Source: a virus
IMG/VR virus record: IMGVR_UViG_3300020200_000015
Span: 18,961 to 82,960 of that record
Reading direction: 5' to 3' (one strand)
Length of the DNA: 64,000 nucleotides
The notes beneath the pieces were generated by a model. The model was not told where the DNA came from, searched no databases, and saw only the letters and a list, made by a program, of their open reading frames with translations. Made by a program: the position numbers and the translations under genes. How positions within the stretch are numbered: position 1 is the stretch's first letter; each line of letters starts with the position of its first letter. Shown here piece by piece: positions 1 through 64,000 of the stretch.

Positions 1-157
1 CCTCAACCTCTCGCAACCAGTTCATTATGCGGTAGATGCCAGTACCCCTAACTTTGATTGAGTCGCACTCAATTAGATTCAGCCTACCTGAATCATCAGT
101 GTCGAAGACAGAGTATGCTGTAGCTGTGACGCTCTGATCAAGTGCCAAAACTTTCAC
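1..157 (-). CDS. ruvC: RuvC-like Holliday junction resolvase, N-terminal part (runs off the window)
   Basis: Not in the ORF track. Manual translation from GTG at 157 gives MKVLALDQSVTATAYSVFD..., matching the RuvC N-terminal strand-Asp motif. It overlaps the end of the upstream nuclease gene. Confidence 0.7.
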   Translation of the reverse strand, partial: MKVLALDQSVTATAYSVFDTDDSGRLNLIECDSIKVRGTGIYRIMNWLREVE

Positions 158-1226
158 TGATGATCATCCTCCCAATTCTACGCAGCCTGTTGGTGTCGTC
201 GCCGTAATTCCTGAGCGCCAGGTACTTCTCAAAATTACTCTCGATACCTGAATCAAGTTTGATATCAGGACTACGCTTGATCTCTTCCCTTACGATATCG
301 ACATTGATGGATGCAATCGAATGAGCGCCTGCATCCATAATAGTTTTGCGAATCGACTCTTCGTCAAACTTGCTTGACTGCGCTTCGCTCATCTTGATAT
401 TGACTTTAACGATAGCATCAACGATATCCACGACATTGTGAATATCAGTGCCTTTGCCAGTCGTCCAATCGATGTCAATCTGATGCATGTTGCGCGAGTT
501 GATTGCAGCGCACTTCATCGTCCTGTCGTGCGTGTCAACTAGAACAACACCCTTCACGTCGTTGCGCTCATTGAAATCTACAGGACTGATACTGCCAGGG
601 TAGAACGCAAGCGGGCTTTTGGATAGGATCTGCGGTTTGTGAAAGTGACCAGCGAAAACAAAGTCAACTGGCAAGTCCTTGAACTTGGTTGCCTTGTCAT
701 CTTTGATCTCAAATGGCTCGCAGCCGACAACGGCACCTTCAAGATGCGAGTGGCAGACTAGCGCAACGCGCATAGTGTCTGTCCTCAAGTCTTGAATCTG
801 AGGCTCTTCTGCATGGTAGGGGAAGAAGCAGACCTTGAGATTGTCAAAGTCTTCCCACACCGTTTGGTCATAGATCTTCACGTACAACCAATCTTGAACA
901 ACATCCATGAAGATTTTGAGCGCATGACTGGCTCCAATCTTCAATGTGTAGTCGTGGTTGCCGATGATAAACCTTGACTTGATCTTGCTATCTTCCAGCC
1001 TACGCAGGACGCGGTAGAAGATCCGCTGATCCTCAATCGTCGGCTTGCAAGTGTGGAAGATGTCGCCAGCGCAGATGTAGAGGTCAACCGACTCTTCGAT
1101 TGCTACATCGATTGAGCGCTGCAATGCGCGCTCGAAGTCCACTAGCCTGCTATTGCGATTGTCGGCATCAATCACTCCAAAGCTTGTGACGCCAATGTGC
1201 CAATCGCCAGTGACTAACACCTTCAT
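138..1226 (-). CDS. sbcD: SbcD/Mre11/gp47-like metallophosphoesterase DNA repair nuclease
   Basis: Motifs GDWHIG, GDIFH, GNHD, HSH, GHFH and YPGS. Confidence 0.9.
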   Translation of the reverse strand: MKVLVTGDWHIGVTSFGVIDADNRNSRLVDFERALQRSIDVAIEESVDLYICAGDIFHTCKPTIEDQRIFYRVLRRLEDSKIKSRFIIGNHDYTLKIGASHALKIFMDVVQDWLYVKIYDQTVWEDFDNLKVCFFPYHAEEPQIQDLRTDTMRVALVCHSHLEGAVVGCEPFEIKDDKATKFKDLPVDFVFAGHFHKPQILSKSPLAFYPGSISPVDFNERNDVKGVVLVDTHDRTMKCAAINSRNMHQIDIDWTTGKGTDIHNVVDIVDAIVKVNIKMSEAQSSKFDEESIRKTIMDAGAHSIASINVDIVREEIKRSPDIKLDSGIESNFEKYLALRNYGDDTNRLRRIGRMIISESFGT

Positions 1227-2347
1227 CTAGAGTCAAGCTGCTTGTTGATTACAATTGGGCCAGTGACAACCTTAGTAGCAACAGGCTCCGGCGCAGCCTT
1301 CAACTCTACCTGCTTGGCAGGAAGCGGCTTGCCTGCAACTGCATCAGTGAGCCTCTTGAGTAGAGCGCCATCAGCCTTGATGGAGTCTTCCAGGTCAGTT
1401 CGGCCCTTGTAGCTGTTGCCTTCAAACTTGACCCATGCACCGCTCTTAATGACAACACCATTCTCGATTGCTGAATCGATCAGAGCGGCAATGACGTTAA
1501 TGCCATTGGGGCCGATAATGAATTCAGCCCTACGCGCAAAAATTGGGAACAGCTTGCTCTTGACTGGAACAACTTGCGTTCTAATGCCAGCCTTCTCACC
1601 ATTCTCTTCGTAGTAGCCGATACGGTTAACCTTCAAGCGAAGCGAACAGAAAAACTTGAGAGCGCGACCGCCGGGCGTCGTAGTAGTCGGCCCATACATC
1701 ACTCCGATGTTGTCGCGCTCTTGATTGATAAACACGACGGTTGCACCACTCTTAGCAAGCTTGCTGAGCAAAGGAGGCAACGCTTGTGACAGCATTCGTG
1801 CCGTCATGCCCATTGCAGTAGATGACTCGAGGCCGTCCTTTTTGTCATCTTCGTAGACTTCGTAAGCCTGCTTCGGCACGAGGGCTGGCACGCTGTCGAT
1901 AACGATCAGCGTCTTGATCTTCTTGCCAAACTTAGCGCTAGCTTCGATAGTCGAATCGCAAATAGCACGCGCCGTCTCAAGAGCTTGTTCGCCGTAGTCA
2001 GGCTGGCTAAACAAAAGACTCTTGATATCAACTCCGATACGGCTGGCGTAATCGACATCGAGCGCGTGCTCGGCATCGATGAAGTACGTCATGTACCCAA
2101 GCTGCTGAGCATTCTTAATGAACGTCAGGGTCAGCGTAGTCTTGCCGCTGGCCTCAGGCCCAAAAATTTCAATGATGCGGCCCTCAGGCAACCCGCCGCA
2201 CAACACATCGTCGATGTTCGAGACACCGCTAGGGATGGCATCGAACTTCTGGACGCGGTTGTGCAGCGTGTAGATTACCTCAGGTCGCTTGAGCCTCGAG
2301 GAGAGATCACCGAAAATAAAATCGTAGATTTCTTGGTCGAGGCCCAT
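1223..2347 (-). CDS. recA: RecA recombinase (probable start MGLDQE at 2347)
   Basis: GGLPEGRIIEIFGPEASGKTT, FIDAEHALD, SQPDYGEQALE, VIDSVPAL, FINQER and TPGGRALKF. Confidence 0.95.
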   Translation of the reverse strand: MGLDQEIYDFIFGDLSSRLKRPEVIYTLHNRVQKFDAIPSGVSNIDDVLCGGLPEGRIIEIFGPEASGKTTLTLTFIKNAQQLGYMTYFIDAEHALDVDYASRIGVDIKSLLFSQPDYGEQALETARAICDSTIEASAKFGKKIKTLIVIDSVPALVPKQAYEVYEDDKKDGLESSTAMGMTARMLSQALPPLLSKLAKSGATVVFINQERDNIGVMYGPTTTTPGGRALKFFCSLRLKVNRIGYYEENGEKAGIRTQVVPVKSKLFPIFARRAEFIIGPNGINVIAALIDSAIENGVVIKSGAWVKFEGNSYKGRTDLEDSIKADGALLKRLTDAVAGKPLPAKQVELKAAPEPVATKVVTGPIVINKQLDSR

Positions 2348-2352
2348 AGCAA

Positions 2353-3378
2353 TCAGCTCTTGGCCGGGTGGACGAACACCTTGCCGCAACTGTGACACTG
2401 AATGTCACGCCCGTCCTCCATGCTGATGATCATGTCAGCACCACAGCTATCGCAGGGCACTGAGATGTCAACAGCCGGGTCCGTAGCACGCGGCGCAGTA
2501 GACTGGTACGTCGCTTGGGCAGGCTTGATCTGCAACTTAGCGACCGCTGGCGCGGGTGCCGGTGCCTGTGCAGGCTGCATACGCTGCTGCGGCTGCATAC
2601 GGGGCGGCTGGGCTGGCGGCGGCGCAACAGCCGGCGCACGCTGCTGCATCTGCACGGGGCCAGCGGCACGCGGGGCGTTGATGTTAGCGGCAGGCTTCGT
2701 CTCCTGCTTGACGCTAGCACCGCCCAAGATGAAATCGGCTGCAACCTGCCGCTCCGACATCGGGCTAATGCGCGCAATGTCCTCAAGAGGCCACTGCTTG
2801 TACGCAAGCTCTTCAGGCGTCAGCGCATCGGTGATGCCGGTGAACTGCGCGCCGTACTGCGTCTGCATACCCGTGCCAACCTTGGTCAGCATGATGTCAA
2901 ACGTATTCGGGTCATGCGATTGGCCGGTCGCCTTACGCATACGAACCACGTTGCCGATGTTCTTGAAGAGCTGCGAACCAATGCTAAAGCCCTTCGGCGT
3001 TTGCGTCAAGATGCTGCAAACACGCGACTGCGAGTGCTGCGACTTACCAATCGGACTACGGTCCAGAACATTGAAGAAGAACTTTTCCTTCGCACGGATA
3101 TCCTTGGCAAGCTGCTGCTGAACCGGGTCGTCGCCCACAGCAAGCTGCTGAGCGGCGCGGCAGATGGGGCAATCACTCTCTGGCCCCTCGCATATGTACG
3201 GTCTTGCACCGCTCGGCATGTTCACGAAGTGCTCCCACGCCGATGTGAAATTGCCGATGAGGCGAACAACAACACCCTGCGTGACTACGAGCTTCGGAAT
3301 ATCGCCGAACTCAAGCCCGCTATTGGCAGCAATGGCTTCTTGCCGCTGCTCGAAACGATCCATATCCATCTGGCCCAT
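2353..3378 (-). CDS. gp32-like single-stranded DNA-binding protein with Pro/Ala/Gln linker and C-terminal Zn ribbon
   Basis: H...C-x6-CPIC, FFFNVLDR and DIMLTKVGTGMQTQY resemble phage gp32-type SSBs. It sits beside recA and ends in CDSC...CHSC. Confidence 0.65.
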   Translation of the reverse strand: MGQMDMDRFEQRQEAIAANSGLEFGDIPKLVVTQGVVVRLIGNFTSAWEHFVNMPSGARPYICEGPESDCPICRAAQQLAVGDDPVQQQLAKDIRAKEKFFFNVLDRSPIGKSQHSQSRVCSILTQTPKGFSIGSQLFKNIGNVVRMRKATGQSHDPNTFDIMLTKVGTGMQTQYGAQFTGITDALTPEELAYKQWPLEDIARISPMSERQVAADFILGGASVKQETKPAANINAPRAAGPVQMQQRAPAVAPPPAQPPRMQPQQRMQPAQAPAPAPAVAKLQIKPAQATYQSTAPRATDPAVDISVPCDSCGADMIISMEDGRDIQCHSCGKVFVHPAKS

Positions 3379-3398
3379 GTCTGGTAGTACCTTCGACT

Positions 3399-4019
3399 CT
3401 AAGAGTCTAACGCTTGGTGACTTTGGCCGTCGCCTTGGCCCCGCATCGCTTGATGCAGAATAGCCTTGGCGGCTTGTGTCTTACCATGAGGACTCATCCG
3501 ATCCTGCAATGGCACTCCTGCTGCAAAGAACAATTCGCTCCGCATGTTACCGCAGAGCGTTTGAAGCATGTTGGCTTGCTTCTCTAGTACCTTTACGAAT
3601 CCCTTAAGCGTATCAACACGGCTTTTTTGAGTCTCAATTCCGAAAAGACGGGTTTGCTTCTCTTCGCCGTGCAGCTGAGCCAGCCGTGCCTCAACCGTAG
3701 CTTGTGCTGGCGCTCTACCGGCACCGGCAGCTTCTTCGCGCAGCACTCTGAAAACCTTGTTGAAGTTCTCATTGTGCCACTGCTCATAGTCGTGAGTCAT
3801 CACGTTGAGCTTATTCGTCTCGATCTCTTGAATCGTGATCGCCCAAGCGAAGTGCTGGGAAAATTGCGTCAGTGATACATTGATCATCTCTGGATCAAGC
3901 TCACCTTGATCATTTGTGATCTGAAGGATCTTGATGATCTCGTTGTACTTGTTACGTGCCCATTGCTCAAAGCTGAGGTTTGGGTCATCATCCTTTGCAA
4001 CTAGCTTAATATGGTTCAT
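3399..4019 (-). CDS. Coiled-coil protein, possible UvsY-like recombination mediator
   Basis: Helical heptad pattern and position beside SSB/RecA; the call is mainly contextual. Confidence 0.35.
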   Translation of the reverse strand: MNHIKLVAKDDDPNLSFEQWARNKYNEIIKILQITNDQGELDPEMINVSLTQFSQHFAWAITIQEIETNKLNVMTHDYEQWHNENFNKVFRVLREEAAGAGRAPAQATVEARLAQLHGEEKQTRLFGIETQKSRVDTLKGFVKVLEKQANMLQTLCGNMRSELFFAAGVPLQDRMSPHGKTQAAKAILHQAMRGQGDGQSHQALDS

Positions 4020-6178
4020 CTGTTTTCCCTCAGAACAACAACATCTGTCATGGCATAGCTACCCTTTTCAGTCCTGCGACCGAAGGCTTGGATAACGCTA
4101 CCGACCTTGACGCGATGCTTAGACTTAGGCCAATCGCTCGGCCAAACAATCACATCCATCTCACCATCAGCAGTTAGCAGCGAGACGAATGCCATCATAC
4201 CGCTCTTAGCCTGGTGCTCCTTGACCCTAGATACCATGCCGCCAACCATGGCACATGTAGGTTGTTTCGCCGACTCTGGCGTAATGCATTTCGCAAGCTG
4301 CTCTTTGAAATGAGCAAGCGGATTATGCACCAGGTAGAAACCAAGCACATCTTTCTCTTTAGTGGCAAGCTCTCCGAGAGTTACCTCATCGTGCACGCTC
4401 GACTTGCACAGGTGCTTGGCAATGCTAGCTCTATCGCCGAAGCAATCGAGCGCGCCGCCAAACACGAGGCCGCTGATCTGGTTGGCGTTTAGCTTCACTC
4501 GACCAATGAATTCGTACTCATCAGAATACGGACGACGCTCAATAATCTGCTTGGACTTGCTGCCAACATGCTTGATGCACTCAAGCCCCATACGGATAGC
4601 GCCATCTTCGATCGAATAGCTCTCGGCGCTCTTGTTGACATCTGGCTGAAGAATCTTAATGCCAAGCCGATCACACTCTTTGATGTAGATCTCTTTGCTC
4701 TTGGTTTGCAATGCGCTGCACATGAATTGCAGCGGGTAATGCTGCTTCATGAACATGTCAGCGTATGCAATGTAGCCATAGCATACAGCGTGACTCTTGT
4801 TGAAGATGTACTTCTGGCAGGCAAGGATCTTATCCCACAGAGCCTCGACTGCCATCTCCTCAAAGCCCTTGGCAATGCAGCCAGCCTTGAAGTCATCGTA
4901 CACTTCTGACAGACCCTTATTGCTGCTGTTCGCAGTCTTGGCGATGATCTTTCTCACCTTGTCAGACTTGGCCATGCTAAAGCCTGCAATGTCAACGCAA
5001 ATTCGCATGACCTGCTCTTGGTAGAGAATGACGCCGTGCGTGTCCGATAGGATAGGCTCAAGCTCCGGCACAATGTAGCGCGCACTACCCTCATTGCGGG
5101 CAGTGATAAACTGGCTCACATCAAGTCCAGGGCGAATTAGAGCGTTGACAGCAGCAACATCACGAAATTGAATATCACTCAGACTCTGCAGAATGCTAAC
5201 CGACTTAAGCTCTTCAAACTGAAAGACTGCAACGGTTTCGCCTCGTTCGAATCCCTTGAGCGTATCCTTGTCGTCAAGTGGCAAGTTGTAGAAATCAATC
5301 TCGCTGCCAACCATCTTGATTGCGCGGCTGATGATTGAAAGATTATCGACAGTCAAGATGTCAAGCTTGACATAGCCAAGGCTATCAAGCTCTTCACCAT
5401 CCCATCCGGTAGCTAGCTGTCCGGTTACGGCAGCTTCGCCGGGTGGTCGCTGCATAGGTATCTCAGCGCCCATAGGGCCACGAGACAAAATCACAGCGCT
5501 TGGGTGGGTCGTTAGCTGGCGAACAAAACCTTGCAGAGACCTGGCGTAGAGGAAGAGTTCTGGGTACTTGTCCTCGTAATCCTTCAACGATGGCGACTCT
5601 TCAAACGCCTCATCGAATGTCTTAGCGTCTCCGATCAGCTTGGTGATTACCTTCACCTCGTTGAACTCGAGCTGATACACCTGCGACAGCTCATCAATCG
5701 CACTCCTCGGCTTGTAGATCGATGGCACGCCAACCTTGGCAATGCGATTGAGACCGTACTTGCCACGCAAGTAATCAATCACCGCATCACGGTCGCTAAA
5801 GTCAGTGTCAATATCTGGCAAGCTGATGCGCTCTGGATTCAAGAAGCGCTCGAAGATCAACCCAAACTTCAACGGATCGATCGTCGTAATGCCTGACAAG
5901 AAGACAACTAGGCTACCGGCAGCCGAGCCTCTACCTGGGCCAACTACGATCGCATTCAGCTTCGCCCAACGAATGTAGTCGGCGATGATCAGAATTACGC
6001 TCGAGTACCCACTGTTATTAAATACCTTGATTTCGTGCTCAAGACGCCGATAGTATTCAATCGGCGGAGCGAAGTACTTGCCCGACTTGATATAGCTCTG
6101 CAGATTCTCTCTGCAGAGATTGTAGAGACGCTGATTATCAGTTACGGCAACGGTGCCTGCTTCGTTGTCCCTAGACAT
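4016..6178 (-). CDS. dnaE: DNA polymerase III alpha subunit, catalytic/HhH/OB part lacking the PHP domain
   Basis: GPGRGSAAGSLV, FERFLNPERISLPDIDTDF, KLDIL, LYQEQVM, FNKSHA and a C-terminal OB fold (MAFVSL). Confidence 0.95.
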   Translation of the reverse strand: MSRDNEAGTVAVTDNQRLYNLCRENLQSYIKSGKYFAPPIEYYRRLEHEIKVFNNSGYSSVILIIADYIRWAKLNAIVVGPGRGSAAGSLVVFLSGITTIDPLKFGLIFERFLNPERISLPDIDTDFSDRDAVIDYLRGKYGLNRIAKVGVPSIYKPRSAIDELSQVYQLEFNEVKVITKLIGDAKTFDEAFEESPSLKDYEDKYPELFLYARSLQGFVRQLTTHPSAVILSRGPMGAEIPMQRPPGEAAVTGQLATGWDGEELDSLGYVKLDILTVDNLSIISRAIKMVGSEIDFYNLPLDDKDTLKGFERGETVAVFQFEELKSVSILQSLSDIQFRDVAAVNALIRPGLDVSQFITARNEGSARYIVPELEPILSDTHGVILYQEQVMRICVDIAGFSMAKSDKVRKIIAKTANSSNKGLSEVYDDFKAGCIAKGFEEMAVEALWDKILACQKYIFNKSHAVCYGYIAYADMFMKQHYPLQFMCSALQTKSKEIYIKECDRLGIKILQPDVNKSAESYSIEDGAIRMGLECIKHVGSKSKQIIERRPYSDEYEFIGRVKLNANQISGLVFGGALDCFGDRASIAKHLCKSSVHDEVTLGELATKEKDVLGFYLVHNPLAHFKEQLAKCITPESAKQPTCAMVGGMVSRVKEHQAKSGMMAFVSLLTADGEMDVIVWPSDWPKSKHRVKVGSVIQAFGRRTEKGSYAMTDVVVLRENR

Positions 6179-6726
6179 GCAGAGTACTTACCCGATTCGC
6201 CGTCGTAGATGAACAAACCTGCGGCAACACATTGCGTGAGCACCTCATAGATTACAAGCAGATCATTCGGCTTGAGGGATGAAATGGTATTGAGTTCTTG
6301 GACGAGTCCAGCGATAGTCATGTCATCTTTGCTAGCAACTGCATCATAGATGACATAGCTCATCGAGCCACTTCTGTACGGGTTGCCTGTGCGCTTGAAC
6401 TCGTGTGCCCAACGCCAAGGCAGCGAGCTTTTGATGTAGTCGGGAAGCTCGACATCATCAATCTCTTTCTTCTCGATCGCTACGTTCTTAGGAATCGACC
6501 TAACGGCGTCAAAATGCTCTCGCTCTTTCGCAGATACGAAAGAGGAGATGTCAAGCTTACCGACAGGCTCTGGCTCAGGCTGCTTGACATCACGCTCAAA
6601 GTCAACCGAGTAAACGATGTGGCACTTCTTGCAGACAGCCTCATCTTTGCCTTGGTAGAAAACGCTAGCAGTCGAATCGCAAGCTGAGCAGTCGCCTACA
6701 ACGTCACCAATCTTAAGGTGTTCCAT
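6142..6726 (-). CDS. Hypothetical protein with N-terminal Zn ribbon
   Basis: CSAC...CKKC; tightly packed within the operon. Confidence 0.6.
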   Translation of the reverse strand: MEHLKIGDVVGDCSACDSTASVFYQGKDEAVCKKCHIVYSVDFERDVKQPEPEPVGKLDISSFVSAKEREHFDAVRSIPKNVAIEKKEIDDVELPDYIKSSLPWRWAHEFKRTGNPYRSGSMSYVIYDAVASKDDMTIAGLVQELNTISSLKPNDLLVIYEVLTQCVAAGLFIYDGESGKYSACLGTTKQAPLP

Positions 6727-6976
6727 CGTTCAGATAGTCGATAAGCGGGCTGATCTTCCCTTCTTCATTCTTGGCAGCAGTCTTCTTGCTACGCTCAAGA
6801 GCTACCAAGTCAATGCTTCCAAACGACACGCCGCCTTTTGAGCTGGCAGCTACCGCAAGGTTTGACTTGCCCTCAGCAATGCTGAGGAGCTTGTCGCCAA
6901 CATTCGTAGTCTGCTTACGTGAGACGACCTTGATTGGGTCGCGCACGTTTTTGTCGTCTTCGAATAGCCCGGTCAC
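6713..6976 (-). CDS. Hypothetical protein (probable GTG start overlapping the clamp stop codon)
   Basis: GTGA start/stop overlap; fills the gap between neighbouring genes. Confidence 0.5.
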   Translation of the reverse strand: MTGLFEDDKNVRDPIKVVSRKQTTNVGDKLLSIAEGKSNLAVAASSKGGVSFGSIDLVALERSKKTAAKNEEGKISPLIDYLNDGTP

Positions 6977-8094
6977 TGCTGGATGCAGGTGATCAAGTAG
7001 GTAAAGCCTTCCTCTTCGATCCAAAGCTTGCCGTCGCTTTGCACATTGCATACGACAGAATCGGGGCTTTGAGTAACAATCGCGCCGTCAAGGAAGTTGT
7101 TTACCTGATACGAATACTTGGCGATAACGCCGTCGCCCATGTCTTCGAGATCACCTGGCATCTTGAAGGAGCTAGCAGTGATGGTCTCACTGCCCTCAGC
7201 ACGATTGCTGATCGACAAGTGCAGCTCAACCTTGTCGTCCTTCTTAGTAATCTCGATGTTGAGCGACTTGTAGACTTGATCGGTCAAGATCATCAATCGA
7301 TTGATGACGCCGATGAATTCTTGCTTAGGAATCGTGATGAGAACTCCCTGCTGCTTGGTTGACAAGAAGTTCTTGTATGGGACAAACTTGGCATCAATCA
7401 GTCGCACACTAGCGATGAGGTTGATATCCTCACAAATGATGACAACCTGCTTGGCGTTCGTACTGAGGCCAAGAGTTACGTCGCCATGACAATACTCAAG
7501 AATGCCGCCGAACAACGGCATCAGCAAGATAGAGTCGCCCGTGTAGGCAATCGGCGTATTGGCAACACTCAGACGCCGATTGTCAGTAGCGGCAAAGTTG
7601 CCATCGAAGTTCACACCCTGGTAGCTGATCTTCGTCACATCCTTGCTGACGGCAACAACAGCCTTTGCCCAGGGATGTTGAAGTGCAGAGGCGTCACAGC
7701 GACCAATCACATTATGCGCATAATCGTTGACCGGGAACTCCGAGGGGTCAGCGTAGCGCGGAAGCTCGTACTTGCCGTTTGTGACGACGACAATCGGGCC
7801 GTTGATCTTATCTTGGCGAATGTCAACGTCTGCTGTTGTGCTAGCCTTCAAGATAGCAGACAGCAGACGGTACTCAACGAGGAAGTGCTCTGGGAAATCG
7901 TCAACGTTAGCGAGTGCAAGGTCGCCATAATCGACAGTCAAGAAAGCGTTGAAGTCAGTTGTACTAACAAGCAAACGCCTCGTCTCACGATTCAGACGAA
8001 ACTGCACATAATCGGCAACCTTCATGATTTTGTTGCCAACCGCAGTCCCCAAGATATTGAGAATGCCAACCAGACGATCTCTATTCAGAATCAC
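6973..8094 (-). CDS. dnaN: DNA polymerase III beta sliding clamp-like protein
   Basis: 373 aa with STTD, SEFP, AATDNRRLS and RLIDAKFVPYK motifs typical of beta clamps; lies between the two dnaE halves. Confidence 0.8.
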   Translation of the reverse strand: MILNRDRLVGILNILGTAVGNKIMKVADYVQFRLNRETRRLLVSTTDFNAFLTVDYGDLALANVDDFPEHFLVEYRLLSAILKASTTADVDIRQDKINGPIVVVTNGKYELPRYADPSEFPVNDYAHNVIGRCDASALQHPWAKAVVAVSKDVTKISYQGVNFDGNFAATDNRRLSVANTPIAYTGDSILLMPLFGGILEYCHGDVTLGLSTNAKQVVIICEDINLIASVRLIDAKFVPYKNFLSTKQQGVLITIPKQEFIGVINRLMILTDQVYKSLNIEITKKDDKVELHLSISNRAEGSETITASSFKMPGDLEDMGDGVIAKYSYQVNNFLDGAIVTQSPDSVVCNVQSDGKLWIEEEGFTYLITCIQQ

Positions 8095-8375
8095 GACGCA
8101 GGTTCCTTCTTATCGGTTTGTGAATCAGATGACGCCTTCCTAGCCGCATTGGGATCGTAACCAATTTCCTTCAGCACCATCTCAGACCCAATGAGCAGAA
8201 TAGTCTCATTTGCGTCCTTCATAGCGGCGGCACCGAACACCTTTGCCCAAGGAATTGTCACAGACTTGTGACGCCTCTTCACCTTGAAGGTGATACCACC
8301 CGGAGTCACTGTCACGGTGACGCCCGGATAGCCAGTCAACTCTCTCACAAGCGGCTTGCTCAGGACCGTACCCAT
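8091..8375 (-). CDS. Hypothetical protein
   Basis: Minus-strand ORF whose stop overlaps the clamp start. Confidence 0.55.
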   Translation of the reverse strand: MGTVLSKPLVRELTGYPGVTVTVTPGGITFKVKRRHKSVTIPWAKVFGAAAMKDANETILLIGSEMVLKEIGYDPNAARKASSDSQTDKKEPAS

Positions 8376-8802
8376 ACTTTTCCTTCAGTAAATCGATGTA
8401 GCTTGCAGGAATCTTCTCACCGCCTGGAAGCAAACGCTGCTTCCACTGCTGTATGAGCCATGCCAAATCTTCGGCAATCTCATCATCAGTTGGCGGTAGC
8501 CATTCAGCAAGAGGTCTACTCTTGACCTGAACTAGCCTATCAGCCAGCTTACCGGGTTTGTATCCTCGTCTAAGTAATTCCGAGGTGGCTTTTGCATGGG
8601 ACCACTTGAGAAACGACGGATGATACATGTAGACTGGAACGAGCGGGTCATCCCAGTCTGGATTCGGGATGTCATTATGTACGTCGTGAATGATGCCAAG
8701 CAGCCGAATAGTCATCAACCTGAACGAGAGCAGTTGCCTCGTTGCCAGATAGACATACGGCACGCGCACGAAGCGCACTGCTGGCCAATCACCCCAAGCC
8801 AT
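8206..8802 (-). CDS. Hypothetical protein, possibly pyrimidine-dimer glycosylase (DenV/Pyr_excise)-like
   Basis: YLATRQLL...PLV..YMYHPSFL..H....ELLRRGYKP resembles that family. The 3' end overlaps the next ORF by about 170 nt. Confidence 0.4.
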   Translation of the reverse strand: MAWGDWPAVRFVRVPYVYLATRQLLSFRLMTIRLLGIIHDVHNDIPNPDWDDPLVPVYMYHPSFLKWSHAKATSELLRRGYKPGKLADRLVQVKSRPLAEWLPPTDDEIAEDLAWLIQQWKQRLLPGGEKIPASYIDLLKEKYGYGPEQAACERVDWLSGRHRDSDSGWYHLQGEEASQVCDNSLGKGVRCRRYEGRK

Positions 8803-9155
8803 TACGTAACTTTCCAGATGCCGTCGGGACGCATCCTACATATTGCAAGTACTTGATATAGGGCAGTCTTCACGTTGCCATCGGTTGAATCCCAATAGCT
8901 GATGCCCATCTCATTCCCAAGCTGGGCGATAGCTTTCTCTAGAATCGGGATAGCGTTGGCGGCAAGGGAACCATCAAGCGCTTTGATACCACCATTGATG
9001 ACTTTGTACAAACGATCAGCGTAGTTGTACGTCATTGCGAGGCCGAGCTGCGTCGTGCCGCCGACAGCATAAATTGATCCTCGCATGAAGTGCTTTTCTT
9101 CAGAATGCAAGACTCTACCAGTCACAGGGTGACACAGGTCGAGGTCGTAGCTCAT
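8802..9155 (-). CDS. Conserved phage hypothetical protein
   Basis: MSYD...TYNY...YWD.T.GN...AL...RPDGIW pattern; abuts both neighbours. Confidence 0.65.
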   Translation of the reverse strand: MSYDLDLCHPVTGRVLHSEEKHFMRGSIYAVGGTTQLGLAMTYNYADRLYKVINGGIKALDGSLAANAIPILEKAIAQLGNEMGISYWDSTDGNVKTALYQVLAICRMRPDGIWKVT

Positions 9156-10024
9156 TATTCTTTGAATGATGGCACCTTAGTGCCTTGACGAAGATCAAAA
9201 GATTCAACAACATTGGCAACTTCGCCAGTTCGCCAGACAGCCTCTTGCAGTTCGACGCTGTTGACGAAATAGCCGTCACCATGAAGAAGGTCAAACGCAG
9301 CGCACACCTCATCTTCAGACATGATGTGGCGGTCGCCACGAAACGGGAACTCCCAATACGGGTTGCGTGAATTCTTAGCCGCTAGGTAGCGCTCGAAGAA
9401 GTCACGATCCGATACGGTAGCATAATGTGGATCAACTGTGGCTACCAACTTGATGGCATCGTTAGTCTTTGCCTCAGTTAGCAACGCAGCGTTGTACACG
9501 CGCTGCGACTCAGTTTGGCTTGGTTGAACCTCCCAATAGAGGTTATCACCGTACAACTCGCTCAGTTCAGCGTAGCAAGTAGCTATGCCGTTCATGCCAG
9601 CGGCAAAGAATCTTGCCGCAGCCCATCCCTTGATGTCCGACGTTAGGCAGATGATGCCCTCATTGAACTTGGCAAGTGCAGCCATATCCACGCGAGGATG
9701 GTAATAGAAGTACATTGAGCCAATAGTGGCAAGCTTAGTCAGGTTACTAAGCCCGACACTATTCTTCGCCAAAAGCACCAGCGTACTAGACTGCTGCTGC
9801 TTCAGCGATTTGTCCTGCGCTACATTGACTTCCATGCCGAAGATCGGCTTGACGCCGGTCTTCTTGCACGCATTATAGAGTTGAATAACGCCGCTCAACG
9901 TGCCGTTATCGGTCACGCAAGCGGCGCTACCGCCCAACTCCAGGACGCGCTCAACCAGCCGAGATGGCTTTATGAGAGATCTTCCTACCGACCTGTCAGT
10001 GTGACAATGTAGGTGGACAAACAT
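9155..10024 (-). CDS. dnaE: Stand-alone PHP domain of DNA polymerase III alpha (N-terminal half of the split DnaE)
   Basis: FVHLHCHT, TDNG, KPIFGME, LLAKN..GL.NL.KL, YYHPRVD and DPHY; it ends where the 4016..6178 protein begins in canonical DnaE. Confidence 0.9.
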   Translation of the reverse strand: MFVHLHCHTDRSVGRSLIKPSRLVERVLELGGSAACVTDNGTLSGVIQLYNACKKTGVKPIFGMEVNVAQDKSLKQQQSSTLVLLAKNSVGLSNLTKLATIGSMYFYYHPRVDMAALAKFNEGIICLTSDIKGWAAARFFAAGMNGIATCYAELSELYGDNLYWEVQPSQTESQRVYNAALLTEAKTNDAIKLVATVDPHYATVSDRDFFERYLAAKNSRNPYWEFPFRGDRHIMSEDEVCAAFDLLHGDGYFVNSVELQEAVWRTGEVANVVESFDLRQGTKVPSFKE

Positions 10025-10027
10025 CTC

Positions 10028-10300
10028 TCACTGGATTGATTCGTCACCGTCAAACAGCTTCTCGCTGCCATTAGTCTCGGCGTTATCCGTGACTGGGACA
10101 AGAGTGAGGCTATTGTCATCGTTGATGATCATATCAAAAAGACCACCGACGCGGAAGCCAAGCTCATGCAGGTATTGCGCGCTGAACCTGATGGCTGGAA
10201 TCTTCTGTCCGTTAGCGGTTGACACGTTGTACGCCATCTTGAGACGGCGCTTACGCGGGACTTCAACGGCAACCTTGATGTAGAGCTTATCGTTTTGCAT
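10028..10300 (-). CDS. SymE-like / AbrB-fold small protein
   Basis: IPAIRFSAQYLHELGFRVG...I.DD.SLTL resembles the SymE family pattern. Confidence 0.6.
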   Translation of the reverse strand: MQNDKLYIKVAVEVPRKRRLKMAYNVSTANGQKIPAIRFSAQYLHELGFRVGGLFDMIINDDNSLTLVPVTDNAETNGSEKLFDGDESIQ

Positions 10301-10314
10301 GGCTTTGGAATTGG

Positions 10315-10533
10315 TTAGACCTTAACCACTATACGGCTAGTAACTAGCTTTGTAAAGTGCTCCAAGGTAGATATGCAAGTTATTTTTGCCAGCTTCATGA
10401 ATACCGACAAGCGATCGATATTCGCTAGCGGGAACCAGTACTGCGCTTGAGTTGGGCAGCTCTCTCTAGCCTCACAGATTGCCATGAGTTCTTTGCTATG
10501 CTCAAGCTCAAACAGCACAACGTTGTCAGGCAT
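10315..10533 (-). CDS. Hypothetical protein
   Basis: 72-aa ORF overlapping the sigma factor stop. Confidence 0.5.
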   Translation of the reverse strand: MPDNVVLFELEHSKELMAICEARESCPTQAQYWFPLANIDRLSVFMKLAKITCISTLEHFTKLVTSRIVVKV

Positions 10534-11143
10534 TTTTGATTCTAACTTTCAAAATTGATTCTACCGCCGGCTGGATCCTGCTATACAGTACGTGGCGCAC
10601 GCGACTTGTCAAGATGCCGAGCCTACCAGCAACAGCCTCTGGTGGATTACCTTGACGAAGCAGATCGAAAATCTTGCGGTCATCAGGCTTCAGCAAGTTA
10701 GAGACGGCATCACAGATATCGTTACCGTGAACTACGTCGTTGACATCTGGCTGAATCAATTCAGGCTCGGTGATGTAGTCGAACGACGACATCTCATCTG
10801 AATCTGTCTCGCCCAAGATTGGGATGATGGCACCCTTCGGCTTACGCTTCGCAACATTGGCAGCGTACTTCTCATCAATCATTGCGTTGCGAACGTAGGT
10901 GATGAAGAGCTTCAAGAACCTTCTCTCATTGTGCTCTTCAGAAAATCCGTCCTCGTAGACGAACTTGATGCAAGCCTCATGAAGCTTGACTAGCGCGAGG
11001 TTGTACAGACTGTCAACATCCTCAACTCGCTTCAACATTGCGTCACGCGAATAGGGCATGACAATACTCCGAATCATTTGCGCAAGCTTCTTCTCGATTT
11101 CGTTGAAGCCGACAGGTTTCTTGTTGATGATGATTGCTAGCAT
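10526..11143 (-). CDS. RNA polymerase sigma-70-family-like factor
   Basis: GGGAGG RBS before ATG at 11143; region-2-like FITYVRNAMIDE and C-terminal HTH LKPDDRKIFDLLRQG..PEAVAGRLG. Confidence 0.65.
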   Translation of the reverse strand: MLAIIINKKPVGFNEIEKKLAQMIRSIVMPYSRDAMLKRVEDVDSLYNLALVKLHEACIKFVYEDGFSEEHNERRFLKLFITYVRNAMIDEKYAANVAKRKPKGAIIPILGETDSDEMSSFDYITEPELIQPDVNDVVHGNDICDAVSNLLKPDDRKIFDLLRQGNPPEAVAGRLGILTSRVRHVLYSRIQPAVESILKVRIKNA

Positions 11144-11228
11144 TTGCCTCCCTAACGCTTGGCAACAGGCTAACCGCAACGCCATTGCAGGCAAGCGCAA
11201 AGCAAACTTTTTTTAGCCGCAAGCCAGT

Positions 11229-12290
11229 TCACTTTTTAACCTGCGTAACTTTGTGGCGTGTAACAGTTAACGGTCCAGCCAACTGATCAGACTCATAATG
11301 GCAGTACCGAGTCCCAAAATCAATTGCATGAAATAACTCTTCTGGCGTGCAGTCTCCAGGATCCTTGCCGATTGGGCACATGTAGATCCATGCAGCTTTT
11401 CCGACAGTTGGGATCATTCTATCGACCAGATCCCAACCACGCAAGCCATCAAGGTCTGGCATGATGCCGTGATTGTCAAAGTCTTTGAGTAGTCGCAACT
11501 GCTGATCACTAATCATGTTAGTGAAGCAAGCCATCGGATGAACACTACCCAACGTCAGCGACTCGATCTTAATAGCATCGAGAATCGACTCGACCATGAT
11601 GTACGAGCGCGCTTCAAGACAACTATCGTAGTTGAACAGAATCTCACCCTGCGGCGAGTTCTTGGGATAGCGCTTCGCGCCACCCTTCTTAGGCTGAGCG
11701 TAGAAGACGCTTCGCAACTGCCCGCGAAACTTGATAGGTATGACGATGGCATAGCCGATAGACTGGCTCATTGTGCAGCCAATCTCGAACTTGTCCATGT
11801 ACTCTGGCGTTATGTGACGCTCGGTAGTCAGCCATTCCCTAGCTGCAATCGACTGATTATCATGGCACTTGGTAATCAGCTTGTAGTCGTCAGGAAGATC
11901 AAAGTACTCAATAGGCTTGTCATCTTCAATCTGCGGCTTGGCTATCTTCAACTTAAGAACAAGCGCATCAGTGCCATCAACATTGGCGCTACCAAAACGC
12001 TCTTGCAGAACATCGATAGCTTGTGGAAAGCTGATGTTCATGCAGTGGCTAATGAGATGGACTAGGTTGCCTTTGAAGTTGCAAGCCCAGCAATTGAAAA
12101 GCCCTTTGAACTTTCCAGACTCAGCAATGCTGATTCTCTTCTTATGCCTGTCCTCGGCATGATTATCAGTTGGACAAGCAAAGTACAGCTCATGCCCATT
12201 CTTATTTGATCGCCTCTCAAAGTCGAGGCCAAGATTAGTCAGAACCAGCGCCACCTCTGAGCGCTGCATTAGCAAGCCAAAGTCAATCAT
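11229..12290 (-). CDS. dnaG: DNA primase (Zn-binding domain plus TOPRIM)
   Basis: CP..H...CWAC, VESILD, PDLD and KDPGD. Confidence 0.85.
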   Translation of the reverse strand: MIDFGLLMQRSEVALVLTNLGLDFERRSNKNGHELYFACPTDNHAEDRHKKRISIAESGKFKGLFNCWACNFKGNLVHLISHCMNISFPQAIDVLQERFGSANVDGTDALVLKLKIAKPQIEDDKPIEYFDLPDDYKLITKCHDNQSIAAREWLTTERHITPEYMDKFEIGCTMSQSIGYAIVIPIKFRGQLRSVFYAQPKKGGAKRYPKNSPQGEILFNYDSCLEARSYIMVESILDAIKIESLTLGSVHPMACFTNMISDQQLRLLKDFDNHGIMPDLDGLRGWDLVDRMIPTVGKAAWIYMCPIGKDPGDCTPEELFHAIDFGTRYCHYESDQLAGPLTVTRHKVTQVKK

Positions 12291-13636
12291 TAGAGATCGT
12301 GCGGCCTCTTATCAGTGTCCATCAAGGTTGACGTATTTGCGAACATTTCAAAGTAGGCACACGAATTGGCCTCGCCATCACGCTGCTTGGCAACGTGTAT
12401 CTCGAGAATATCATCATCGAGATCCTCAACATAGTACTTGTTGCGGTGTGCGAGGAGGACAAGGTTAGCCTCTTCAGCATAAGCGTTGGCGTTCTTGATA
12501 TCGATTAGCGTCGGTCGCTTGATCTTGCCACCCTTCGTCTTGCCATACCCCTGGCGACCCACCTGAACTACAAGCACAAAGTGAACATCAAGCTCTTTCG
12601 CCAGCACGCGCATTCGCTTACATTCTTTCTGAATCCTAGTAGCTAGATTCTCACCCGTATCAACATCCTCGATCTTACCGAAGAGATCGATAAAAATCAC
12701 CTTCGGGCTATGGCCGCGCCTTGTAGCGCTCTGCAATTGGTACAAAACGTTATCAATCGACAAGCTCGCCTGGTCGTTGATTAGCAAAGGCAGCTTCCTG
12801 ACCTGCTCGATTGCCATCTTGATATTGCGCTTGTCATCTGGCGTTAGCTCGCCAGACTTCTTCTTTAGCTTCACAAGCTCGATTTGAGTCAACGTAGCAA
12901 CGAGCTTGTCCATCATGGACATGTCAGTTGATTCCATGCTGAACAGCGCCGTTCCGATACCAGCGACCGAGATACGGTGCGCCATGTTGATGGCAATCGT
13001 TGACTTCGCCATGCCCGTAAAGCCGCCCAAGATGGATATCTGCTTGGGTGCAAAGCCATCAGACAGCAGGGTATCGAGCGCTGTGAAACCAGTCGTACAG
13101 AATGGCCTCCGTGCACGGTCGTCAATATCGACCAAGTATGCATCAGCAAGCTCTGACGAATCTCTGAACCGATAATTGGTATCGCCAGCCTGCTCACAGT
13201 CAGCTGCAATGTCACGCGACAGCTCACGAATCCGATCAATGGTTGTTGTCGGATCGTTCGAAAGCCTGATTAGCTCCTGTGCGCGCTGAGTGGCAAGCTT
13301 AGACTTGACAACTTGCAGCTTGAACTTGTCAAGAAATACCTTGTAGTTCTCAGTCGGCGCAAGAAACGACTCACGCAGCAATCTGATGTACTGCGCGCCG
13401 CCGTAGTCTTTATCGCCATCACCTGGAAACGATTCAACAACTAGCTGAAAGCTATCTTCATCTGGTTGCCGAATGCCCAGCTTCGCCATCTGCAAAAGGC
13501 AGTAGGCGATGACTCTGTGGTTCTGAGCACTGAAGCTCAGCCAGTTACAGTCAACTATGAAGAGCTGGTAGCATGATGAGTCATTGAGTGCGTGGCCAAG
13601 TACTGTCTGCTCAAGGGCGATACCATCAGCCGCCAT
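12290..13636 (-). CDS. dnaB: DnaB-like replicative helicase
   Basis: TGFTALD, GFTGMAKS, FSME, IFID, RPTLIDIK and VAKQRDG. Confidence 0.9.
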   Translation of the reverse strand: MAADGIALEQTVLGHALNDSSCYQLFIVDCNWLSFSAQNHRVIAYCLLQMAKLGIRQPDEDSFQLVVESFPGDGDKDYGGAQYIRLLRESFLAPTENYKVFLDKFKLQVVKSKLATQRAQELIRLSNDPTTTIDRIRELSRDIAADCEQAGDTNYRFRDSSELADAYLVDIDDRARRPFCTTGFTALDTLLSDGFAPKQISILGGFTGMAKSTIAINMAHRISVAGIGTALFSMESTDMSMMDKLVATLTQIELVKLKKKSGELTPDDKRNIKMAIEQVRKLPLLINDQASLSIDNVLYQLQSATRRGHSPKVIFIDLFGKIEDVDTGENLATRIQKECKRMRVLAKELDVHFVLVVQVGRQGYGKTKGGKIKRPTLIDIKNANAYAEEANLVLLAHRNKYYVEDLDDDILEIHVAKQRDGEANSCAYFEMFANTSTLMDTDKRPHDL

Positions 13637-14498
13637 TCAGAATACTCCTGCGAATGTCGCTCGACAGAACCTGACGATGGTCCTGACCAACTAGAACGAT
13701 TTCAGCACAGTGCTCCTGAAGCATACTCGCAACGTGGGGGCTAAAGTCCACGTAAGCATCTTTAATCGTTCTGTTCGAGGTGAATATACACGGTTTGTTA
13801 CCCTGTAGCCTTTCGCGCAAGAGGTTATCAAAGAGCGCCCTCTCGATACCAGTCGCAGTTTTGTAAACTTTGTCAAGGTCATCGATAATCAACAAGTCTG
13901 ATTTCTTGATGCCTCTTGCGATGATGGCAGCCTCATCATCGCGCCAGCCACGAATCTCATTCTGAATGATGACTGCCATGGTGTAGTACTTGACGGTCTT
14001 ACCAAGCATGACGGTCTTATTGGCAATGCAGCAAGCGAGGTATGTTTTGCCTACGCCATTGGGGCCGGTCAGGTACAGACCATAGCCCTTGCTAATCATG
14101 TTGCTCAAGCTACCGACATATGACTCCACTACCTTGTAGCTCTCATCATTGATGTTTTTTTCGACATCATTGCGACCAACATTGACCCACTTGCGCATAT
14201 CGACATCATGGTACCTGGGCGGGATGTTCGATTCGCTACGAAGCTTATCAGCCAGCAACTTCCGCTTGCGGATCAACTTGCAAATGCAATCAGCAGTTCT
14301 GACCGAACCATCGACCTTTATCAGCGTTCCAGTCTGGTGGCAATTAGCGCAAGCCCACTCCTTCGTATGAAGGTAATGGTTCGCAAGAACCAGCTTATCT
14401 CTTTCACTTAGATTGGAATACTTGGCCTCAACTATCTTCTCAGCTTCCTGCCTTGTCCTGGGCATACTTGATCCAGTCGATTGGTTCCCTGCCGTCAT
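13626..14498 (-). CDS. DnaC/IstB-like AAA+ helicase loader
   Basis: CANC..TG...CIC, SNIPPRY, GLYLTGPNGVGKT, LLIIDDLD and FTSN. Confidence 0.85.
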   Translation of the reverse strand: MTAGNQSTGSSMPRTRQEAEKIVEAKYSNLSERDKLVLANHYLHTKEWACANCHQTGTLIKVDGSVRTADCICKLIRKRKLLADKLRSESNIPPRYHDVDMRKWVNVGRNDVEKNINDESYKVVESYVGSLSNMISKGYGLYLTGPNGVGKTYLACCIANKTVMLGKTVKYYTMAVIIQNEIRGWRDDEAAIIARGIKKSDLLIIDDLDKVYKTATGIERALFDNLLRERLQGNKPCIFTSNRTIKDAYVDFSPHVASMLQEHCAEIVLVGQDHRQVLSSDIRRSILNGG

Positions 14499-15150
14499 CC
14501 TTAACGCCCCTCATGGTGTTGCTGTGCCTGACCTCACCTCTAGCCATACGGCTTGCCGCAGTTACGAAAGCCTTGCGCAGCTGAAAGTGAGACTTTTTCT
14601 CAAGTAGCTGAAGCCCTTCCTCTGACTTGAGAACCTTATCTCTAAACCAAATCAAGATAGGCATCCAATTCTCAGGCTTGATTTGAATACCAGCAAGACC
14701 ATCGATTATCTCAAGCTGATAAGCGTCAGTGTGAGCGCCAATTTGCAGCATGATTGATTGGAACAACCCCTTGGCGATTTCCGGCACAGACGCACAGAAG
14801 AGGTCAATGTCCTTCTTATCCAGGTCGTGACGCCTTTTCTGATTGACTGACTTGGTCAATTGACCAAGCTTTGCAGCTTCAGTCTTTGCGATGTCAACTG
14901 AAGCAATCGCTGCTTCAAGAATCTTCATGCCGCTATCAAACTTGATTTCACCGCAGTAGTTGATTGATGATTTGTAGCGAGTGTAAATCCGAGTCGGCTG
15001 ATCGTCAAGCTCAACGATAATCGTTCTGTCACCTTTCTCAATCATCAGTAGCCTTTCAGCCTTCTGATTCTTCAACTTCTCAATCACTCTTTTAGCTTCT
15101 GCTTCATCAGAAGCAACGATGAAGAAACCGTCAACCGTGAATTGTGGCAT
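14440..15150 (-). CDS. Hypothetical protein, possible replication initiator
   Basis: Position immediately upstream of the loader and helicase; no motif recognised. Confidence 0.5.
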   Translation of the reverse strand: MPQFTVDGFFIVASDEAEAKRVIEKLKNQKAERLLMIEKGDRTIIVELDDQPTRIYTRYKSSINYCGEIKFDSGMKILEAAIASVDIAKTEAAKLGQLTKSVNQKRRHDLDKKDIDLFCASVPEIAKGLFQSIMLQIGAHTDAYQLEIIDGLAGIQIKPENWMPILIWFRDKVLKSEEGLQLLEKKSHFQLRKAFVTAASRMARGEVRHSNTMRGVKDDGREPIDWIKYAQDKAGS

Positions 15151-15191
15151 TGGATTGTTGGCAGTTACGAGTTAACTTTCAAGCTTCAATA

Positions 15192-15236
15192 CCCCTACCC
15201 CCTTGCCCCCCCACACCCCCCCATACCCCCACCCCC
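15192..15236 (-). other. Six-run G tract on the minus strand (potential G-quadruplex) in a non-coding gap
   Basis: The plus strand has six C runs of 4-7 nt, followed by an A-rich tract. Confidence 0.6.
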
Positions 15237-15342
15237 AAGGGTCAAAAAAAGAAAAAGTCATTTTGTGTTTCGAGTTAACTTGATAAGTCAACTTGTTGGT
15301 AAGTCAAATCAGGTTCAGCCTATCCTCTCTCGAACTTTCAAA

Positions 15343-16809
15343 TCAAAGTTCGCAGCCGTTTTCAAGCGTGAATCCCCAACGCCGGTAGAGTGACTTTCTG
15401 GCTTTTGACATTCTCATCAACGCTGGCACGCGAAGATCTTGATAGTCAACGACCAAGCTTGTCTTGCCCTCAATGGGTCTTCTGATTCTTCCAATGCGTT
15501 GCTGAGTCTTAGCCTCGTTCGCAGTTGGAGTCATCAAGTGAATACAGCTCAGCTGAGGGATGTCCAAGCCTTCATCGGCAACCTTGGTTGCAACGATGGC
15601 ATCAATCAAACCACACTTGGCGTGATCAACAATCTGCTCGCGGGTATTCTTCGGAACTTCACCAACTAGAACGTGAGCGTTCATTCCTTTTGCGCGAAGC
15701 GCCCTAGCAATCTCATGACAATGACCAACTCTTTCACTGAGCGCCAGCGGAAAATGCCCGGCCATCCAGTCAGCGTGGATGCCGTCAACAATCATTTGGT
15801 TTCGCTCTGAGTCAGTAGTCAATTCAGCGAGGAGTTTAGTCCACTCGTCAGCCGTGTAGCGAGTGAAGAACTTAGTCTGAATTTCACGGACGACGCACGG
15901 CTGTGAGCGACCTTCGGCAGTCAAGTCTGAGTCAGTAACCTCACTGACAATTGGGCCAATCACGTCATGCATCAAGAACTCAAGCCCGTCTTTTCTGCGT
16001 GGCGTAGCCGTCAGTCCGAACCTGTAGCGGGCTGAGCAGAGGTTGATGATTGACATGAAGGTGTCAGCGGGGCAGTGATGGGCTTCATCAAGGATGACGC
16101 AACCGAACTGCGACAGCCACTCCCGCAAACTGCTGGGGTTGGATTTTACAAGGCTTTGAATCGTGCCTACAACGACGGATCCGGGCTTCTTTTCCCCTCC
16201 ACCCCACACTCCTATACCCCCCGACAAGAGGCTCTTCTCGGCCAATTCTCTGCGCCATTGGCCAACCAAGTCATTTGTGTGGACAAGAATCAAAGTCGGC
16301 TGGCGAAGCATCGTGATGATTCCAACTCCCATCACGGTCTTTCCGCCTCCGCATGGCGCTACCAGAACGCCGTGGCCATTCAAGATAAGACGGCCAATAG
16401 CTTTCTTCTGATAGTCTTTGAGAGTGATATGTTCAGCCAGCGACATTCCATTATCGCGTTCATATGAAATGCGCTCGTCGAAAAACACTATCTGTTTGCC
16501 GTGACTTTTAGCGAGTTCGATTAGTTGGTTTGTAATCCCCCTCGGCACAAAGACAGTATCGCCATCTTCTTCAATAGATGAGATAGTGGCAGGTGGCAAT
16601 TTAGCGTACATCATCTTGTAGGGATTGCGATCCCGCATACGCTTCATTTGAAAGTATGCAGGGTTCTCCCTAGTCAAGATTCCGCGTAGCTCTGATAACA
16701 AATCAGGCCCAAGCATATTTCGCTTGAGCCTGATCACGTTATCAACTACTGCTGGTATCTTTTCAAGCGTCGTCATCAATGTCGCCTGGTCCTGGGTCGT
16801 CTTGTTCAT
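15343..16809 (-). CDS. Superfamily 2 DEAH helicase (UvsW/ResIII-like)
   Basis: APCGGGKT, DEAHH, GLTATP, EGLDIP and QRIGRIRR. Confidence 0.9.
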   Translation of the reverse strand: MNKTTQDQATLMTTLEKIPAVVDNVIRLKRNMLGPDLLSELRGILTRENPAYFQMKRMRDRNPYKMMYAKLPPATISSIEEDGDTVFVPRGITNQLIELAKSHGKQIVFFDERISYERDNGMSLAEHITLKDYQKKAIGRLILNGHGVLVAPCGGGKTVMGVGIITMLRQPTLILVHTNDLVGQWRRELAEKSLLSGGIGVWGGGEKKPGSVVVGTIQSLVKSNPSSLREWLSQFGCVILDEAHHCPADTFMSIINLCSARYRFGLTATPRRKDGLEFLMHDVIGPIVSEVTDSDLTAEGRSQPCVVREIQTKFFTRYTADEWTKLLAELTTDSERNQMIVDGIHADWMAGHFPLALSERVGHCHEIARALRAKGMNAHVLVGEVPKNTREQIVDHAKCGLIDAIVATKVADEGLDIPQLSCIHLMTPTANEAKTQQRIGRIRRPIEGKTSLVVDYQDLRVPALMRMSKARKSLYRRWGFTLENGCEL

Positions 16810-17248
16810 TGATCACGATCTGTACTGGTGTACGGCTACGAAGTGCAGGCTGTTCAACCTGCTGGGTGGGTTTCTTGTTTTCGCTCAGCTTCTTAAGCTT
16901 GGTTGGCTCAGGAGCCGCTTTCTGCTCACTATCAACCTGTTGCCTAGCAGGTTGCGGTTCTGGTTGCTGCTCGACAAGCTGTGGTCCGGCTTGCTCTTTG
17001 ATGCTGAAGGCTTCTGATTCGGCCTTCTTGATCAAATCAAGCCATTCAGGATCAGTGTTCAACACCTGCTGCAAGGGCTTACCAGTTTCTTCTTGAAACA
17101 GCTCTGCAAGCAACTCCATCGCTCCAATGCATTGGACGCGGTTAGAATCAAGCTGCTTGAACTTGTTCTGAAGATCTTGATTCTCTTTAGCAAGCCGCAG
17201 TTGCTTGATGATGTTTTGGTAGATTTTGTCTCGGTATGCACTAGTCAT
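16763..17248 (-). CDS. Hypothetical protein
   Basis: GGAG RBS upstream; coiled-coil region then a Q/P/E-rich tail. Confidence 0.6.
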   Translation of the reverse strand: MTSAYRDKIYQNIIKQLRLAKENQDLQNKFKQLDSNRVQCIGAMELLAELFQEETGKPLQQVLNTDPEWLDLIKKAESEAFSIKEQAGPQLVEQQPEPQPARQQVDSEQKAAPEPTKLKKLSENKKPTQQVEQPALRSRTPVQIVINEQDDPGPGDIDDDA

Positions 17249-17283
17249 GGCAATCCATACTCCTTTAGCAGATCAATCAGCAA

Positions 17284-18191
17284 TCAAGCAGTACGAATCT
17301 TCATCAATGTAAGATGAAAAAGTGTGAGCATCTGCCTAGCGTCATCAGCATCAGATGTGACTTTCAAAGCAACTGTTTTCGAACCAGTCTGATTAGACGA
17401 ATCAATATTGTATGACCAAGCTGGGTCATATGCGGTAGCAGTAGCATTGGCTACAGTAGGTTGAATTCCATCTACCATCAGCGCTCCACCAATTTTGGCG
17501 GCACCTGCGACTGAGACAGATCCTTGCACGCGCGAAATTGCCAGATTGCTAGTATCAGACGTTATCAACGTAGGATGAGTAACGTCGATGGTGAAAGTTC
17601 CAACTTCGAACGTGTAAGTATATGTGCGATCATTTCCTGAATCGTTTGTGATTCCTACAACAGCATCGACGGTGATTCTATCGCCATTAGAAATGTTGAC
17701 AGTAACGCCACCGACTTGCAATGCAGTCGTGCTGAGTTCATCAATCTCTTCTGCTGGATGAGATGAAAGACTGTAGAGTAGTGTGCCAGAGATAGATGTA
17801 TTGAGTTGGTTGAGCGTTACAGCATCGCTCATCGCAGTCGCTTGGGCAAGCGACGTAATTCTAATTGAGTTAGCATTGATTGAACCACTCAATACCGCAT
17901 TAGAGATGAGTGGAGCAACATAGTGACCGCTCACTACTCGTGTACTATGCGACTGCAAGATAAGATTGCCTGAGTTAACGCGGGTATCCGCGTACAGGTC
18001 AATCATCGCATTTGAAATCTTGAATACTTCTGAGCCGCTTGACGTTGTAACTTCGACAATAGGGGATGTTTGCCCGGCGCTGAACCCAATTGCTCTGATT
18101 GACGGCTTATCAGAACTCGGTCTAGCGTGAAGTGTGCCGCTCAAAAGCTCAGACACGCCACCAAGATTGATATCGTCGAAGATGTTAATCA

Positions 18192-18195
<4 letters not shown>
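17284..18195 (-). CDS. Putative virion tail-associated protein
   Basis: S/T/G-rich beta-type sequence with a DAVTLNQL motif; last gene of the tail operon. Confidence 0.55.
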
Positions 18196-24718
<6,523 letters not shown>

Positions 24719-24719
<1 letters not shown>

Positions 24720-26965
24720 TAGCTGCCCAACTTCTCAGTTGCTTCGTATTCGACGCTATGACGGTTGACGAGGTTGCGCTGCTCTCTCGAATCCCTCACA
24801 ACAATGCTCTTATTGATCCCCGCCCATCCAGTCGGATCGACGTCATCAGCGCCAAAGTCGCTCGGTTGGTAAGTGCTAGCGTCCTTGAACTTCTTCTCAT
24901 AGCTGACAGAAGCTTTTCCAGGGTTGGTGCCGATACGCTTAAATACAGTACCGAAACCCACAACTTGAAGCTGAGTAAATTTAGGAGATTCCTCAATGAT
25001 TTCGATCGATTTTGTCTCGATCGCATCAGGCTCTGTGCCGCTACCGCCACCCGACAAGTCGAACACAGCCGTAGCACCCAGTGAAACAACCTGCTTCCAG
25101 TAGCGCGAGCCTTTGACACCGTTCCCATTGGCCAAGTCCTCAGGGGCAATAGCCGGTTGCCATTCACCAACGCCAATGTTGCTGAGGAAGTACCTCACCT
25201 CAGAGTTCGTAGGCAGAATCTCGCCTTGTACGATCGTGTTCGGTACAGGGTTTGTGAGCGATTGCGTGCTCAGATCGGCAGAAAGAAGGGCATCAATCTT
25301 ATCAATCAGATTGATGATTTTGTTTGGTAGCATCGGCTTACCGGCCTGGTCAGGCGCAAACACTTCGCCAGAAATTGAGAGCGAAATGCTTGTGACTGTA
25401 AATTTCATCTGCTGATAGTTAAACTTGTTAGAAATTGACTTCGAGTAGTTGGTGATATTCTCAAGCTGCAAGCCTTCAGCCGCGTAGACTGTATTTTCAG
25501 CGCCAGCCTTATCCATCTTGAAGAGGGAGGCGATGAAATAGTTGGCTTGCGATGAGCTTTCGAGCTGCGTCGCACTCACGCTCACGCTGTACATCGTAGA
25601 TGTAACGCCAGCGACGTTCACCTTATCAACGCTCGAGACGTTGACTGAGTTAACGTACAAGTTCTCATAAGGCGCTTCGTAGTTGATCGAAGTGCCAACC
25701 AAGCCTTTCAGCGTGTTGAGGGCCGATGTGCCTCTAATAGAACCACTGATATTGATCGATCTTGAGACAATGCTTCCAAAGTTATTGATCTGTGCATTAA
25801 ACGTGATGGTAGGAATGCGGTACCACGCCACGCCAAACCGCGTCACTAGAGCCTCATAGCTCTGGTCTTCAATGGTTTTCTTCCAGTTGAACTGGAGATT
25901 GATTGTTGCGCTGTACCGCTTGGTCGTATTAGCGAAATTGCCATCACGAGTAAACTTGCTGATGCTGATATCGGTCAAATCAAGGCTATTGCCGCTGGTG
26001 CTGGTGTAGATGTATGTTGAGGTCGGGAAGGGGTTGAACGTCGCACGGAATGCCTCATAGTCCACATAGTTTGCGAAGAACTTCTTGCCGCTGACTTGCA
26101 GCGACTCGCTCAGATTGGTGGGGTTGTTAGCAGCCAACTTGTCATACTCGACGCTGCTATCGACATTCTCAACCAGATCGAGCGCGATGTTACCAAATGT
26201 CGCTGGCGTTTCGCCGAGCGTGTACGGCTCCTTGGTGTAGTCGTCGTAGGTCTGGAACTCGATCGAATACTTTCTTGCCGCGCTCTGCCCGCGCAATGTA
26301 GGTGCAGAGAAATCAATGCTACGCGGACGAACAATGATAGTTGACGAGTAGTCGCCGCTATCTGATGAAAGTGTCAGGATAAGCGACTGCTTATCGCCAA
26401 CCTCATCAAGCAACTGCTTTTGAAGTTTGTTGATTTCATCACGCGACGAGTGAACGATAGTGCCTTCGATCTTGATCGTCTGCGCACGGATAGTGTTGAT
26501 GCTTTCATCATCACCCTGCGACTTGATCGACTGCGTTACGGTCGGATGTTCGAATCCAGATGTTGACGCGAGGATTAGATCACCGATTTTGACCGGGTAG
26601 TGCGCGTGGATATTCAGTTCTTGCGTCGTGAACTTGATTGTGAACAGGCAAATCGGGTTGCCATTGAATTCAGCAAACGTAATGCTCTTGAATCTGACGT
26701 CAACAAAGTCGTCAGCACCAGTGTACTTCAGCTTACCGCTACCAACGGTGAGCAGGTTCGTTTCAAGTTGCTGCTGAGCTTCAACGTTCTTGTCGATGAA
26801 GCCCTTATGCACAAACCCCTTGATAGTGATTGTGCGCTGCCGCTGCCCAACGCGACTCATCTTGTTGACGATGATATCATCTGAGGACTCTGAGTCCCAC
26901 TCAACCGACTTAACATACTTCAGGTCGAGCGAGTCATCGTCATTGTAGAAAGTTACATTCATCAT
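24719..26965 (-). CDS. Minor tail / distal tail protein
   Basis: Immediately downstream of the tape measure gene; beta-rich. Confidence 0.55.
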
Positions 26966-29900
26966 CGACGTCTGAGCCTCACTTCCAACTCCCTGATCGT
27001 CGCGTTCACTCTGTCGTTCAGAGCCGTTGTCGCAGCCTGAACAATCTTACGGATATCAAACTCTTGGAGTGAAGAAGCAGCGCCAGTGCCGGTACCACTC
27101 TGCTGAATTTGAATGTTGATGTTTTGCGGCTGCGCGTTGATATTGACATCGATATTCTTCTCAATGACTTGCTGCTGACCATCTCCAACATTAGTTTTAG
27201 CTTGCTTGATGTTATCAATCAAGTCTTTTATGCCAGAGCTGATTGTAGCATTGAACTCCTTCGCAGTCGGCACGAGGCTGCGAACTACCGCTGCAAGATT
27301 CGTAGCGGCTGTACTGAGGCTATTTTGCAAAGCCTGCCCGGCGTCTACTATCTGCGTAGCTATAGCGGCACCTGTGGCGCTAAGAGCCTGGCTGACACCG
27401 GTAGTCGCCTGCGTTATGTTCGTGGCTACAGAAGCAGATGATGCGGCCAGGTTAGCACCTGTCTGCGTACCTGCATTTGTGAGCTGAGTCGCCGCAGTAG
27501 TGTTCATCTCTCTGATCGCTGTCATAACAACGTTGAGCATCTCTCTGAGAGCGCTAACTTCGTTGTCATCGACAATGCTAGCACTTGTAGCTACTTTCAG
27601 CTGTCCACTGAGTGCTTGAGCCAAACTCGACCAGTTATCAGCTACTGACCCTGTCCCGCCATTTCTTATGGCGGCTAACATATTGTTGGTGCTCTCACTA
27701 AGCCGTGAGCTGCCGATGTCGAATACCTCAGCCCACCTATCGGCTACGCTCGTCAGTGCTATTTCAGCCTGCTGCGCGGCAGTAAGGAATTTATCGGCTG
27801 GCGTTTCGGTATTTTGCTCACGCGCCTGGCTCATTAACATCTGCAATACATTTTCAATCGGGCCGATAGCAGCGCTAGCACCCTCACCATGAGCGCTGAT
27901 AAGAAGCCTGCGAAGCTGCTCGATTTGATCTTGCAACTGTGCACTATTAACAATCGGCTGCGAAATTATCTTCTGCATCTCAATCAAAGCCGCAGATGAT
28001 TCGGCAGTTGCCGTTATTATTTTGACGCTAGCTTCATCATAGATATCAAACAAGCTCTTCCGAAGTTCATCAGTGCCACTTCTTAATGATCCGCCAAGCA
28101 GATTTGAGATCGTTGGTGATGCTGTTCTCATTATTTTTTCAAGAGAAGAAATAAGGCTGCCGTCATCGAGCATTAGGCTCAGTCTGAAATCTCTCCCAAC
28201 ACCCATTAGAAACTCTTCCATCTTAAATTGAAGAGCTGCTAACTCTTCAGTAAATTGTGCAGATATTGCCTTTGAAAGAGATCCAGATAATCCTTCTACA
28301 AGTTGCTTCCTTATTCCATCTGCTACGCCCTTAACTGTTGTGCCGGGCTTAAATCCAACCGTGAAGGCATCTGATACAGAAGATTTGAGAGCTTCAGATA
28401 GATTCTTAAATACTTCATTTTCTACAGCGCTAAACTGCTTGATAATTTGATTAAATCTATTTGAAGCGACAATAACTGAAGATTCATTAAGCTCAACCTT
28501 CATGCCAACAACTTTTTCACCACTTTGTTCGAGCCAAATCTCGAGATCCTTAATCGCATCAGCAGCCTGGCCTTTATCGAATCCAGGTACTTGCTTGAAT
28601 TTTTCAAGGGCTTTTTTACTCGATTCAATCTGCCCTTCAAGATCTTGCAGAGTCTTAATTTGTTCCTGCAACTTCGCTTCAGCTTTAGGTAAAGCTTCAG
28701 CGTAGTTAAACGCACCGACTTCAGCACCTTTGAATAAAGTTTTAATAGCATTACCAGCAGTTCTGAATCTGCTGAAGCTAATCTCTATACCCCTATTTCT
28801 TGCAATCAACTCATCCGCCTTCGTGACGACTTCCTGGAAAGCCGGCTGAAGATCTTGCAGCGCACGCTGCCCAACGTCGCGATTACGAAAGAATAAAGGG
28901 CCGCGTTCGACGTGATACTGAAGGTCAGCATCAGGCCGACCAATGAATTCCTTGAATTCTAGGGATTCAGCGCTTAAATCACTAACCTGTTTACGTAGGT
29001 CGGTAAACCTTTCGCCTAATTCACGAACACTCGTATTCTGGGATTCAGTGAAGTTACTTGCTTGTTTATCAAGAGCCTCAAATACAGCAGTTAACTCTTT
29101 CTCATTTAATTCTCTCTTCATAAGTTTAGTCTGGGCATTCATTAGAATATGCAATGCTTCAGCAGCTTCATTACTGCCATTAGCCATGCTAACCAGAGCT
29201 AATTGGTTAGCATCAGCGGCAATTCTAGCCATGTACGCAGCTTTGCCAAAATCATTCAGAGCAGCGTATACTGGATTGATCGATGTGTAAAGTTTATCAA
29301 AGCCGTTATAAAGATCAACTATTCCGCCACGACCGCTGAATTCTTCTACTTGTCTTAGAAGTGCTATAACGGGATTATTTTCAGCTTGCTGTGCACTAGC
29401 TTGCCTATTCAAGGCATCAAATGCTTTTATATTCCTGTCGCCAAGCATTAGATTCGAAGCCGCCCTCGACACAGGCAAATCGCCTAGCGGCGCTGTATCG
29501 ACGGTTACTTTTACATTCAGTTTATTCTGAGTTATTTTCGCAAGTCTACCAAGCTCATTAGCATACTTAGCAGTTAGCGCAATGGCGTCAGAAGTTTCAC
29601 GCTGGTTTTCAACAAACCTATTATTGAGAACCTTGCCGCCTTCTTGAACCTCTTTGCTTGAAGAGAACAATGCATCATACGCTGCTATGAGACCCCAGAT
29701 AACTAATATAAGACCAGCAGCGCCGATAAGGATCGCTACCCATATAGGGAACGTAACTGCCTGAAATCCCAGAGCCGCTGCCGTTGCGGCAATAAAAGCA
29801 TTTCCGACTGCTGCCAATACACCGACTAAACCAGATAGCATAAGCTTCCAACCGGCTACTACATAGGATAATTGAGTGCCGAGCCAGGCTCTTTGGGCAA

Positions 29901-31998
29901 CTGTCAAGGCGTAAAAAGCCTGTTTTAATCCCGCGACAGCAAACGCAACGGTAATGACGCTCATCGTGAACGCGGCAAGTACCATGCCCATTCTTTCGCC
30001 TAATGAAAGCGAATCATCAGTAACCTTACCCCATATATCAACTGCCCTACTCGCCGTATAGAATGCAGCAGTCAATAACCCCAAACCAACTATCATTGGA
30101 CCCCAATTAACCAGCAACATATTTGCACGAAGCATAATGAAGAATCTTTTAGCATTGCTAGTTATGTTCGCCCACCATGTGGCAACAGCAAGATTCTTAT
30201 GTGCTAAGACAAGTTGATTGAACGCAGCAGCGACTAGCGCTATTGCTAACGTAGCTTTTGCGGCTGCAATGGCTAGATTCCAGAACATATCACCAGCAGT
30301 TGCGCCTTCTGCAAACGCAGTGTTGAGCGATTCACCGGCGCTCGCAGCTAAGTAGATCGCTGATGCAGCGTAGGATATTGCAAAGAGCGATCTCGCTAAT
30401 AGGACAGCTGATGTATTAGTTGTCCAGAGAACTGATGTCAGTGCATTGAATACGGTTACCAGCGAGTTAATATAGCCAGAAACCATTCTAAATCCTACGA
30501 ATGCCAACAAGGCACCAGTAGCGACAGAAGTGATACCTAGAACTATTGCTATAAGCCGTTGACCGAGCGTAGCATTTTCATCGAAAACAGAAGCTAACGA
30601 TTTGAGTCCTGATACGACTAAAGCTAGTGCGGCAGCTATCGCTAGCAGCGATACTCCAATCGAAGCAAATACCATGACGCCTCGCAGCACCATGATAGCA
30701 TATCTAGCAGCAACACTTGTTGCTGCTAATTGCGCAAGCGCATTGCTAGTTTGAGTGACAACAAGCCCATATGTTATGACTACAGCGCTTACTGCGAGCG
30801 TAGCTCCCACTAACCCAATGATCGCTGCAATTGATTTCGAGTTAGCAGCAGCAAACTCGTACATGCTAATAGCAGCCGACTTCAATGTCGGCATCACTGA
30901 TTTGATTGCATCATTCACATTTTGACCTATAACCGCTGAAGTATTGGCCAGTACGTTGCCAAGCTGCTTGAATTGTGAGCTTGTCGTGCTCTCGATTATC
31001 TTAGCTAACTTATCAGTCGTCCCAATAGCTGCATCGGACTCAGCTACGAACTCACGCACGCCAGCTTTCATCTGAATAAGTGTATTGATTGCGCGACCAG
31101 CTCGAATATCGAAAACTTCAATAAACTTACTCTGCCTTTCAATTGAAGTCATGCCGGCAGTTGCACGTTCAACTTCATCTAAGAAAGTAGCAAAGTCAGT
31201 TAGATTTCCTGAAACATCTGTGAATGCGGTGGGATCGAGACCTAACTTATCGATTGCATTTTCAATCTTATTGAATGCGTTCGAGATAGCCGTACCGGCC
31301 AGAGTGCCACGGAAGCCAGCCGTATTCAATGCACCAGCGAAACCGAATACTTCAGCTATCGGCAGACCGAGCGTTGTTGCTGGGCCAACTAAGAACTTCA
31401 GTGAATCGTTAAGGTTATTTAGATCGAGCTGATACTTCTGAACTGCTGCGGATGCAATATCGGTGATTTTTGCAACCTTCTCTGTCGGCGAGAGGAAGTT
31501 TAATTCTTGCGTTTTACCGAATGTATTTAAGAAGCTTCCAAGAAGCTCGGCGGCAACGGTAAACTCGCCCATTGTCGCAATGGCAAGTTTGTATGAACCT
31601 TGAACTGCATCAATTTGTTCTTTGACTGGGACGCCAGCCGTCGCAAGTCTGAACTGTGCCCTAATTATTGTTTCAACATCAGCGCTATAGTCTTGAGAAA
31701 ATTTTATAGCAGCAGCTTTAGCATTTCCTAAAGCAGTCTCAATGCTGCTAGTTATAGTCTCTGTTGCAGTCGCAAGTCGCGCTATAGAATCTTCGACTCG
31801 AGATGCCGACACTGCCATGGCTCCGAGCGCTGCATTTGCAGCAACTCCGATAGCTAGGAGGGATGCGTTAGCAGCCCTAGCTTCTAAGCTTAGGGTAGAC
31901 GCACTACCAGCTAGTCTAACCGTAGCATCAGATATCCTACGCAGGGGAGTTGCAGCATACTCAGCAACTCTGAACGCAACGAGGAAGTTAACTGCCAT
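26962..31998 (-). CDS. Tape measure protein
   Basis: 1678 aa and Ala-rich; TP901-type core (AGFRGTLAGTAI) and a long hydrophobic central region; follows the tail chaperones. Confidence 0.9.
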   Translation of the reverse strand: MAVNFLVAFRVAEYAATPLRRISDATVRLAGSASTLSLEARAANASLLAIGVAANAALGAMAVSASRVEDSIARLATATETITSSIETALGNAKAAAIKFSQDYSADVETIIRAQFRLATAGVPVKEQIDAVQGSYKLAIATMGEFTVAAELLGSFLNTFGKTQELNFLSPTEKVAKITDIASAAVQKYQLDLNNLNDSLKFLVGPATTLGLPIAEVFGFAGALNTAGFRGTLAGTAISNAFNKIENAIDKLGLDPTAFTDVSGNLTDFATFLDEVERATAGMTSIERQSKFIEVFDIRAGRAINTLIQMKAGVREFVAESDAAIGTTDKLAKIIESTTSSQFKQLGNVLANTSAVIGQNVNDAIKSVMPTLKSAAISMYEFAAANSKSIAAIIGLVGATLAVSAVVITYGLVVTQTSNALAQLAATSVAARYAIMVLRGVMVFASIGVSLLAIAAALALVVSGLKSLASVFDENATLGQRLIAIVLGITSVATGALLAFVGFRMVSGYINSLVTVFNALTSVLWTTNTSAVLLARSLFAISYAASAIYLAASAGESLNTAFAEGATAGDMFWNLAIAAAKATLAIALVAAAFNQLVLAHKNLAVATWWANITSNAKRFFIMLRANMLLVNWGPMIVGLGLLTAAFYTASRAVDIWGKVTDDSLSLGERMGMVLAAFTMSVITVAFAVAGLKQAFYALTVAQRAWLGTQLSYVVAGWKLMLSGLVGVLAAVGNAFIAATAAALGFQAVTFPIWVAILIGAAGLILVIWGLIAAYDALFSSSKEVQEGGKVLNNRFVENQRETSDAIALTAKYANELGRLAKITQNKLNVKVTVDTAPLGDLPVSRAASNLMLGDRNIKAFDALNRQASAQQAENNPVIALLRQVEEFSGRGGIVDLYNGFDKLYTSINPVYAALNDFGKAAYMARIAADANQLALVSMANGSNEAAEALHILMNAQTKLMKRELNEKELTAVFEALDKQASNFTESQNTSVRELGERFTDLRKQVSDLSAESLEFKEFIGRPDADLQYHVERGPLFFRNRDVGQRALQDLQPAFQEVVTKADELIARNRGIEISFSRFRTAGNAIKTLFKGAEVGAFNYAEALPKAEAKLQEQIKTLQDLEGQIESSKKALEKFKQVPGFDKGQAADAIKDLEIWLEQSGEKVVGMKVELNESSVIVASNRFNQIIKQFSAVENEVFKNLSEALKSSVSDAFTVGFKPGTTVKGVADGIRKQLVEGLSGSLSKAISAQFTEELAALQFKMEEFLMGVGRDFRLSLMLDDGSLISSLEKIMRTASPTISNLLGGSLRSGTDELRKSLFDIYDEASVKIITATAESSAALIEMQKIISQPIVNSAQLQDQIEQLRRLLISAHGEGASAAIGPIENVLQMLMSQAREQNTETPADKFLTAAQQAEIALTSVADRWAEVFDIGSSRLSESTNNMLAAIRNGGTGSVADNWSSLAQALSGQLKVATSASIVDDNEVSALREMLNVVMTAIREMNTTAATQLTNAGTQTGANLAASSASVATNITQATTGVSQALSATGAAIATQIVDAGQALQNSLSTAATNLAAVVRSLVPTAKEFNATISSGIKDLIDNIKQAKTNVGDGQQQVIEKNIDVNINAQPQNINIQIQQSGTGTGAASSLQEFDIRKIVQAATTALNDRVNATIRELEVRLRRR

Positions 31999-32036
31999 GG
32001 GCGGTCTACCCTAGATACAGGGCAGACCGCTTCAAG

Positions 32037-32220
32037 TTACTTATTCTTCCCCTCTTCCAGCTTGCGTTTCTCTTCTTCTAGCTGGTAGAAGGCGATCCAG
32101 AGGTGCAGTTCCTCTGATGGTATATCATCAAGATCAGACAGCCAGCAGTGTTTGTCTGATGCAAGTTGCATCATGACATACAACTCTGGCTCATTCTTCA
32201 GTCTTTTTCTCGCCTCGAAA
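32037..32220 (-). CDS. Tail assembly chaperone GT extension (frameshift product)
   Basis: Open frame overlapping the chaperone end, directly before the tape measure gene; EL.LWIAFY motif; no good independent start. Confidence 0.6.
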
Positions 32221-32592
32221 TTGCGAGTTACCGGCCAGTCCGCTATCGCGGAGAATTGCCTGCGCGACCGTGCTAACGGCACCAGCAGTCAACTCTTCTT
32301 CGAGGATGCTGACATCGTCAGGGCCAAACATCAGGCGGCGCTTGTCCTTGTCAGTGGGGTCGATCACGCAGTAAATGACCGCAAGAACTTCCATCTTCTC
32401 GGCATCGAGGTCAATCTGCGTTTCGCCGCCAGCGCCAGTTGTGATATTGGAGCACTTCTTACGAATCTCACGACGCTCAACCATCGACATTGGACGATAG
32501 AGAACGTCGCCGCCCCATTCAGAAACGAAGACAGTACGTGGATCGAGACCCTTCTTACTAAAGATCTCGGACTTTGAGATGAGCTTGCCCAT
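32191..32592 (-). CDS. Tail assembly chaperone (G-like)
   Basis: V.EWGG.V..RPMS..ER pattern; lies between the tail tube and tape measure genes. Confidence 0.75.
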   Translation of the reverse strand: MGKLISKSEIFSKKGLDPRTVFVSEWGGDVLYRPMSMVERREIRKKCSNITTGAGGETQIDLDAEKMEVLAVIYCVIDPTDKDKRRLMFGPDDVSILEEELTAGAVSTVAQAILRDSGLAGNSQFRGEKKTEE

Positions 32593-32627
32593 TTCGATTT
32601 GAATACTGACTATTTAAAACTTGAAAA

Positions 32628-32662
32628 CAAAAAATCCCTAGCGTGGCCAAACGCTAGGGATT
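32628..32662 (-). terminator. Intrinsic terminator after the tail tube gene
   Basis: 12-bp stem AATCCCTAGCGT/ACGCTAGGGATT followed by a U-run on the minus strand. Confidence 0.8.
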
Positions 32663-32671
32663 CTTCACTTC

Positions 32672-33388
32672 TCAGCTCGTGGCATGGATCTTAAAGAACG
32701 GCACGTTGTTCTCGATCAAGTCCAGCGGGCCACGACCCTGGAAGTCAACCGAGCGCTCAATCAGCGCATCGTAGCCGCCCGTGATTTCGAAGGACGGGAA
32801 CACCACCGTACCCTGGTAGTACGTGTTGACATGCTTCGGGTCAACCTGGAAGCGCAGGACGATGCGCGGCGCGAGGCCGGACAGCGTCTGAACTGCCTGC
32901 TTATACCAGAAATTATCCAGCACCAAGCCTTCCAACGAACCCTCGAAGCCCAGCAAGCCATCCTCGAAGCTTTTCCACGCTTCGCCCATGACTGTTGAGT
33001 CAACGGTGTCGGAGCTGATCGTGGCCGTGAAGTTGCGGTTGTCACCGACGAGATTGGCAATAGTCGTCAACGTCATCGACGTTGCCATAGCGTAGACACC
33101 CGAAAGCACTGACGGGTATTGGCCAAGGTGGATAGCGCCGCCAGCGTAGTTGACGAGGCGCGTCTGCGTGTTGATGTCAACACCGTTAGAGTCGTTCGCA
33201 AGCGCTGGAGTACCCTGGTTCAGACCAGTCGTGAACTGGATGAGCGTGTTCTCGCGATCGTATCGCCAGTTACGCGAACCATCAGCAACTTGGAAGACTC
33301 TGCCGCTAGGAACCATTTCGACGCCAGAGATCAAAGTCTCGGTCGTCGAGACTCTGATCGAGGCGTTTTTGCCGTGAATGCCTGCCAT
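32672..33388 (-). CDS. Major tail tube protein
   Basis: AGGAG RBS; DTVDST.MG..WK.F..GL..FEGS and YYQG...F.GRGPL; followed by a terminator and the chaperones. Confidence 0.8.
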   Translation of the reverse strand: MAGIHGKNASIRVSTTETLISGVEMVPSGRVFQVADGSRNWRYDRENTLIQFTTGLNQGTPALANDSNGVDINTQTRLVNYAGGAIHLGQYPSVLSGVYAMATSMTLTTIANLVGDNRNFTATISSDTVDSTVMGEAWKSFEDGLLGFEGSLEGLVLDNFWYKQAVQTLSGLAPRIVLRFQVDPKHVNTYYQGTVVFPSFEITGGYDALIERSVDFQGRGPLDLIENNVPFFKIHATS

Positions 33389-33465
33389 CTTAGTTCTCCT
33401 GACTGATTGCAGCTTTCATGGCTGCAATCGTGATCGTTTTGTGGTTACAGTGAGATATACAACTT

Positions 33466-34002
33466 TCAGTCCGCGTAGGCGTCAGAGATCATACGACGGA
33501 TCGCAGGCTGTGTGCCTGAGATGAGATCCATCGATTCACTCTCAGTGAGCAGCACCGAGCCACTCGTGGCTGGGAGGCCAACGTTATACTCTTCGAGAAA
33601 GAAGGTATGGAAATGGCCGCTGAGCAGTACGAAAATGCCTGAAGGTCCAGCGCCAGTCGTAGCGCCGCGCATGACAGTGACCAGATCGGCAAGAACGCCT
33701 GATGCAGTTGTGGATGCCGAAGAAATGTCAGGACCAGTAACCGTCGTCAGGTAGTTACTGGTAGCTGAAAGAAGGTTAGTGATCGCAGTGTCGAGGTTAT
33801 TCGACGCCGACGTCATGTTATTGATGAACGTCGAAAGCGACTTAACGGTGTCGAAGTCGTAGTCTTGCTGCTCAACAGCTGACACGAGCTTCGTGCGAAC
33901 TCCGCCTTGGCCTGTCAACAGCTCATCGTAGATGGCAATGAAAGAGCCGAGGTCTTTGAAGGTAGTGATGAAACCTTCAGGTCCGTTGGGGTTGCGTGGC
34001 AT
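33466..34002 (-). CDS. Putative virion structural protein
   Basis: S/T/G-rich; lies within the neck/tail operon. Confidence 0.55.
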   Translation of the reverse strand: MPRNPNGPEGFITTFKDLGSFIAIYDELLTGQGGVRTKLVSAVEQQDYDFDTVKSLSTFINNMTSASNNLDTAITNLLSATSNYLTTVTGPDISSASTTASGVLADLVTVMRGATTGAGPSGIFVLLSGHFHTFFLEEYNVGLPATSGSVLLTESESMDLISGTQPAIRRMISDAYAD

Positions 34003-34042
34003 TTAATCCTCAGTTTCTACTACACAGCTTTATACACCGCAT

Positions 34043-34612
34043 CTAGGAATCAGTTAGATTGACTCGTCCCATATTTTCGAGCAATGTGGCAGTGACATCT
34101 TTGAAAGCGGTCATTTCAATAGGTGTGATAGAAAGATACTTGCGATTTCCTTGATCTTTCGTATTCTCAGAACCAAAGAACTCAGAATTGCCGATGTCAA
34201 TTTGCATCGTACCAACGTTGGCGTAGTACGCACCGCTCACTGCCGCGTAGTCGTAGAGTGGCACTCCGATGCCTGAGGTGGCTGTGTTAACAGCCGAACG
34301 CAACGACTGCCGCATACTGGCAGTCATGTTCACCAGATCGGTGTACGATCGGCAACACAACTCGACATGAATAAGAATCTCTCGATCGTAGAGAATATTG
34401 CCTTGGCTAAACGGCTTGTCGCCATCACGAACCAAGACAACGCCAGCAAACGGCAGCGGTCTAGTGATTTGCTGATTGCCGAGTGTTCCAGGCGCAGGGG
34501 CTTTATCCCAGTCGAAGTCAGTGCTGACTACCTTAGAATCATTGAGGCCCGATACCGCCACTCCAAGGTAGCGGGTCATGCTCTTGCAAGCGTAGTCAGT
34601 GACTCTATCCAT
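34043..34612 (-). CDS. Putative tail terminator protein
   Basis: Synteny after the gp10-like gene; LPFAGVV motif. Confidence 0.5.
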   Translation of the reverse strand: MDRVTDYACKSMTRYLGVAVSGLNDSKVVSTDFDWDKAPAPGTLGNQQITRPLPFAGVVLVRDGDKPFSQGNILYDREILIHVELCCRSYTDLVNMTASMRQSLRSAVNTATSGIGVPLYDYAAVSGAYYANVGTMQIDIGNSEFFGSENTKDQGNRKYLSITPIEMTAFKDVTATLLENMGRVNLTDS

Positions 34613-35076
34613 TAGAACCTCTGCCCGCCAACTACACCGCCACCGCTAGCTTGCTTTCTGCGACCGAAGATGATGTCTTCCATCACATTCTTGTCGCGCA
34701 AGTGACGAACAAACAGTCTCTGAGCACGTTCAATCGCCCTAGCCAAGTAACGACCCCTGGTTTTGTGTTCAAACTCTTGCCGGCGACCGTATGGCACGCT
34801 AACTGTGAGTGCACCTGAAAGGATACGTTGTCGGCCTGACCCCGACGCTTCGATCCAATCGATCGAATTGATCAATTTGCCTGTGAGTCTTGGCGACCAG
34901 TTAGGAGTCTTTGTCAGCTTCTTAGCGTTTCGACCAGCATCATTTATTTTTTCCACGATGTACTCGCGGAGATTTTTGAGAGTGCTGTGCGCAGGCCAGC
35001 CATTCGGAGTTTCAAGCACCTTGATATCAAAGGCTCTGCCGTTGATGTTGCTAAAGCCGAATGTAGTTTTAGCCAT
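34612..35076 (-). CDS. HK97 gp10-like tail completion protein
   Basis: P.LTG.L.NSI, VPYG..QEF and YL.RAI. Confidence 0.65.
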   Translation of the reverse strand: MAKTTFGFSNINGRAFDIKVLETPNGWPAHSTLKNLREYIVEKINDAGRNAKKLTKTPNWSPRLTGKLINSIDWIEASGSGRQRILSGALTVSVPYGRRQEFEHKTRGRYLARAIERAQRLFVRHLRDKNVMEDIIFGRRKQASGGGVVGGQRF

Positions 35077-35515
35077 TGCGATCTAGCGTTAGGGCGAACT
35101 TGATGAGTATGGCGTTGCCTGCGATCTCAGTGACATCGCTACCGGCGACATAGTAAAGCCCGCTGGCCAACGGTGTACCCAGAGCAATCTCGCGGATCAG
35201 ATTGTTAGCGTACAAACCGCTGATGAGATCAAAGGGGTACAAAACCGAGGAGTCACCCACCTTCACTCGACCCCCTTGACCAAGTAAGGAATCGCCCAAC
35301 CTTATAGTTCCTACAACCCCGGAAACAGCCATCCACGAATCGGACTGAAAGTAGGTGACTTCCTCAGTAAATGTGTCAAGAATGCCGCTGGTTGCGTAAA
35401 CGCGAATGCGCGTAGGCGACCAGGCACCGTGAAAAACGTCACGCTCAAGCTCGGATCGAAGCAAATCGATCGAGTCTGAGATGTAGATATTCTGGTAGGT
35501 GCGATACCTAGCCAT
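35069..35515 (-). CDS. Putative head closure protein
   Basis: Synteny and size. Confidence 0.5.
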   Translation of the reverse strand: MARYRTYQNIYISDSIDLLRSELERDVFHGAWSPTRIRVYATSGILDTFTEEVTYFQSDSWMAVSGVVGTIRLGDSLLGQGGRVKVGDSSVLYPFDLISGLYANNLIREIALGTPLASGLYYVAGSDVTEIAGNAILIKFALTLDRNG

Positions 35516-36024
35516 CAGTACCTATGGTCAGGGCTGGTATTTCGGCGCACGGTCGAGTTGTCAAAGTTGCGCTGGTAGTGCGGCTGGACGGTGCTGTTGA
35601 AGTTAAGCATACCGCCCGTGCTACGCTCGCTGATGCCCTCAATCTTGGCAGTAAGCTGGCGCTGCCTAGCTTCACTATAGCGCTGCTGCAAGGCTTTGAC
35701 AACCTCAACCAAGTTCTGCGCTACGTTCGACGGATCGACAATCTCTTGATTAGCTTGCCACTTAATTCTACGCGCCTCGTCCTGCGCTATCTGTAAAATA
35801 GCATCAGCGCGAGCGATGAGCATACACCACGACTCTTGTAATGCATTCATCGACTCTGCATTAGCGGTGCCGTCAGTAGCCTCTGCTGCTGCATCGTCGA
35901 TGATGTCGAACAATTCCTCATCAGCAAAAGCATACTCACTCGGGCCAAGCGGCTGCCCGGTACGCTTGCTGTAGAAGTCTTGGATCTTACGACGAAGCTT
36001 CTGAACTTGAACTGTTGTAGCCAT
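35515..36024 (-). CDS. Putative head-tail adaptor
   Basis: LRRKIQD...FADEEL pattern and synteny. Confidence 0.55.
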   Translation of the reverse strand: MATTVQVQKLRRKIQDFYSKRTGQPLGPSEYAFADEELFDIIDDAAAEATDGTANAESMNALQESWCMLIARADAILQIAQDEARRIKWQANQEIVDPSNVAQNLVEVVKALQQRYSEARQRQLTAKIEGISERSTGGMLNFNSTVQPHYQRNFDNSTVRRNTSPDHRY

Positions 36025-36310
36025 CAGAGTGTCGGCACGGCGTCAGCAATCAATTCAAGATACTTCTGGTAGATTGCAAGCCCCATGTACATTTCTGATT
36101 CACTAGAATAATGAATGGCGTCTGGCCTCAAGATTGCCAACGACGAGAAATGTTGGGATGGTGGCCATATCTCAATTATCTATACATAGATGAAGCCGAG
36201 TGACCGGCAACGCCGAATCACCCAGCTTCATCTGCTGCCTAAAGCAGTTTCTCGCTGTTTTAGTGCTACCAGCCGTTAGCCAAAAGAGCGGCTGATACGG
36301 CTGATGAGCA

Positions 36311-36565
36311 TTAAACAGGCTTAGGGGGCTCTTGAGGCTTCACAGCCGGCGGTGCCCAAATATCGGTGAGCGATTGGCTGATGATCCAAACTGCACCGAG
36401 AAAGACAGCAGCAGCGAGACGGCACTCGGCGCGCACGCCTTCAAAGCCGACAGAATCGGCGTTGGCGATAGCAACAAGGCCGAGCAAAAAAATCATCGCT
36501 CGCTTGCTGTCAGCAAGCTCACGAAGCGTGTCCCAAAAGGGCGCGAAGATTCCAAGTGTTTTCAT
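36311..36565 (-). CDS. Small two-TM membrane protein, holin-like
   Basis: Two hydrophobic stretches, the first preceded by SKR. Confidence 0.55.
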   Translation of the reverse strand: MKTLGIFAPFWDTLRELADSKRAMIFLLGLVAIANADSVGFEGVRAECRLAAAVFLGAVWIISQSLTDIWAPPAVKPQEPPKPV

Positions 36566-36804
36566 GCGATGATCTTCCCAACTGCGACGATGGTTTGCAC
36601 GATTGCAATCACGTTCGCCAGTTTAACAGCGTTTGCCTGATTGGTTGCAATGGCATCCTTCAGCTCGACAATCAGTTTGTCGATCCGATCTTTGTCGATC
36701 TTGCTCTCGAAGATCTTTGCAGCCTGCTCAGGCGTGAGTTGTGAAAGGTCGTAGCTGCTATCCTGCCTAGCAGCGTTGATGGCATCATCCCAGGAAGGGG
36801 GCAT
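36562..36804 (-). CDS. Hypothetical protein with hydrophobic C-terminus
   Basis: GAGG RBS; overlaps the next gene. Confidence 0.55.
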   Translation of the reverse strand: MPPSWDDAINAARQDSSYDLSQLTPEQAAKIFESKIDKDRIDKLIVELKDAIATNQANAVKLANVIAIVQTIVAVGKIIA

Positions 36805-36812
36805 CGTTTACC

Positions 36813-37136
36813 TCACTTTGTAAAATCTTTGATCTCACGCGCCAGTTCTAACACCTGCTGCTGGAACTTGACAGGATCGATCACACCAGCAGTATTCAGA
36901 TACTGCACGAAGACAGTCATCAGATCGTTGAAGCGACGGCGATCTTCTTCAGCAGCGGCCATCACAATGGCAATCGTCTCAGGGCTGGGCTTGCCAGCCA
37001 TGAAGATCATCTGCCACTTGCCAGAGTGCTGGGTGAAGATCGTGTTGAGCTGGGCAGCAGCCTCTGTCGTCTTGGCGGCATCGACAGTGCTGCAACTAGC
37101 AAATGCGAGAATGAAGAGTGGAACAAACTTGCGCAT
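36813..37136 (-). CDS. Putative lipoprotein (spanin-like candidate)
   Basis: MRKFVPLFILAFASC lipobox-like signal. Confidence 0.55.
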   Translation of the reverse strand: MRKFVPLFILAFASCSTVDAAKTTEAAAQLNTIFTQHSGKWQMIFMAGKPSPETIAIVMAAAEEDRRRFNDLMTVFVQYLNTAGVIDPVKFQQQVLELAREIKDFTK

Positions 37137-37137
37137 A

Positions 37138-38520
37138 TCAGCCTCTCTTGTTGAGTGCTTCGAGAATCAGGTCTTTAAACTGGATGGCGACTACATCCCA
37201 AGTCGGGGCGTAATCGTTCGCCGCTGCATCTTTCCTCATCTGTGCCGCATACTCTTTGTCAACAAACACCTTGTTGATCTTATCAGCAGCATCACCAATA
37301 TCAGCGTTCGCCCACTCGTTCTCCCAAGTGACGAACATGTCGTAGTCGCGGACGGCAACCGTGGAGCCGCCACCCTTAGAAACAAGTTCAGGCATCGAGC
37401 TGTAGTCGGTGACGAGAGTCGGCACGCCGCACGACAGCGTTTCTACAATCGGCAGTCCAAAGCCTTCGCTGTGCGACAAGAAGCAGTGGACATCGAAGCA
37501 GTTCATGATCTGAGCGAGCGCTGCGCGAGGCAAACCGTGCAGAGCCTTGTAACCAGGCGTGATGGCAACGCGACCGTTCAGATCGAGACGATAGAAGATC
37601 TCATCGATTCTCCAGCCAATGCCGGGTCTATCGTGCACATCGGCACCATCGCCGCGTGTCGTGTGCAGATAGATGATTGACTTCTCAGTCTCTTCGCGCT
37701 GCTGGAACGCCGGGCACACATCGCAGCGGAAGCACTGCTTATCGCGGCAGAACTCATTTGCCGTCATCGTTTGCGCGATTTCACCCGTCTTGGGGTCGCT
37801 AATGTTGACCTCTTGGCGTTCGACCCAAGTCTTGCAGTTGAACGCCTTGAAAGCCTTTGCAACACGGGGAATGCCCTTACGGACCTGATTTCGACCAACG
37901 AAGCCGACGATGAACTTATCGGCAAACTCCTTGCCGAGAGTCATGCCTTTACGCTTAGTCATCAGCTCATCGTGATCAGTATTCTCATTTGTGCCTTCCG
38001 GATACCATGGGCGGAAGGTCACCTTGTCAACACCATGCAAAATCAGTCGCGGCGCACGGAACGGCACTTGCTGTTCGACAATTTCTTGACCGAACTTGCT
38101 GAAGGTCACAAGGCAGTCCGGCTTGCGCAATGATGATTGCCACGGGATTGAGATAACGTCACGGTCAATCGGCACGTAAGCAAGCCACATGAAGCTATCA
38201 CGCGCCCTGCAAACAGCCACATGGTCAGTCATCCACGGGTCGCCAAGCGTCAGAACCACCTTTGGCTTGACATTGTCAATGATAGCATTGAAGCTATTCT
38301 TGCCGAACTGGTCCTCGCCAGTCCAAAACTGCGTTGTGTGCAGATGAATGCCCATCGAGCGGGCTTGCTCAAGGTGATTTGGGTTGGCGTGCCACCCAAG
38401 ATAGTGCACCTCGAAAGTGTCCATCGAAGCGAGCCTAGCGCAAAGCTCACGACCGACAGTACCAAAGCCGGTGTCACCCCAATCGGACATGAACAGAATC
38501 TTGATTTTGTTATGAGTCAT
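37138..38520 (-). CDS. Glycosyltransferase family 4 (GT-B fold) with a Cys-rich insertion
   Basis: TGFG, HGVD, GFVGRNQVRKG and SEGFGLPIVETLSCGVP. Confidence 0.9.
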   Translation of the reverse strand: MTHNKIKILFMSDWGDTGFGTVGRELCARLASMDTFEVHYLGWHANPNHLEQARSMGIHLHTTQFWTGEDQFGKNSFNAIIDNVKPKVVLTLGDPWMTDHVAVCRARDSFMWLAYVPIDRDVISIPWQSSLRKPDCLVTFSKFGQEIVEQQVPFRAPRLILHGVDKVTFRPWYPEGTNENTDHDELMTKRKGMTLGKEFADKFIVGFVGRNQVRKGIPRVAKAFKAFNCKTWVERQEVNISDPKTGEIAQTMTANEFCRDKQCFRCDVCPAFQQREETEKSIIYLHTTRGDGADVHDRPGIGWRIDEIFYRLDLNGRVAITPGYKALHGLPRAALAQIMNCFDVHCFLSHSEGFGLPIVETLSCGVPTLVTDYSSMPELVSKGGGSTVAVRDYDMFVTWENEWANADIGDAADKINKVFVDKEYAAQMRKDAAANDYAPTWDVVAIQFKDLILEALNKRG

Positions 38521-38594
38521 TTTCGTTCTAGCTTTTACTGATAGTGACTACCATTCAAGCATAGCTATTAGAAGCACTTCATAATGAAGCTACG

Positions 38595-38639
38595 AAAACA
38601 AACCAGCCCCGCCGTGTGTGGTTTGACGGCAGGGCTGGC
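38595..38639 (-). terminator. Intrinsic terminator after the major capsid gene
   Basis: Stem CCAGCCCCGCCGT/ACGGCAGGGCTGG followed by a U-rich tail on the minus strand. Confidence 0.7.
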
Positions 38640-38655
38640 TCTTCTAACTACGGTA

Positions 38656-39657
38656 TCAGAAATCGCTCACCGACACAACGGTCGTCGGGATGCTCGACAA
38701 GCCCCTGATCACAGCAGCCTCACCGACGAGGACGCCACGACGGAACTTGCCAACCATCACCTCCGCATCATGCAGCAGATCCTGGAAGTTACCCAGGCTC
38801 AGCGGCAAGCGGTTCGTGCTGATGAGGCGCTTCTTGGACTCGATCATGTAGGCCGTGCCAGACGGGATGTACTCCGTCACGATCAGCCTCATGCGGCCAG
38901 TCACCTCGTTGCGCGCAGCGCTACCGACACCAAAGTCGCCCGGCGTGGTCATGGCCAGCTTGGCGAGAGGCTCACACTCCGGCGGGACCAGCAGGACGTC
39001 AGGACGGTGACGGTTGCGGCGCATGGTCGTTGAAGCTTCATTCAACGTGTTGATCATCTTCGCCACGTTTGACGTACCCGTGCCGCTGAAGCTAGTCGTG
39101 CCACTGAGGCCAGAGCTGACCGACGCCAAGATAGCGCCATAGTGAATGGCGGCCATCTTGTCATTCGCAGCCGAACGGAAGTCCTCCGTCACCATCTCGA
39201 TCAGGCCCATCTGGCCATCGGTGAACCACTCGTTCGAGTAGCCGATAGCAGCGCCGTACTTGACGTGACGAACGTACTTCTCAGCCGACGTGACTCGGTT
39301 GAACTTGATCTCGCCGTTCTCACCAACCTCGGTGAACATGATGCCGTAAGCACCAGCCGAGGCCGCATCCTCAGCGGCGTTGAACGTAGCCGGCTCGTTA
39401 GCGCCTGAAAGCTGCGTCACCACCTGTGAGGGGCGGAAGGGGAACAGTTCACCATGACCACGGCCAGGGATCACGCGGAAGATGTCCTGCCAACCGATGT
39501 CGGCAGAGTTATCGTTCTGCATGAAGAACTCATTGACCGCAGTCGTGAAGAACTGCTTGGTGTCGGAAGTCGCGATGATTTCCTGCACCTGACCATCTTC
39601 CTCAATGACCATCTGGCCATTGCGGAAGTTGACATTATCCTTGAAAAGCTTGCCCAT
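38656..39657 (-). CDS. Major capsid protein (HK97 fold)
   Basis: EVGENGE, KYGAAIGYS and PDVLLVPP; strong codon bias; follows the scaffold and decoration genes. Confidence 0.85.
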   Translation of the reverse strand: MGKLFKDNVNFRNGQMVIEEDGQVQEIIATSDTKQFFTTAVNEFFMQNDNSADIGWQDIFRVIPGRGHGELFPFRPSQVVTQLSGANEPATFNAAEDAASAGAYGIMFTEVGENGEIKFNRVTSAEKYVRHVKYGAAIGYSNEWFTDGQMGLIEMVTEDFRSAANDKMAAIHYGAILASVSSGLSGTTSFSGTGTSNVAKMINTLNEASTTMRRNRHRPDVLLVPPECEPLAKLAMTTPGDFGVGSAARNEVTGRMRLIVTEYIPSGTAYMIESKKRLISTNRLPLSLGNFQDLLHDAEVMVGKFRRGVLVGEAAVIRGLSSIPTTVVSVSDF

Positions 39658-39680
39658 CTGAGTTGTCCTCTTTTGTTAGA

Positions 39681-40214
39681 TCACGCCAGCGTCGCGGGGG
39701 CGATCGCAGCCAGACCGTGCAGCGGCAAGCCGGTGAGCTTGACGTCAACCACGTTCATTCCAGTGAAGGGGACCGTGGTGGCCGTGTAGTTACCGCCAAC
39801 CGCGAACCCGACAAGAGCGCCACTGATGGCACCCATCCAAACATCGCCGATGACGTTATCGGTGACGCCCGAGGCCACGTTGCTCGTGAACTGCGCCCAA
39901 AGCGGGTCGCCATCAACGACAAGCGTACCGGAAGCAGGCAGGCGGAAGGTAAACACGCCCGCGATGGTCATGTCACCCTTGCCGGTGCCCGTCTGTGACT
40001 CAGCTGCAACGCCGTCGCCGATCTGAATCGGACGACCGTCCAGCGTAGTCAGTTGGACCGTTGAACCAGTGATGTCATCCTCGACAACACCGATCCAGGC
40101 TCTGCCGGTCGCCGCGCTACCCGTGCGACGGTAGAGGCTACCGCCCACGATTGTACCACTCGTCACGCCACTGATCGTGATCGAGTTACCCTGCTGACGA
40201 AAGTTCTTAGCCAT
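39681..40214 (-). CDS. Capsid decoration/cement protein (DUF2190-like)
   Basis: MAKNFRQQG N-terminus and GVF.F motif; immediately upstream of the capsid gene. Confidence 0.7.
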   Translation of the reverse strand: MAKNFRQQGNSITISGVTSGTIVGGSLYRRTGSAATGRAWIGVVEDDITGSTVQLTTLDGRPIQIGDGVAAESQTGTGKGDMTIAGVFTFRLPASGTLVVDGDPLWAQFTSNVASGVTDNVIGDVWMGAISGALVGFAVGGNYTATTVPFTGMNVVDVKLTGLPLHGLAAIAPATLA

Positions 40215-40235
40215 TTGATGTTTCTCCTACTGTGA

Positions 40236-41474
40236 TCAGTTGCCAGCACGCTTGGCGCGTGCATCAACGATGCTTGAAGCCAAAATGGTATCAAGCTTCG
40301 CGCCACCCTTACGAGCGGGCGGGTTATCGGTGTGTGTGCGACGAGCGGCAGTGGCGCGCTCGCCACCGACCATCTCAGCCAGTTCGGCGATCTCGGCGTA
40401 AGCGGCACCCATGCCGTCACTCAAAGCCGCCTTGCTCTTCTCCAGGTCGCCCTCGACAACCTTAATAGTGACGCGCTTCATAGCGACATCAACCAGTTTG
40501 GCGTCATTGCCGGGCTTGGCCTTCATCTCAACAACCTGCTCGGCCATGTAAACCTTCAGGTCGCCTTCGATTCGAGCGTTACGCTCGTCTTCGAAACGCC
40601 TCTGCCATGAAGTTGACTCGTCCTTAGCGGACTGAACAGCAGCCTGCATCTCAGCGACCTCAGCAGCCATCGCCGCCTTCTCATCCTTGAACTTTTCGCG
40701 CTCCCGCACCAGTTCACGAGTCGAATTCGCGATCTCCTGAATCTCAGTCGCCGACTGCTCACCAACAAGAGCCATAATTTCGGTCTTGTATTCGGCGAGC
40801 AGCTCTTCCTTGGTGAGCTTCTTAGTCATCGTGTCCTCAGTTATGGTTTCAGTTCCAATTGTGGTAACTACCATCTCAGATACAATAGCTGTCACTCCAG
40901 CGTGAACTAGACCGCCTGCACCCGGATTGCAGAAATCCACACTCTTCAAAGGCTTCACAAGATGGGTAACGTTTCGGGTAGTCTCAGTACCCGTTCTAGT
41001 CATCCTGGCAGTGCCAAGGATTGAAACGCTACCAGCCATCTTCTTCTTGATGTCATTACGCAGCTTGCCATCTGCATTAGAGATGTAAGCCTTTCCAATG
41101 GCGGCGAGTACTTTCTTGCCTTCGACGTCAATTACCTGCTCTCTAGCAGCGATGATTCTACCGACAGGTTCGCGGTACTTCCAGCTCTGCGTACCAGGCT
41201 CTTCATGGCCCTTGTACATGTTCACGCCTACCATGGCGTCAACGCACGACTTGACAGCCGGTGCGGTGTAGATTCTATCGTTGTTGCTCAAGCCTTCATA
41301 GAGGCCGACAAACTCAACAAAGAATGGATTCTCGTCGTCCTTAGTCATCTCTTGGACAACGTCATCGTTGAGCGCAATAACACCATCAGACGTCTTCCAC
41401 ACATCTTTGTCAGTGATCTCACTGACATTGTGCGAAAGAAGCTCGAAACCGATATTCTGCTCTGTTGAACTCAT
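40236..41474 (-). CDS. Prohead protease/scaffold protein
   Basis: SNN.RIY, KGH, SVSI and SVDF.NPGAGG, followed by a coiled-coil scaffold. Confidence 0.75.
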   Translation of the reverse strand: MSSTEQNIGFELLSHNVSEITDKDVWKTSDGVIALNDDVVQEMTKDDENPFFVEFVGLYEGLSNNDRIYTAPAVKSCVDAMVGVNMYKGHEEPGTQSWKYREPVGRIIAAREQVIDVEGKKVLAAIGKAYISNADGKLRNDIKKKMAGSVSILGTARMTRTGTETTRNVTHLVKPLKSVDFCNPGAGGLVHAGVTAIVSEMVVTTIGTETITEDTMTKKLTKEELLAEYKTEIMALVGEQSATEIQEIANSTRELVREREKFKDEKAAMAAEVAEMQAAVQSAKDESTSWQRRFEDERNARIEGDLKVYMAEQVVEMKAKPGNDAKLVDVAMKRVTIKVVEGDLEKSKAALSDGMGAAYAEIAELAEMVGGERATAARRTHTDNPPARKGGAKLDTILASSIVDARAKRAGN

Positions 41475-41941
41475 ATCTCGTTCGCGTTCTTTAGGTGTTC
41501 GCGCTCATCGCGGTAAATCCTATTATCAAAAACAATCGGATAGAATCTTCCTGGACTCCTAAGCATGATGGCCACTTTCGCCATCTTCACAGGATCCCTC
41601 GTTCCCAGATACTGATTGCACATTTCTTGAAGATTGGAATTAGGAGTCATAAAGCCATTGCAGATTTTCACAGTCTTCGAAATGACGCTATTCAGCTCAA
41701 TATGCTTCTGACGCCAACTCAGCAAGAAATCTTCTGTTCCGCACAGATCGCCAGCTTTTTCGCACTCTTTATTGAAGTGCTTCTCGAAATACTTATAATC
41801 GAAGATGTATCTCGACCTAGCATCCTTGTGATAGGCCGAGTACATTCCGATCAACTGCCAAGCTGAGTAGATATTCTCCCGATGGAAGTGAAAGCACATG
41901 TAGTGCTCGCGGTATAGCTTACCGCCAATTCTAAACATCAA
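41471..41941 (-). CDS. Hypothetical protein
   Basis: Overlaps both neighbours by 4 nt. Confidence 0.55.
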   Translation of the reverse strand: MMFRIGGKLYREHYMCFHFHRENIYSAWQLIGMYSAYHKDARSRYIFDYKYFEKHFNKECEKAGDLCGTEDFLLSWRQKHIELNSVISKTVKICNGFMTPNSNLQEMCNQYLGTRDPVKMAKVAIMLRSPGRFYPIVFDNRIYRDEREHLKNANEI

Positions 41942-43506
41942 CTGGAACGACTCCCGCCTGTTTCACGGCTTCTATCGCGCCGAGGGCGTATTTCAACGTC
42001 GCCAGCTCTTGATTCACGCTCGCTCGCCGCTGTAGCAGCGTTTGCAAGCGCAGTTTCAGACTTCGATGCCTCATCTGGCGTAGGTTCGGTGGGATCGAGC
42101 ACCATACCGACATCGACCTTCTTTTGCATGATCTCTGACTGCTTCTGAATGTCACGATCCATCTCATCGAGCTGACGATCGTAGTTCAAGTTCAATCTAG
42201 CAGCAGCAGTGCGCGGCGACAAGTAGCCGCCTTCGAGTCCGAGCTTGTTGGTTTGCGCAACCTCAAGATCCTTGTCCTGCGAGATGGTGGGGAACTCAAC
42301 TCTGCCAGTGAAGGGCTTTGCATCCCCTTCGTCGTCGGTTTCAATGGTCAAACCAGAGTTGATGCCATACTTTGACTTGACGGTCAGTACAAACTGGAAG
42401 ACCATCATCATATAGTGCGCCCACAGGTCTTGCCGGTCTTCAAACTTCTTGATGACAGGCAATTGCTGCGTCTTCGATGTCGCAAGGTTGCTATTGCTGC
42501 CGTCAGCAAGCATGAACTCTGCGAAATTGACGCCAGCGGCAATAATCAGCAAGATGGCACGACGAGCCTCTTCGTTATGCGACGCCGGCCCCTTGAACTC
42601 AAGAATCTTCCACTCCTCGCGGTCATTGTGGACAGGATTCGAGCCAATCGACCACCCACGGTAGCGCGAAATGGCTGCCGACACTTCATCTGGCGTACCG
42701 TCCTTGATACTGATGTCAAAGCACGGTGAACGATACAGCTTGTTGATGACAACGCCGTCGCGCAGGAACTCTTGGTAGTTGTCCAACCACTCTTTGATGG
42801 GAATCAAGTCAGATTGGCCGAAAACGTCCATATTGCCCGAATTCAGCTTAATTTGAACGACGCAGCCGGTTTCATCGGCATCGCTTTCGTAGTCATACTT
42901 CGAGATATCCGGGATTGTGCGGGTGCGCTGTTTATAGTCACCCTCGGAGTACTCAAAAATGTAGTTGTAGATGTCACCAACGTCCTCTTCAGCAGTCTCA
43001 ATGTTACTGATGTTCTGTGGCGGGATGAAAGTGACTTGAGTGTCACCCGGTCGCCAGATAACACGGTTTCCGATCTTGGTCTCAGCCTTCTTCGGCCTCA
43101 GCCACATGTAGACTTCGCCGAATGCACTCAATTCATCTGATGCAGAACGCAGCCTCACTTCAAGCTTGTTCTTTTTGAAGAACTTAACTGCGTAGTACTG
43201 AGCCACTTTATCATCGAACTCAAAGATGAGTCCGCGACCAAGGGTAAAGTACGAACTTGTGTGGATGATGTTGCCGCCAAGCGGGTCGAACTTCCAAAGA
43301 CGGTATGCCTCATCTAGAAGCTGCTGACGGTTGGCTTCAGGCAGCTTGAACGGCTGCAAACCGACGTTGATCATCAGTGGGGTCGTGTTGAACGATCCCC
43401 CAGAATTGACCCACACCTCTTGCACAGGAGCGTCTTTATCAACGATCAAAGGATTACCCTTGGGATCTTCGACAAGCACCTTATTTGTTTTCGTGAGCTT
43501 GGTCAT
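41938..43506 (-). CDS. Portal protein
   Basis: 522 aa directly after TerL; FGEVY, FGQSDL, SNLATS and VEFP motifs. Confidence 0.85.
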   Translation of the reverse strand: MTKLTKTNKVLVEDPKGNPLIVDKDAPVQEVWVNSGGSFNTTPLMINVGLQPFKLPEANRQQLLDEAYRLWKFDPLGGNIIHTSSYFTLGRGLIFEFDDKVAQYYAVKFFKKNKLEVRLRSASDELSAFGEVYMWLRPKKAETKIGNRVIWRPGDTQVTFIPPQNISNIETAEEDVGDIYNYIFEYSEGDYKQRTRTIPDISKYDYESDADETGCVVQIKLNSGNMDVFGQSDLIPIKEWLDNYQEFLRDGVVINKLYRSPCFDISIKDGTPDEVSAAISRYRGWSIGSNPVHNDREEWKILEFKGPASHNEEARRAILLIIAAGVNFAEFMLADGSNSNLATSKTQQLPVIKKFEDRQDLWAHYMMMVFQFVLTVKSKYGINSGLTIETDDEGDAKPFTGRVEFPTISQDKDLEVAQTNKLGLEGGYLSPRTAAARLNLNYDRQLDEMDRDIQKQSEIMQKKVDVGMVLDPTEPTPDEASKSETALANAATAASERESRAGDVEIRPRRDRSRETGGSRSS

Positions 43507-43507
43507 T

Positions 43508-45163
43508 TTAGTCTTTCAGCAAGTCGTAGATTCCCTTCAGCGAATCTGGTTTGTTGTACTTTCTAGAGTCGTACAAGAACTTGGGACCAAGCTTCTCGAA
43601 CGACTTGCGGTCGGCGATACCCATTTGAGGCACCCAACCGCCCGCCGGTAGTATGATACCTTGAATCTCTTCTTGAGCCCAGACTGATGCAATACAACTA
43701 TCGACAACGTCATCGCCCAACTTGTTGTTGAGCATCGAATACTTGTTGTAGCCGCCAGGAATTCGTTCAGCTTTGATATTGCCGAACTGGCTTAACATCT
43801 TCTGCACAATCGTGTAGCGGCTGTCATCATCGACAATCGCCGGGTAGCGAAACATGCACCCATACACGTACTTCTGCATTCTCTCATGCATCAAGTGCTT
43901 TTGCGGGCCTGTGAAGCGCAGCGGCTTTATGTACCAATCATCCCAGCCGTCTTTGCCTTGCTTATTCTCATACCTACGTACATCGATCCTAGTCAGACCG
44001 TTATCGTGCAGCGCTCGATTGAGATCATACAAAAATGCGGTGTCGAAGGCGTCGCCAAACCCGCCAACTGGTCTGAAAAATGCAATCAACCTCACCAAAT
44101 CGGTGATAATGGTCTCAGGACGCGAATTAGCACCCCACTCTTGTGAGTGGAGCCAAAACACCTGATTGTTAATTTTCTCTGTGAACGTAACAGACCATGA
44201 CGACGCATCCTCTCCGGAACCTGCGCCAGCGCAGTCGATGCCAATGGTCACATCACCTCTTGCCTGGTATGTGATCTTCGGATCGAGAACTATATCGATC
44301 GGAGTGTACTCGTTGTCGGCGCAGTTACGCAGCCATCTATCGGGGTAAAACGAGCTTGATTCAACGTACAGCACCAAGTAGGTTCTTGCGAACTGGTGCG
44401 GCGTTGACATTGCCTGGAACAACTTGATGTCGTTCTCAGGAATGATGCCCATTGCAACGCCATGCCAAGCGTTGAACTTGGGCAGCACATTGAACCTCAG
44501 CTTGACGCTACCGTTGATTTCCTCTGGGTGCTCAATCTTGTAGATGTTGCCGATGCCTTTGATTGTGCCCGTGATAACGCGCAGGCAGGCACTATGGCAT
44601 CCATAATCATGCTGATCTTTGATTTGCGAGCCAGTCGGGTAGATGCGGGTTAGGAACGACTCCCAATCTATATCATCGAACTCTTCAAGCCATTGGTGCG
44701 TTGCGCCCAGACCGTCAACTGATGACGCCTGACCTTTGGCTTGAATCAGGCTTCGATTCATGAATTCGATGTGCTCCTTGCCGATACCGTCGCCGAGGCG
44801 TTCATCAAGGTATGCGAGGGCAATCTCTGAATTCATCACCATATCGTTCATGTAGCGCAGGTTGCGCTTGCTCTGCTCAATGGCAGGGCTATGAACGTTG
44901 ACTTCGCTGTATGGCAGGCACATTGCCTCCTCAAGAAAGTAAGCCGAAACTGTGAACGACTTACGAATACGGCGGCTTCCAATCAGCATGTGGCTATCAC
45001 CCTTCTCGTCCATCTCATTCATCCAATGGACTTGGTGCGGGTTCAAGTTGATGCCGGTGATATGCTTGTGCCAGAGGTAGTGATCGCCTCTGAACTTCAT
45101 GATTTCACGTTCAACCGTCTTGCGGAAGTTGCCCGTGACATTCTTTCCAAGCCGTACTCTCAT
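43508..45163 (-). CDS. Terminase large subunit
   Basis: PHQ, Walker A-like SRRIRKS, WLEE, ITGT, nuclease GID and DDVVDS. Confidence 0.85.
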   Translation of the reverse strand: MRVRLGKNVTGNFRKTVEREIMKFRGDHYLWHKHITGINLNPHQVHWMNEMDEKGDSHMLIGSRRIRKSFTVSAYFLEEAMCLPYSEVNVHSPAIEQSKRNLRYMNDMVMNSEIALAYLDERLGDGIGKEHIEFMNRSLIQAKGQASSVDGLGATHQWLEEFDDIDWESFLTRIYPTGSQIKDQHDYGCHSACLRVITGTIKGIGNIYKIEHPEEINGSVKLRFNVLPKFNAWHGVAMGIIPENDIKLFQAMSTPHQFARTYLVLYVESSSFYPDRWLRNCADNEYTPIDIVLDPKITYQARGDVTIGIDCAGAGSGEDASSWSVTFTEKINNQVFWLHSQEWGANSRPETIITDLVRLIAFFRPVGGFGDAFDTAFLYDLNRALHDNGLTRIDVRRYENKQGKDGWDDWYIKPLRFTGPQKHLMHERMQKYVYGCMFRYPAIVDDDSRYTIVQKMLSQFGNIKAERIPGGYNKYSMLNNKLGDDVVDSCIASVWAQEEIQGIILPAGGWVPQMGIADRKSFEKLGPKFLYDSRKYNKPDSLKGIYDLLKD

Positions 45164-45606
45164 ACCTTCTTAGGCTGTGTCGGGATGTGGCTGATGCGCT
45201 TTGGCTGCGCTGGTTGCTTTGGCGGCTCAGGCTTTGGCTGTTCGACAGGCTTTGCAGCAGCGTCCGCTTGCCGTGCAGCCTTCTGCTCCCACGTTTGGTT
45301 GCTATCTAGCTGACCTGGGCGTGCCGATGGTGTTATCTGGGCCATCGGCGGCGGTGCGCCTGGTCTAGCGCCCTGCATCTTTTTAGTCTTCGGCGCAAAG
45401 AATGCATTGTACTGCTCAAGGTTAACCATAGCAGCTCGGCGGTGCTCAGAGCAGAGCCAAGCCTGCTGTTTTTCATCTGAGCTAAAGAGCTGAATAGTTG
45501 CCCGCTTAGAGCAGTTCTCCCAATGACAGTTGATGTGTGGCTCAGTCATCGCGTAGAATCTTGCCAATTCTGATAGCAATCTCTTCGATTGATGGCGACT
45601 TGCCAA
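45160..45606 (-). CDS. Hypothetical protein (Zn-finger-like N-terminus, Pro-rich tail)
   Basis: CHWENC...CSEH. Confidence 0.5.
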   Translation of the reverse strand: MASRHQSKRLLSELARFYAMTEPHINCHWENCSKRATIQLFSSDEKQQAWLCSEHRRAAMVNLEQYNAFFAPKTKKMQGARPGAPPPMAQITPSARPGQLDSNQTWEQKAARQADAAAKPVEQPKPEPPKQPAQPKRISHIPTQPKKV

Positions 45607-46093
45607 GTTCTCCAGCTACCGACTTCTCAGCATCGGGAAGCTCATCGAAGAGCAGCTCAGACCTAAAGCCCAGAGAACGCTGGTCGTCCAACGTCCGCTT
45701 CTTGATAAGCTTGCTCAGCTCATCAGGTCGGATCTTCAGCTTCAACAGGGTTCTTGAGTGGTTGTTCTCAATGCCCATGTTGTGCACCCAGCCGTTGAAC
45801 TCGCCCTTCATCTCATCCAGCGGTGCGAATGTGACTTCGCGATGCACGCGCTCAGCCTGGATGCTTTTGTCGCTGCTACTCTTATCAGAGATATACGGTC
45901 TACGTGTATACCGAAAATAGATCTTGCCGATGCCTCTAAGAACGAACGGCAGCTCATTGCGCAGCGCGTTCTTGATCATCCTAGCATAGCAGTTGAGGAT
46001 CTCCTCAACTACTTCTTTCGTGATACCAGTTTCACGCGCAATGTGCGTGATGCTAGCAAACGTGCTAGTCGGGATATCGTTTGACGTCATCAC
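45542..46093 (-). CDS. HU/IHF-like DNA-binding protein
   Basis: IARETGITKEVVEEIL...L.GIGK...V.FAP...K. Confidence 0.7.
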   Translation of the reverse strand: MMTSNDIPTSTFASITHIARETGITKEVVEEILNCYARMIKNALRNELPFVLRGIGKIYFRYTRRPYISDKSSSDKSIQAERVHREVTFAPLDEMKGEFNGWVHNMGIENNHSRTLLKLKIRPDELSKLIKKRTLDDQRSLGFRSELLFDELPDAEKSVAGELGKSPSIEEIAIRIGKILRDD

Positions 46094-46128
46094 CCATTAG
46101 TATGAGTATGACATCAAATGAATAGATG

Positions 46129-46800
46129 CTAGTTGACTATCTCGCCGCTCTTCAACAGCTCTTGGTACACAGGATCGTTAAGAGTCATCTGCGTACCGGC
46201 GTTAACAGCATCGAGGAACTTGTCCTCGATCTTCTTTCTATCGGCCATAACCTGCTCAATGGTAGCAGGGTTCTCGACAATGATGTGACCACTTACGCTG
46301 CGCTTCTCATCAGCACTCTTGGGAGTGAGCTTAAAGTCGCCGAGATTGATTCCAACTGACCGCGCAAGCTGGATGCAGCGCTGAATCAGAGGATGGTCGC
46401 TCTTACGCATGGCGACCACCATATCACGCCTCGTACCGTGCTCAGGACGCCAGTTGGGATCAGGAATCCAAATGGGCTGGCCTTTGGCGTCGAGCATCGG
46501 CTCTTCGATCGTCACACCCTCGATGTTGACCTGCTCAAGCATACGCCTGATTTGCATGATCAACATCGCGGTGACTTCAGAGGCGTCCTTCTTGACAAAG
46601 TCAAGGTCGCCGGTCGCAAAAGCGTCGGCGTAGTTCTTCAGGTGCATCATGTCGTGCAGACACGATTCACCAAACACCACCTTCTGCTGTTCGTAGTACG
46701 TGCAGCCAGTACCGCCATTCTTGAAGAAGTAGCAGTCTTTGTTGCACTTGCGAACGGCATTAAGGCCGAGCGCGTCCTTCTCTTTACGGTTCAGCCTCAC
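46129..46800 (-). CDS. Putative terminase small subunit
   Basis: EGVTI...HPLI...F.LTPKS pattern (P27-like); upstream of TerL. Confidence 0.55.
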   Translation of the reverse strand: MRLNRKEKDALGLNAVRKCNKDCYFFKNGGTGCTYYEQQKVVFGESCLHDMMHLKNYADAFATGDLDFVKKDASEVTAMLIMQIRRMLEQVNIEGVTIEEPMLDAKGQPIWIPDPNWRPEHGTRRDMVVAMRKSDHPLIQRCIQLARSVGINLGDFKLTPKSADEKRSVSGHIIVENPATIEQVMADRKKIEDKFLDAVNAGTQMTLNDPVYQELLKSGEIVN

Positions 46801-47051
46801 TTCATTTGCCCCTTGAGTTGGTCTGCCTGCTCTTGGCTGATACGGAGCCTCTCATAGATGGCAAGAGCGAAGACGGCTGACGAAACAGGGTTGTCGAAGA
46901 CATCCGAGTTCGCCAGTGCAGTTGCGATCAGAGCGACAACGTTCGGCTCTGCCCTAGCAAAGTCAGAAACGATCTGCAAGACGTGAGGGTTTTCCTTCGC
47001 CTGCGCAGATATCTGACTGATGAAGGCCGTCGTTGTTTCGATCGAAATCAT
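46797..47051 (-). CDS. Hypothetical protein
   Basis: Overlaps both neighbours. Confidence 0.5.
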   Translation of the reverse strand: MISIETTTAFISQISAQAKENPHVLQIVSDFARAEPNVVALIATALANSDVFDNPVSSAVFALAIYERLRISQEQADQLKGQMK

Positions 47052-47500
47052 TTCCTCAGCGGCAGGTTAATGATTTTACCATCCATCGTCTTGCTGCCAA
47101 CAGCAGCAGGACGAATGTTAGTCATGAATGGCTCTTCGGCCCTCTTGGCTTGCGGGGGCGCTGACGCCTGGATTGGAGCGGGCGTTTGATTGCCGCTAAC
47201 AATGCCCATGTTAGAAGCATGGGCATACATCTGCTTGAAGTTGACAACCGTTTGAAGCTCACGCATCTTGCGATGCATCGTAGCCGCCTCGCGGAGCGCT
47301 TCGTAATGTGCCCTACCAATTTGCTCAATCATTGTAACCTCATCGTTATTGATTCTCACAATCGACTCCGGGATATCGGAATCGAACGATTCGAGGTTGC
47401 CACTAACGAAGGAATCACCATTCTTGATAACAACAACGCTATTGCCATTCTTGAAGTGGATGATATAGAAGCCGTCAACGCCAAGTGGAGGGTTGGTCAT
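47048..47500 (-). CDS. Hypothetical protein
   Basis: Minus-strand ORF within the operon. Confidence 0.55.
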   Translation of the reverse strand: MTNPPLGVDGFYIIHFKNGNSVVVIKNGDSFVSGNLESFDSDIPESIVRINNDEVTMIEQIGRAHYEALREAATMHRKMRELQTVVNFKQMYAHASNMGIVSGNQTPAPIQASAPPQAKRAEEPFMTNIRPAAVGSKTMDGKIINLPLRK

Positions 47501-47529
47501 GCATGACCTATACTGCTAGATGGTCTTAT

Positions 47530-48267
47530 TCAAACTTTCCTGTAGCGCTCTTCAGGAGGCCAATTCCAACCGTGCACTTCGCCTCTTGAAGCCTGCCAGT
47601 GCCAAACAATAGCGTTCTCATCAGATGGCGCTACCAGCACAGGGTTCTTCTTATCGCCAACAAGAGCGGGCGGCAAGGAAGCCCATTTGACTCCAAGGTC
47701 GATGATTGGCGGAGCTTGCAGCTTCGCAATCATGTTCTGCATCACAGTCTGGTCGTTATTGTGCCAGTTGGTTTGGACAGGCTTCATCTTCTTGATGCAA
47801 GCCGTACCCCAGTCTTTGAACCACTCGTAGTTCTCAGGCGTGCGACGGGCAGCAATGGTGCCAGCCATCCAGTGATTGACGTTGTACACCAAGCCTAGGT
47901 CGCAGTCGTCAAGATCGTGTACTACGAGGTTCAGATCGCCACGGGTTCTTGAGTCAACGTCAGTCCAAAGCACTGTGTCGGTGCAGTAGTCGGAATCAAG
48001 CACTGCGCTGATCCAACACGGCTTTAGGAAGCCGATGTTGTTCCAGTTAGTCAGCAGCTTGCCGTTAACCGGAGGACGAAACTCATAGATGTGAGCAACC
48101 TTGTCCGAGTCGCTTCGCTGGACGTAAACGTCGATGACTGACTCGCCCGGCTTTGCAAGACCGACGATCATCATCACAGGCTTGGAATGCTGCTTGATGG
48201 ACTTTACCCAACCGGGAAGCTCTTTGATGTACCTGTTCCCAATCGCAAACGTCGTGACGGTAATCAT
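47530..48267 (-). CDS. Nucleotide-diphospho-sugar transferase (GT-A fold)
   Basis: FLKP.WI, VLWTDVD (DxD), AGTI, NDQ and a C-terminal HWQASR. Confidence 0.75.
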   Translation of the reverse strand: MITVTTFAIGNRYIKELPGWVKSIKQHSKPVMMIVGLAKPGESVIDVYVQRSDSDKVAHIYEFRPPVNGKLLTNWNNIGFLKPCWISAVLDSDYCTDTVLWTDVDSRTRGDLNLVVHDLDDCDLGLVYNVNHWMAGTIAARRTPENYEWFKDWGTACIKKMKPVQTNWHNNDQTVMQNMIAKLQAPPIIDLGVKWASLPPALVGDKKNPVLVAPSDENAIVWHWQASRGEVHGWNWPPEERYRKV

Positions 48268-48337
48268 GTGCTACTGGCCCCAAGTTGCGGTTGTGAGATT
48301 CGGCCTATCTCGTAGTCTTTGCACACAGGTAGGCTAA

Positions 48338-48931
48338 TCATACTATACCTGAGTTAGCCCTATCTTGGCTAAGATCGAGGTTTGCGTCCTCGATGCGGTG
48401 ACAGGCGCGCACGAGCCTCTTAAACTGCTCAATAACGTGTTTAATCACGTCACCGCCTATCCAGCCAATGTCCCGTATTTCGGTGCACGCCTTCAGCCCA
48501 GCCCGCGCCTGCTTCAGATTGAGTACAAGCTCCTCTGACCCAGGCAGCACCTCGATGTAAGACTCTCTGATCTTAAACATCCTGCTGCTCTTCACAAGCT
48601 GACGAGTACGGTTGAGCAAAGTGCGTACTGCATCAATCACTTCAGTGTGCTTGTAGTAGTCGGAGCACTCTCTCGTGAAAAGATGCAGCGCGTATTCAAG
48701 CTGCAAGAAGCCGTTGCCTGTTAGCCTCAGGTCAACGCCCTTGAGATATTGATTCAGCCTCTTCGGAATGAAAGCACGCAGACGTAATACCTGACTCGCA
48801 ATCCTAGCCGCCGGATCGGACTCTTTCTGCAAGACCTTTGAAACTCTGTACTGAGCCCAATGCTTGCGCGAGGCTTTCTCTAAGGGCTTTGATGCTCTGT
48901 CCATTGTCGATGTCGATCTTCTTGATGCCAC
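48338..48931 (-). CDS. Hypothetical protein
   Basis: 197-aa ORF; start uncertain. Confidence 0.5.
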   Translation of the reverse strand: MASRRSTSTMDRASKPLEKASRKHWAQYRVSKVLQKESDPAARIASQVLRLRAFIPKRLNQYLKGVDLRLTGNGFLQLEYALHLFTRECSDYYKHTEVIDAVRTLLNRTRQLVKSSRMFKIRESYIEVLPGSEELVLNLKQARAGLKACTEIRDIGWIGGDVIKHVIEQFKRLVRACHRIEDANLDLSQDRANSGIV

Positions 48932-49424
48932 TGCATCTTACGTAGCGGCGGCTGTCACCAGTGAACGAGCAGCCTGCCTTAAAGATATGACACAGTAGCA
49001 TATTCTCATTACCAAACTCGTCAGCTAATTCTTTGACCTCATGCTTGAACCCACCATCAGTCACTACAGCGTACTGCATCGGCGTGCCGATTGAATGACA
49101 GCGCAGCAAGCATTGTTTGATCTCATCAGCGAGACGCTTACCAAAATACCCTTGCCCGAACAACGGCTTGGCGAAACCCTCAGACATAGCAATGTACGCT
49201 TCACGAGGGGTGACGCTATGAAAAGCCGGCAGCACGCTATCTTTGGATTCTTCGAAGAAGTCCGGATAGTAACCATCCAAACCAAGCGCTCTGTGAGTCA
49301 TTATTTTGAGCGCATTGGCAAACTTGAACAGATACACACCATCACTGCACCGGGCAAGCATGGTGCCGATAGTGTCTTTACCGCTATGGGGTGGCCCATT
49401 GAGTACGATAATCTTCATTTGCAA
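48804..49424 (-). CDS. Deoxynucleoside monophosphate kinase
   Basis: NGPPHSGKDT, FANALK, TPRE, KP.FG, VTDGGF..E and DSR. Confidence 0.85.
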   Translation of the reverse strand: MQMKIIVLNGPPHSGKDTIGTMLARCSDGVYLFKFANALKIMTHRALGLDGYYPDFFEESKDSVLPAFHSVTPREAYIAMSEGFAKPLFGQGYFGKRLADEIKQCLLRCHSIGTPMQYAVVTDGGFKHEVKELADEFGNENMLLCHIFKAGCSFTGDSRRYVRCSGIKKIDIDNGQSIKALRESLAQALGSVQSFKGLAERVRSGG

Positions 49425-49450
49425 TACCTTACTGATTGATGATTATCTGA

Positions 49451-49645
49451 CTACAGATAATCCTCTAGGTAGTGCAATCCACAATACCTTCCATAGTACG
49501 CGCCATCATGTACATATACCTTGTACTTGTGATACTTACCACAACTTGAAGGAACCGAGATTTCCGTGAGTTCGTCCTCCAAGATGAATGACCCACCGTC
49601 CTGGGGGCCACCGTACAGATAGTAGACTACGCCACTAGGATGCAT
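49451..49645 (-). CDS. Small hypothetical protein
   Basis: GGP.DG motif common in small phage proteins. Confidence 0.45.
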   Translation of the reverse strand: MHPSGVVYYLYGGPQDGGSFILEDELTEISVPSSCGKYHKYKVYVHDGAYYGRYCGLHYLEDYL

Positions 49646-49973
49646 ACCTAGTACTACAAGATTCTAGGCAAGTGATGGCCATGACTCATAGCGTGAAAGC
49701 GGGGTGACAGGTAAAGAGCGATAACCCATAGCGTGAAAGCGGGGTCGGGCTGAGTCGGGCTGAGTCTATCAGTACCGTGGAACCCAGATCAGTGAGGCTA
49801 GTAAGGATGAGAAGCTGAGGAGCTGAGGGGCTGAGGGGCTGAGAGGCTGACTAGTTGGCTGGCTGACTGGATGTGATCTTTACTATGGTCAAAGGTAGAT
49901 CAACTTTTGAAAGCATATTCTGGATGAGGTAGGTGGCGCGGTTGGGCGTCCGGTCGTGTCGTACTATTTGCCA

Positions 49974-50007
49974 GGTGGGGGGCGGGGGACCGCCCCCGCC
50001 CCCACCC
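49974..50007. terminator. Strong GC hairpin downstream of the Ala-rich gene
   Basis: GGGGGCGGGGG-ACCG-CCCCCGCCCCC (11-bp perfect stem); no clear U-tract. Confidence 0.5.
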
Positions 50008-50013
50008 TAAGGG

Positions 50014-50478
50014 CTACGCCTTAGGGGCGGTAGGGTGCAACGACCAACGTTGTGCGCCCGTATACGGGCGCGCAATATAGTGCCCCGCACGTGCGCCGGG
50101 TGTGCTACAACCCGGTTTGGCGGGGACGTTATGCACGACGATAGTAGCGTCGCTGGCGGCGGCGGTTGCCGTCGCCAGTTGCACGGCGGCGCAGGCGTGG
50201 ACGCTACTACCGGCAGGCACGGTCGGCCAGCCAACGTTGGCGCCACGCGGCGCCCGGTAGTTGCCTGCGACCGGCACCACAAAGGCGACGCCGTGCACGA
50301 CGGCAACGACGCCAGCAGCAAGGGCGACGCCAACGTCGCCGGCGGGTACCGTAACGGCGGCGGCGGCAGTCGCCACGGCAGGGGGCACGGCAGGGACCGT
50401 GGCAGGGGCCGCCTTGGCGGCGGCAGGGGGCACGGCAGGGACCGTGGCAGGGGACGGGTTGTTACGTTGCGTTGCCAT
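50014..50478 (-). CDS. Ala/Val/Pro-rich hypothetical protein with no Glu (probable start MATQRNN)
   Basis: Preceded by the cassette-type hairpin CCCGCGCA-TGG-TGCGCGGG; PATVPAVPPA occurs twice. Confidence 0.55.
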   Translation of the reverse strand: MATQRNNPSPATVPAVPPAAAKAAPATVPAVPPAVATAAAAVTVPAGDVGVALAAGVVAVVHGVAFVVPVAGNYRAPRGANVGWPTVPAGSSVHACAAVQLATATAAASDATIVVHNVPAKPGCSTPGARAGHYIARPYTGAQRWSLHPTAPKA

Positions 50479-50559
50479 ACTGTGCTTGCCGGACGACCCG
50501 CGCACCATGCGCGGGTAGCCCGTGCACGTGGCAGGGGCTGTTGTCCGACGACCCCACCT

Positions 50560-50907
50560 TAGCAAATACCATGCCACGCACGGCATGACGGCCTGCTTTT
50601 TTTTTGCGATTGTCGCAAGCCCTTATATCGCAACGGGTTACGGCCAATAAATATTTTCGCTGCACTATAGTGCATCGCATGGCTGGTCGGCCTTACTGTT
50701 ACGACATGGTAACGTTTTGGGCCATGCGCGCAAGTCTTTGCACGACAAGCACTTGCGGATGGCTGTTTGTTACGCTAGCCACACTGCCAATGTGCCATGC
50801 GCTAGCAAATACCATGCCACGCACGGCATGACGGCCGACTTTTTTTTGCGATTGTTGCAAGTCCTTATATTACAGGTATTTGCGACCACATAGCAAATAC
50901 CATGCCA
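50560..50907 (-). promoter_or_regulatory. Three identical sigma54-like -24/-12 boxes TGGCATGGTATTTGCTA
   Basis: Copies at 50560-50576, 50803-50819 and 50891-50907; exact GG-N10-GC spacing. Confidence 0.55.
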
Positions 50908-50920
50908 CGCACGGCATGAC

Positions 50921-50985
50921 GGCATGACAGGCTAGCATGACAGGCTGGCATGACAGGCTGGCATGACAGGCTGGCATGACAGGCT
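50921..50985. repeat. 13-bp tandem repeat GGCATGACAGGCT, 5 copies
   Basis: Read directly; one unit starts with A. Confidence 0.9.
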
Positions 50986-51352
50986 GGCAGGGGAGGGGAG
51001 GCTGCCAGGATGGCAGGGCTGCCAGGATGGCAGCCCGGCGTTCATTCAACCCTTTTATGAATAACAGAACTGAAAAACAGAACTGAATAACTGAATGAAT
51101 GAAATTCATCCCTCAAATTCAAGTCAGCATAACTGAATGCTCAGTCTCAACAGCAATTCACTCTATCAATGCAGAACTGAATGATGCAGTCTACTGAAGC
51201 TCAGTAGATTATATCTGCTTGAATTCAGTCAGTCACTATGACTATGAGGTGCTGACTTCTTTCATTCATTCTTTCTTTCAGTCACTCTATCATTCATTCT
51301 TTCATTCACTCATGACTGAATGAAACATTGCTGCACATGGCGGCATGGCCGC

Positions 51353-51673
51353 CTAGTCGAACCACAACTTTAGCATAGGCTCGCCGCCTTGCGGGAATAT
51401 GTTGACGGACAAGTAACCGTCAGGCAACTCGTCCGGCAACTGCCGCAAAGCAGCGACGAAGGCAGCGTAGCTGTCGGCAGTATGCCAGCCGTGCGTCAAG
51501 TACACGCTAACGCCGTCTGCCGTGCCATCGCCGTCGGCAGTCTCGTCGGCATGCATCGACAGCACATAGTTAAATACGTCAACATGTGCATGGCAGCACT
51601 CGATGACGGCACGAAAGAAGTTAGCGTACTCCTTGCTAGCGTTGTACGTAAAGGTGGGGATCGGCTTCTGCAT
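51353..51673 (-). CDS. Cassette gene 1, paralogue family A
   Basis: Start follows the cassette RBS; shares CC..H, GV.V.L..GW, ALR.LP..LPDG and KLW with genes 2 and 3. Confidence 0.75.
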   Translation of the reverse strand: MQKPIPTFTYNASKEYANFFRAVIECCHAHVDVFNYVLSMHADETADGDGTADGVSVYLTHGWHTADSYAAFVAALRQLPDELPDGYLSVNIFPQGGEPMLKLWFD

Positions 51674-51680
51674 TGTTTCG

Positions 51681-51785
51681 TTGTCCTTTGCGCCGCACCA
51701 TGCGGCGCAGGTGTAGCATACTATACGGTGCAAGGGTTGCAAACACTAGCCAACACATTCATTACCACCACCACTTCATTCATTC
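51681..51785 (-). promoter_or_regulatory. Repeated promoter-hairpin-RBS cassette, copy 1
   Basis: TTGCAA-N16-TATGCT, hairpin GCGCCGCA-TGG-TGCGGCGC, AAAGGACAAC. Confidence 0.85.
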
Positions 51786-52108
51786 AATCACTCAGTCACT
51801 CTTTCAATCATTCATTCACTCACTCTTGATGTCATGACTTCATTCCAGAGTGACACGGTGAGGTTCATATGACTTAGTCACACTGAGTTCACTCATTCAG
51901 TTAGAACATATCTGCCTGAGTTCATTCAAATAGATATGTTCTACCTGAGTTCATTCACCGTTGAGTTCAGTCAGTCACTCAGTCAGCGTGTAACTGAACT
52001 GAATTCATTCTAGCATTCATGTGCGCATAACTGAACTGAATTCATTCTAGCATTCATGTGCGCATAACTGAACTCATGAGCCAGTGCACCTAACGGCACA
52101 AGCCGTGG

Positions 52109-52462
52109 CTAGTAGTACCACAGCTTGAAAACCGGGTGCCCTTTAGGGGCAAACAAGTTGATTACAAGGTCGCCGTCGGGCAGCGCGTGGCTAGCCATGC
52201 ACGGGCAGCGACCAACGTCGGGCAGCGCACGCAGGGCGGCGATGAAGTCGGCATAGACGCTTGCTTGCCAGCCGTCGTTGAGCCACACGGTTACACCGTT
52301 GGCTCGCAGTTCCCCGGCTTCGTCGCCAGTATACCTGATGTACCACGTGAAACTGTCGCTGTGCTTTTGGCAGCAAGCGACAATGTGCTGAAGCAAGTTG
52401 TCGTAGCCGTCGCAGTTGGCGACAAAGGGTGGCACCGTTGCCATTGGTTGAGGGTCGTGCAT
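52109..52462 (-). CDS. Cassette gene 2, paralogue family A
   Basis: Highly similar to 52670..52978. Confidence 0.8.
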   Translation of the reverse strand: MHDPQPMATVPPFVANCDGYDNLLQHIVACCQKHSDSFTWYIRYTGDEAGELRANGVTVWLNDGWQASVYADFIAALRALPDVGRCPCMASHALPDGDLVINLFAPKGHPVFKLWYY

Positions 52463-52575
52463 GTTGTTGTCCTTTGCACCGCACTATGCGGCGCAGGTGT
52501 AGCATACTATACGGTGCAAGGGTTGCAAGCACTAGCCCACACATTCATTACCACCACCACTTCATTCATTCAATC
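52463..52575 (-). promoter_or_regulatory. Repeated promoter-hairpin-RBS cassette, copy 2
   Basis: Near-identical to copy 1. Confidence 0.85.
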
Positions 52576-52637
52576 ACTCAGTCACTCTTGACTTCAATCA
52601 CCCTTGAGTTCATTCATTCAGTAGATTGTCAGGCACT

Positions 52638-52666
52638 GAAAAAGCCACCCCGCTAGGGGTGGCTTG
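52638..52666 (-). terminator. Intrinsic terminator (duplicated at about 54620-54646)
   Basis: AAGCCACCCC-GCTA-GGGGTGGCTT with a U-run on the minus strand. Confidence 0.8.
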
Positions 52667-52669
52667 AGG

Positions 52670-52978
52670 TTAGTCGTGCCACAGCTTGAAAACCGGGTGC
52701 CCCTTGGGGGCAAACAAGTTGACTACAAGGTCGCCGTCGGGCAGCGCGTTGGGCAGCCACCGCAGGGCGTCGATGAAGTCGGCGTATGTGCTTGCTTGCC
52801 AGCCGTCGTTGAGCCACACGGTTACGCCACAAGCTTGGTCGCCAGTATACCTGACAAGAAACGTAAGGGCGTCGCTGTGCTTTTGGCAGCAAGCGACAAT
52901 GTGCTGAAACAAGTTGTCGTAGTCGTCGCTGTTGGCGATAAAGGGTGGCACCGTTGCCATTGGTTGAGGGTCGTGCAT
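52670..52978 (-). CDS. Cassette gene 3, paralogue family A (no Glu)
   Basis: Cassette RBS upstream; paralogy with genes 1 and 2. Confidence 0.8.
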   Translation of the reverse strand: MHDPQPMATVPPFIANSDDYDNLFQHIVACCQKHSDALTFLVRYTGDQACGVTVWLNDGWQASTYADFIDALRWLPNALPDGDLVVNLFAPKGHPVFKLWHD

Positions 52979-53090
52979 GTTGTTGTCCTTTGCGCCGCAC
53001 TATGCGGCGCAGGTGTAGCATACCATACGGTGCAAGGGTTGCAAGCACTAGCCCACACATTCATTACCACCACCACTTCATTCATTCATT
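52979..53090 (-). promoter_or_regulatory. Repeated promoter-hairpin-RBS cassette, copy 3
   Basis: Near-identical repeat. Confidence 0.85.
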
Positions 53091-53164
53091 CACTCTTGAG
53101 TTCAGTCACTCTTGACTGACTTCATTCATTCACTCACCCTAGGCAGGCAAAGCAAACCTGGGCG

Positions 53165-53452
53165 TTAGCCCAGGTCGGCCTCAACCAGCACGGCGGTTAC
53201 ACCCTCACCGTCGGCACTGTTGCCGGCGGTGTCGAACAGGTACGCCGCCTTGTCGTGAGACATGCCCTGCGCCGTCTCCTCGTCCAACATGCCATCGGCA
53301 ACCAGCTTGCCGACCGTCGTGGTCTCAAGCTGCGCGTCGTACTGCGACGGCCCAAGGCCGTTGAGAATGCGACCGCACCACAGCAGGGTTTGAGCGTCGG
53401 GGTTGGTCCCCAGCGCATTGAAAAACACACACACAAGTCGTTTGTTAGCCAT
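53165..53452 (-). CDS. Cassette gene 4, acidic hypothetical protein (start MANKRL)
   Basis: AAGGAC RBS after the cassette hairpin. Confidence 0.7.
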   Translation of the reverse strand: MANKRLVCVFFNALGTNPDAQTLLWCGRILNGLGPSQYDAQLETTTVGKLVADGMLDEETAQGMSHDKAAYLFDTAGNSADGEGVTAVLVEADLG

Positions 53453-53458
53453 GAGAAC

Positions 53459-53585
53459 TGTCCTTGTCGTTTGGTTGTGCGACGCACTATGCGGCGCAGG
53501 TGTAGCATACCATACGGTGCAAGGGTTGCAAGCACTAGCCCACACATTCATTACCACCACCACTTCATTCATTCATTCATTCATT
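53459..53585 (-). promoter_or_regulatory. Repeated promoter-hairpin-RBS cassette, copy 4
   Basis: Near-identical repeat. Confidence 0.85.
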
Positions 53586-53622
53586 CACTCACCGCTGAAT
53601 GATTGACTGATTTCATTCAGTC

Positions 53623-53897
53623 CTGAGTTCAGTTAGAACATATCTACCTGAGTTCAGTTAGAACATATCTACCTGAGTTCAGTTAGAACATATCTACATT
53701 CACTCAGTTAGAACATATCTACCTGAGTTCAGTTAGAACATATCTACCTGAGTTCAGTTAGAACATATCTACATTCACTCAGTTAGAACATATCTACATT
53801 CACTCAGTTAGAACATATCTACATTCACTCAGTTAGAACATATCTACATTCACTCAGTTAGAACATATCTACCTGAGTTCAGTTAGAACATATCTAC
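53623..53897. repeat. 25-bp tandem array of 11 units in two variants
   Basis: [CTGAGT or ATTCAC]TCAGTTAGAACATATCTAC in the order AAABAABBBBA. Confidence 0.95.
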
Positions 53898-54065
53898 ATT
53901 CATTCATCGCGGCACTTGAAGTCATTCTATACATATGCGCGCATAACTGAATGATCTCTCATCAACCATATGCGCGCATAACTGAATGATCTAATTCATT
54001 CCAGAGTCTTGGAATGCAATCAGTCACTCAGTCTTGAGTGATGTGCAAGTAGCGGCGGGCGCAAA

Positions 54066-54422
54066 CTACTGTTTGCGCCATGGGTCACTTAGCCATTTGC
54101 TGTTGCTACCTTGACTGTACAGCTTGCTGCCGTCAGCCAGCGTCGCCCAGGCAACCCAAAAGCCACGCGATGAGCTAACCACGGTCGCCAAGCAACGGCC
54201 TTGGTGCCAAATAGCGTCGCTACCCTCAAGGTTAGTAACCACCACCCAACCGTCACCAACTGGTTGGGCGTCGGCGTCGTCGTTGCACTGCTGGCTGATG
54301 TTGTTGTCGCCGCTACCCAGCAGCACGCACAGCTCAACAATTGCCTTTAACAAACCGCCCTGCCCAGCGGGCAAGCGTTTGCCTTCGTCCAAGTACAAGC
54401 CCAATGCCTTTTGTTCGTCCAT
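54066..54422 (-). CDS. Cassette gene 5, hypothetical protein (start MDEQKA)
   Basis: Cassette RBS upstream. Confidence 0.7.
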   Translation of the reverse strand: MDEQKALGLYLDEGKRLPAGQGGLLKAIVELCVLLGSGDNNISQQCNDDADAQPVGDGWVVVTNLEGSDAIWHQGRCLATVVSSSRGFWVAWATLADGSKLYSQGSNSKWLSDPWRKQ

Positions 54423-54514
54423 GTGTTGTTGTCCTTTGCGCCGCACTATGCGGCGCAGGTGTAGCATACCATACGGTGCAAGGGTTGCAAGCACTAGCCC
54501 ACACATTCATTACC
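54423..54514 (-). promoter_or_regulatory. Repeated promoter-hairpin-RBS cassette, copy 5
   Basis: Near-identical repeat. Confidence 0.85.
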
Positions 54515-54582
54515 GCAGTCACTCACTCTTGACTTCACTCACTCTTGAGTTCATTCCAGAGTCTTGGAATGCAATCAGTCAC

Positions 54583-54700
54583 TCTTGAGTTCATTCATTC
54601 AGTAGATTATCAGGCACTGAAAAAGCCACCCCGCTAGGGGTGGCTTGAGGTTAGTCGTGCCACAGCTTGAAAACCAGCCTACGGTGCAAGGGCTACAAGC
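54583..54700 (-). pseudogene. Relic cassette: 3' end (FKLWHD*) and terminator of a family-A gene fused to a promoter fragment
   Basis: 54583-54675 duplicates 52603-52694; it is followed by TACGGTGCAAGGG from the cassette promoter. Confidence 0.75.
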
Positions 54701-54713
54701 AACTGCCTTGTTC

Positions 54714-55007
54714 TCACAGCGCCACCTCAACCACCACCGCATTGGCGGTTTCATCCTCGAACTCGCTGGCTGCTTCCCACACAGCGCATGCGGTGTCAGG
54801 CGGCAAGCCAGCACCAACGCTGTCATCACCCCACAGGTCACGCACAGCGCCAAGGGTGGTGTTGAAATCCAGCTTAATTTCCTTGGTGTAAGGCCCATGC
54901 CCTTCATGCAGCTTACCTTCGGTAAAGAAAAGCTGGGTGAACTGGTGCTTGCCGAAGTTGCAGTGCGCTATCAGCTGCACCTTGTTTGCTTTTGGTTGTG
55001 TTGCCAT
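54714..55007 (-). CDS. Cassette gene 6, hypothetical protein
   Basis: Cassette RBS upstream. Confidence 0.7.
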   Translation of the reverse strand: MATQPKANKVQLIAHCNFGKHQFTQLFFTEGKLHEGHGPYTKEIKLDFNTTLGAVRDLWGDDSVGAGLPPDTACAVWEAASEFEDETANAVVVEVAL

Positions 55008-55096
55008 GTCGTTGTCCTTTGCGCCGCACTATGCGGCGCAGGTGTAGCATACTATACGGTGCAAGGGTTGCAAGCACTAGCCCACACATTCATTAC
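55008..55096 (-). promoter_or_regulatory. Repeated promoter-hairpin-RBS cassette, copy 6
   Basis: Near-identical repeat. Confidence 0.85.
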
Positions 55097-55192
55097 CCCC
55101 GCTGCACTCATTCAACTGCGCCTGCTTTACCCTGCGCTGAATGAATGAATTCACACACAAGGCAAGCCACCTTGTTGAAGGGTGGCCGCCCA

Positions 55193-55459
55193 CTACACCA
55201 CAAACATCAGGTCAGGGTGTGCGGGCTTGTACTGCTGAGTGCCAGCGGCCTTGTTGAGCGCGTCGCGCACAACAGGGTTTTGGTGGCCATCAGCAAACTT
55301 AATGAGGTTGTTAACCATGGCATCAAGCTGGGCGCGCATAACGCGCACACTTTCAACCAACGCGGCGTCGCCCATGCTTTCAGCATTTGCGGCGATGTAA
55401 TCATAGCGCAGCTTAAAGCGCTGCACTTGGTTGCCAATGGCAAGTAGGTAGTCGTCCAT
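55193..55459 (-). CDS. Cassette gene 7, hypothetical protein (start MDDYLL)
   Basis: AAGGAC RBS after the hairpin. Confidence 0.7.
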   Translation of the reverse strand: MDDYLLAIGNQVQRFKLRYDYIAANAESMGDAALVESVRVMRAQLDAMVNNLIKFADGHQNPVVRDALNKAAGTQQYKPAHPDLMFVV

Positions 55460-55469
55460 TTGAGTGTCG

Positions 55470-55560
55470 CTGTCCTTGTTGTTGGTGCGGCGCACCATGC
55501 GCCGCAGGTGTAGCATACCATACGGTGCAAGGGTTGCAAGCACTAGCCCACACATTCATT
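55470..55560 (-). promoter_or_regulatory. Repeated promoter-hairpin-RBS cassette, copy 7 (compensatory stem variant)
   Basis: Same promoter; hairpin GCGGCGCA-TGG-TGCGCCGC. Confidence 0.85.
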
Positions 55561-55979
55561 TACAGCAGCGCCTTCACCTTGGCCCAGTACTTCACCGTGG
55601 CGTCCTTGCGGTGTCCTTTCGGCCCACCATTGTGAATACGGGCCAGCTTCTCACGGTCACCGTCGGCCACAGCTTGCTTGGCGTACCTGAGCCAGTAGGC
55701 AACCACGCACCTCTCAGCATAAGTGCGGCCTTTCACGTCGTCGTATGTACCACCCAGCTCAGTGCAATGGTCGGTAGCGTCCTTCCAGTACACGCGCCAC
55801 AGCTGAAAGCTGCCAAGAGCCTTGCCCTTGTCGCCAACAGCCTCATTGTCGTTGCCACTTTCCACGGTGGCAATGGCATCAAGTAGCGGGCGCAGCTTTG
55901 TGCGCGCCTCATCGAGTTCGGCTACCGTTGACCCCTTGGGCGCAACGGCAAGCATGAGCATAAACGCTAGTGTCCTCAT
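55560..55979 (-). CDS. i-type (destabilase-like) lysozyme/transglycosylase with a hydrophobic N-terminus
   Basis: AIATVESG, G.FQL...YW.DA, ARIHNGGPKG and YW.KV; start MRTLAFMLMLAVA after an AAAGGAC RBS. Confidence 0.75.
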   Translation of the reverse strand: MRTLAFMLMLAVAPKGSTVAELDEARTKLRPLLDAIATVESGNDNEAVGDKGKALGSFQLWRVYWKDATDHCTELGGTYDDVKGRTYAERCVVAYWLRYAKQAVADGDREKLARIHNGGPKGHRKDATVKYWAKVKALL

Positions 55980-56275
55980 CGTCGCTGTCCTTTGTTGGTG
56001 CGCCGCACCATATGCGGCACTAGGTATATTAGCAGTTTGCGCCTTCAACTTAAGGGCAAAATAACATTCATCCCCGCCGCTGAATGAATGACTTCAGCCC
56101 CTGAGCGCTGAATGAATGAATTCAGTCAGTCATCACCTGAGCGCTGAATGAATGAATTCAGTCAATCAGTCACTCGCTCATTCAACCATCTGGTCTGGCT
56201 GAACGAATGAACGAATGAATTCCAGAACTCAGCTGCTACGCGCACGCGCATAACTGAACTACTGAAACATCAATG

Positions 56276-56465
56276 CGCGCATAACTGAACTGAACCAGAT
56301 AGCCACTCAATCAGATTCAACCTGTCACGCGCATAACTGAACTGAGCCAGATAGCCAATCAATCAGATTCAACCTGTCACGCGCATAACTGAACTGAGCC
56401 AGATAGCCAATCAATCAGATTCAACCTGTCACGCGCATAACTGAACTGAGCCAGATAGCCAATCA
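56276..56465. repeat. 52-bp tandem repeat, about 3.6 copies
   Basis: Units start at 56276, 56328, 56380 and 56432; each begins CGCGCATAACTGAACTGA. Confidence 0.9.
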
Positions 56466-57571
56466 TTTCCTCTGACCACGGTGCGCGCATAACCGAATCC
56501 ACCGGAGAGAGATAAATACTTTGATGATTAAGAGCGAGAACTAAGTGATCCTCAGGTTTATATCGATCCCCCACCGGATCGATAAGCCCATAGCTCCTAT
56601 CTTGATGATTAAGAGCCAATCCAGGCCCAGATCCCCAAGATGATTGAGTTCATGAGCTTTTATATGTTTTGCCACCGGATCGATAAAAGCCTGCTCTTAT
56701 CTTGACGGATTGACTATTACCCACACACAACAAAGAGCGGGTTCTCAGTCACAACCCGTGAATGAATGACTTCATGATATCCGTCAGGGTATTTATGAGT
56801 TTCGCCACCGGATCGATAAAGCCTACCCATTTTCAAGGCTAAATGATGAAAGTTAGACCATTCTCATCATAAATAGCCTCTCAGTCCACATTTTCTGGCT
56901 AAATGATGAGCCATGGAGTAGTCTGACTGTCAGATTGTGGGTGTACGAGCACCCCCTCAGACAATCCTCAGAGTACTCTCAACCCCCTCATCGCCCCCAT
57001 CCATCACCCTCCCCGCATCTCACCCCATTCCCGCACTTCTCTCACACTACCATCATGGGCTTCTCTCCCCCTTCGTCTCATCTACACTACCATTCCTATC
57101 ACCCTACTACTCATATCCTAGTAGTTCAGCTACTAGCGTGACTCTCTCCTGCTATCAGTTGTTCATCGACCAGCTTCATCTACAACTGACTGATCACTAC
57201 TAGCGGTCATCCGTACTCATTTACAAATGCCACTGATCAGCGTAAAGGCTTCTTGATGATGTGTCAGTCATCATCACTGAGATTTCCCAAACGGGAAGTT
57301 CAGAGGATTTCTCAGGCTTCAAACTTGAGTCACATTTACTATCCTTCATCTTTCAAAAGCCATTCACGGCTGTATTTTTGCCTTGTGGGTTTACTACCAC
57401 CCTTTTATTTCTTTGCAATCTCAACGCCTTCACCGTTGTAATCAGTACGCTTGAGTATGCACCGGTAAATACTAGCTAGGGTACGCAAGCTCATGATCCA
57501 GTCCTTTGTCTCACAGTGATCATGAATCTTTGATATCCTCCCGAAGAACTGGACTGCGTGGTAATCACTCA

Positions 57572-57871
57572 TCAGCGACCAACTCCCGGATCGATAAAGC
57601 CTACCCATTCCAAGGTAAGCCTGAGATACTGGTCATCACCGACGACCAAATAGAGCTTGTACGCGGAGTGGACGAGCGAGAAGCTCATCACAGCCAACCC
57701 GCCCATGTGTACGAAGAGCTTGCCGCTGTCCGTGATAAGAAGCGATGCGTGATCGCACAACAGATTGAGCGGGTCATGCGGCGTACCAGCACCGCTACGC
57801 TTGATGTTGCTAACCTGGCTGTCGTCGAAACCAGCCGCGACAAGCCTCTGACGAATTGTGTATTCAGCCAT
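57572..57871 (-). CDS. Hypothetical protein
   Basis: GGAGG RBS. Confidence 0.6.
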   Translation of the reverse strand: MAEYTIRQRLVAAGFDDSQVSNIKRSGAGTPHDPLNLLCDHASLLITDSGKLFVHMGGLAVMSFSLVHSAYKLYLVVGDDQYLRLTLEWVGFIDPGVGR

Positions 57872-57885
57872 AGCTTTACCTCCGA

Positions 57886-58233
57886 TTAGATGAGTGTGCT
57901 GATGTTGTCAAGGATGCCCATGCCCTTGGCGAACAGCTTGTCCTTCTGAGCGTAGCGCACAATCTCAGAGCGCATACCCTTCTTGGGCAGTTGGTCGAAC
58001 GGCAGAAGCACATCCACGTGCTCGCCGTTGATGGTGCCGTGGCAATAGCTCACATCCCACAGCGGGAAGCCTGGGTCGCTGAGCAAGCGCAGGCGGGTGA
58101 TGCGGAGGCCAGGCTCCGTCCAGTCAACCGTGCGCGCACCAGCGCGCTCCTCATGGTACTTGCTGCCATTGCTGAGACCGTTGGTCTCTTTGGCACCGTA
58201 GTAGTCGAACGTGCCGTGCTTGATCTCGGACAT
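57886..58233 (-). CDS. Conserved phage hypothetical protein
   Basis: RITRLRLLSDPGFP.WDVSYCHG; strong codon bias. Confidence 0.7.
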   Translation of the reverse strand: MSEIKHGTFDYYGAKETNGLSNGSKYHEERAGARTVDWTEPGLRITRLRLLSDPGFPLWDVSYCHGTINGEHVDVLLPFDQLPKKGMRSEIVRYAQKDKLFAKGMGILDNISTLI

Positions 58234-58240
58234 GATTGCC

Positions 58241-58789
58241 TTACCGGTCGTTCTCAGAGTCGATCTTCATCTCGACGATTGGGAATGCATCAAGCAACTC
58301 GGCAGGCAGTTGGGCCTTGCAATCTTCTGAGCTTGCAGGAATCTCAATATCAAAGGCGTGCCCGCCACAGCCATCATTGACATAGCCGCCAGCCAAGTCC
58401 ATCCCCGGTTCGTACCAGTAGGCACTGACATCGAATCCAAGACGAATCAGGGCATGGTAGATCATGATTGGCGGCGACCATGCGGTGAGGAACCTGCCGT
58501 CGATGCTGCTCTCAGTACCAGCTTCGTTGAGCAAAAAAGTGCCATCAGTGGGACCAACGTCCCACTTGGTACCCCAGTGCTCGAGTCGCCAGTCATACCA
58601 GCTCTCATAGCCGGTGTCCTTCTTGCGCTGCTCGTTGCGAGGATCACCAAAAGGGTAGTTATCAAGCAACTCGGCAGGCGTCGGCTTGATGTTGTGAAAC
58701 AGCTTGCCGGCACTGAACCAGTCAGCAAGCTGCCGCAACTCGGTCAGGGGACCACGGATCGTGACTTTGTTGTCGCACCAGTTAGGCAT
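58241..58789 (-). CDS. YubB/DUF1281-like ferredoxin-fold protein
   Basis: MPNWC.N, WYDWR..HWGTKWD, F.TAWSPP and YEPG; AGGAC RBS. Confidence 0.75.
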   Translation of the reverse strand: MPNWCDNKVTIRGPLTELRQLADWFSAGKLFHNIKPTPAELLDNYPFGDPRNEQRKKDTGYESWYDWRLEHWGTKWDVGPTDGTFLLNEAGTESSIDGRFLTAWSPPIMIYHALIRLGFDVSAYWYEPGMDLAGGYVNDGCGGHAFDIEIPASSEDCKAQLPAELLDAFPIVEMKIDSENDR

Positions 58790-58837
58790 GATTATTGTCC
58801 TACTTGAGTTATCATACGGGTAAAGGTCGCGTTGCAA

Positions 58838-59005
58838 TCAGGGTATAATCTGGCACTCCTTGTGGCCCATCTCCTCGCACCACATGTTGAAACACATCTT
58901 GCAGTACCCGGCGTATGTCTGGGACCAGGAACTGAGACCGCACTCCTTGCACTTCAACGGACCATCGACCTTCTCGTCGCGGATGAAAGGGAAGATGATC
59001 GACAT
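58838..59005 (-). CDS. Small Cys-rich (Zn-finger-like) protein
   Basis: CKEC...CKMC; start uncertain. Confidence 0.45.
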   Translation of the reverse strand: MSIIFPFIRDEKVDGPLKCKECGLSSWSQTYAGYCKMCFNMWCEEMGHKECQIIP

Positions 59006-59046
59006 GGCCGATTGTGGCGGCACTTTGAGTTTGTGATGCATTCTCA

Positions 59047-59172
59047 TCAGTAGGGCGTGGTGAAGTAACCCAGGAGGATGCGGTAGAAGAGCCAACCGGC
59101 GATGAGGCTGGTGGCGATGAAGGTAACGGCCCAAAGGGCCGTGTTGAAACGATTAGCTTGCTCGGGGTTCAT
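59047..59172 (-). CDS. 41-aa single-TM peptide
   Basis: Not in the ORF track: MNPEQANRFNTALWAVTFIATSLIAGWLFYRILLGYFTTPY; ATGA overlap with the upstream gene. Confidence 0.55.
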   Translation of the reverse strand: MNPEQANRFNTALWAVTFIATSLIAGWLFYRILLGYFTTPY

Positions 59173-59420
59173 TGCGCCTGCCCCCAGTAGGTGTTGAGCC
59201 GCTGCGCGACCAGCCGCTGCTCCCACTCATCGTCGGTCGCCGCGTTGGCGTTGACATACGCCAGCGCAGCGGCGGCGTTGAGGAGCGGCACCTGCTGCGC
59301 GTTGCGAATCGCCCAAACCAACTCGGCGTCGGTGAGGGGCAGCGGCTTTGAAGCCGGCAACGTGGCGCGCACGCGACTGGCGTAAAGAAGTTCTCCGGGC
59401 TTGCTGTCGTTGAGGAACAT
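59169..59420 (-). CDS. Hypothetical protein driven by a class II cassette
   Basis: AAGG RBS after the hairpin. Confidence 0.6.
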   Translation of the reverse strand: MFLNDSKPGELLYASRVRATLPASKPLPLTDAELVWAIRNAQQVPLLNAAAALAYVNANAATDDEWEQRLVAQRLNTYWGQAQ

Positions 59421-59427
59421 TGGCTAC

Positions 59428-59505
59428 CTTGTTGTTGATTTTGTGCCGCACCTTGCGGCACACCACCATTTTACCGTGAGGCATGGCAGCGTCAACTACC
59501 ATGCC
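59428..59505 (-). promoter_or_regulatory. Class II promoter-hairpin cassette, copy 1
   Basis: TTGACG-N16-TAAAAT; the -35 is flanked by GGCATGG-N12-CCATGCC; hairpin GTGCCGCA-AGG-TGCGGCAC. Confidence 0.75.
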
Positions 59506-59537
59506 CACGAAATAGCAATATTCATAACTCATATCAG

Positions 59538-59843
59538 CTAGTCGCTCGAGTCAATAACGCGCACAGTTGAACAAACTGTGCACATCATCTCTTCGATGCA
59601 TCTACCGAGCTTTCGGAGATGAATGAATTTGTGATCCTCACAAGCATCCTTGTGACGGAAGCCATGGCCGTCGCACGACGGGCACAGCGCCCTGAAGTGA
59701 AGTCCAGGGCCGTACTGATCGAGCTTCAGGTTGTAGCTGCCGTGACCTTCACATCTCCCGCAAATCACGAAGTCCGGCGGCTTGTCGTACTGCTTAGTAA
59801 TGCCCTCGAATCTCCGAGGATGGTTTGCGGTGATTTCAGGCAT
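59538..59843 (-). CDS. DnaJ-type Zn-finger small protein
   Basis: CGRCEGHG and CPSCDGHG. Confidence 0.6.
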   Translation of the reverse strand: MPEITANHPRRFEGITKQYDKPPDFVICGRCEGHGSYNLKLDQYGPGLHFRALCPSCDGHGFRHKDACEDHKFIHLRKLGRCIEEMMCTVCSTVRVIDSSD

Positions 59844-59844
59844 C

Positions 59845-60117
59845 TTAAGACTCAGGGGTTTGAACGATCACTTTGATGCGACCGCGCTTCGTGCGCTTCT
59901 TGACCTTCACGACCCTTCCACCCTTTGCAGGCTTCACGGGATCGTAGCGCCTCGATAGTCCCATTGCGCGGCGCACGGCTGAGAGTGAGTAGCCTGTGAT
60001 TCGAACAGTATCACGCAAGCCGAGGATGCTGTAGCACAGGCGAATGACTTGACGCAGCGCAGGCGTGACATTCATGCCGCGCTGTTGTTCAACTCGAGAA
60101 CGTTTCTTACGAGCCAT
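59845..60117 (-). CDS. Basic HTH-like small protein (start MARKKR)
   Basis: GAGG RBS; LRDTVRITGYSLSAVRR helix-turn-helix pattern. Confidence 0.5.
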   Translation of the reverse strand: MARKKRSRVEQQRGMNVTPALRQVIRLCYSILGLRDTVRITGYSLSAVRRAMGLSRRYDPVKPAKGGRVVKVKKRTKRGRIKVIVQTPES

Positions 60118-60247
60118 AACTGACCTCTTTGTTGAAGAACACACCAACTTTGGCGCACTCGTTTTCAAAACACTGATCACAGATGCGGACGAAAGTTGTC
60201 TTGATCGCCCGCCCACAGATCTGACAGACAATTACTTCACCTGCCAT
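60107..60247 (-). CDS. 46-aa Zn-finger-like protein
   Basis: Not in the ORF track: MAGEVIVCQICG...ICDQCF. Confidence 0.45.
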   Translation of the reverse strand: MAGEVIVCQICGRAIKTTFVRICDQCFENECAKVGVFFNKEVSYGS

Positions 60248-60328
60248 ACTTTTTCCGAGAAAAGGGTATTGGTTTGATTGTTGATTGGCCAGCCCGTATG
60301 ATTACATACGCGGCGGGCGGGTTCTGAG

Positions 60329-60730
60329 CTACACGACCACACACTTGAGAGCGCCGGCAAGCTGACGACCCCACCAACTCGCAGCATTGCTGCCGTTGAT
60401 GCGGCGGCCCTTGTCAAACAGGTACTGATCTGCCGCGTCGATTTGCACCGTAAACGGCACCTCGACCAACCCGTGCAAGCAATGGTTGCGCTTCATACGC
60501 TGGTCGCAGGGCTGGCCCTCAGCGATGCAGCGCACCTCGAGCTTGGTGGTTACGAGCGGCAGGCTGGCAACCTGATGAAACAGGTGCCAAGCCTCGTCGC
60601 TTGCCTGCTGAACCAGCAGGTTCTGAAAGAGCGTGCTAACCGCCGTGAGATGTGGCAGCGCACTCCGGTGCTGGTTTGCCAGCATGATGGTACGCATCGT
60701 GTTGATGCTACGTTGCTTTAGTGAGACCAT
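60329..60730 (-). CDS. Hypothetical protein driven by a class II cassette
   Basis: AAAGGCAACAAATG after the hairpin. Confidence 0.6.
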   Translation of the reverse strand: MVSLKQRSINTMRTIMLANQHRSALPHLTAVSTLFQNLLVQQASDEAWHLFHQVASLPLVTTKLEVRCIAEGQPCDQRMKRNHCLHGLVEVPFTVQIDAADQYLFDKGRRINGSNAASWWGRQLAGALKCVVV

Positions 60731-60734
60731 TTGT

Positions 60735-60810
60735 TGCCTTTGAGATATGCCGCACCTTGCGGCACACCACCATTTTACCGTGAGGCATGGCGATGTCCAA
60801 CACCATGCCG
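60735..60810 (-). promoter_or_regulatory. Class II promoter-hairpin cassette, copy 2
   Basis: Repeat of 59428-59505. Confidence 0.75.
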
Positions 60811-61035
60811 ACAAAACGGCAACATTCATTTCTCAGAGAAAACTGTGCCAAGCCAATTCATGAATTCACCTGGCCAAATCATGCGCTGAATGGCTGTTTC
60901 AGGCGCTGAATTGCTCATCGCCTATTTGCGGTGCTATTGTGCTGCCCTACCTACTACACTAGCAAACCATTTCATGCGCTTTGAGGGCCATTCACCGCGA
61001 CGGGTTTTAGCTCAAAGTGCCTACGGCAGCGGCAA

Positions 61036-61296
61036 CTAGGTGTCTAGAATTTCTTCAATGTGACTACGCTTGGCTTGATACATCACGGCAGGAGTTCCCT
61101 TTCCACACCACGCACCAACCACATTGAACTCAATCCACTCAGCCGCTCCCTCTTCACTCATTCCTTCATTCATGAAATGCTTTAGTAGCATCTCATAATC
61201 ATAAATCACAACTGGCGGCTCACCACAACGCTGGTGAAATCCAACAATGGCTTGGTCAGCGCCGTCAATGAATAGCGTCTGCTCAGTCATGGCCAT
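61036..61296 (-). CDS. Conserved phage hypothetical protein
   Basis: DG.D.AIVG...YDY...EW.EFN..GA..G..TP. Confidence 0.7.
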   Translation of the reverse strand: MAMTEQTLFIDGADQAIVGFHQRCGEPPVVIYDYEMLLKHFMNEGMSEEGAAEWIEFNVVGAWCGKGTPAVMYQAKRSHIEEILDT

Positions 61297-61544
61297 TCAG
61301 GGTAGATCAGAACGCCACTACCATCGCCGCTGAGCACTTCGACGGCATTGACTCGAGGTTGCTTGGCGATGACCTCAGCAATCACGTGAATTGGCAGGTG
61401 CATATTCACGCTGCAAATAGCCTCTAAATCAGAGTTGTCGTATGTGTCACGTAAAACCGATTCAGCGCGCCAAACGCGAATAGTCTTTTCAAGGACAGAG
61501 AGCTTAGTCATGCTCTCGATAACTCTAATCTTCTTAGTAGGCAT
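61287..61544 (-). CDS. Hypothetical protein
   Basis: ORF overlapping its neighbour. Confidence 0.55.
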   Translation of the reverse strand: MPTKKIRVIESMTKLSVLEKTIRVWRAESVLRDTYDNSDLEAICSVNMHLPIHVIAEVIAKQPRVNAVEVLSGDGSGVLIYPEWP

Positions 61545-61777
61545 AGGAAAGAAGGGCCAGCCGTCGAGGGTTGCTGGGAAGGGGCGTGGGTCAAACGATG
61601 GTCATATCGTTCACACGACGGCTGGCCCGGTGTGCCTAACTACGAATACTGTGTCCAGTGACACGAGTAAGTTGCGCCACTCACTACTAGCTGGCGCAGG
61701 ATATGAAAATGCCAGCCGACGGCTATGAACATGATGCACAAGAAACCCCTCTGGTGCAACCGTCGGCTGGCAAAGTG

Positions 61778-61993
61778 TTACTTTGTGAGAGCGAGCAGTT
61801 GATTGCGGAACCGCTCTGCCCCCGCCATAGCCCCTTGTACAAGACTCACCTCGACTGAACCAGTCTCCCTGGCCATGCCGAGGAGAAAGTCGATGTAGTT
61901 AGCTTGAACGTCGGCCTTGCCGTCGTTCAACTGTCGCAACTGGTCCCTGACTTCTTGAGCGTCGGCAACCAGCTTGGCCGTATTGAACTTCAT
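61778..61993 (-). CDS. Hypothetical protein
   Basis: ORF with a purine-rich RBS. Confidence 0.55.
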   Translation of the reverse strand: MKFNTAKLVADAQEVRDQLRQLNDGKADVQANYIDFLLGMARETGSVEVSLVQGAMAGAERFRNQLLALTK

Positions 61994-62199
61994 AGCTCTT
62001 CTTTCCTATTGGTGTGGTGAGAACGATCGATCTTTCGAACCTCTCTGAACCGGAACTCAAGGCAGTTGTCGCCCTCGTAGTTGTCAAGAGTCACATCGCG
62101 CAGCACAATGGTGCTCTCGTGAACAGCTACTACATAGCCTGCGATGTCTTGACCAATCACTTTGGCGTAATCACCAACTCTCCAGTTGACGTTGCTCAT
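61990..62199 (-). CDS. Small SH3/KOW-like hypothetical protein (start MSNVNW)
   Basis: GAGG RBS; WRVGDYAKV...G.VV. Confidence 0.5.
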   Translation of the reverse strand: MSNVNWRVGDYAKVIGQDIAGYVVAVHESTIVLRDVTLDNYEGDNCLEFRFREVRKIDRSHHTNRKEEL

Positions 62200-62251
62200 A
62201 CTGCCTCGCGGTTCAGGTAGCTTCGAATGCCGGGCTTTCGCCCGGCTGCTG

Positions 62252-62725
62252 TCACTTGGCGACCGTGATCTTGCCTGCGCTGAAGGTGTTGGCCTTCCAG
62301 GTGCCATCGGTCTGCGGCATCAAGATTACCGCACCCGCGTCGCACAGGCAGATGTGAGCGCGCAGCGGCGACCCCTCGCGGCCGAGCCAACCAACGTCGT
62401 GACTCGCCGTCGTGACGGTGGCATTGATCGGCAGCGTGAAGGTGTAGCGCACGCCATCGACCGTGAGATCGGTGGGCACATTGGCGACAGCGATGACGCG
62501 CTGACGCTTCTTCTCCGGCTTCGCCAGCGACAGCTTCAGCGGCTGCGCAGTCGAACCGGCGACAGGCGCGTCAGCGGGCGCGGCAGGCGCGGCCTTGACG
62601 ACCTCAGCCTTGACCGCCTCAGCCTTGGGCTGCTCGGTCTTGGGCATATCGATCTTAGGCAGAACGCCGTCGGTCATCTTCTTCGGATTGGGATTGTTCT
62701 TCGTCTGGGACATTTTCTTCTCCAT
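62252..62725 (-). CDS. Hypothetical protein with Ala/Pro/Lys-rich N-terminus
   Basis: Strong codon bias; has its own TATAAT promoter and CCGCA-N3-TGCGG hairpin at about 62738-62795. Confidence 0.7.
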   Translation of the reverse strand: MEKKMSQTKNNPNPKKMTDGVLPKIDMPKTEQPKAEAVKAEVVKAAPAAPADAPVAGSTAQPLKLSLAKPEKKRQRVIAVANVPTDLTVDGVRYTFTLPINATVTTASHDVGWLGREGSPLRAHICLCDAGAVILMPQTDGTWKANTFSAGKITVAK

Positions 62726-62812
62726 TGCTACGGATTATACACCGCAACGTGCGGTGCGCGGATACATTATACACTGAGAACTACAAATGCAAGCAGTTCA
62801 TCCAACTTTTTG

Positions 62813-63049
62813 CTAACTCCGTGCGGGCAAGGCTCGAATCTGAGACAGAACCTTCGCCACGCCATTGAAGTCGAGTCCTCCGATCACATCGCTGGTGATG
62901 GGAGTGTCGTATGAGATTCGACCATCGACGAGGACAGCCACTTCAAAGAGGCCGCCACTCGCGTCGAGTATCATGTCATTGCTGATGATGCTCGCACCGT
63001 ACCCGTTCGGATAATCGATGATGCGGTGATACTTGTTTTCAGTTTCCAT
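62813..63049 (-). CDS. Conserved phage hypothetical protein
   Basis: NGYGASII...LFEVAVL...YDTPITSDVIG. Confidence 0.7.
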   Translation of the reverse strand: METENKYHRIIDYPNGYGASIISNDMILDASGGLFEVAVLVDGRISYDTPITSDVIGGLDFNGVAKVLSQIRALPARS

Positions 63050-63100
63050 TGCAGTTGCTCTCAAGTCAGAGACTACCACGCCCGCAAAACAGAGCGTGAT

Positions 63101-63200
63101 AAAAAACCCCGGCCACCCGTGAGGGTGACCGGGGCCATGGCAACAACAACAACGAAGCTACGCCTGACACTCCAAGTACCAGGCGCGGCCACTTATGCTT
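63101..63200 (-). ncRNA. Candidate small RNA of about 100 nt
   Basis: Promoter TTGCAA-N16-TATAAT at 63206-63233; internal hairpin; GUU-repeat linker; terminator CCCCGGTCACCC/GGGTGGCCGGGG plus U6; no ORF with its own start. Confidence 0.65.
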
Positions 63201-63338
63201 TGCCCATTATAGCGTGAGCGCCGCTTTTTGCAAGCTACATAGCAACAAACTTTGCCATGAGATAGCCTGCAATCATTCCAACCAGCAACGATAAAGCTGA
63301 CATTGATGCGACGGCGGCAGCCGCCATCCCATCCTCCC

Positions 63339-63815
63339 TCATTTCTGGAACGCACTCGCCATCCTCTGAATGGTTGCAAGTGTGACACCGTGAATGTTTC
63401 TGCTGTGACATCTGTTGACACTCTCGTAGTCAAACGACCCTACGACTTCTTCACGAACATCGTACCCACTCTGCTCGGCAAACTTCACGTAATCCGCGAA
63501 GTGCTGTCGCATGATGTTCGTGTTATCGAGTACGATAACGTGGATACCATCACGCATCGCATCGAACGTGCGACGCTTATTCCACTCGTGCGCGTGCTGA
63601 AGCATCGCGCCATCAAACACGTACTTACCATTCTGGTAGAAGTACTCATCGGTCGAGAAGACTTCGCAGCTCAAGCCGAGCTGCTCAGTCTCGCGCCGGA
63701 TCAAATCAGCCAGCGTAGACTTGCCCGAACCGGGCAAGCCACGCATGACGATGAACAGATTGTTCTTCTTGTCAAGCAGTTGCCACCGTCCACTTCGAAG
63801 GCGCTTCGCATTCAT
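63339..63815 (-). CDS. AAA_33 / N4BP2-like P-loop kinase
   Basis: MRGLPGSGKST, STD.YF, AH.W, DNTN and RN.HGV. Confidence 0.85.
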   Translation of the reverse strand: MNAKRLRSGRWQLLDKKNNLFIVMRGLPGSGKSTLADLIRRETEQLGLSCEVFSTDEYFYQNGKYVFDGAMLQHAHEWNKRRTFDAMRDGIHVIVLDNTNIMRQHFADYVKFAEQSGYDVREEVVGSFDYESVNRCHSRNIHGVTLATIQRMASAFQK

Positions 63816-64000
63816 AGTGCGAACCGCTCAAACGAGTAACCTCCCAATCGGAAGTAGTGACATTGACTGCAAACACTCCAGCGTCACCTGGGCAATACCG
63901 CGTCAAGTCGCTGAGTTCGATGATTTTGCTGCCGTCAACATTGCCAATGCCCAGGGAGAGGTTGCCTTCGGTGTCAGCATGGCAAATGCCGACGAACCGC
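63772..64000 (-). CDS. 3' part of a hypothetical ORF entering from the right edge
   Basis: Open frame from the window end to TGA at 63772. Confidence 0.35.
   Translation of the reverse strand, partial: RFVGICHADTEGNLSLGIGNVDGSKIIELSDLTRYCPGDAGVFAVNVTTSDWEVTRLSGSHYECEAPSKWTVATA

Follow-up and report, generated by a model that had tools for sequence, protein, structure and literature searches.

A run of small genes depleted of GA and TC

Why would a phage keep a run of small genes nearly free of a short word that recurs, on average, every 9.4 bp in its genome? The question is raised by an uncultured lake-water phage (contig of 83 kb, 74% complete), of which a window of 64,000 nucleotides (IMGVR_UViG_3300020200_000015:18961-82960) was analysed; coordinates are those of the window unless referred to the contig. 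An earlier note on this DNA had claimed that genes near 50 kb avoid GA[AGT]/[ACT]TC (GAD/HTC), and this was borne out: from 49926 to 50608 a single site was found (GAT at 50140), and the 1110 bp at 49927-51036 contain 11 (1.0 per 100 bp; genome-wide 10.9), with site-free gaps of 468 and 214 bp. Within 49927-50607, AGA/TCT (expected 10.9), GAG/CTC (25) and GAA/TTC (10.9) were each absent and GAT/ATC was seen once, while GAC/GTC, as had been noted, was common (27 observed vs 25 expected). Among 300-bp windows over the 83-kb contig, the 29 lowest all fall within 49.8-55.8 kb.

This region (49.9-56.05 kb) harbours nine units, counting geneA, that each consist of a promoter/hairpin/ribosome-binding-site (RBS) block plus a small ORF (a 'cassette'). 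The first unit lies in a GA-poor island (island A) with the following features:

49927..51036, unstranded: island A, 1110 bp; geneA, leader and iteron-like repeat block; GAC/GTC at expected frequency
50014..50478, minus strand: geneA, 154 aa; Pro/Ala-rich N-terminus, C-terminal domain of ~100 aa, no Glu
50497..50515, minus strand: geneA 5′ leader hairpin, 8-bp GC stem with 3-nt loop, matching the cassette hairpins in type
50560..51033, unstranded: GA-poor repeat block, three copies of a ~33-bp element with a CATGCC/GGCATG hairpin
50921-50989 and 51000-51033: arrays within that block, 13-bp x 5.3 and 17-bp x 2, respectively

GeneA is a real gene, since it shares 61% identity with a metagenomic homolog of 155 aa, and the repeats at 50560..51033 may be regulator or iteron sites. 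The other eight units are:

51353..51760, minus strand: cassette 1, ORF 51353-51673 (106 aa); block O/E 0.26
52109..52546, minus strand: cassette 2, ORF 52109-52462 (117 aa); conserved block, O/E 0.13
52625..53062, minus strand: cassette 3, ORF 52670-52978 (102 aa, no Glu); conserved block
~52625-52655, minus strand: intrinsic terminator of cassette 3
53165..53549, minus strand: cassette 4, ORF 53165-53452 (95 aa) plus block
54066..54508, minus strand: cassette 5, ORF 54066-54422 (118 aa) plus block; synonymous z −5.8
54599..54680, minus strand: truncated duplicate of the gene 3 3′ end plus terminator, identical to 52618-52700
54714..55091, minus strand: cassette 6, ORF 54714-55007 (97 aa) plus block; sole TGA stop
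55193..55559, minus strand: cassette 7, ORF 55193-55459 (88 aa) plus block
55560..56050, minus strand: cassette 8, ORF 55560-55979 (139 aa) plus divergent promoter block

The observed/expected ratio (O/E) of GAD/HTC is 0.03 in geneA, from 0.22 to 0.64 in the cassette genes and from 0.13 to 0.35 in the promoter/5′-UTR blocks. From geneA (0.03) through cassettes 1 to 8 (0.57, 0.40, 0.30, 0.51, 0.22, 0.64, 0.42 and 0.63, respectively) the ratio is not monotonic, and the gradient relaxing rightward that had been described was not recovered. The cassette 1 protein is a paralog of those of cassettes 2 and 3, and the duplicate at 54599..54680, judged from its identity to cassette 3, appears to be a sign of recombination between cassettes. 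By family match, the gene 8 product is a destabilase/i-type lysozyme with a hydrophobic N-terminus; apart from this domain, no Pfam or PHROG family was found for the cassette proteins.

The depletion is independent of amino-acid and codon composition

The cassettes are GC-rich (55-71% vs ~50% for the genome) and Ala-rich (14.1% vs 7.9%), and their promoter blocks are 94-100% identical copies and hence count as one observation. The depletion could thus be a by-product, with no reader of the word, of GC-rich, Ala/Pro-rich genes that were acquired elsewhere and spread by duplication. However, under synonymous resampling, with amino acids held fixed and codon usage being the phage's own, nine different genes (all of those in the array) remained depleted, at z from −2.9 to −5.8 (background genes: mean 0.2, s.d. 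1.15, minimum −2.5); in geneA, one GAD/HTC was observed against 21 ± 3.7 expected. Furthermore, the non-coding portions of island A carry 6 sites vs 38 expected, TTC and ATC drop in the cassettes while the remaining NNC codons increase, and a homolog of gene 8 from elsewhere (52% identical) has an O/E of 1.13, as compared with 0.68 for gene 8 here. The by-product explanation is therefore most improbable.

The choice of codons shows how far the purge goes. Wherever GA/TC can be freely chosen it is lowered 2- to 5.5-fold: per kb, in the cassettes vs elsewhere, NGA codons are at 1.5 vs 8.2, xxG-A junctions 8.4 vs 28.7, TCN 2.7 vs 13.0, NTC 16.5 vs 32.8 and xxT-C junctions 6.1 vs 17.2. AGA is used 0 times in the cassettes, while the share of GGA is 0.01 and that of serine TCN 0.23 vs 0.57. 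The products of 50014-50478 and 52670-52978 lack Glu altogether, as had been reported, yet genes 1-8 each retain 7-23 GAD/HTC sites. In an unbiased trinucleotide contrast, the most depleted words were mainly those containing GA/TC, and GGC/GCC was not avoided (O/E 1.2-1.4). The word originally proposed, GA[AGT], describes island A but not genes 1-8, where GTC is depleted too (z −2.9) and GAC is retained as the Asp codon; the banned word is thus better given as GA/TC, with GAC/GTC fully tolerated in the first unit only.

The ban follows promoter-to-stop units

Each unit comprises a promoter, a 5′ GC hairpin, an AAGGAC ribosome site (the RBS that had been read earlier) and a small ORF, with a terminator in some; eight of the nine stops are TAG or TAA, in agreement with the 'mostly' of that reading. 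The promoter motif, present in seven copies, is TTGCAA, 16 nt, TATGCT (TGnTATGCT), the latter hexamer being preceded by TG in 4/7 copies and by TAG in 3/7. With 8/12 consensus matches, which is under the threshold of the consensus scanner, it is predicted to be sigma-70-like. From −35 to ATG, the GAC of the RBS is the only GA/TC, whereas in the 60 nt upstream of the cassettes there are 3-9 sites, five of the seven mapped cassettes having 8-9. The depletion starts 16 nt upstream of −35 and ends at the stop, and sites return 1-30 nt past it.

Between the units lie spacers of a different kind:

51037..51352, unstranded: spacer 1, AT-rich tandem repeats of TTCA type; O/E 1.49, not purged
51761..52108, unstranded: spacer 2, repeats, among them a 37-bp x 2.3 array; O/E 1.40
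53550..54065, unstranded: spacer 5, 25-bp x 11 tandem array (53628-53906); O/E 1.57
56051..56500, unstranded: spacer 9, arrays of 36 bp (x 2) and 52 bp (x 3.7); O/E 1.50; bounds the cassette array on the right

These spacers are tandem-repeat DNA that was left unpurged, at ordinary site density. They had been called 'saturated' with the motifs, which overstates 13.3 GAD/HTC per 100 bp vs 10.9 elsewhere in the window (15.4 vs 13.8 for GA/TC), and their O/E (1.13-1.57) sits inside the upper tail of the genome. Since purged units alternate with unpurged spacers, the constraint acts per transcription unit and not on the whole region.

A purge confined to transcribed units is also what a reader at the RNA or translation level would leave, such as an endoribonuclease acting on GA/UC, or decoding (the Q-tRNA status and NAC/NAU choice in a phage that makes preQ1). 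Consistent with the latter, NAC exceeds NAT for Asp (0.87 vs 0.42), Asn (0.88 vs 0.53), His and Tyr, the four queuosine-decoded boxes. However, on the sense strand GAD (57 observed vs 134 expected) and HTC (49 vs 125) are equally depleted (O/E 0.43 and 0.39), unlike the mark of a single-strand reader, and the non-transcribed promoter is purged as well. Moreover, the NAC preference would cover GAT but not GAA, GAG, AGA, GGA, TCN, CTC, TTC and ATC. Such a reader is considered very unlikely.

The words might instead be read by a host nuclease (a classical restriction enzyme, or a modification-dependent, type IV-like one with 7-deazaguanine DNA as its substrate), whichever units have to act first being word-free; this we consider unlikely, and it is just as improbable that the spacers tolerate cuts or serve as decoys. 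The first-step-transfer region of T5, which is not known to hold EcoRI sites, is a precedent for site-free first-entering DNA. The units here are autonomous, each with its promoter and some with a terminator, and raised contig depth of the cassettes in two runs could reflect a terminal repeat: in assembled contigs from 2018 lake-water runs, unique cassette pieces reached 1.5-2.9 x the depth of both flanks in X1/X2 and 1.0-1.8 x in X5/X6. Yet a word of two or three letters is far too short as a restriction site, and 4-bp palindromes without GA/TC are unavoided in island A (81 observed, 72 expected). The spacers, at normal density, leave the stretch as a whole still cuttable, and a linear phage genome does not normally survive even one cut, wherever it falls. 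The host-defence and decoy-spacer version put forward earlier thus finds little footing. Compared with T5-like pre-early and T7-like early regions, the locus shares an array of small genes without known function, predicted strong host-type promoters, flanking repeats and the principle of avoiding sites in DNA that would act first, but differs in its two-letter word and its unpurged spacers; among the cassette proteins, no homologs of T5 A1, A2 or dmp were found (Pfam/PHROG).

A 7-deazaguanine pathway offers a possible reader of GA

On the contig, 2572-7075 encodes FolE, QueC, QueE and QueD, as identified by Pfam profiles (GTP_cyclohydroI 5.9e-60, QueC 1.2e-64, PTPS 1.5e-32, radical SAM/Fer4_12), although NCBIfam QueE-type matches fall under the curated cut-offs. 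A QueF, scoring over the NCBIfam preQ1-synthase cut-off (TIGR03139), is also present, and the modified base would probably be of preQ1 type. The pathway genes are interleaved with four or five glycosyltransferases and a methyltransferase. DpdA was not found on the 83-kb, 74%-complete contig (queries PF01702, PF20314, phrog_887 and CAjan DpdA), which ends 231 bp past QueF; in the relatives G003, G004 and G005, DpdA lies 0.7-1.8 kb after QueF (phrog_887, E 5e-44 and 8e-36; similarity to CAjan DpdA, E 1e-18 to 5e-11). Because of this synteny and the incompleteness of the contig, the complete phage genome probably encodes DpdA.

DpdA is encoded by all deazaguanine phages examined and falls into subfamilies (PMC10516641). 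In Pseudomonas phage iggy its motif is strictly GA, with ~97% of sites modified, GAC included as SalI sites are resistant (PMC10484667), and Escherichia phage CAjan carries dPreQ0 at GA and GGC (PMC7544227). The phage here resembles these DpdA-type phages in its FolE, QueD, QueE and QueC, next to which the relatives encode DpdA, and in that the dinucleotide avoided is the published target word. It departs from them in having QueF, glycosyltransferases and a methyltransferase, and no DpdA on its incomplete contig; moreover, GGC is a target in CAjan but unavoided here, and GAC is modified in iggy but tolerated in island A. In iggy, for which modification at GA has been validated by experiment, the main non-coding control region has the lowest GA/TC O/E of the genome (0.29). 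Purging of whole genes of the target word is not mentioned in the CAjan, iggy and DpdA-subfamily papers, nor was a paper describing such an island found in the literature.

The explanation that we favour, at an even chance, is that the phage keeps its own modification word out of the promoter-to-stop units. In the packaged DNA, guanines at GA would be swapped for a 7-deazaguanine derivative, most likely by a DpdA transglycosylase, and the units have been purged of GA/TC on both strands wherever the protein allows, the first also of Glu. Given this purge, they should bear few or no modified guanines, the spacers and the remaining genome keeping normal sites, and on entry into the cell the nine units are probably ordinary DNA without the mark. 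Position 7 of guanine is in the major groove, and for this reason the units may need unmarked DNA for host reading; their purpose would be to be read by unaltered host machinery from the incoming, fully modified genome. Other genes could be read once phage factors appear, such as its own sigma factor (contig 10684-11316), or from new, not-yet-modified replicated DNA. We infer the modification of this phage's DNA, its target GA and the reason for which the units avoid that word; a mark on GA sites, raised in the earlier note with phage base modification as one option, has gained support from the pathway genes, DpdA in relatives and the published GA motifs.

Several observations weigh against this explanation. 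DpdA is missing from the contig, and genes 1-8 keep the 7-23 sites noted above. Island A tolerates GAC/GTC in full, while iggy modifies GAC, and the switch from GAT to GAC is paralleled by one from AAT to AAC, part of which may reflect a translational NAC preference. As to early reading, probable early genes at 56.5-64 kb are unpurged, and so are replication genes, which are also needed before replication.

Relatives carry islands with differing words

In the relative G001 (74% terminase identity), an island of 830 bp at the equivalent place holds 2 GA/TC vs 94 expected, with a sharp edge. Its sequence is unrelated to the cassettes and yet under the same ban, which also argues against a by-product of composition. 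In the more distant relatives G004 and G005, islands deplete AG/CT more than GA/TC, although DpdA is present, and no comparable GA-free gene was found in the CAjan genome; both count against modification at GA as the cause. Within the phage group, 6-bp palindromes without GA/TC are avoided more than those with (0.83, 0.85, 0.68 and 0.84), a weak support for GA modification. The same test had no effect in the two phages with validated modification at GA (0.97 and 1.02), which counts against it.

These differing 'dialects' would also fit a phage factor other than DpdA, for example a host-shutoff nuclease, a transcription blocker or disturbed regulators, which the cassettes escape by lacking its sites. 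In the phage and its relatives, the islands abound in CATG-type iterons (ATG/CAT O/E 1.7-2.3), which suggest dense protein binding. No such factor was found, however; the cassette proteins, gene 8 excepted, match no known family, and the ORF interiors, purged as strongly as the control DNA, would be left unexplained; such a factor is improbable.

If modification is the cause, it is conceivable, though we would sooner doubt than assume it, that guanine-hypermodifying phages split their genomes by sequence alone into a modified, protected bulk and a few word-free, host-readable units, the banned word being the specificity of DpdA. On this view, as the ban tracks single promoter-to-stop units here, the modified base would hinder expression itself, not merely DNA entry. 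Just as tentatively, the word would then be GA with GAC tolerated here, every GA in G001 and AG/CT-leaning in G004 and G005. Were this true, metagenomic sequence would reveal, without chemistry, which word a DNA hypermodification enzyme targets, and 7-deazaguanine in the template would cost gene expression, a price paid for protection everywhere but in a few units. It would bear on how modified phages begin infection, on where in such genomes restriction enzymes and CRISPR nucleases can still act, and on how to design expression cassettes for use in phages with modified DNA.

Modification is coupled to transcription in other phages, with hydroxymethylcytosine and Alc in T4, and hydroxymethyluracil, TF1 and phage sigma factors in SPO1. 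The likeness lies in a modified genome (here a putative one) combined with a phage sigma factor, and in the notion of template chemistry sorting host-read from phage-read genes. In T4 and SPO1 motif-free zones are impossible because the base is replaced everywhere, whereas a word-specific modification would fall here where the genome sequence sets it.

The phage and its contig

The record is linear and 82,960 bp long, with a completeness of 74% (CheckV), and represents a long-tailed phage whose genes all lie on the minus strand. The structural genes include those for a portal, a capsid protein, a tape measure of 1678 aa and a fibre of 2175 aa, while the replication module comprises Pol A, a DnaB-like helicase, a primase, a RecA-like protein and SbcCD. 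The nearest terminase from an isolated phage, that of a Microcystis phage, is 28% identical, thus there is no close isolate. Lake-water metagenomes of 2018 contain the sequence in at least 14 runs. The DNA at 49.9-56.5 kb had zero similarity matches in 50,697 phage records, and single-protein searches (with the ORF at 47530-48267 and with the terminase) returned no related loci; a terminase alignment was required to find relatives. Closer relatives, with up to 94% terminase identity, occur on long contigs. In several related phages (P0046, P0051 and P0065) the large terminase carries an intein/homing-endonuclease insertion (PF14528, PF14890) that is missing from the terminase of the window. 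The features referred to below are as follows (window positions).

43508-45163, minus strand: terminase
49927-51036: island A
50014-50478, minus strand: geneA, within island A
51353-56050, minus strand: cassettes with genes 1-8, separated by spacers
55560-55979, minus strand: gene 8

Depletion in the cassette genes

Across the contig, the trinucleotides GA[AGT]/[ACT]TC (hereafter GAD/HTC) occur on average once per 9.4 bp. Counting confirmed the impression, gained by eye in the earlier note, that they are scarce near 50 kb and that GAC/GTC is common there: 49926-50608 holds a single GAD/HTC site, leaving gaps of 214 and 468 bp, and within 49927-50607 AGA/TCT, GAG/CTC and GAA/TTC are all absent (10.9, 25 and 10.9 expected, respectively) and GAT/ATC is found once, with GAC/GTC at 27 versus 25 expected. 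The observed/expected ratio (O/E) of GAD/HTC is 0.03 in geneA, 0.22-0.64 in the eight other cassette ORFs and 0.13-0.35 in the conserved promoter/leader blocks, versus 1.13-1.57 in the spacers. Among 300-bp windows of the entire contig (mean O/E 1.13, s.d. 0.26), the 29 lowest all lie within 49.8-55.8 kb. Along the array O/E follows no monotonic trend, so that the proposed rightward gradient was not borne out.

The depletion could in principle be a by-product of composition. When proteins were held fixed and codons resampled according to the codon usage of the phage (synonymous resampling), all nine cassette genes remained depleted (z from −2.9 to −5.8), versus a mean z of 0.2 (s.d. 1.15, minimum −2.5) for 64 other genes; the effect thus persists after the correction for GC and amino-acid content under which the earlier note had allowed that it might vanish. 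Moreover, non-coding DNA is purged too, and O/E is 1.13 in a naturally occurring homolog of gene 8 versus 0.68 here. A compositional by-product is therefore unlikely. The depletion is a genuine and strong effect, subject to selection.

The spacers consist of tandem repeats, with units of 25 bp (x 11), 52 bp (x 3.7) and 37 bp (x 2.3) as well as runs of TTCA. Rather than being saturated with the motifs, as had been claimed, they are simply unpurged, with 15.4 GA/TC dinucleotides per 100 bp versus 13.8 elsewhere in the window.

The avoided word

On the sense strand, GAD (57 versus 134 expected) and its complement HTC (49 versus 125) are equally depleted, so the constraint acts on both strands. 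A reader of the word at the RNA level is thus unlikely, the more so as the promoter is also purged. An unbiased comparison across the 64 trinucleotides of the sense strand showed the most depleted ones to be mostly GA/TC-containing words. Wherever GA or TC can be chosen freely, genes 1-8 have less of it: relative to background, NGA codons fall to 1.5 from 8.2 per kb, xxG-Axx codon junctions to 8.4 from 28.7, TCN to 2.7 from 13.0, NTC to 16.5 from 32.8 and xxT-Cxx junctions to 6.1 from 17.2. In the cassettes AGA is never used, GGA has a share of 0.01, serine TCN gives way to AGC, and TTC and ATC drop while other C-ending codons increase. GTC is depleted in genes 1-8 as well (z −2.9). These across-the-board reductions indicate that the avoided word is GA/TC; the narrower GA[AGT] suggested earlier describes island A, where GAC/GTC is fully tolerated, but not the other cassettes. 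Outside island A, GAC persists in Asp codons and in the ribosome site AAGGAC, and GAN codons (Asp, Glu) are unchanged in genes 1-8 (41 versus 40 per kb), GAT being replaced by GAC.

The GAT-to-GAC switch may in part reflect a general preference for NAC, since Asn shifts likewise. In the four queuosine-decoded boxes, the NAC share in cassette genes (50014-55979) is 0.87 for Asp, 0.88 for Asn, 0.74 for His and 0.76 for Tyr, versus 0.42, 0.53, 0.62 and 0.66 outside the cassettes; the same phage, as read from its pathway genes, would also make the queuosine precursor preQ1.

Cassette architecture

A block of ~90 bp is common to seven cassettes, with 94-100% identity between copies. It consists, in order, of TTGCAA, 16 nt, TATGCT (with TG before it in four copies and TAG in the other three), a GC hairpin of 8 bp that has a loop of 3 nt, AAGGAC and ATG; the leaders of geneA and gene 8 are variants that contain a hairpin of the same type. 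The exact promoter-block pattern was not found in the viral contigs searched. The purge begins 16 nt upstream of the −35 element, and between the −35 element and the ATG the standard block has GA/TC only in the ribosome-site GAC. Three to nine GA/TC sites (eight or nine in five of the seven mapped cassettes) occur in the 60 nt lying upstream of the purged stretch, and sites return 1-30 nt past the stop codon. TTGCAA-type promoters are confined to 51.7-63.2 kb on the minus strand, a distribution that fits a region read by the host polymerase, yet the genes at 56.5-64 kb are unpurged.

A 155-aa homolog with 61% identity marks geneA as a real gene. Genes 1-3 are paralogs. A classic terminator, a hairpin followed by a T-run, closes gene 3, and a truncated copy of the gene's 3′ end and terminator lies at 54599-54680, downstream of gene 6 (the first cassette upstream of it in the array); recombination and duplication take place among the cassettes. 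Gene 8 encodes a destabilase/i-type lysozyme domain with a hydrophobic N-terminus, a product not usually expected from a gene that has a strong promoter to itself within a presumed early array; the remaining cassette ORFs had zero family matches. Between the structural module and geneA (49650-50010) are short tandem repeats (six of GCTGAGG type, 2.3 copies of a 10-bp unit), a direct repeat of 19 bp and a perfect G/C hairpin of 11 bp, which could constitute a packaging or termination signal.

A possible link to guanine modification

Host restriction, proposed earlier as a cause, was rejected: in island A, 4-bp palindromes lacking GA/TC are not avoided (81 versus 72 expected), with GATC and TCGA absent. 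The simplest reading, to which we would give even chances, is that the phage avoids the word of its own guanine modification inside individual expression units; the inferred purpose would be to keep an incoming modified genome readable by host machinery. Left of the window, the same contig carries genes for QueF (whose score exceeds the preQ1-synthase cut-off), FolE, QueC, QueE and QueD, the precursor pathway of 7-deazaguanine, interleaved with glycosyltransferases, a methyltransferase and a sigma factor. The transglycosylase DpdA, which inserts the modified base, is encoded by every deazaguanine phage examined (PMC10516641). In Pseudomonas phage iggy the base is inserted after replication at GA, with ~97% of sites modified (PMC10484667), and the DpdA of Escherichia phage CAjan targets GA and GGC (PMC7544227). 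No DpdA was found on the 83-kb contig (74% complete), which ends 231 bp after QueF. Three relatives, namely G003 (61% terminase identity) and the essentially complete G004 and G005 (46%), encode QueC, QueF and a CAjan-like DpdA homolog (phrog_887, E 5e-44 and 8e-36), whose gene follows QueF at a distance of 0.7-1.8 kb in all three. The DpdA of these relatives escapes PF01702 and PF20314, which hence are poor detectors for this family.

Base modification at GA, as put forward in the earlier note, is thus backed by the pathway genes and by the relatives' DpdA, but not by a DpdA on the contig itself. Also counting against the modification-word reading are the tolerance of GAC in island A, the residual GA/TC sites in genes 1-8, the unpurged state of the adjoining probable early genes and the ban on another step in more distant relatives. 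GA-specific protection further predicts stronger genome-wide avoidance of palindromes without GA/TC; this held modestly in this phage group (ratios 0.83, 0.85, 0.68 and 0.84), but the test gave no signal in iggy and CAjan, the validated phages, and therefore carries little weight.

Between QueF and FolE (contig bases 801-1892, outside the window) lies a gene for a 363-aa protein with faint DUF932 similarity, which in G003 sits between QueC and QueF and has 28 metagenomic homologs (43-85% identity). Its structural model is confident (pLDDT 85.5), and the protein may take part in the deazaguanine pathway. It was rejected as a hidden DpdA, having no TGT-like or other clear solved-fold match and no PDB sequence match.

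Related and validated phages

A comparable island occurs in G001 (74% terminase identity), 5.9 kb upstream of the terminase: 830 bp of GC-rich DNA with 2 GA/TC versus 94 expected, lacking GAC/GTC too and with a sharp transition to DNA that has 17-18 sites per 100 bp. It encodes a Pro/Ala-rich protein without a Shine-Dalgarno sequence; geneA also encodes a Pro/Ala-rich protein, with homology between the two undetectable. Depletion is only mild in G002 (76%), and apart from it no further GA-free island was found in the sequence covered by the terminase-anchored loci L010-L012, L014-L020 and L051-L059. GC-rich islands of G004 and G005 carry a similar Pro/Ala-rich gene, and their most depleted step is AG/CT (O/E 0.33 and 0.37; z −4.8 and −4.3), which may be another 'dialect' of the same ban. 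The islands at 41.4-43.0 kb of G004 (L026:1400-3000) and 8-10.5 kb of G005 are rich in CATG-type repeats.

Neither the iggy nor the CAjan genome has a GA-free gene. In iggy (MN029011), whose GA-specific dPreQ0 has been demonstrated by experiment, the 989-bp main non-coding control region (L061:9949-10628 plus L060:1-309) has a GA/TC O/E of 0.29 (36 versus 122), the minimum of that genome, and the largest intergenic region of CAjan has 0.59. GA/TC depletion goes unmentioned in the papers on the two phages (PMC10484667, PMC7544227), and no description of it turned up in a literature search.

Depth of the cassette region

Unique cassette segments were reproduced exactly by Logan contigs from four runs. 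Relative to both flanks, contig depth of the cassette segments (50400-56440) was 1.5-2.9x in two runs and 1.0-1.8x in the other two. The raised depth could reflect a terminal repeat, or cassettes common to co-occurring strains. Also present alongside are a variant gene 8 allele (~25 differences) and an alternative upstream sequence.

What the first reader, a model, noticed from the sequence alone, without database searches (positions are those of the whole stretch)
51353..56070. Array of single-gene cassettes, each with a near-identical promoter-hairpin-RBS module
SEEN: seven near-identical 90-110 bp elements (51681, 52463, 52979, 53459, 54423, 55008, 55470) plus a divergent one at about 55985-56070. 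Each reads TTGCAA-N16-TATGCT, then a GC hairpin, then AAGGAC(AAC), directly before a different 88-139 aa ORF. KNOWN: repeated promoter/stem-loop cassettes (PeSL elements) are linked to modular gene shuffling in T4-type phages. INFERENCE: this is a plug-and-play host-takeover or anti-defence locus where recombination between repeats, possibly via the phage RecA, adds, deletes and duplicates genes. The cargo proteins are candidate new anti-defence factors.
Basis: partly seen in the sequence, partly recalled or inferred. Interest (0 to 1): 0.85.

Follow-up and report, generated by a model that had tools for sequence, protein, structure and literature searches.

The report
Repeated promoter-hairpin gene cassettes in phage
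An uncultured lake-water phage puts the same ~90-base control unit (promoter, RNA hairpin, ribosome site) in front of eight small, mostly unknown genes; this resembles the shuffling cassettes of T4-type phages, so it is a useful but not surprising example.

Summary
Seven modules, 91-100% identical over a 77-nt core, lie on the minus strand, with a divergent eighth. Each has an ATGAATGT motif, TTGCAA, a 16-nt spacer, TATGCT, 5 nt, a 9-bp GC hairpin, a CA-rich leader with AAGGA, then ATG.

The host genome is a ~112-kb siphovirus known only from lake metagenomes. It encodes RecA but no integrase.

The cargo is not eight different genes. Three ORFs are paralogues, one is a secreted lysozyme-like protein, and four are acidic ORFans. 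A ninth cassette is dead.

Evidence within the genome supports turnover by recombination:
- a tandem cassette duplication;
- a deletion scar;
- mosaic leaders;
- modules far more alike than the paralogous genes they drive;
- a composition foreign to the rest of the phage;
- no counterpart in any relative I could reach.

The hairpin lies downstream of the promoter and has no U-tract. It is therefore not a PeSL terminator. It is most likely a 5'-terminal mRNA stabiliser, or possibly an operator.

No transcription data exist, near relatives could not be fetched, and the anti-defence idea was not tested. This scan has seen similar arrays in other phages. Verdict: a PeSL-like, moron-like variant of moderate interest.

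The parts
51674..51762 (-). Module m1: ATGAATGT motif, -35 TTGCAA (51742-51737), 16-nt spacer, -10 TATGCT, 9-bp hairpin, AAGGAC leader
51353..51673 (-). Cargo c1, 106 aa, pI 4.6. Paralogue of c2 and c3.
   Evidence: No Pfam or PHROG hit.
52463..52548 (-). Module m2. It has a G.U wobble in the stem.
52109..52462 (-). Cargo c2, 117 aa. Member of a rare small family. The AF2 model is alpha-beta-beta-alpha-beta-beta.
52979..53064 (-). Module m3, identical to m5 over the 77-nt core
52670..52978 (-). Cargo c3, 102 aa, 72% identical to c2. It is a tandem duplicate that includes its module.
   Evidence: (D8, D19, D20)
52638..52665 (-). Intrinsic terminator after c3: 10-bp GC stem followed by a T-run
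53453..53551 (-). Module m4. One stem mismatch and a different, longer leader.
53165..53452 (-). Cargo c4, 95 aa, pI 4.2, ORFan
53146..53174 (-). Terminator-like hairpin overlapping the c4 stop codon, followed by a T-rich tail
54423..54510 (-). Module m5
54066..54422 (-). Cargo c5, 118 aa, pI 4.7. An orphan: it matches only itself among 5.8 billion protein clusters.
54575..54701 (-). Dead cassette. A mutated -35 remnant (54680-54701) is fused directly to the last ~25 nt of a c3-type ORF, its terminator and its spacer. This stretch is 97% identical to 52594-52694. The -10, hairpin, RBS and most of the ORF are deleted.
   Evidence: (D13, D17)
55008..55093 (-). Module m6
54714..55007 (-). Cargo c6, 97 aa, pI 4.8, orphan
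55460..55559 (-). Module m7. It has a compensatory C-G to G-C change in the stem, and its leader is of the m8 type. It starts directly at the c8 stop codon.
55193..55459 (-). Cargo c7, 88 aa, ORFan
55152..55191 (-). Terminator-like hairpin after c7, with a weak T/G tail
55980..56071 (-). Divergent module m8. The promoter differs (TTAAGT-N16-TAATAT), but the hairpin core, leader and AAGGAC are the same.
55560..55979 (-). Cargo c8, 139 aa, pI 9.2. Hydrophobic N-terminal signal sequence and a Destabilase (i-type lysozyme) domain.
   Evidence: PF05497, E 5.5e-10, above the cutoff
59421..59525 (-). ATGAATAT motif, TTGACG-N16-TAAAAT, 5 nt, a 9-bp hairpin with the same GCCGCA/TGCGGC core, CA-rich leader, AAGG, then ATG at 59420. 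It heads an operon of about 6 genes running down to 57405.
60731..60829 (-). ATGAATGT motif, TGGACA-N16-TAAAAT, the same hairpin, then ATG at 60730. It heads a 3-gene operon.
51249..56231 (-). AT-rich spacers between cassettes, made of degenerate (TGAN)n tetranucleotide tracts. Examples: 51249-51331, 51763-51853, 52553-52631, 53064-53139, 53551-53626, 54505-54602, 56081-56231. In the 83-kb record these tracts occur only in this interval.
   Evidence: (D3, D4)

Best explanation
This is a lineage-specific accessory-gene array in an uncultured ~112-kb lake siphophage. It holds eight live single-gene expression cassettes and one dead one.

Anatomy (shown). Each cassette starts with a sigma-70-type promoter. 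The promoter has an upstream ATGAATGT motif inside an AT-rich (TGAN)n tract, a -35 TTGCAA, a 16-bp spacer and a -10 TATGCT.

Mechanism (inferred). The host RNA polymerase would start about 7 nt after the -10. That places the first transcribed bases inside a 9-bp GC-rich triloop hairpin. I propose that this 5'-terminal hairpin shields the short monocistronic mRNAs from 5'-end-dependent decay. The unstructured CA-rich leader with AAGGA would then give efficient translation.

Terminators. Some cassettes end in intrinsic terminators (shown for c3 and c4, weakly for c7).

Evolution (inferred from traces within the genome). The repeated modules also serve as homology for the phage's own RecA-type recombination. 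This keeps them 91-100% identical by gene conversion and allows cassettes to be duplicated, lost and re-joined.

The functions of the cargo proteins are unknown, except for one lysozyme-like protein.
For: Repeat reality:
- 7 exact pattern matches against 0 in shuffles.
- 77-nt cores are 91-100% identical while the ORFs they drive are unrelated or only 59-78% identical.

The design recurs in diverged copies:
- m8, mA and mB share the -35/N16/-10/N5/9-bp hairpin/CA leader/SD layout with different promoter sequences.
- All 10 such hairpins in the 83-kb record are on the coding strand, 5 nt after a -10.
- ATGAAT[AG]T occurs 13 times in the record, always on that strand. Ten of those lie 18-30 nt upstream of the ten -35 boxes.

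Hairpin:
- -16 to -18 kcal/mol, z-scores -1.9 to -3.6 for the four intact copies folded.
- 95.6% of cells are paired. Two stem positions show compensatory changes and three show G.U wobbles, which pair only in the sense RNA.
- There is no U-tract after the hairpin.
- 5'-terminal stem-loops are known mRNA stabilisers (Emory 1992 and Bouvet & Belasco 1992, as listed in PMC3997798).

Turnover:
- c2 and c3 are a tandem duplication that includes the module. c1 is an older paralogue.
- A deletion scar of a further c3-type cassette survives.
- m7 carries the m8-type leader behind a family-1 promoter.
- The -13 A/G site and the loop G/A site show all four combinations.

Foreign composition: cassette GC is 0.577 against 0.502 for core genes, and GAT:GAC is 10:64 against 229:156.

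Hypervariable location: no gene from window 47-64 kb has a homologue in the relatives, whose TerL is at most 78% identical. Synteny resumes at 46129-46800. The relative G001 has ordinary operons there.

Recombination genes: RecA (E 2.8e-68) and an Mre11-like nuclease are present. No integrase or resolvase was found.
Against: - There is no transcription evidence of any kind. No RNA run is listed for this phage.
- The match to the E. coli sigma-70 consensus is only 8 of 12 with a 16-nt spacer, below the threshold of the consensus scan. The host is unknown.
- The record encodes a sigma-like protein with a Sigma70_r2 domain. The promoter class and its timing are therefore open.
- Covariation in the hairpin rests on 10 related sequences and about 3 independent events. 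A perfect palindrome at +1 to +21 fits a DNA operator equally well.
- The deletion scar is an illegitimate deletion inside one cassette, not an exchange between modules.
- No joint or alternative cassette order was seen in four metagenomes. Only short contigs that break at the repeats could be laid.
- Near relatives (TerL 93-94% identical, plus a 45-kb ENA contig) could not be fetched.
Confidence: 0.6

Rival explanations
1. The 21-bp palindrome (TGCGCCGCA-N3-TGCGGCGCA) is a DNA operator rather than an RNA element. A dimeric phage or host repressor would bind at +1 to +21 of all ten promoters and switch the whole set off, or on, together. This would be a temporal class switch. The cassette architecture is otherwise as in the main explanation.
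For: - The GCCGCA/TGCGGC core is conserved across three otherwise diverged promoter families at a fixed 5-nt distance from the -10. This argues for sequence-specific recognition, since an RNA stabiliser needs only structure.
- The position overlaps the predicted start site, which is a classic repressor position.
- Ten sites on one strand form a plausible regulon.
Against: - The compensatory C-G to G-C and C-G to U-A changes alter the bases a protein would read, yet they keep pairing.
- G.U wobbles in m2, m8 and mB keep the RNA pairing but break the DNA symmetry.
- No candidate repressor was identified among the neighbouring small proteins.
Confidence: 0.22
2. The array is only the product of serial tandem duplication of one ancestral cassette, with the ORFs diverging beyond recognition. 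On this view the identical modules reflect selection on a promoter. The repeats play no role in gene exchange, and nothing was acquired from outside.
For: - c1, c2, c3 and the scar show that duplication of whole cassettes really happens here.
- All cassettes share one unusual composition.
- No cassette was found in another genomic context.
Against: - c4, c5, c6, c7 and c8 show no similarity to each other or to c1-c3.
- c8 belongs to an old, widespread lysozyme family. A 52% identical homologue sits in an ordinary operon without any module in another phage, so it was brought under a module secondarily.
- The 16-nt spacer and the flanks, which are not expected to be under strong selection, are as conserved as the hexamers. 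This points to gene conversion or recent spread.
- Metagenome contigs carry a ~94% identical c8 whose similarity ends at the start codon or inside the hairpin.
Confidence: 0.12
3. The modules are recognised by a phage-encoded factor and not by the host primary sigma. They would then be middle or late promoters, and the array would not be an early host-takeover locus.
For: - The record encodes a 210-aa protein with a Sigma70_r2 domain and an HTH.
- The hexamers match the sigma-70 consensus only 8 of 12, and the invariant 16-nt spacing is unusual.
- One cargo is a lysozyme-like protein, typically a late function.
- The array lies directly upstream of the packaging and structural genes, in the same orientation.
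Against: - The TTGnnn / TAnnnT hexamers of all three module families are typical of a primary sigma. Alternative sigma factors usually read quite different boxes. mA is TTGACG-N16-TAAAAT.
- The sigma-like protein has region 2 at its C-terminus and no region 4 hit, so it is not a standard sigma.
- No phage RNA polymerase was detected, but that search is uninformative because its controls also rang nowhere.
Confidence: 0.2
4. The locus is an integron-like site-specific recombination platform. The hairpins would be attC-like single-strand recombination sites.
For: The layout looks superficially similar: an array of single-gene cassettes, each bounded by an inverted repeat.
Against: - No tyrosine or serine recombinase was found in the 83-kb record, although it is only ~74% complete.
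- The palindrome is 21 bp. From my own knowledge, attC sites are much longer imperfect repeats.
- Every cassette has its own promoter, whereas integron cassettes have none.
- The palindrome sits between the promoter and the RBS, not at the 3' end of the cassette.
Confidence: 0.03

Closest known systems
PeSL (promoter-early stem-loop) cassettes of T4-type phages RB49/phi1, PST/T4 and nt-1/KVP40 (Arbiol et al. 2010, PMC2839356; Comeau et al. 2014, PMC4122927)
   Same: - A repeated composite regulatory motif contains a sigma-70-like promoter, an AT-rich tract upstream of the -35 and a GC stem-loop.
- The motifs are concentrated in a hypervariable region and flank small ORFans.
- There is no dedicated recombinase, and the phage's general recombination machinery is invoked.
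- Traces of insertion, deletion and duplication are present.
   Different: - In PeSLs the stem-loop is an effective terminator or attenuator for upstream transcription. Here the hairpin is 5 nt downstream of the -10, inside the transcript leader, and has no U-tract. Separate terminators follow some ORFs.
- The phage is a siphovirus with no cultured relative.
- The promoter is further from consensus.
- Mini-circles and relative-to-relative exchanges, which define PeSL function, are not shown here.
Morons of lambdoid and other phages ('The moron comes of age', PMC3594210)
   Same: - They are independent transcription units with their own promoter and, for some, their own terminator.
- They are added between conserved phage modules.
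- Their nucleotide composition differs from the rest of the genome.
- They are absent from relatives.
   Different: - Morons are usually single, each with its own unrelated promoter, and are typically expressed from prophages.
- Here eight units share one near-identical promoter module.
- The phage shows no sign of lysogeny in the part available (no integrase).
Host-takeover module of Bacillus phage SPO1 and the pre-early region of T5
   Same: Both are clusters of many small genes of unknown function. These genes are driven by repeated strong host-type promoters with strong ribosome-binding sites.
   Different: - Those regions lie in or next to terminal repeats and are proven early.
- Here neither position at a genome end nor early timing is shown.
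- In the complete relative G003 the terminase lies about 25 kb from the assembled end.
Promoter / 5'-hairpin / RBS cassette arrays noted earlier in this scan in phAPEC8-type and phi92-like coliphages (e1-191365, e1-273277) and in lake phages (e1-5765527, e1-6087797)
   Same: The module grammar is the same: a host-type promoter, an RNA hairpin at the transcript start and a ribosome site, placed in front of tiny ORFans.
   Different: - The phage lineage is unrelated and the array is much smaller.
- Those notes are AI readings that I did not check.

Membership tests
PeSL (T4-type promoter-early stem-loop cassette) | Sigma-70-like promoter at or near consensus | tested here: inconclusive
   TTGCAA-N16-TATGCT matches 8 of 12, with TGn before the -10 in 4 of 7 copies. 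This is below the 9-of-12 threshold of the scan. The host and its consensus are unknown, and there are no TSS data.
PeSL (T4-type promoter-early stem-loop cassette) | The stem-loop acts as a terminator or attenuator for transcription coming from upstream | tested here: not met
   The hairpin starts 5 nt downstream of the -10 in all 10 modules and is followed by CAAAGGAC or CACCAACA, not a U-run.
PeSL (T4-type promoter-early stem-loop cassette) | [quoted passage not shown] | tested here: met
   (TGAN)n tracts and the ATGAATGT motif lie 18-30 nt upstream of every -35.
PeSL (T4-type promoter-early stem-loop cassette) | Located in a hyperplastic region and associated with ORFans | tested here: met
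   No homologue of any gene from window 47-64 kb occurs in the relatives. c5 and c6 match only themselves. The c1-c3 family has 11 representative clusters among 1.84 billion.
PeSL (T4-type promoter-early stem-loop cassette) | Indels between close relatives map to the elements, and circular excision products exist | not testable with these tools
Only Logan contigs that break at the repeats could be laid, and no joints were seen.
PeSL (T4-type promoter-early stem-loop cassette) | Host genome is a T4-like myovirus | tested here: not met
   The genome has a tape measure protein of 1678 aa and a siphovirus-type major tail protein. TerL has only a 28% identical hit, to a Microcystis siphophage.
Moron | Autonomous unit with its own promoter and its own terminator | tested here: inconclusive
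   A promoter-like module precedes all 8 ORFs. Clear intrinsic terminators follow only c3, the scar and c4, with a weak one after c7. None is convincing after c1, c2, c5 or c8.
Moron | Nucleotide composition differs from the surrounding phage genes | tested here: met
   GC is 0.577 against 0.502. GAT:GAC is 10:64 against 229:156. AGA, TCT, ATC and GAT are 4- to 8-fold depleted.
Moron | Inserted between genes that are adjacent in related phages | tested here: inconclusive
   The relatives differ across the whole ~17-kb region upstream of the 46129-46800 homologue, so single insertion points cannot be defined.
Integron | IntI-type tyrosine recombinase next to the array | tested here: not met
   PF00589 and PF00239 give no match in the 83-kb record, which is 74% complete. 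The controls rang.
Integron | Promoterless cassettes ending in attC sites | tested here: not met
   Each cassette starts with its own promoter-like module. The 21-bp palindrome lies 5' of the ORF.
N4-type hairpin promoters read by a virion RNA polymerase | Giant virion RNA polymerase encoded by the phage | tested here: not met
   The two giant ORFs are a tape measure protein and a tail fibre protein. The PF00940 search found nothing, but it is uninformative because its controls rang nowhere.

The most novel reading that the evidence does not exclude
The ten modules may form a phage regulon with a dedicated post-transcriptional switch. On this reading the 5' hairpin stabilises the cassette mRNAs. 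A ~100-nt phage small RNA, made from its own promoter-to-terminator unit at 63199-63098, would then pair through its GUU-repeat with the CA-rich leaders next to the ribosome sites and shut the whole set of accessory cassettes off at a set time.

In my test the exposed repeat pairs with the ten leaders at a mean of -18.1 kcal/mol, against -10.8 +/- 3.0 for 58 other gene starts. However, the leaders are not independent of one another, and nothing shows that the RNA exists.
Probability: 0.15. Interest if true: 0.7.

Novelty: new variant of a known kind. Interest (0 to 1): 0.4.

Why it matters
Repeated promoter cassettes are thought to be how large virulent phages try out and trade small accessory genes. 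Such genes include many counter-defence genes.

This locus extends that pattern from T4-type myoviruses to an uncultured freshwater siphophage lineage. Its grammar differs, because the hairpin is at the 5' end of the transcript and not a terminator.

The locus is a compact, clean case: eight live units and one dead one. Concerted evolution of the modules can be read directly from the sequence.

It also provides seven small acidic ORFans and one rare protein family as concrete candidates for functional screens. A 77-nt module from the array could be tested as a portable expression element.

It does not open a new class of system.

Tried and rejected
Reaching close relatives:
I could not fetch the Logan/ENA contigs with 93-94% identical TerL or the 45,360-bp ENA contig that carries a c4 variant.
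- Exact 20-mer scans for the module in IMG/VR and in JGI metagenomes found nothing.
- Megablast of the array against GenBank phages found nothing.
- Scans for the cargo family c1-c3 in IMG/VR and in metagenomes found nothing.

The hairpin elsewhere: a scan of IMG/VR for the palindrome gave 7 hits. None had a promoter or RBS context, so I treat them as chance palindromes.

Relatives in hand:
- The covariance model R1 found no module in 12 related loci or in four whole related records, nor in L043.
- Self-comparison of G001-G004 showed only coding repeats.

Sequencing runs:
- Fifteen lake-water DNA runs were listed, ten of them holding half or more of the sampled words. No RNA holder is listed.
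- Logan contigs break at the modules, and no joints were seen. Parts without cover are not evidence either way.

RNA genes: Rfam gave nothing above the gathering score, and no tRNAs were found.

Cargo function:
- No Pfam or PHROG family for c1-c7.
- The AF2 model of c2 (pLDDT 81) has no significant match in PDB (Foldseek), BFVD or VIA-align wide (best Z 5.6, a generic alpha/beta sandwich).
- The ESM Atlas gave no usable hit for c7.

Rejected readings:
- The N4-like hairpin promoter.
- The integron reading.
- Specific GATC restriction-site avoidance. The 11-fold GATC deficit in 49.9-56.1 kb is fully accounted for by trinucleotide composition. Three sites are observed against 4.0 expected under a second-order Markov model.

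Full report
CONTEXT

The window is bases 18961-82960 of an 82,960-bp IMG/VR virus record. The record is linear and about 74% complete. Fifteen lake-water DNA metagenome runs were listed as holding the stretch or part of it, ten of them holding half or more of the sampled words.

All genes run on the minus strand. The window encodes these functions:
- terminase (43508-45163) and portal;
- a head protein and a major tail protein;
- a 1678-aa tape measure protein and a 2175-aa tail fibre protein;
- DnaB, another helicase, a DnaE-type polymerase and a clamp;
- RecA (1223-2398, E 2.8e-68), an Mre11-like phosphoesterase and a gp32-like SSB.

It is therefore a large siphovirus. Its terminase has 60 metagenomic homologues, some on 100-120-kb contigs. 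The only match in GenBank phages is a 28% identical hit to a Microcystis siphophage.

THE OBSERVATION

The seven elements are real. TTGCAA-N16-TATGCT-N5-TGCG occurs 7 times on the minus strand and never in 100 shuffles. There are no further copies in the record.

Over a 77-nt core the copies are 91-100% identical, and m3 equals m5. The ORFs behind them align at about 50%, the background level, or at 59-78% for the paralogues.

Read 5' to 3' on the minus strand, each module contains these parts in order:
- an ATGAATGT motif;
- about 12 nt, then TTGCAA;
- a 16-nt spacer, with TGn before the -10 in four copies;
- TATGCT, then 5 nt;
- a 9-bp stem with a 3-nt loop (UGCGCCGCA / URG / UGCGGCGCA);
- a CA-rich leader with AAGGAC;
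- the ATG, 3-9 nt further on.

The intact hairpins folded are worth -16 to -18 kcal/mol, against -9 to -12 for shuffles. The m4 copy carries one mismatch.

The eighth element (55980-56071) has another promoter, TTAAGT-N16-TAATAT, but the same hairpin core and leader.

(a) A covariance model of the -10-to-ATG part picked up two further sites at 59428-59462 and 60731-60766. Each lies directly after one of the best sigma-70-like sites in the region, TTGACG-N16-TAAAAT and TGGACA-N16-TAAAAT. Their sequences show the same layout and the same GCCGCA-N3-TGCGGC hairpin core at the same 5-nt distance. They head operons of about six and three genes.

A regular-expression scan finds nine such hairpins in the 83-kb record. 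With the m2 variant that makes ten. All are on the coding strand and all lie behind a -10.

ATGAAT[AG]T occurs 13 times in the record and only on this strand. Ten of these lie 18-30 nt upstream of the ten -35 boxes. The design is thus conserved across three diverged promoter families. This is the best available argument that it is functional and not merely repeated DNA.

(b) c1, c2 and c3 are paralogues at 39-72% identity.

(c) Positions 54575-54701 are a dead cassette. A mutated -35 remnant is joined directly to the last ~25 nt of a c3-type ORF, its terminator and its spacer. This stretch is 97% identical to 52594-52694.

(d) c8 is a Destabilase-family lysozyme with a hydrophobic N-terminus.

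WHERE THE HAIRPIN SITS AND WHAT THAT IMPLIES

The hairpin begins 5 nt after the -10. A start at the usual ~7 nt would therefore fall on the second stem base, and the RNA would begin with the stem. No U-run follows it on either strand. It is neither an intrinsic terminator nor a PeSL-type stem-loop. PeSL stem-loops are effective terminators for upstream transcription, set next to an AT-rich tract and a consensus promoter (PMC2839356; PMC4122927).

Across the ten modules 95.6% of stem cells pair. Two positions show compensatory changes: C-G to G-C in m7, and C-G to U-A in mA and mB. Three cells are G.U wobbles, which pair only in the sense RNA. The sample is small and the sequences are related, so this is suggestive only.

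A 5'-terminal stem-loop is a known protection against 5'-end-dependent decay (Emory et al. 1992 and Bouvet & Belasco 1992, as listed in PMC3997798). I take that as the most likely role, at about 45%.

The main rival is a palindromic operator at +1 to +21 for co-ordinated switching, at about 22%. The conservation of the core sequence across diverged families favours it.

Promoter class and timing are not established. The hexamers match the E. coli consensus only 8 of 12, and the host is unknown. The record also encodes an atypical protein with a Sigma70 region 2 and an HTH.

EVIDENCE FOR RECOMBINATION AND TURNOVER

- c2 and c3 are a tandem duplication of a whole unit of about 516 nt, module included (D8/D19/D20). 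c1 is an older copy.
- The modules of c1 and c2 are 95% identical while their ORFs are 59% identical. The functionally neutral 16-nt spacer is as conserved as the hexamers. This pattern indicates gene conversion or recent spread more than selection alone.
- m7 combines the family-1 promoter with the leader type of m8, so homology ends at the hairpin.
- The -13 A/G site and the loop G/A site occur in all four combinations.
- A dead cassette survives. It arose by an illegitimate deletion within one cassette, not by exchange between modules.
- The cassette ORFs have a composition foreign to the phage. GC is 0.577 against 0.502, and GAT:GAC is 10:64 against 229:156.
- None of the genes between window 47 and 64 kb has a homologue in the available relatives, whose TerL is at most 78% identical. 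This holds for two complete and two partial whole records. Terminase, portal, the HU-like gene and 46129-46800 are syntenic. The relative G001 has ordinary larger operonic genes upstream of its terminase.
- A 52% identical homologue of c8 in another phage sits in an operon without any module.
- In the lake metagenomes, contigs carry a ~94% identical c8 whose similarity stops at the start codon or inside the hairpin. One contig leaves the array 60 nt upstream of m1 (table 7). These are hints of other contexts and no more.

No integrase or resolvase is present in the available 74% of the genome. RecA-type homologous recombination is therefore the plausible agent. This is an inference.

CARGO

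c1-c7 are small (88-118 aa) and mostly acidic, with pI 4.2-6.0.
- None has a Pfam or PHROG family.
- c5 and c6 match only themselves.
- The c1-c3 family has 11 representative clusters among 1.84 billion proteins.
- The model of c2 (pLDDT 81, alpha-beta-beta-alpha-beta-beta) resembles nothing specific.

The anti-defence idea is reasonable for such genes but rests on no evidence here.

COMPARISON AND VERDICT

The locus works like a PeSL region and like an array of morons (PMC3594210). It fails two PeSL membership tests: the position and role of the stem-loop, and the phage type. The decisive PeSL property, exchange at the elements between close relatives and circles, could not be tested.

The scan's own notebook shows that promoter / 5'-hairpin / RBS arrays have been noted in several other phages. 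I therefore class this as a new variant of a known kind, of moderate interest.

That blocked the one comparison that could have settled the shuffling claim.

Noticed in passing
window 51249-56231 (for example 51257-51313, 51776-51827, 53064-53139, 56100-56173): The spacers between cassettes are degenerate tetranucleotide tracts, (TGAN)n on the coding strand. Runs of three or more units are almost confined to 51-56.3 kb: 38 of the 39 counted lie there. The tracts end in the ATGAATGT motif upstream of each promoter, so they may be arrays of that upstream element. They also place stop codons in all three frames.
   Followed up: partly
window 53628-53906; 56276-56465; 51991-52074: Three tandem arrays lie in the non-coding spacers: 25 nt x 11, 52 nt x 3.7 and 37 nt x 2.3. 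The motif GCGCATAACTGAA occurs 10 times, only on the + strand, between 52023 and 56485. These may be protein-binding iterons. Their function is unknown.
   Followed up: no
window 49900-56100: The cassette ORFs and the stretch 50014-50900 are 2- to 30-fold depleted in GA[AGT]/[ACT]TC, while the spacers are enriched. GATC is found 3 times against 34 expected from the rest of the genome, and TCGA 7 times against 40. A second-order Markov model of the block predicts 4.0 GATC. The bias is therefore at the trinucleotide level, not avoidance of a palindromic site. GAC/GTC is enriched 1.8-fold.
   Followed up: partly
window 63098-63233: A gene-less unit runs from a promoter (TTGCAA-N16-TATAAT) to a strong terminator. 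Its unpaired GUU-repeat is complementary to the CA-rich module leaders. Seed-to-leader duplexes average -18.1 kcal/mol against -10.8 for 58 control gene starts (Mann-Whitney p 3e-6). The leaders are not independent of one another.
   Followed up: partly
window 56070-57400: About 1.3 kb has no convincing ORF. It is full of short dispersed repeats, for example GGCTTTATCGATCCGGTGGC-like x4 and CTCTTAATCATCAAG x2. It lies between module m8 and the end of the mA operon. No Rfam family matches.
   Followed up: no
window 50560-50935: Three copies of a ~45-nt element lie downstream of c1. Each has an A-run and a small CATGCC/GGCATG hairpin. A 13-nt x 5 tandem array sits next to them (D18, 56, 91). The adjacent 'ORF' 50014-50586 is 63% GC, repeat-rich and has no family hit. 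It may not be coding.
   Followed up: no
L051:1420-2052 (G000:10684-11316, about 8 kb before the window): A 210-aa protein has an N-terminal HTH and a C-terminal Sigma70 region 2 (37 bits, above the cutoff), with no region 4 hit. It is an atypical sigma-like factor that could bear on promoter recognition.
   Followed up: partly
Terminase homologues P0018, P0023 and P0037: Some relatives' large terminases are 652-891 aa long and carry intein and homing-endonuclease domains (PF14528, PF14890). The terminase in the window has no such insert.
   Followed up: no
L043:7900-8369: A 52% identical homologue of the lysozyme-like c8 lies in an unrelated 46-kb viral contig. It sits inside an ordinary operon without any promoter-hairpin module.
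   Followed up: yes
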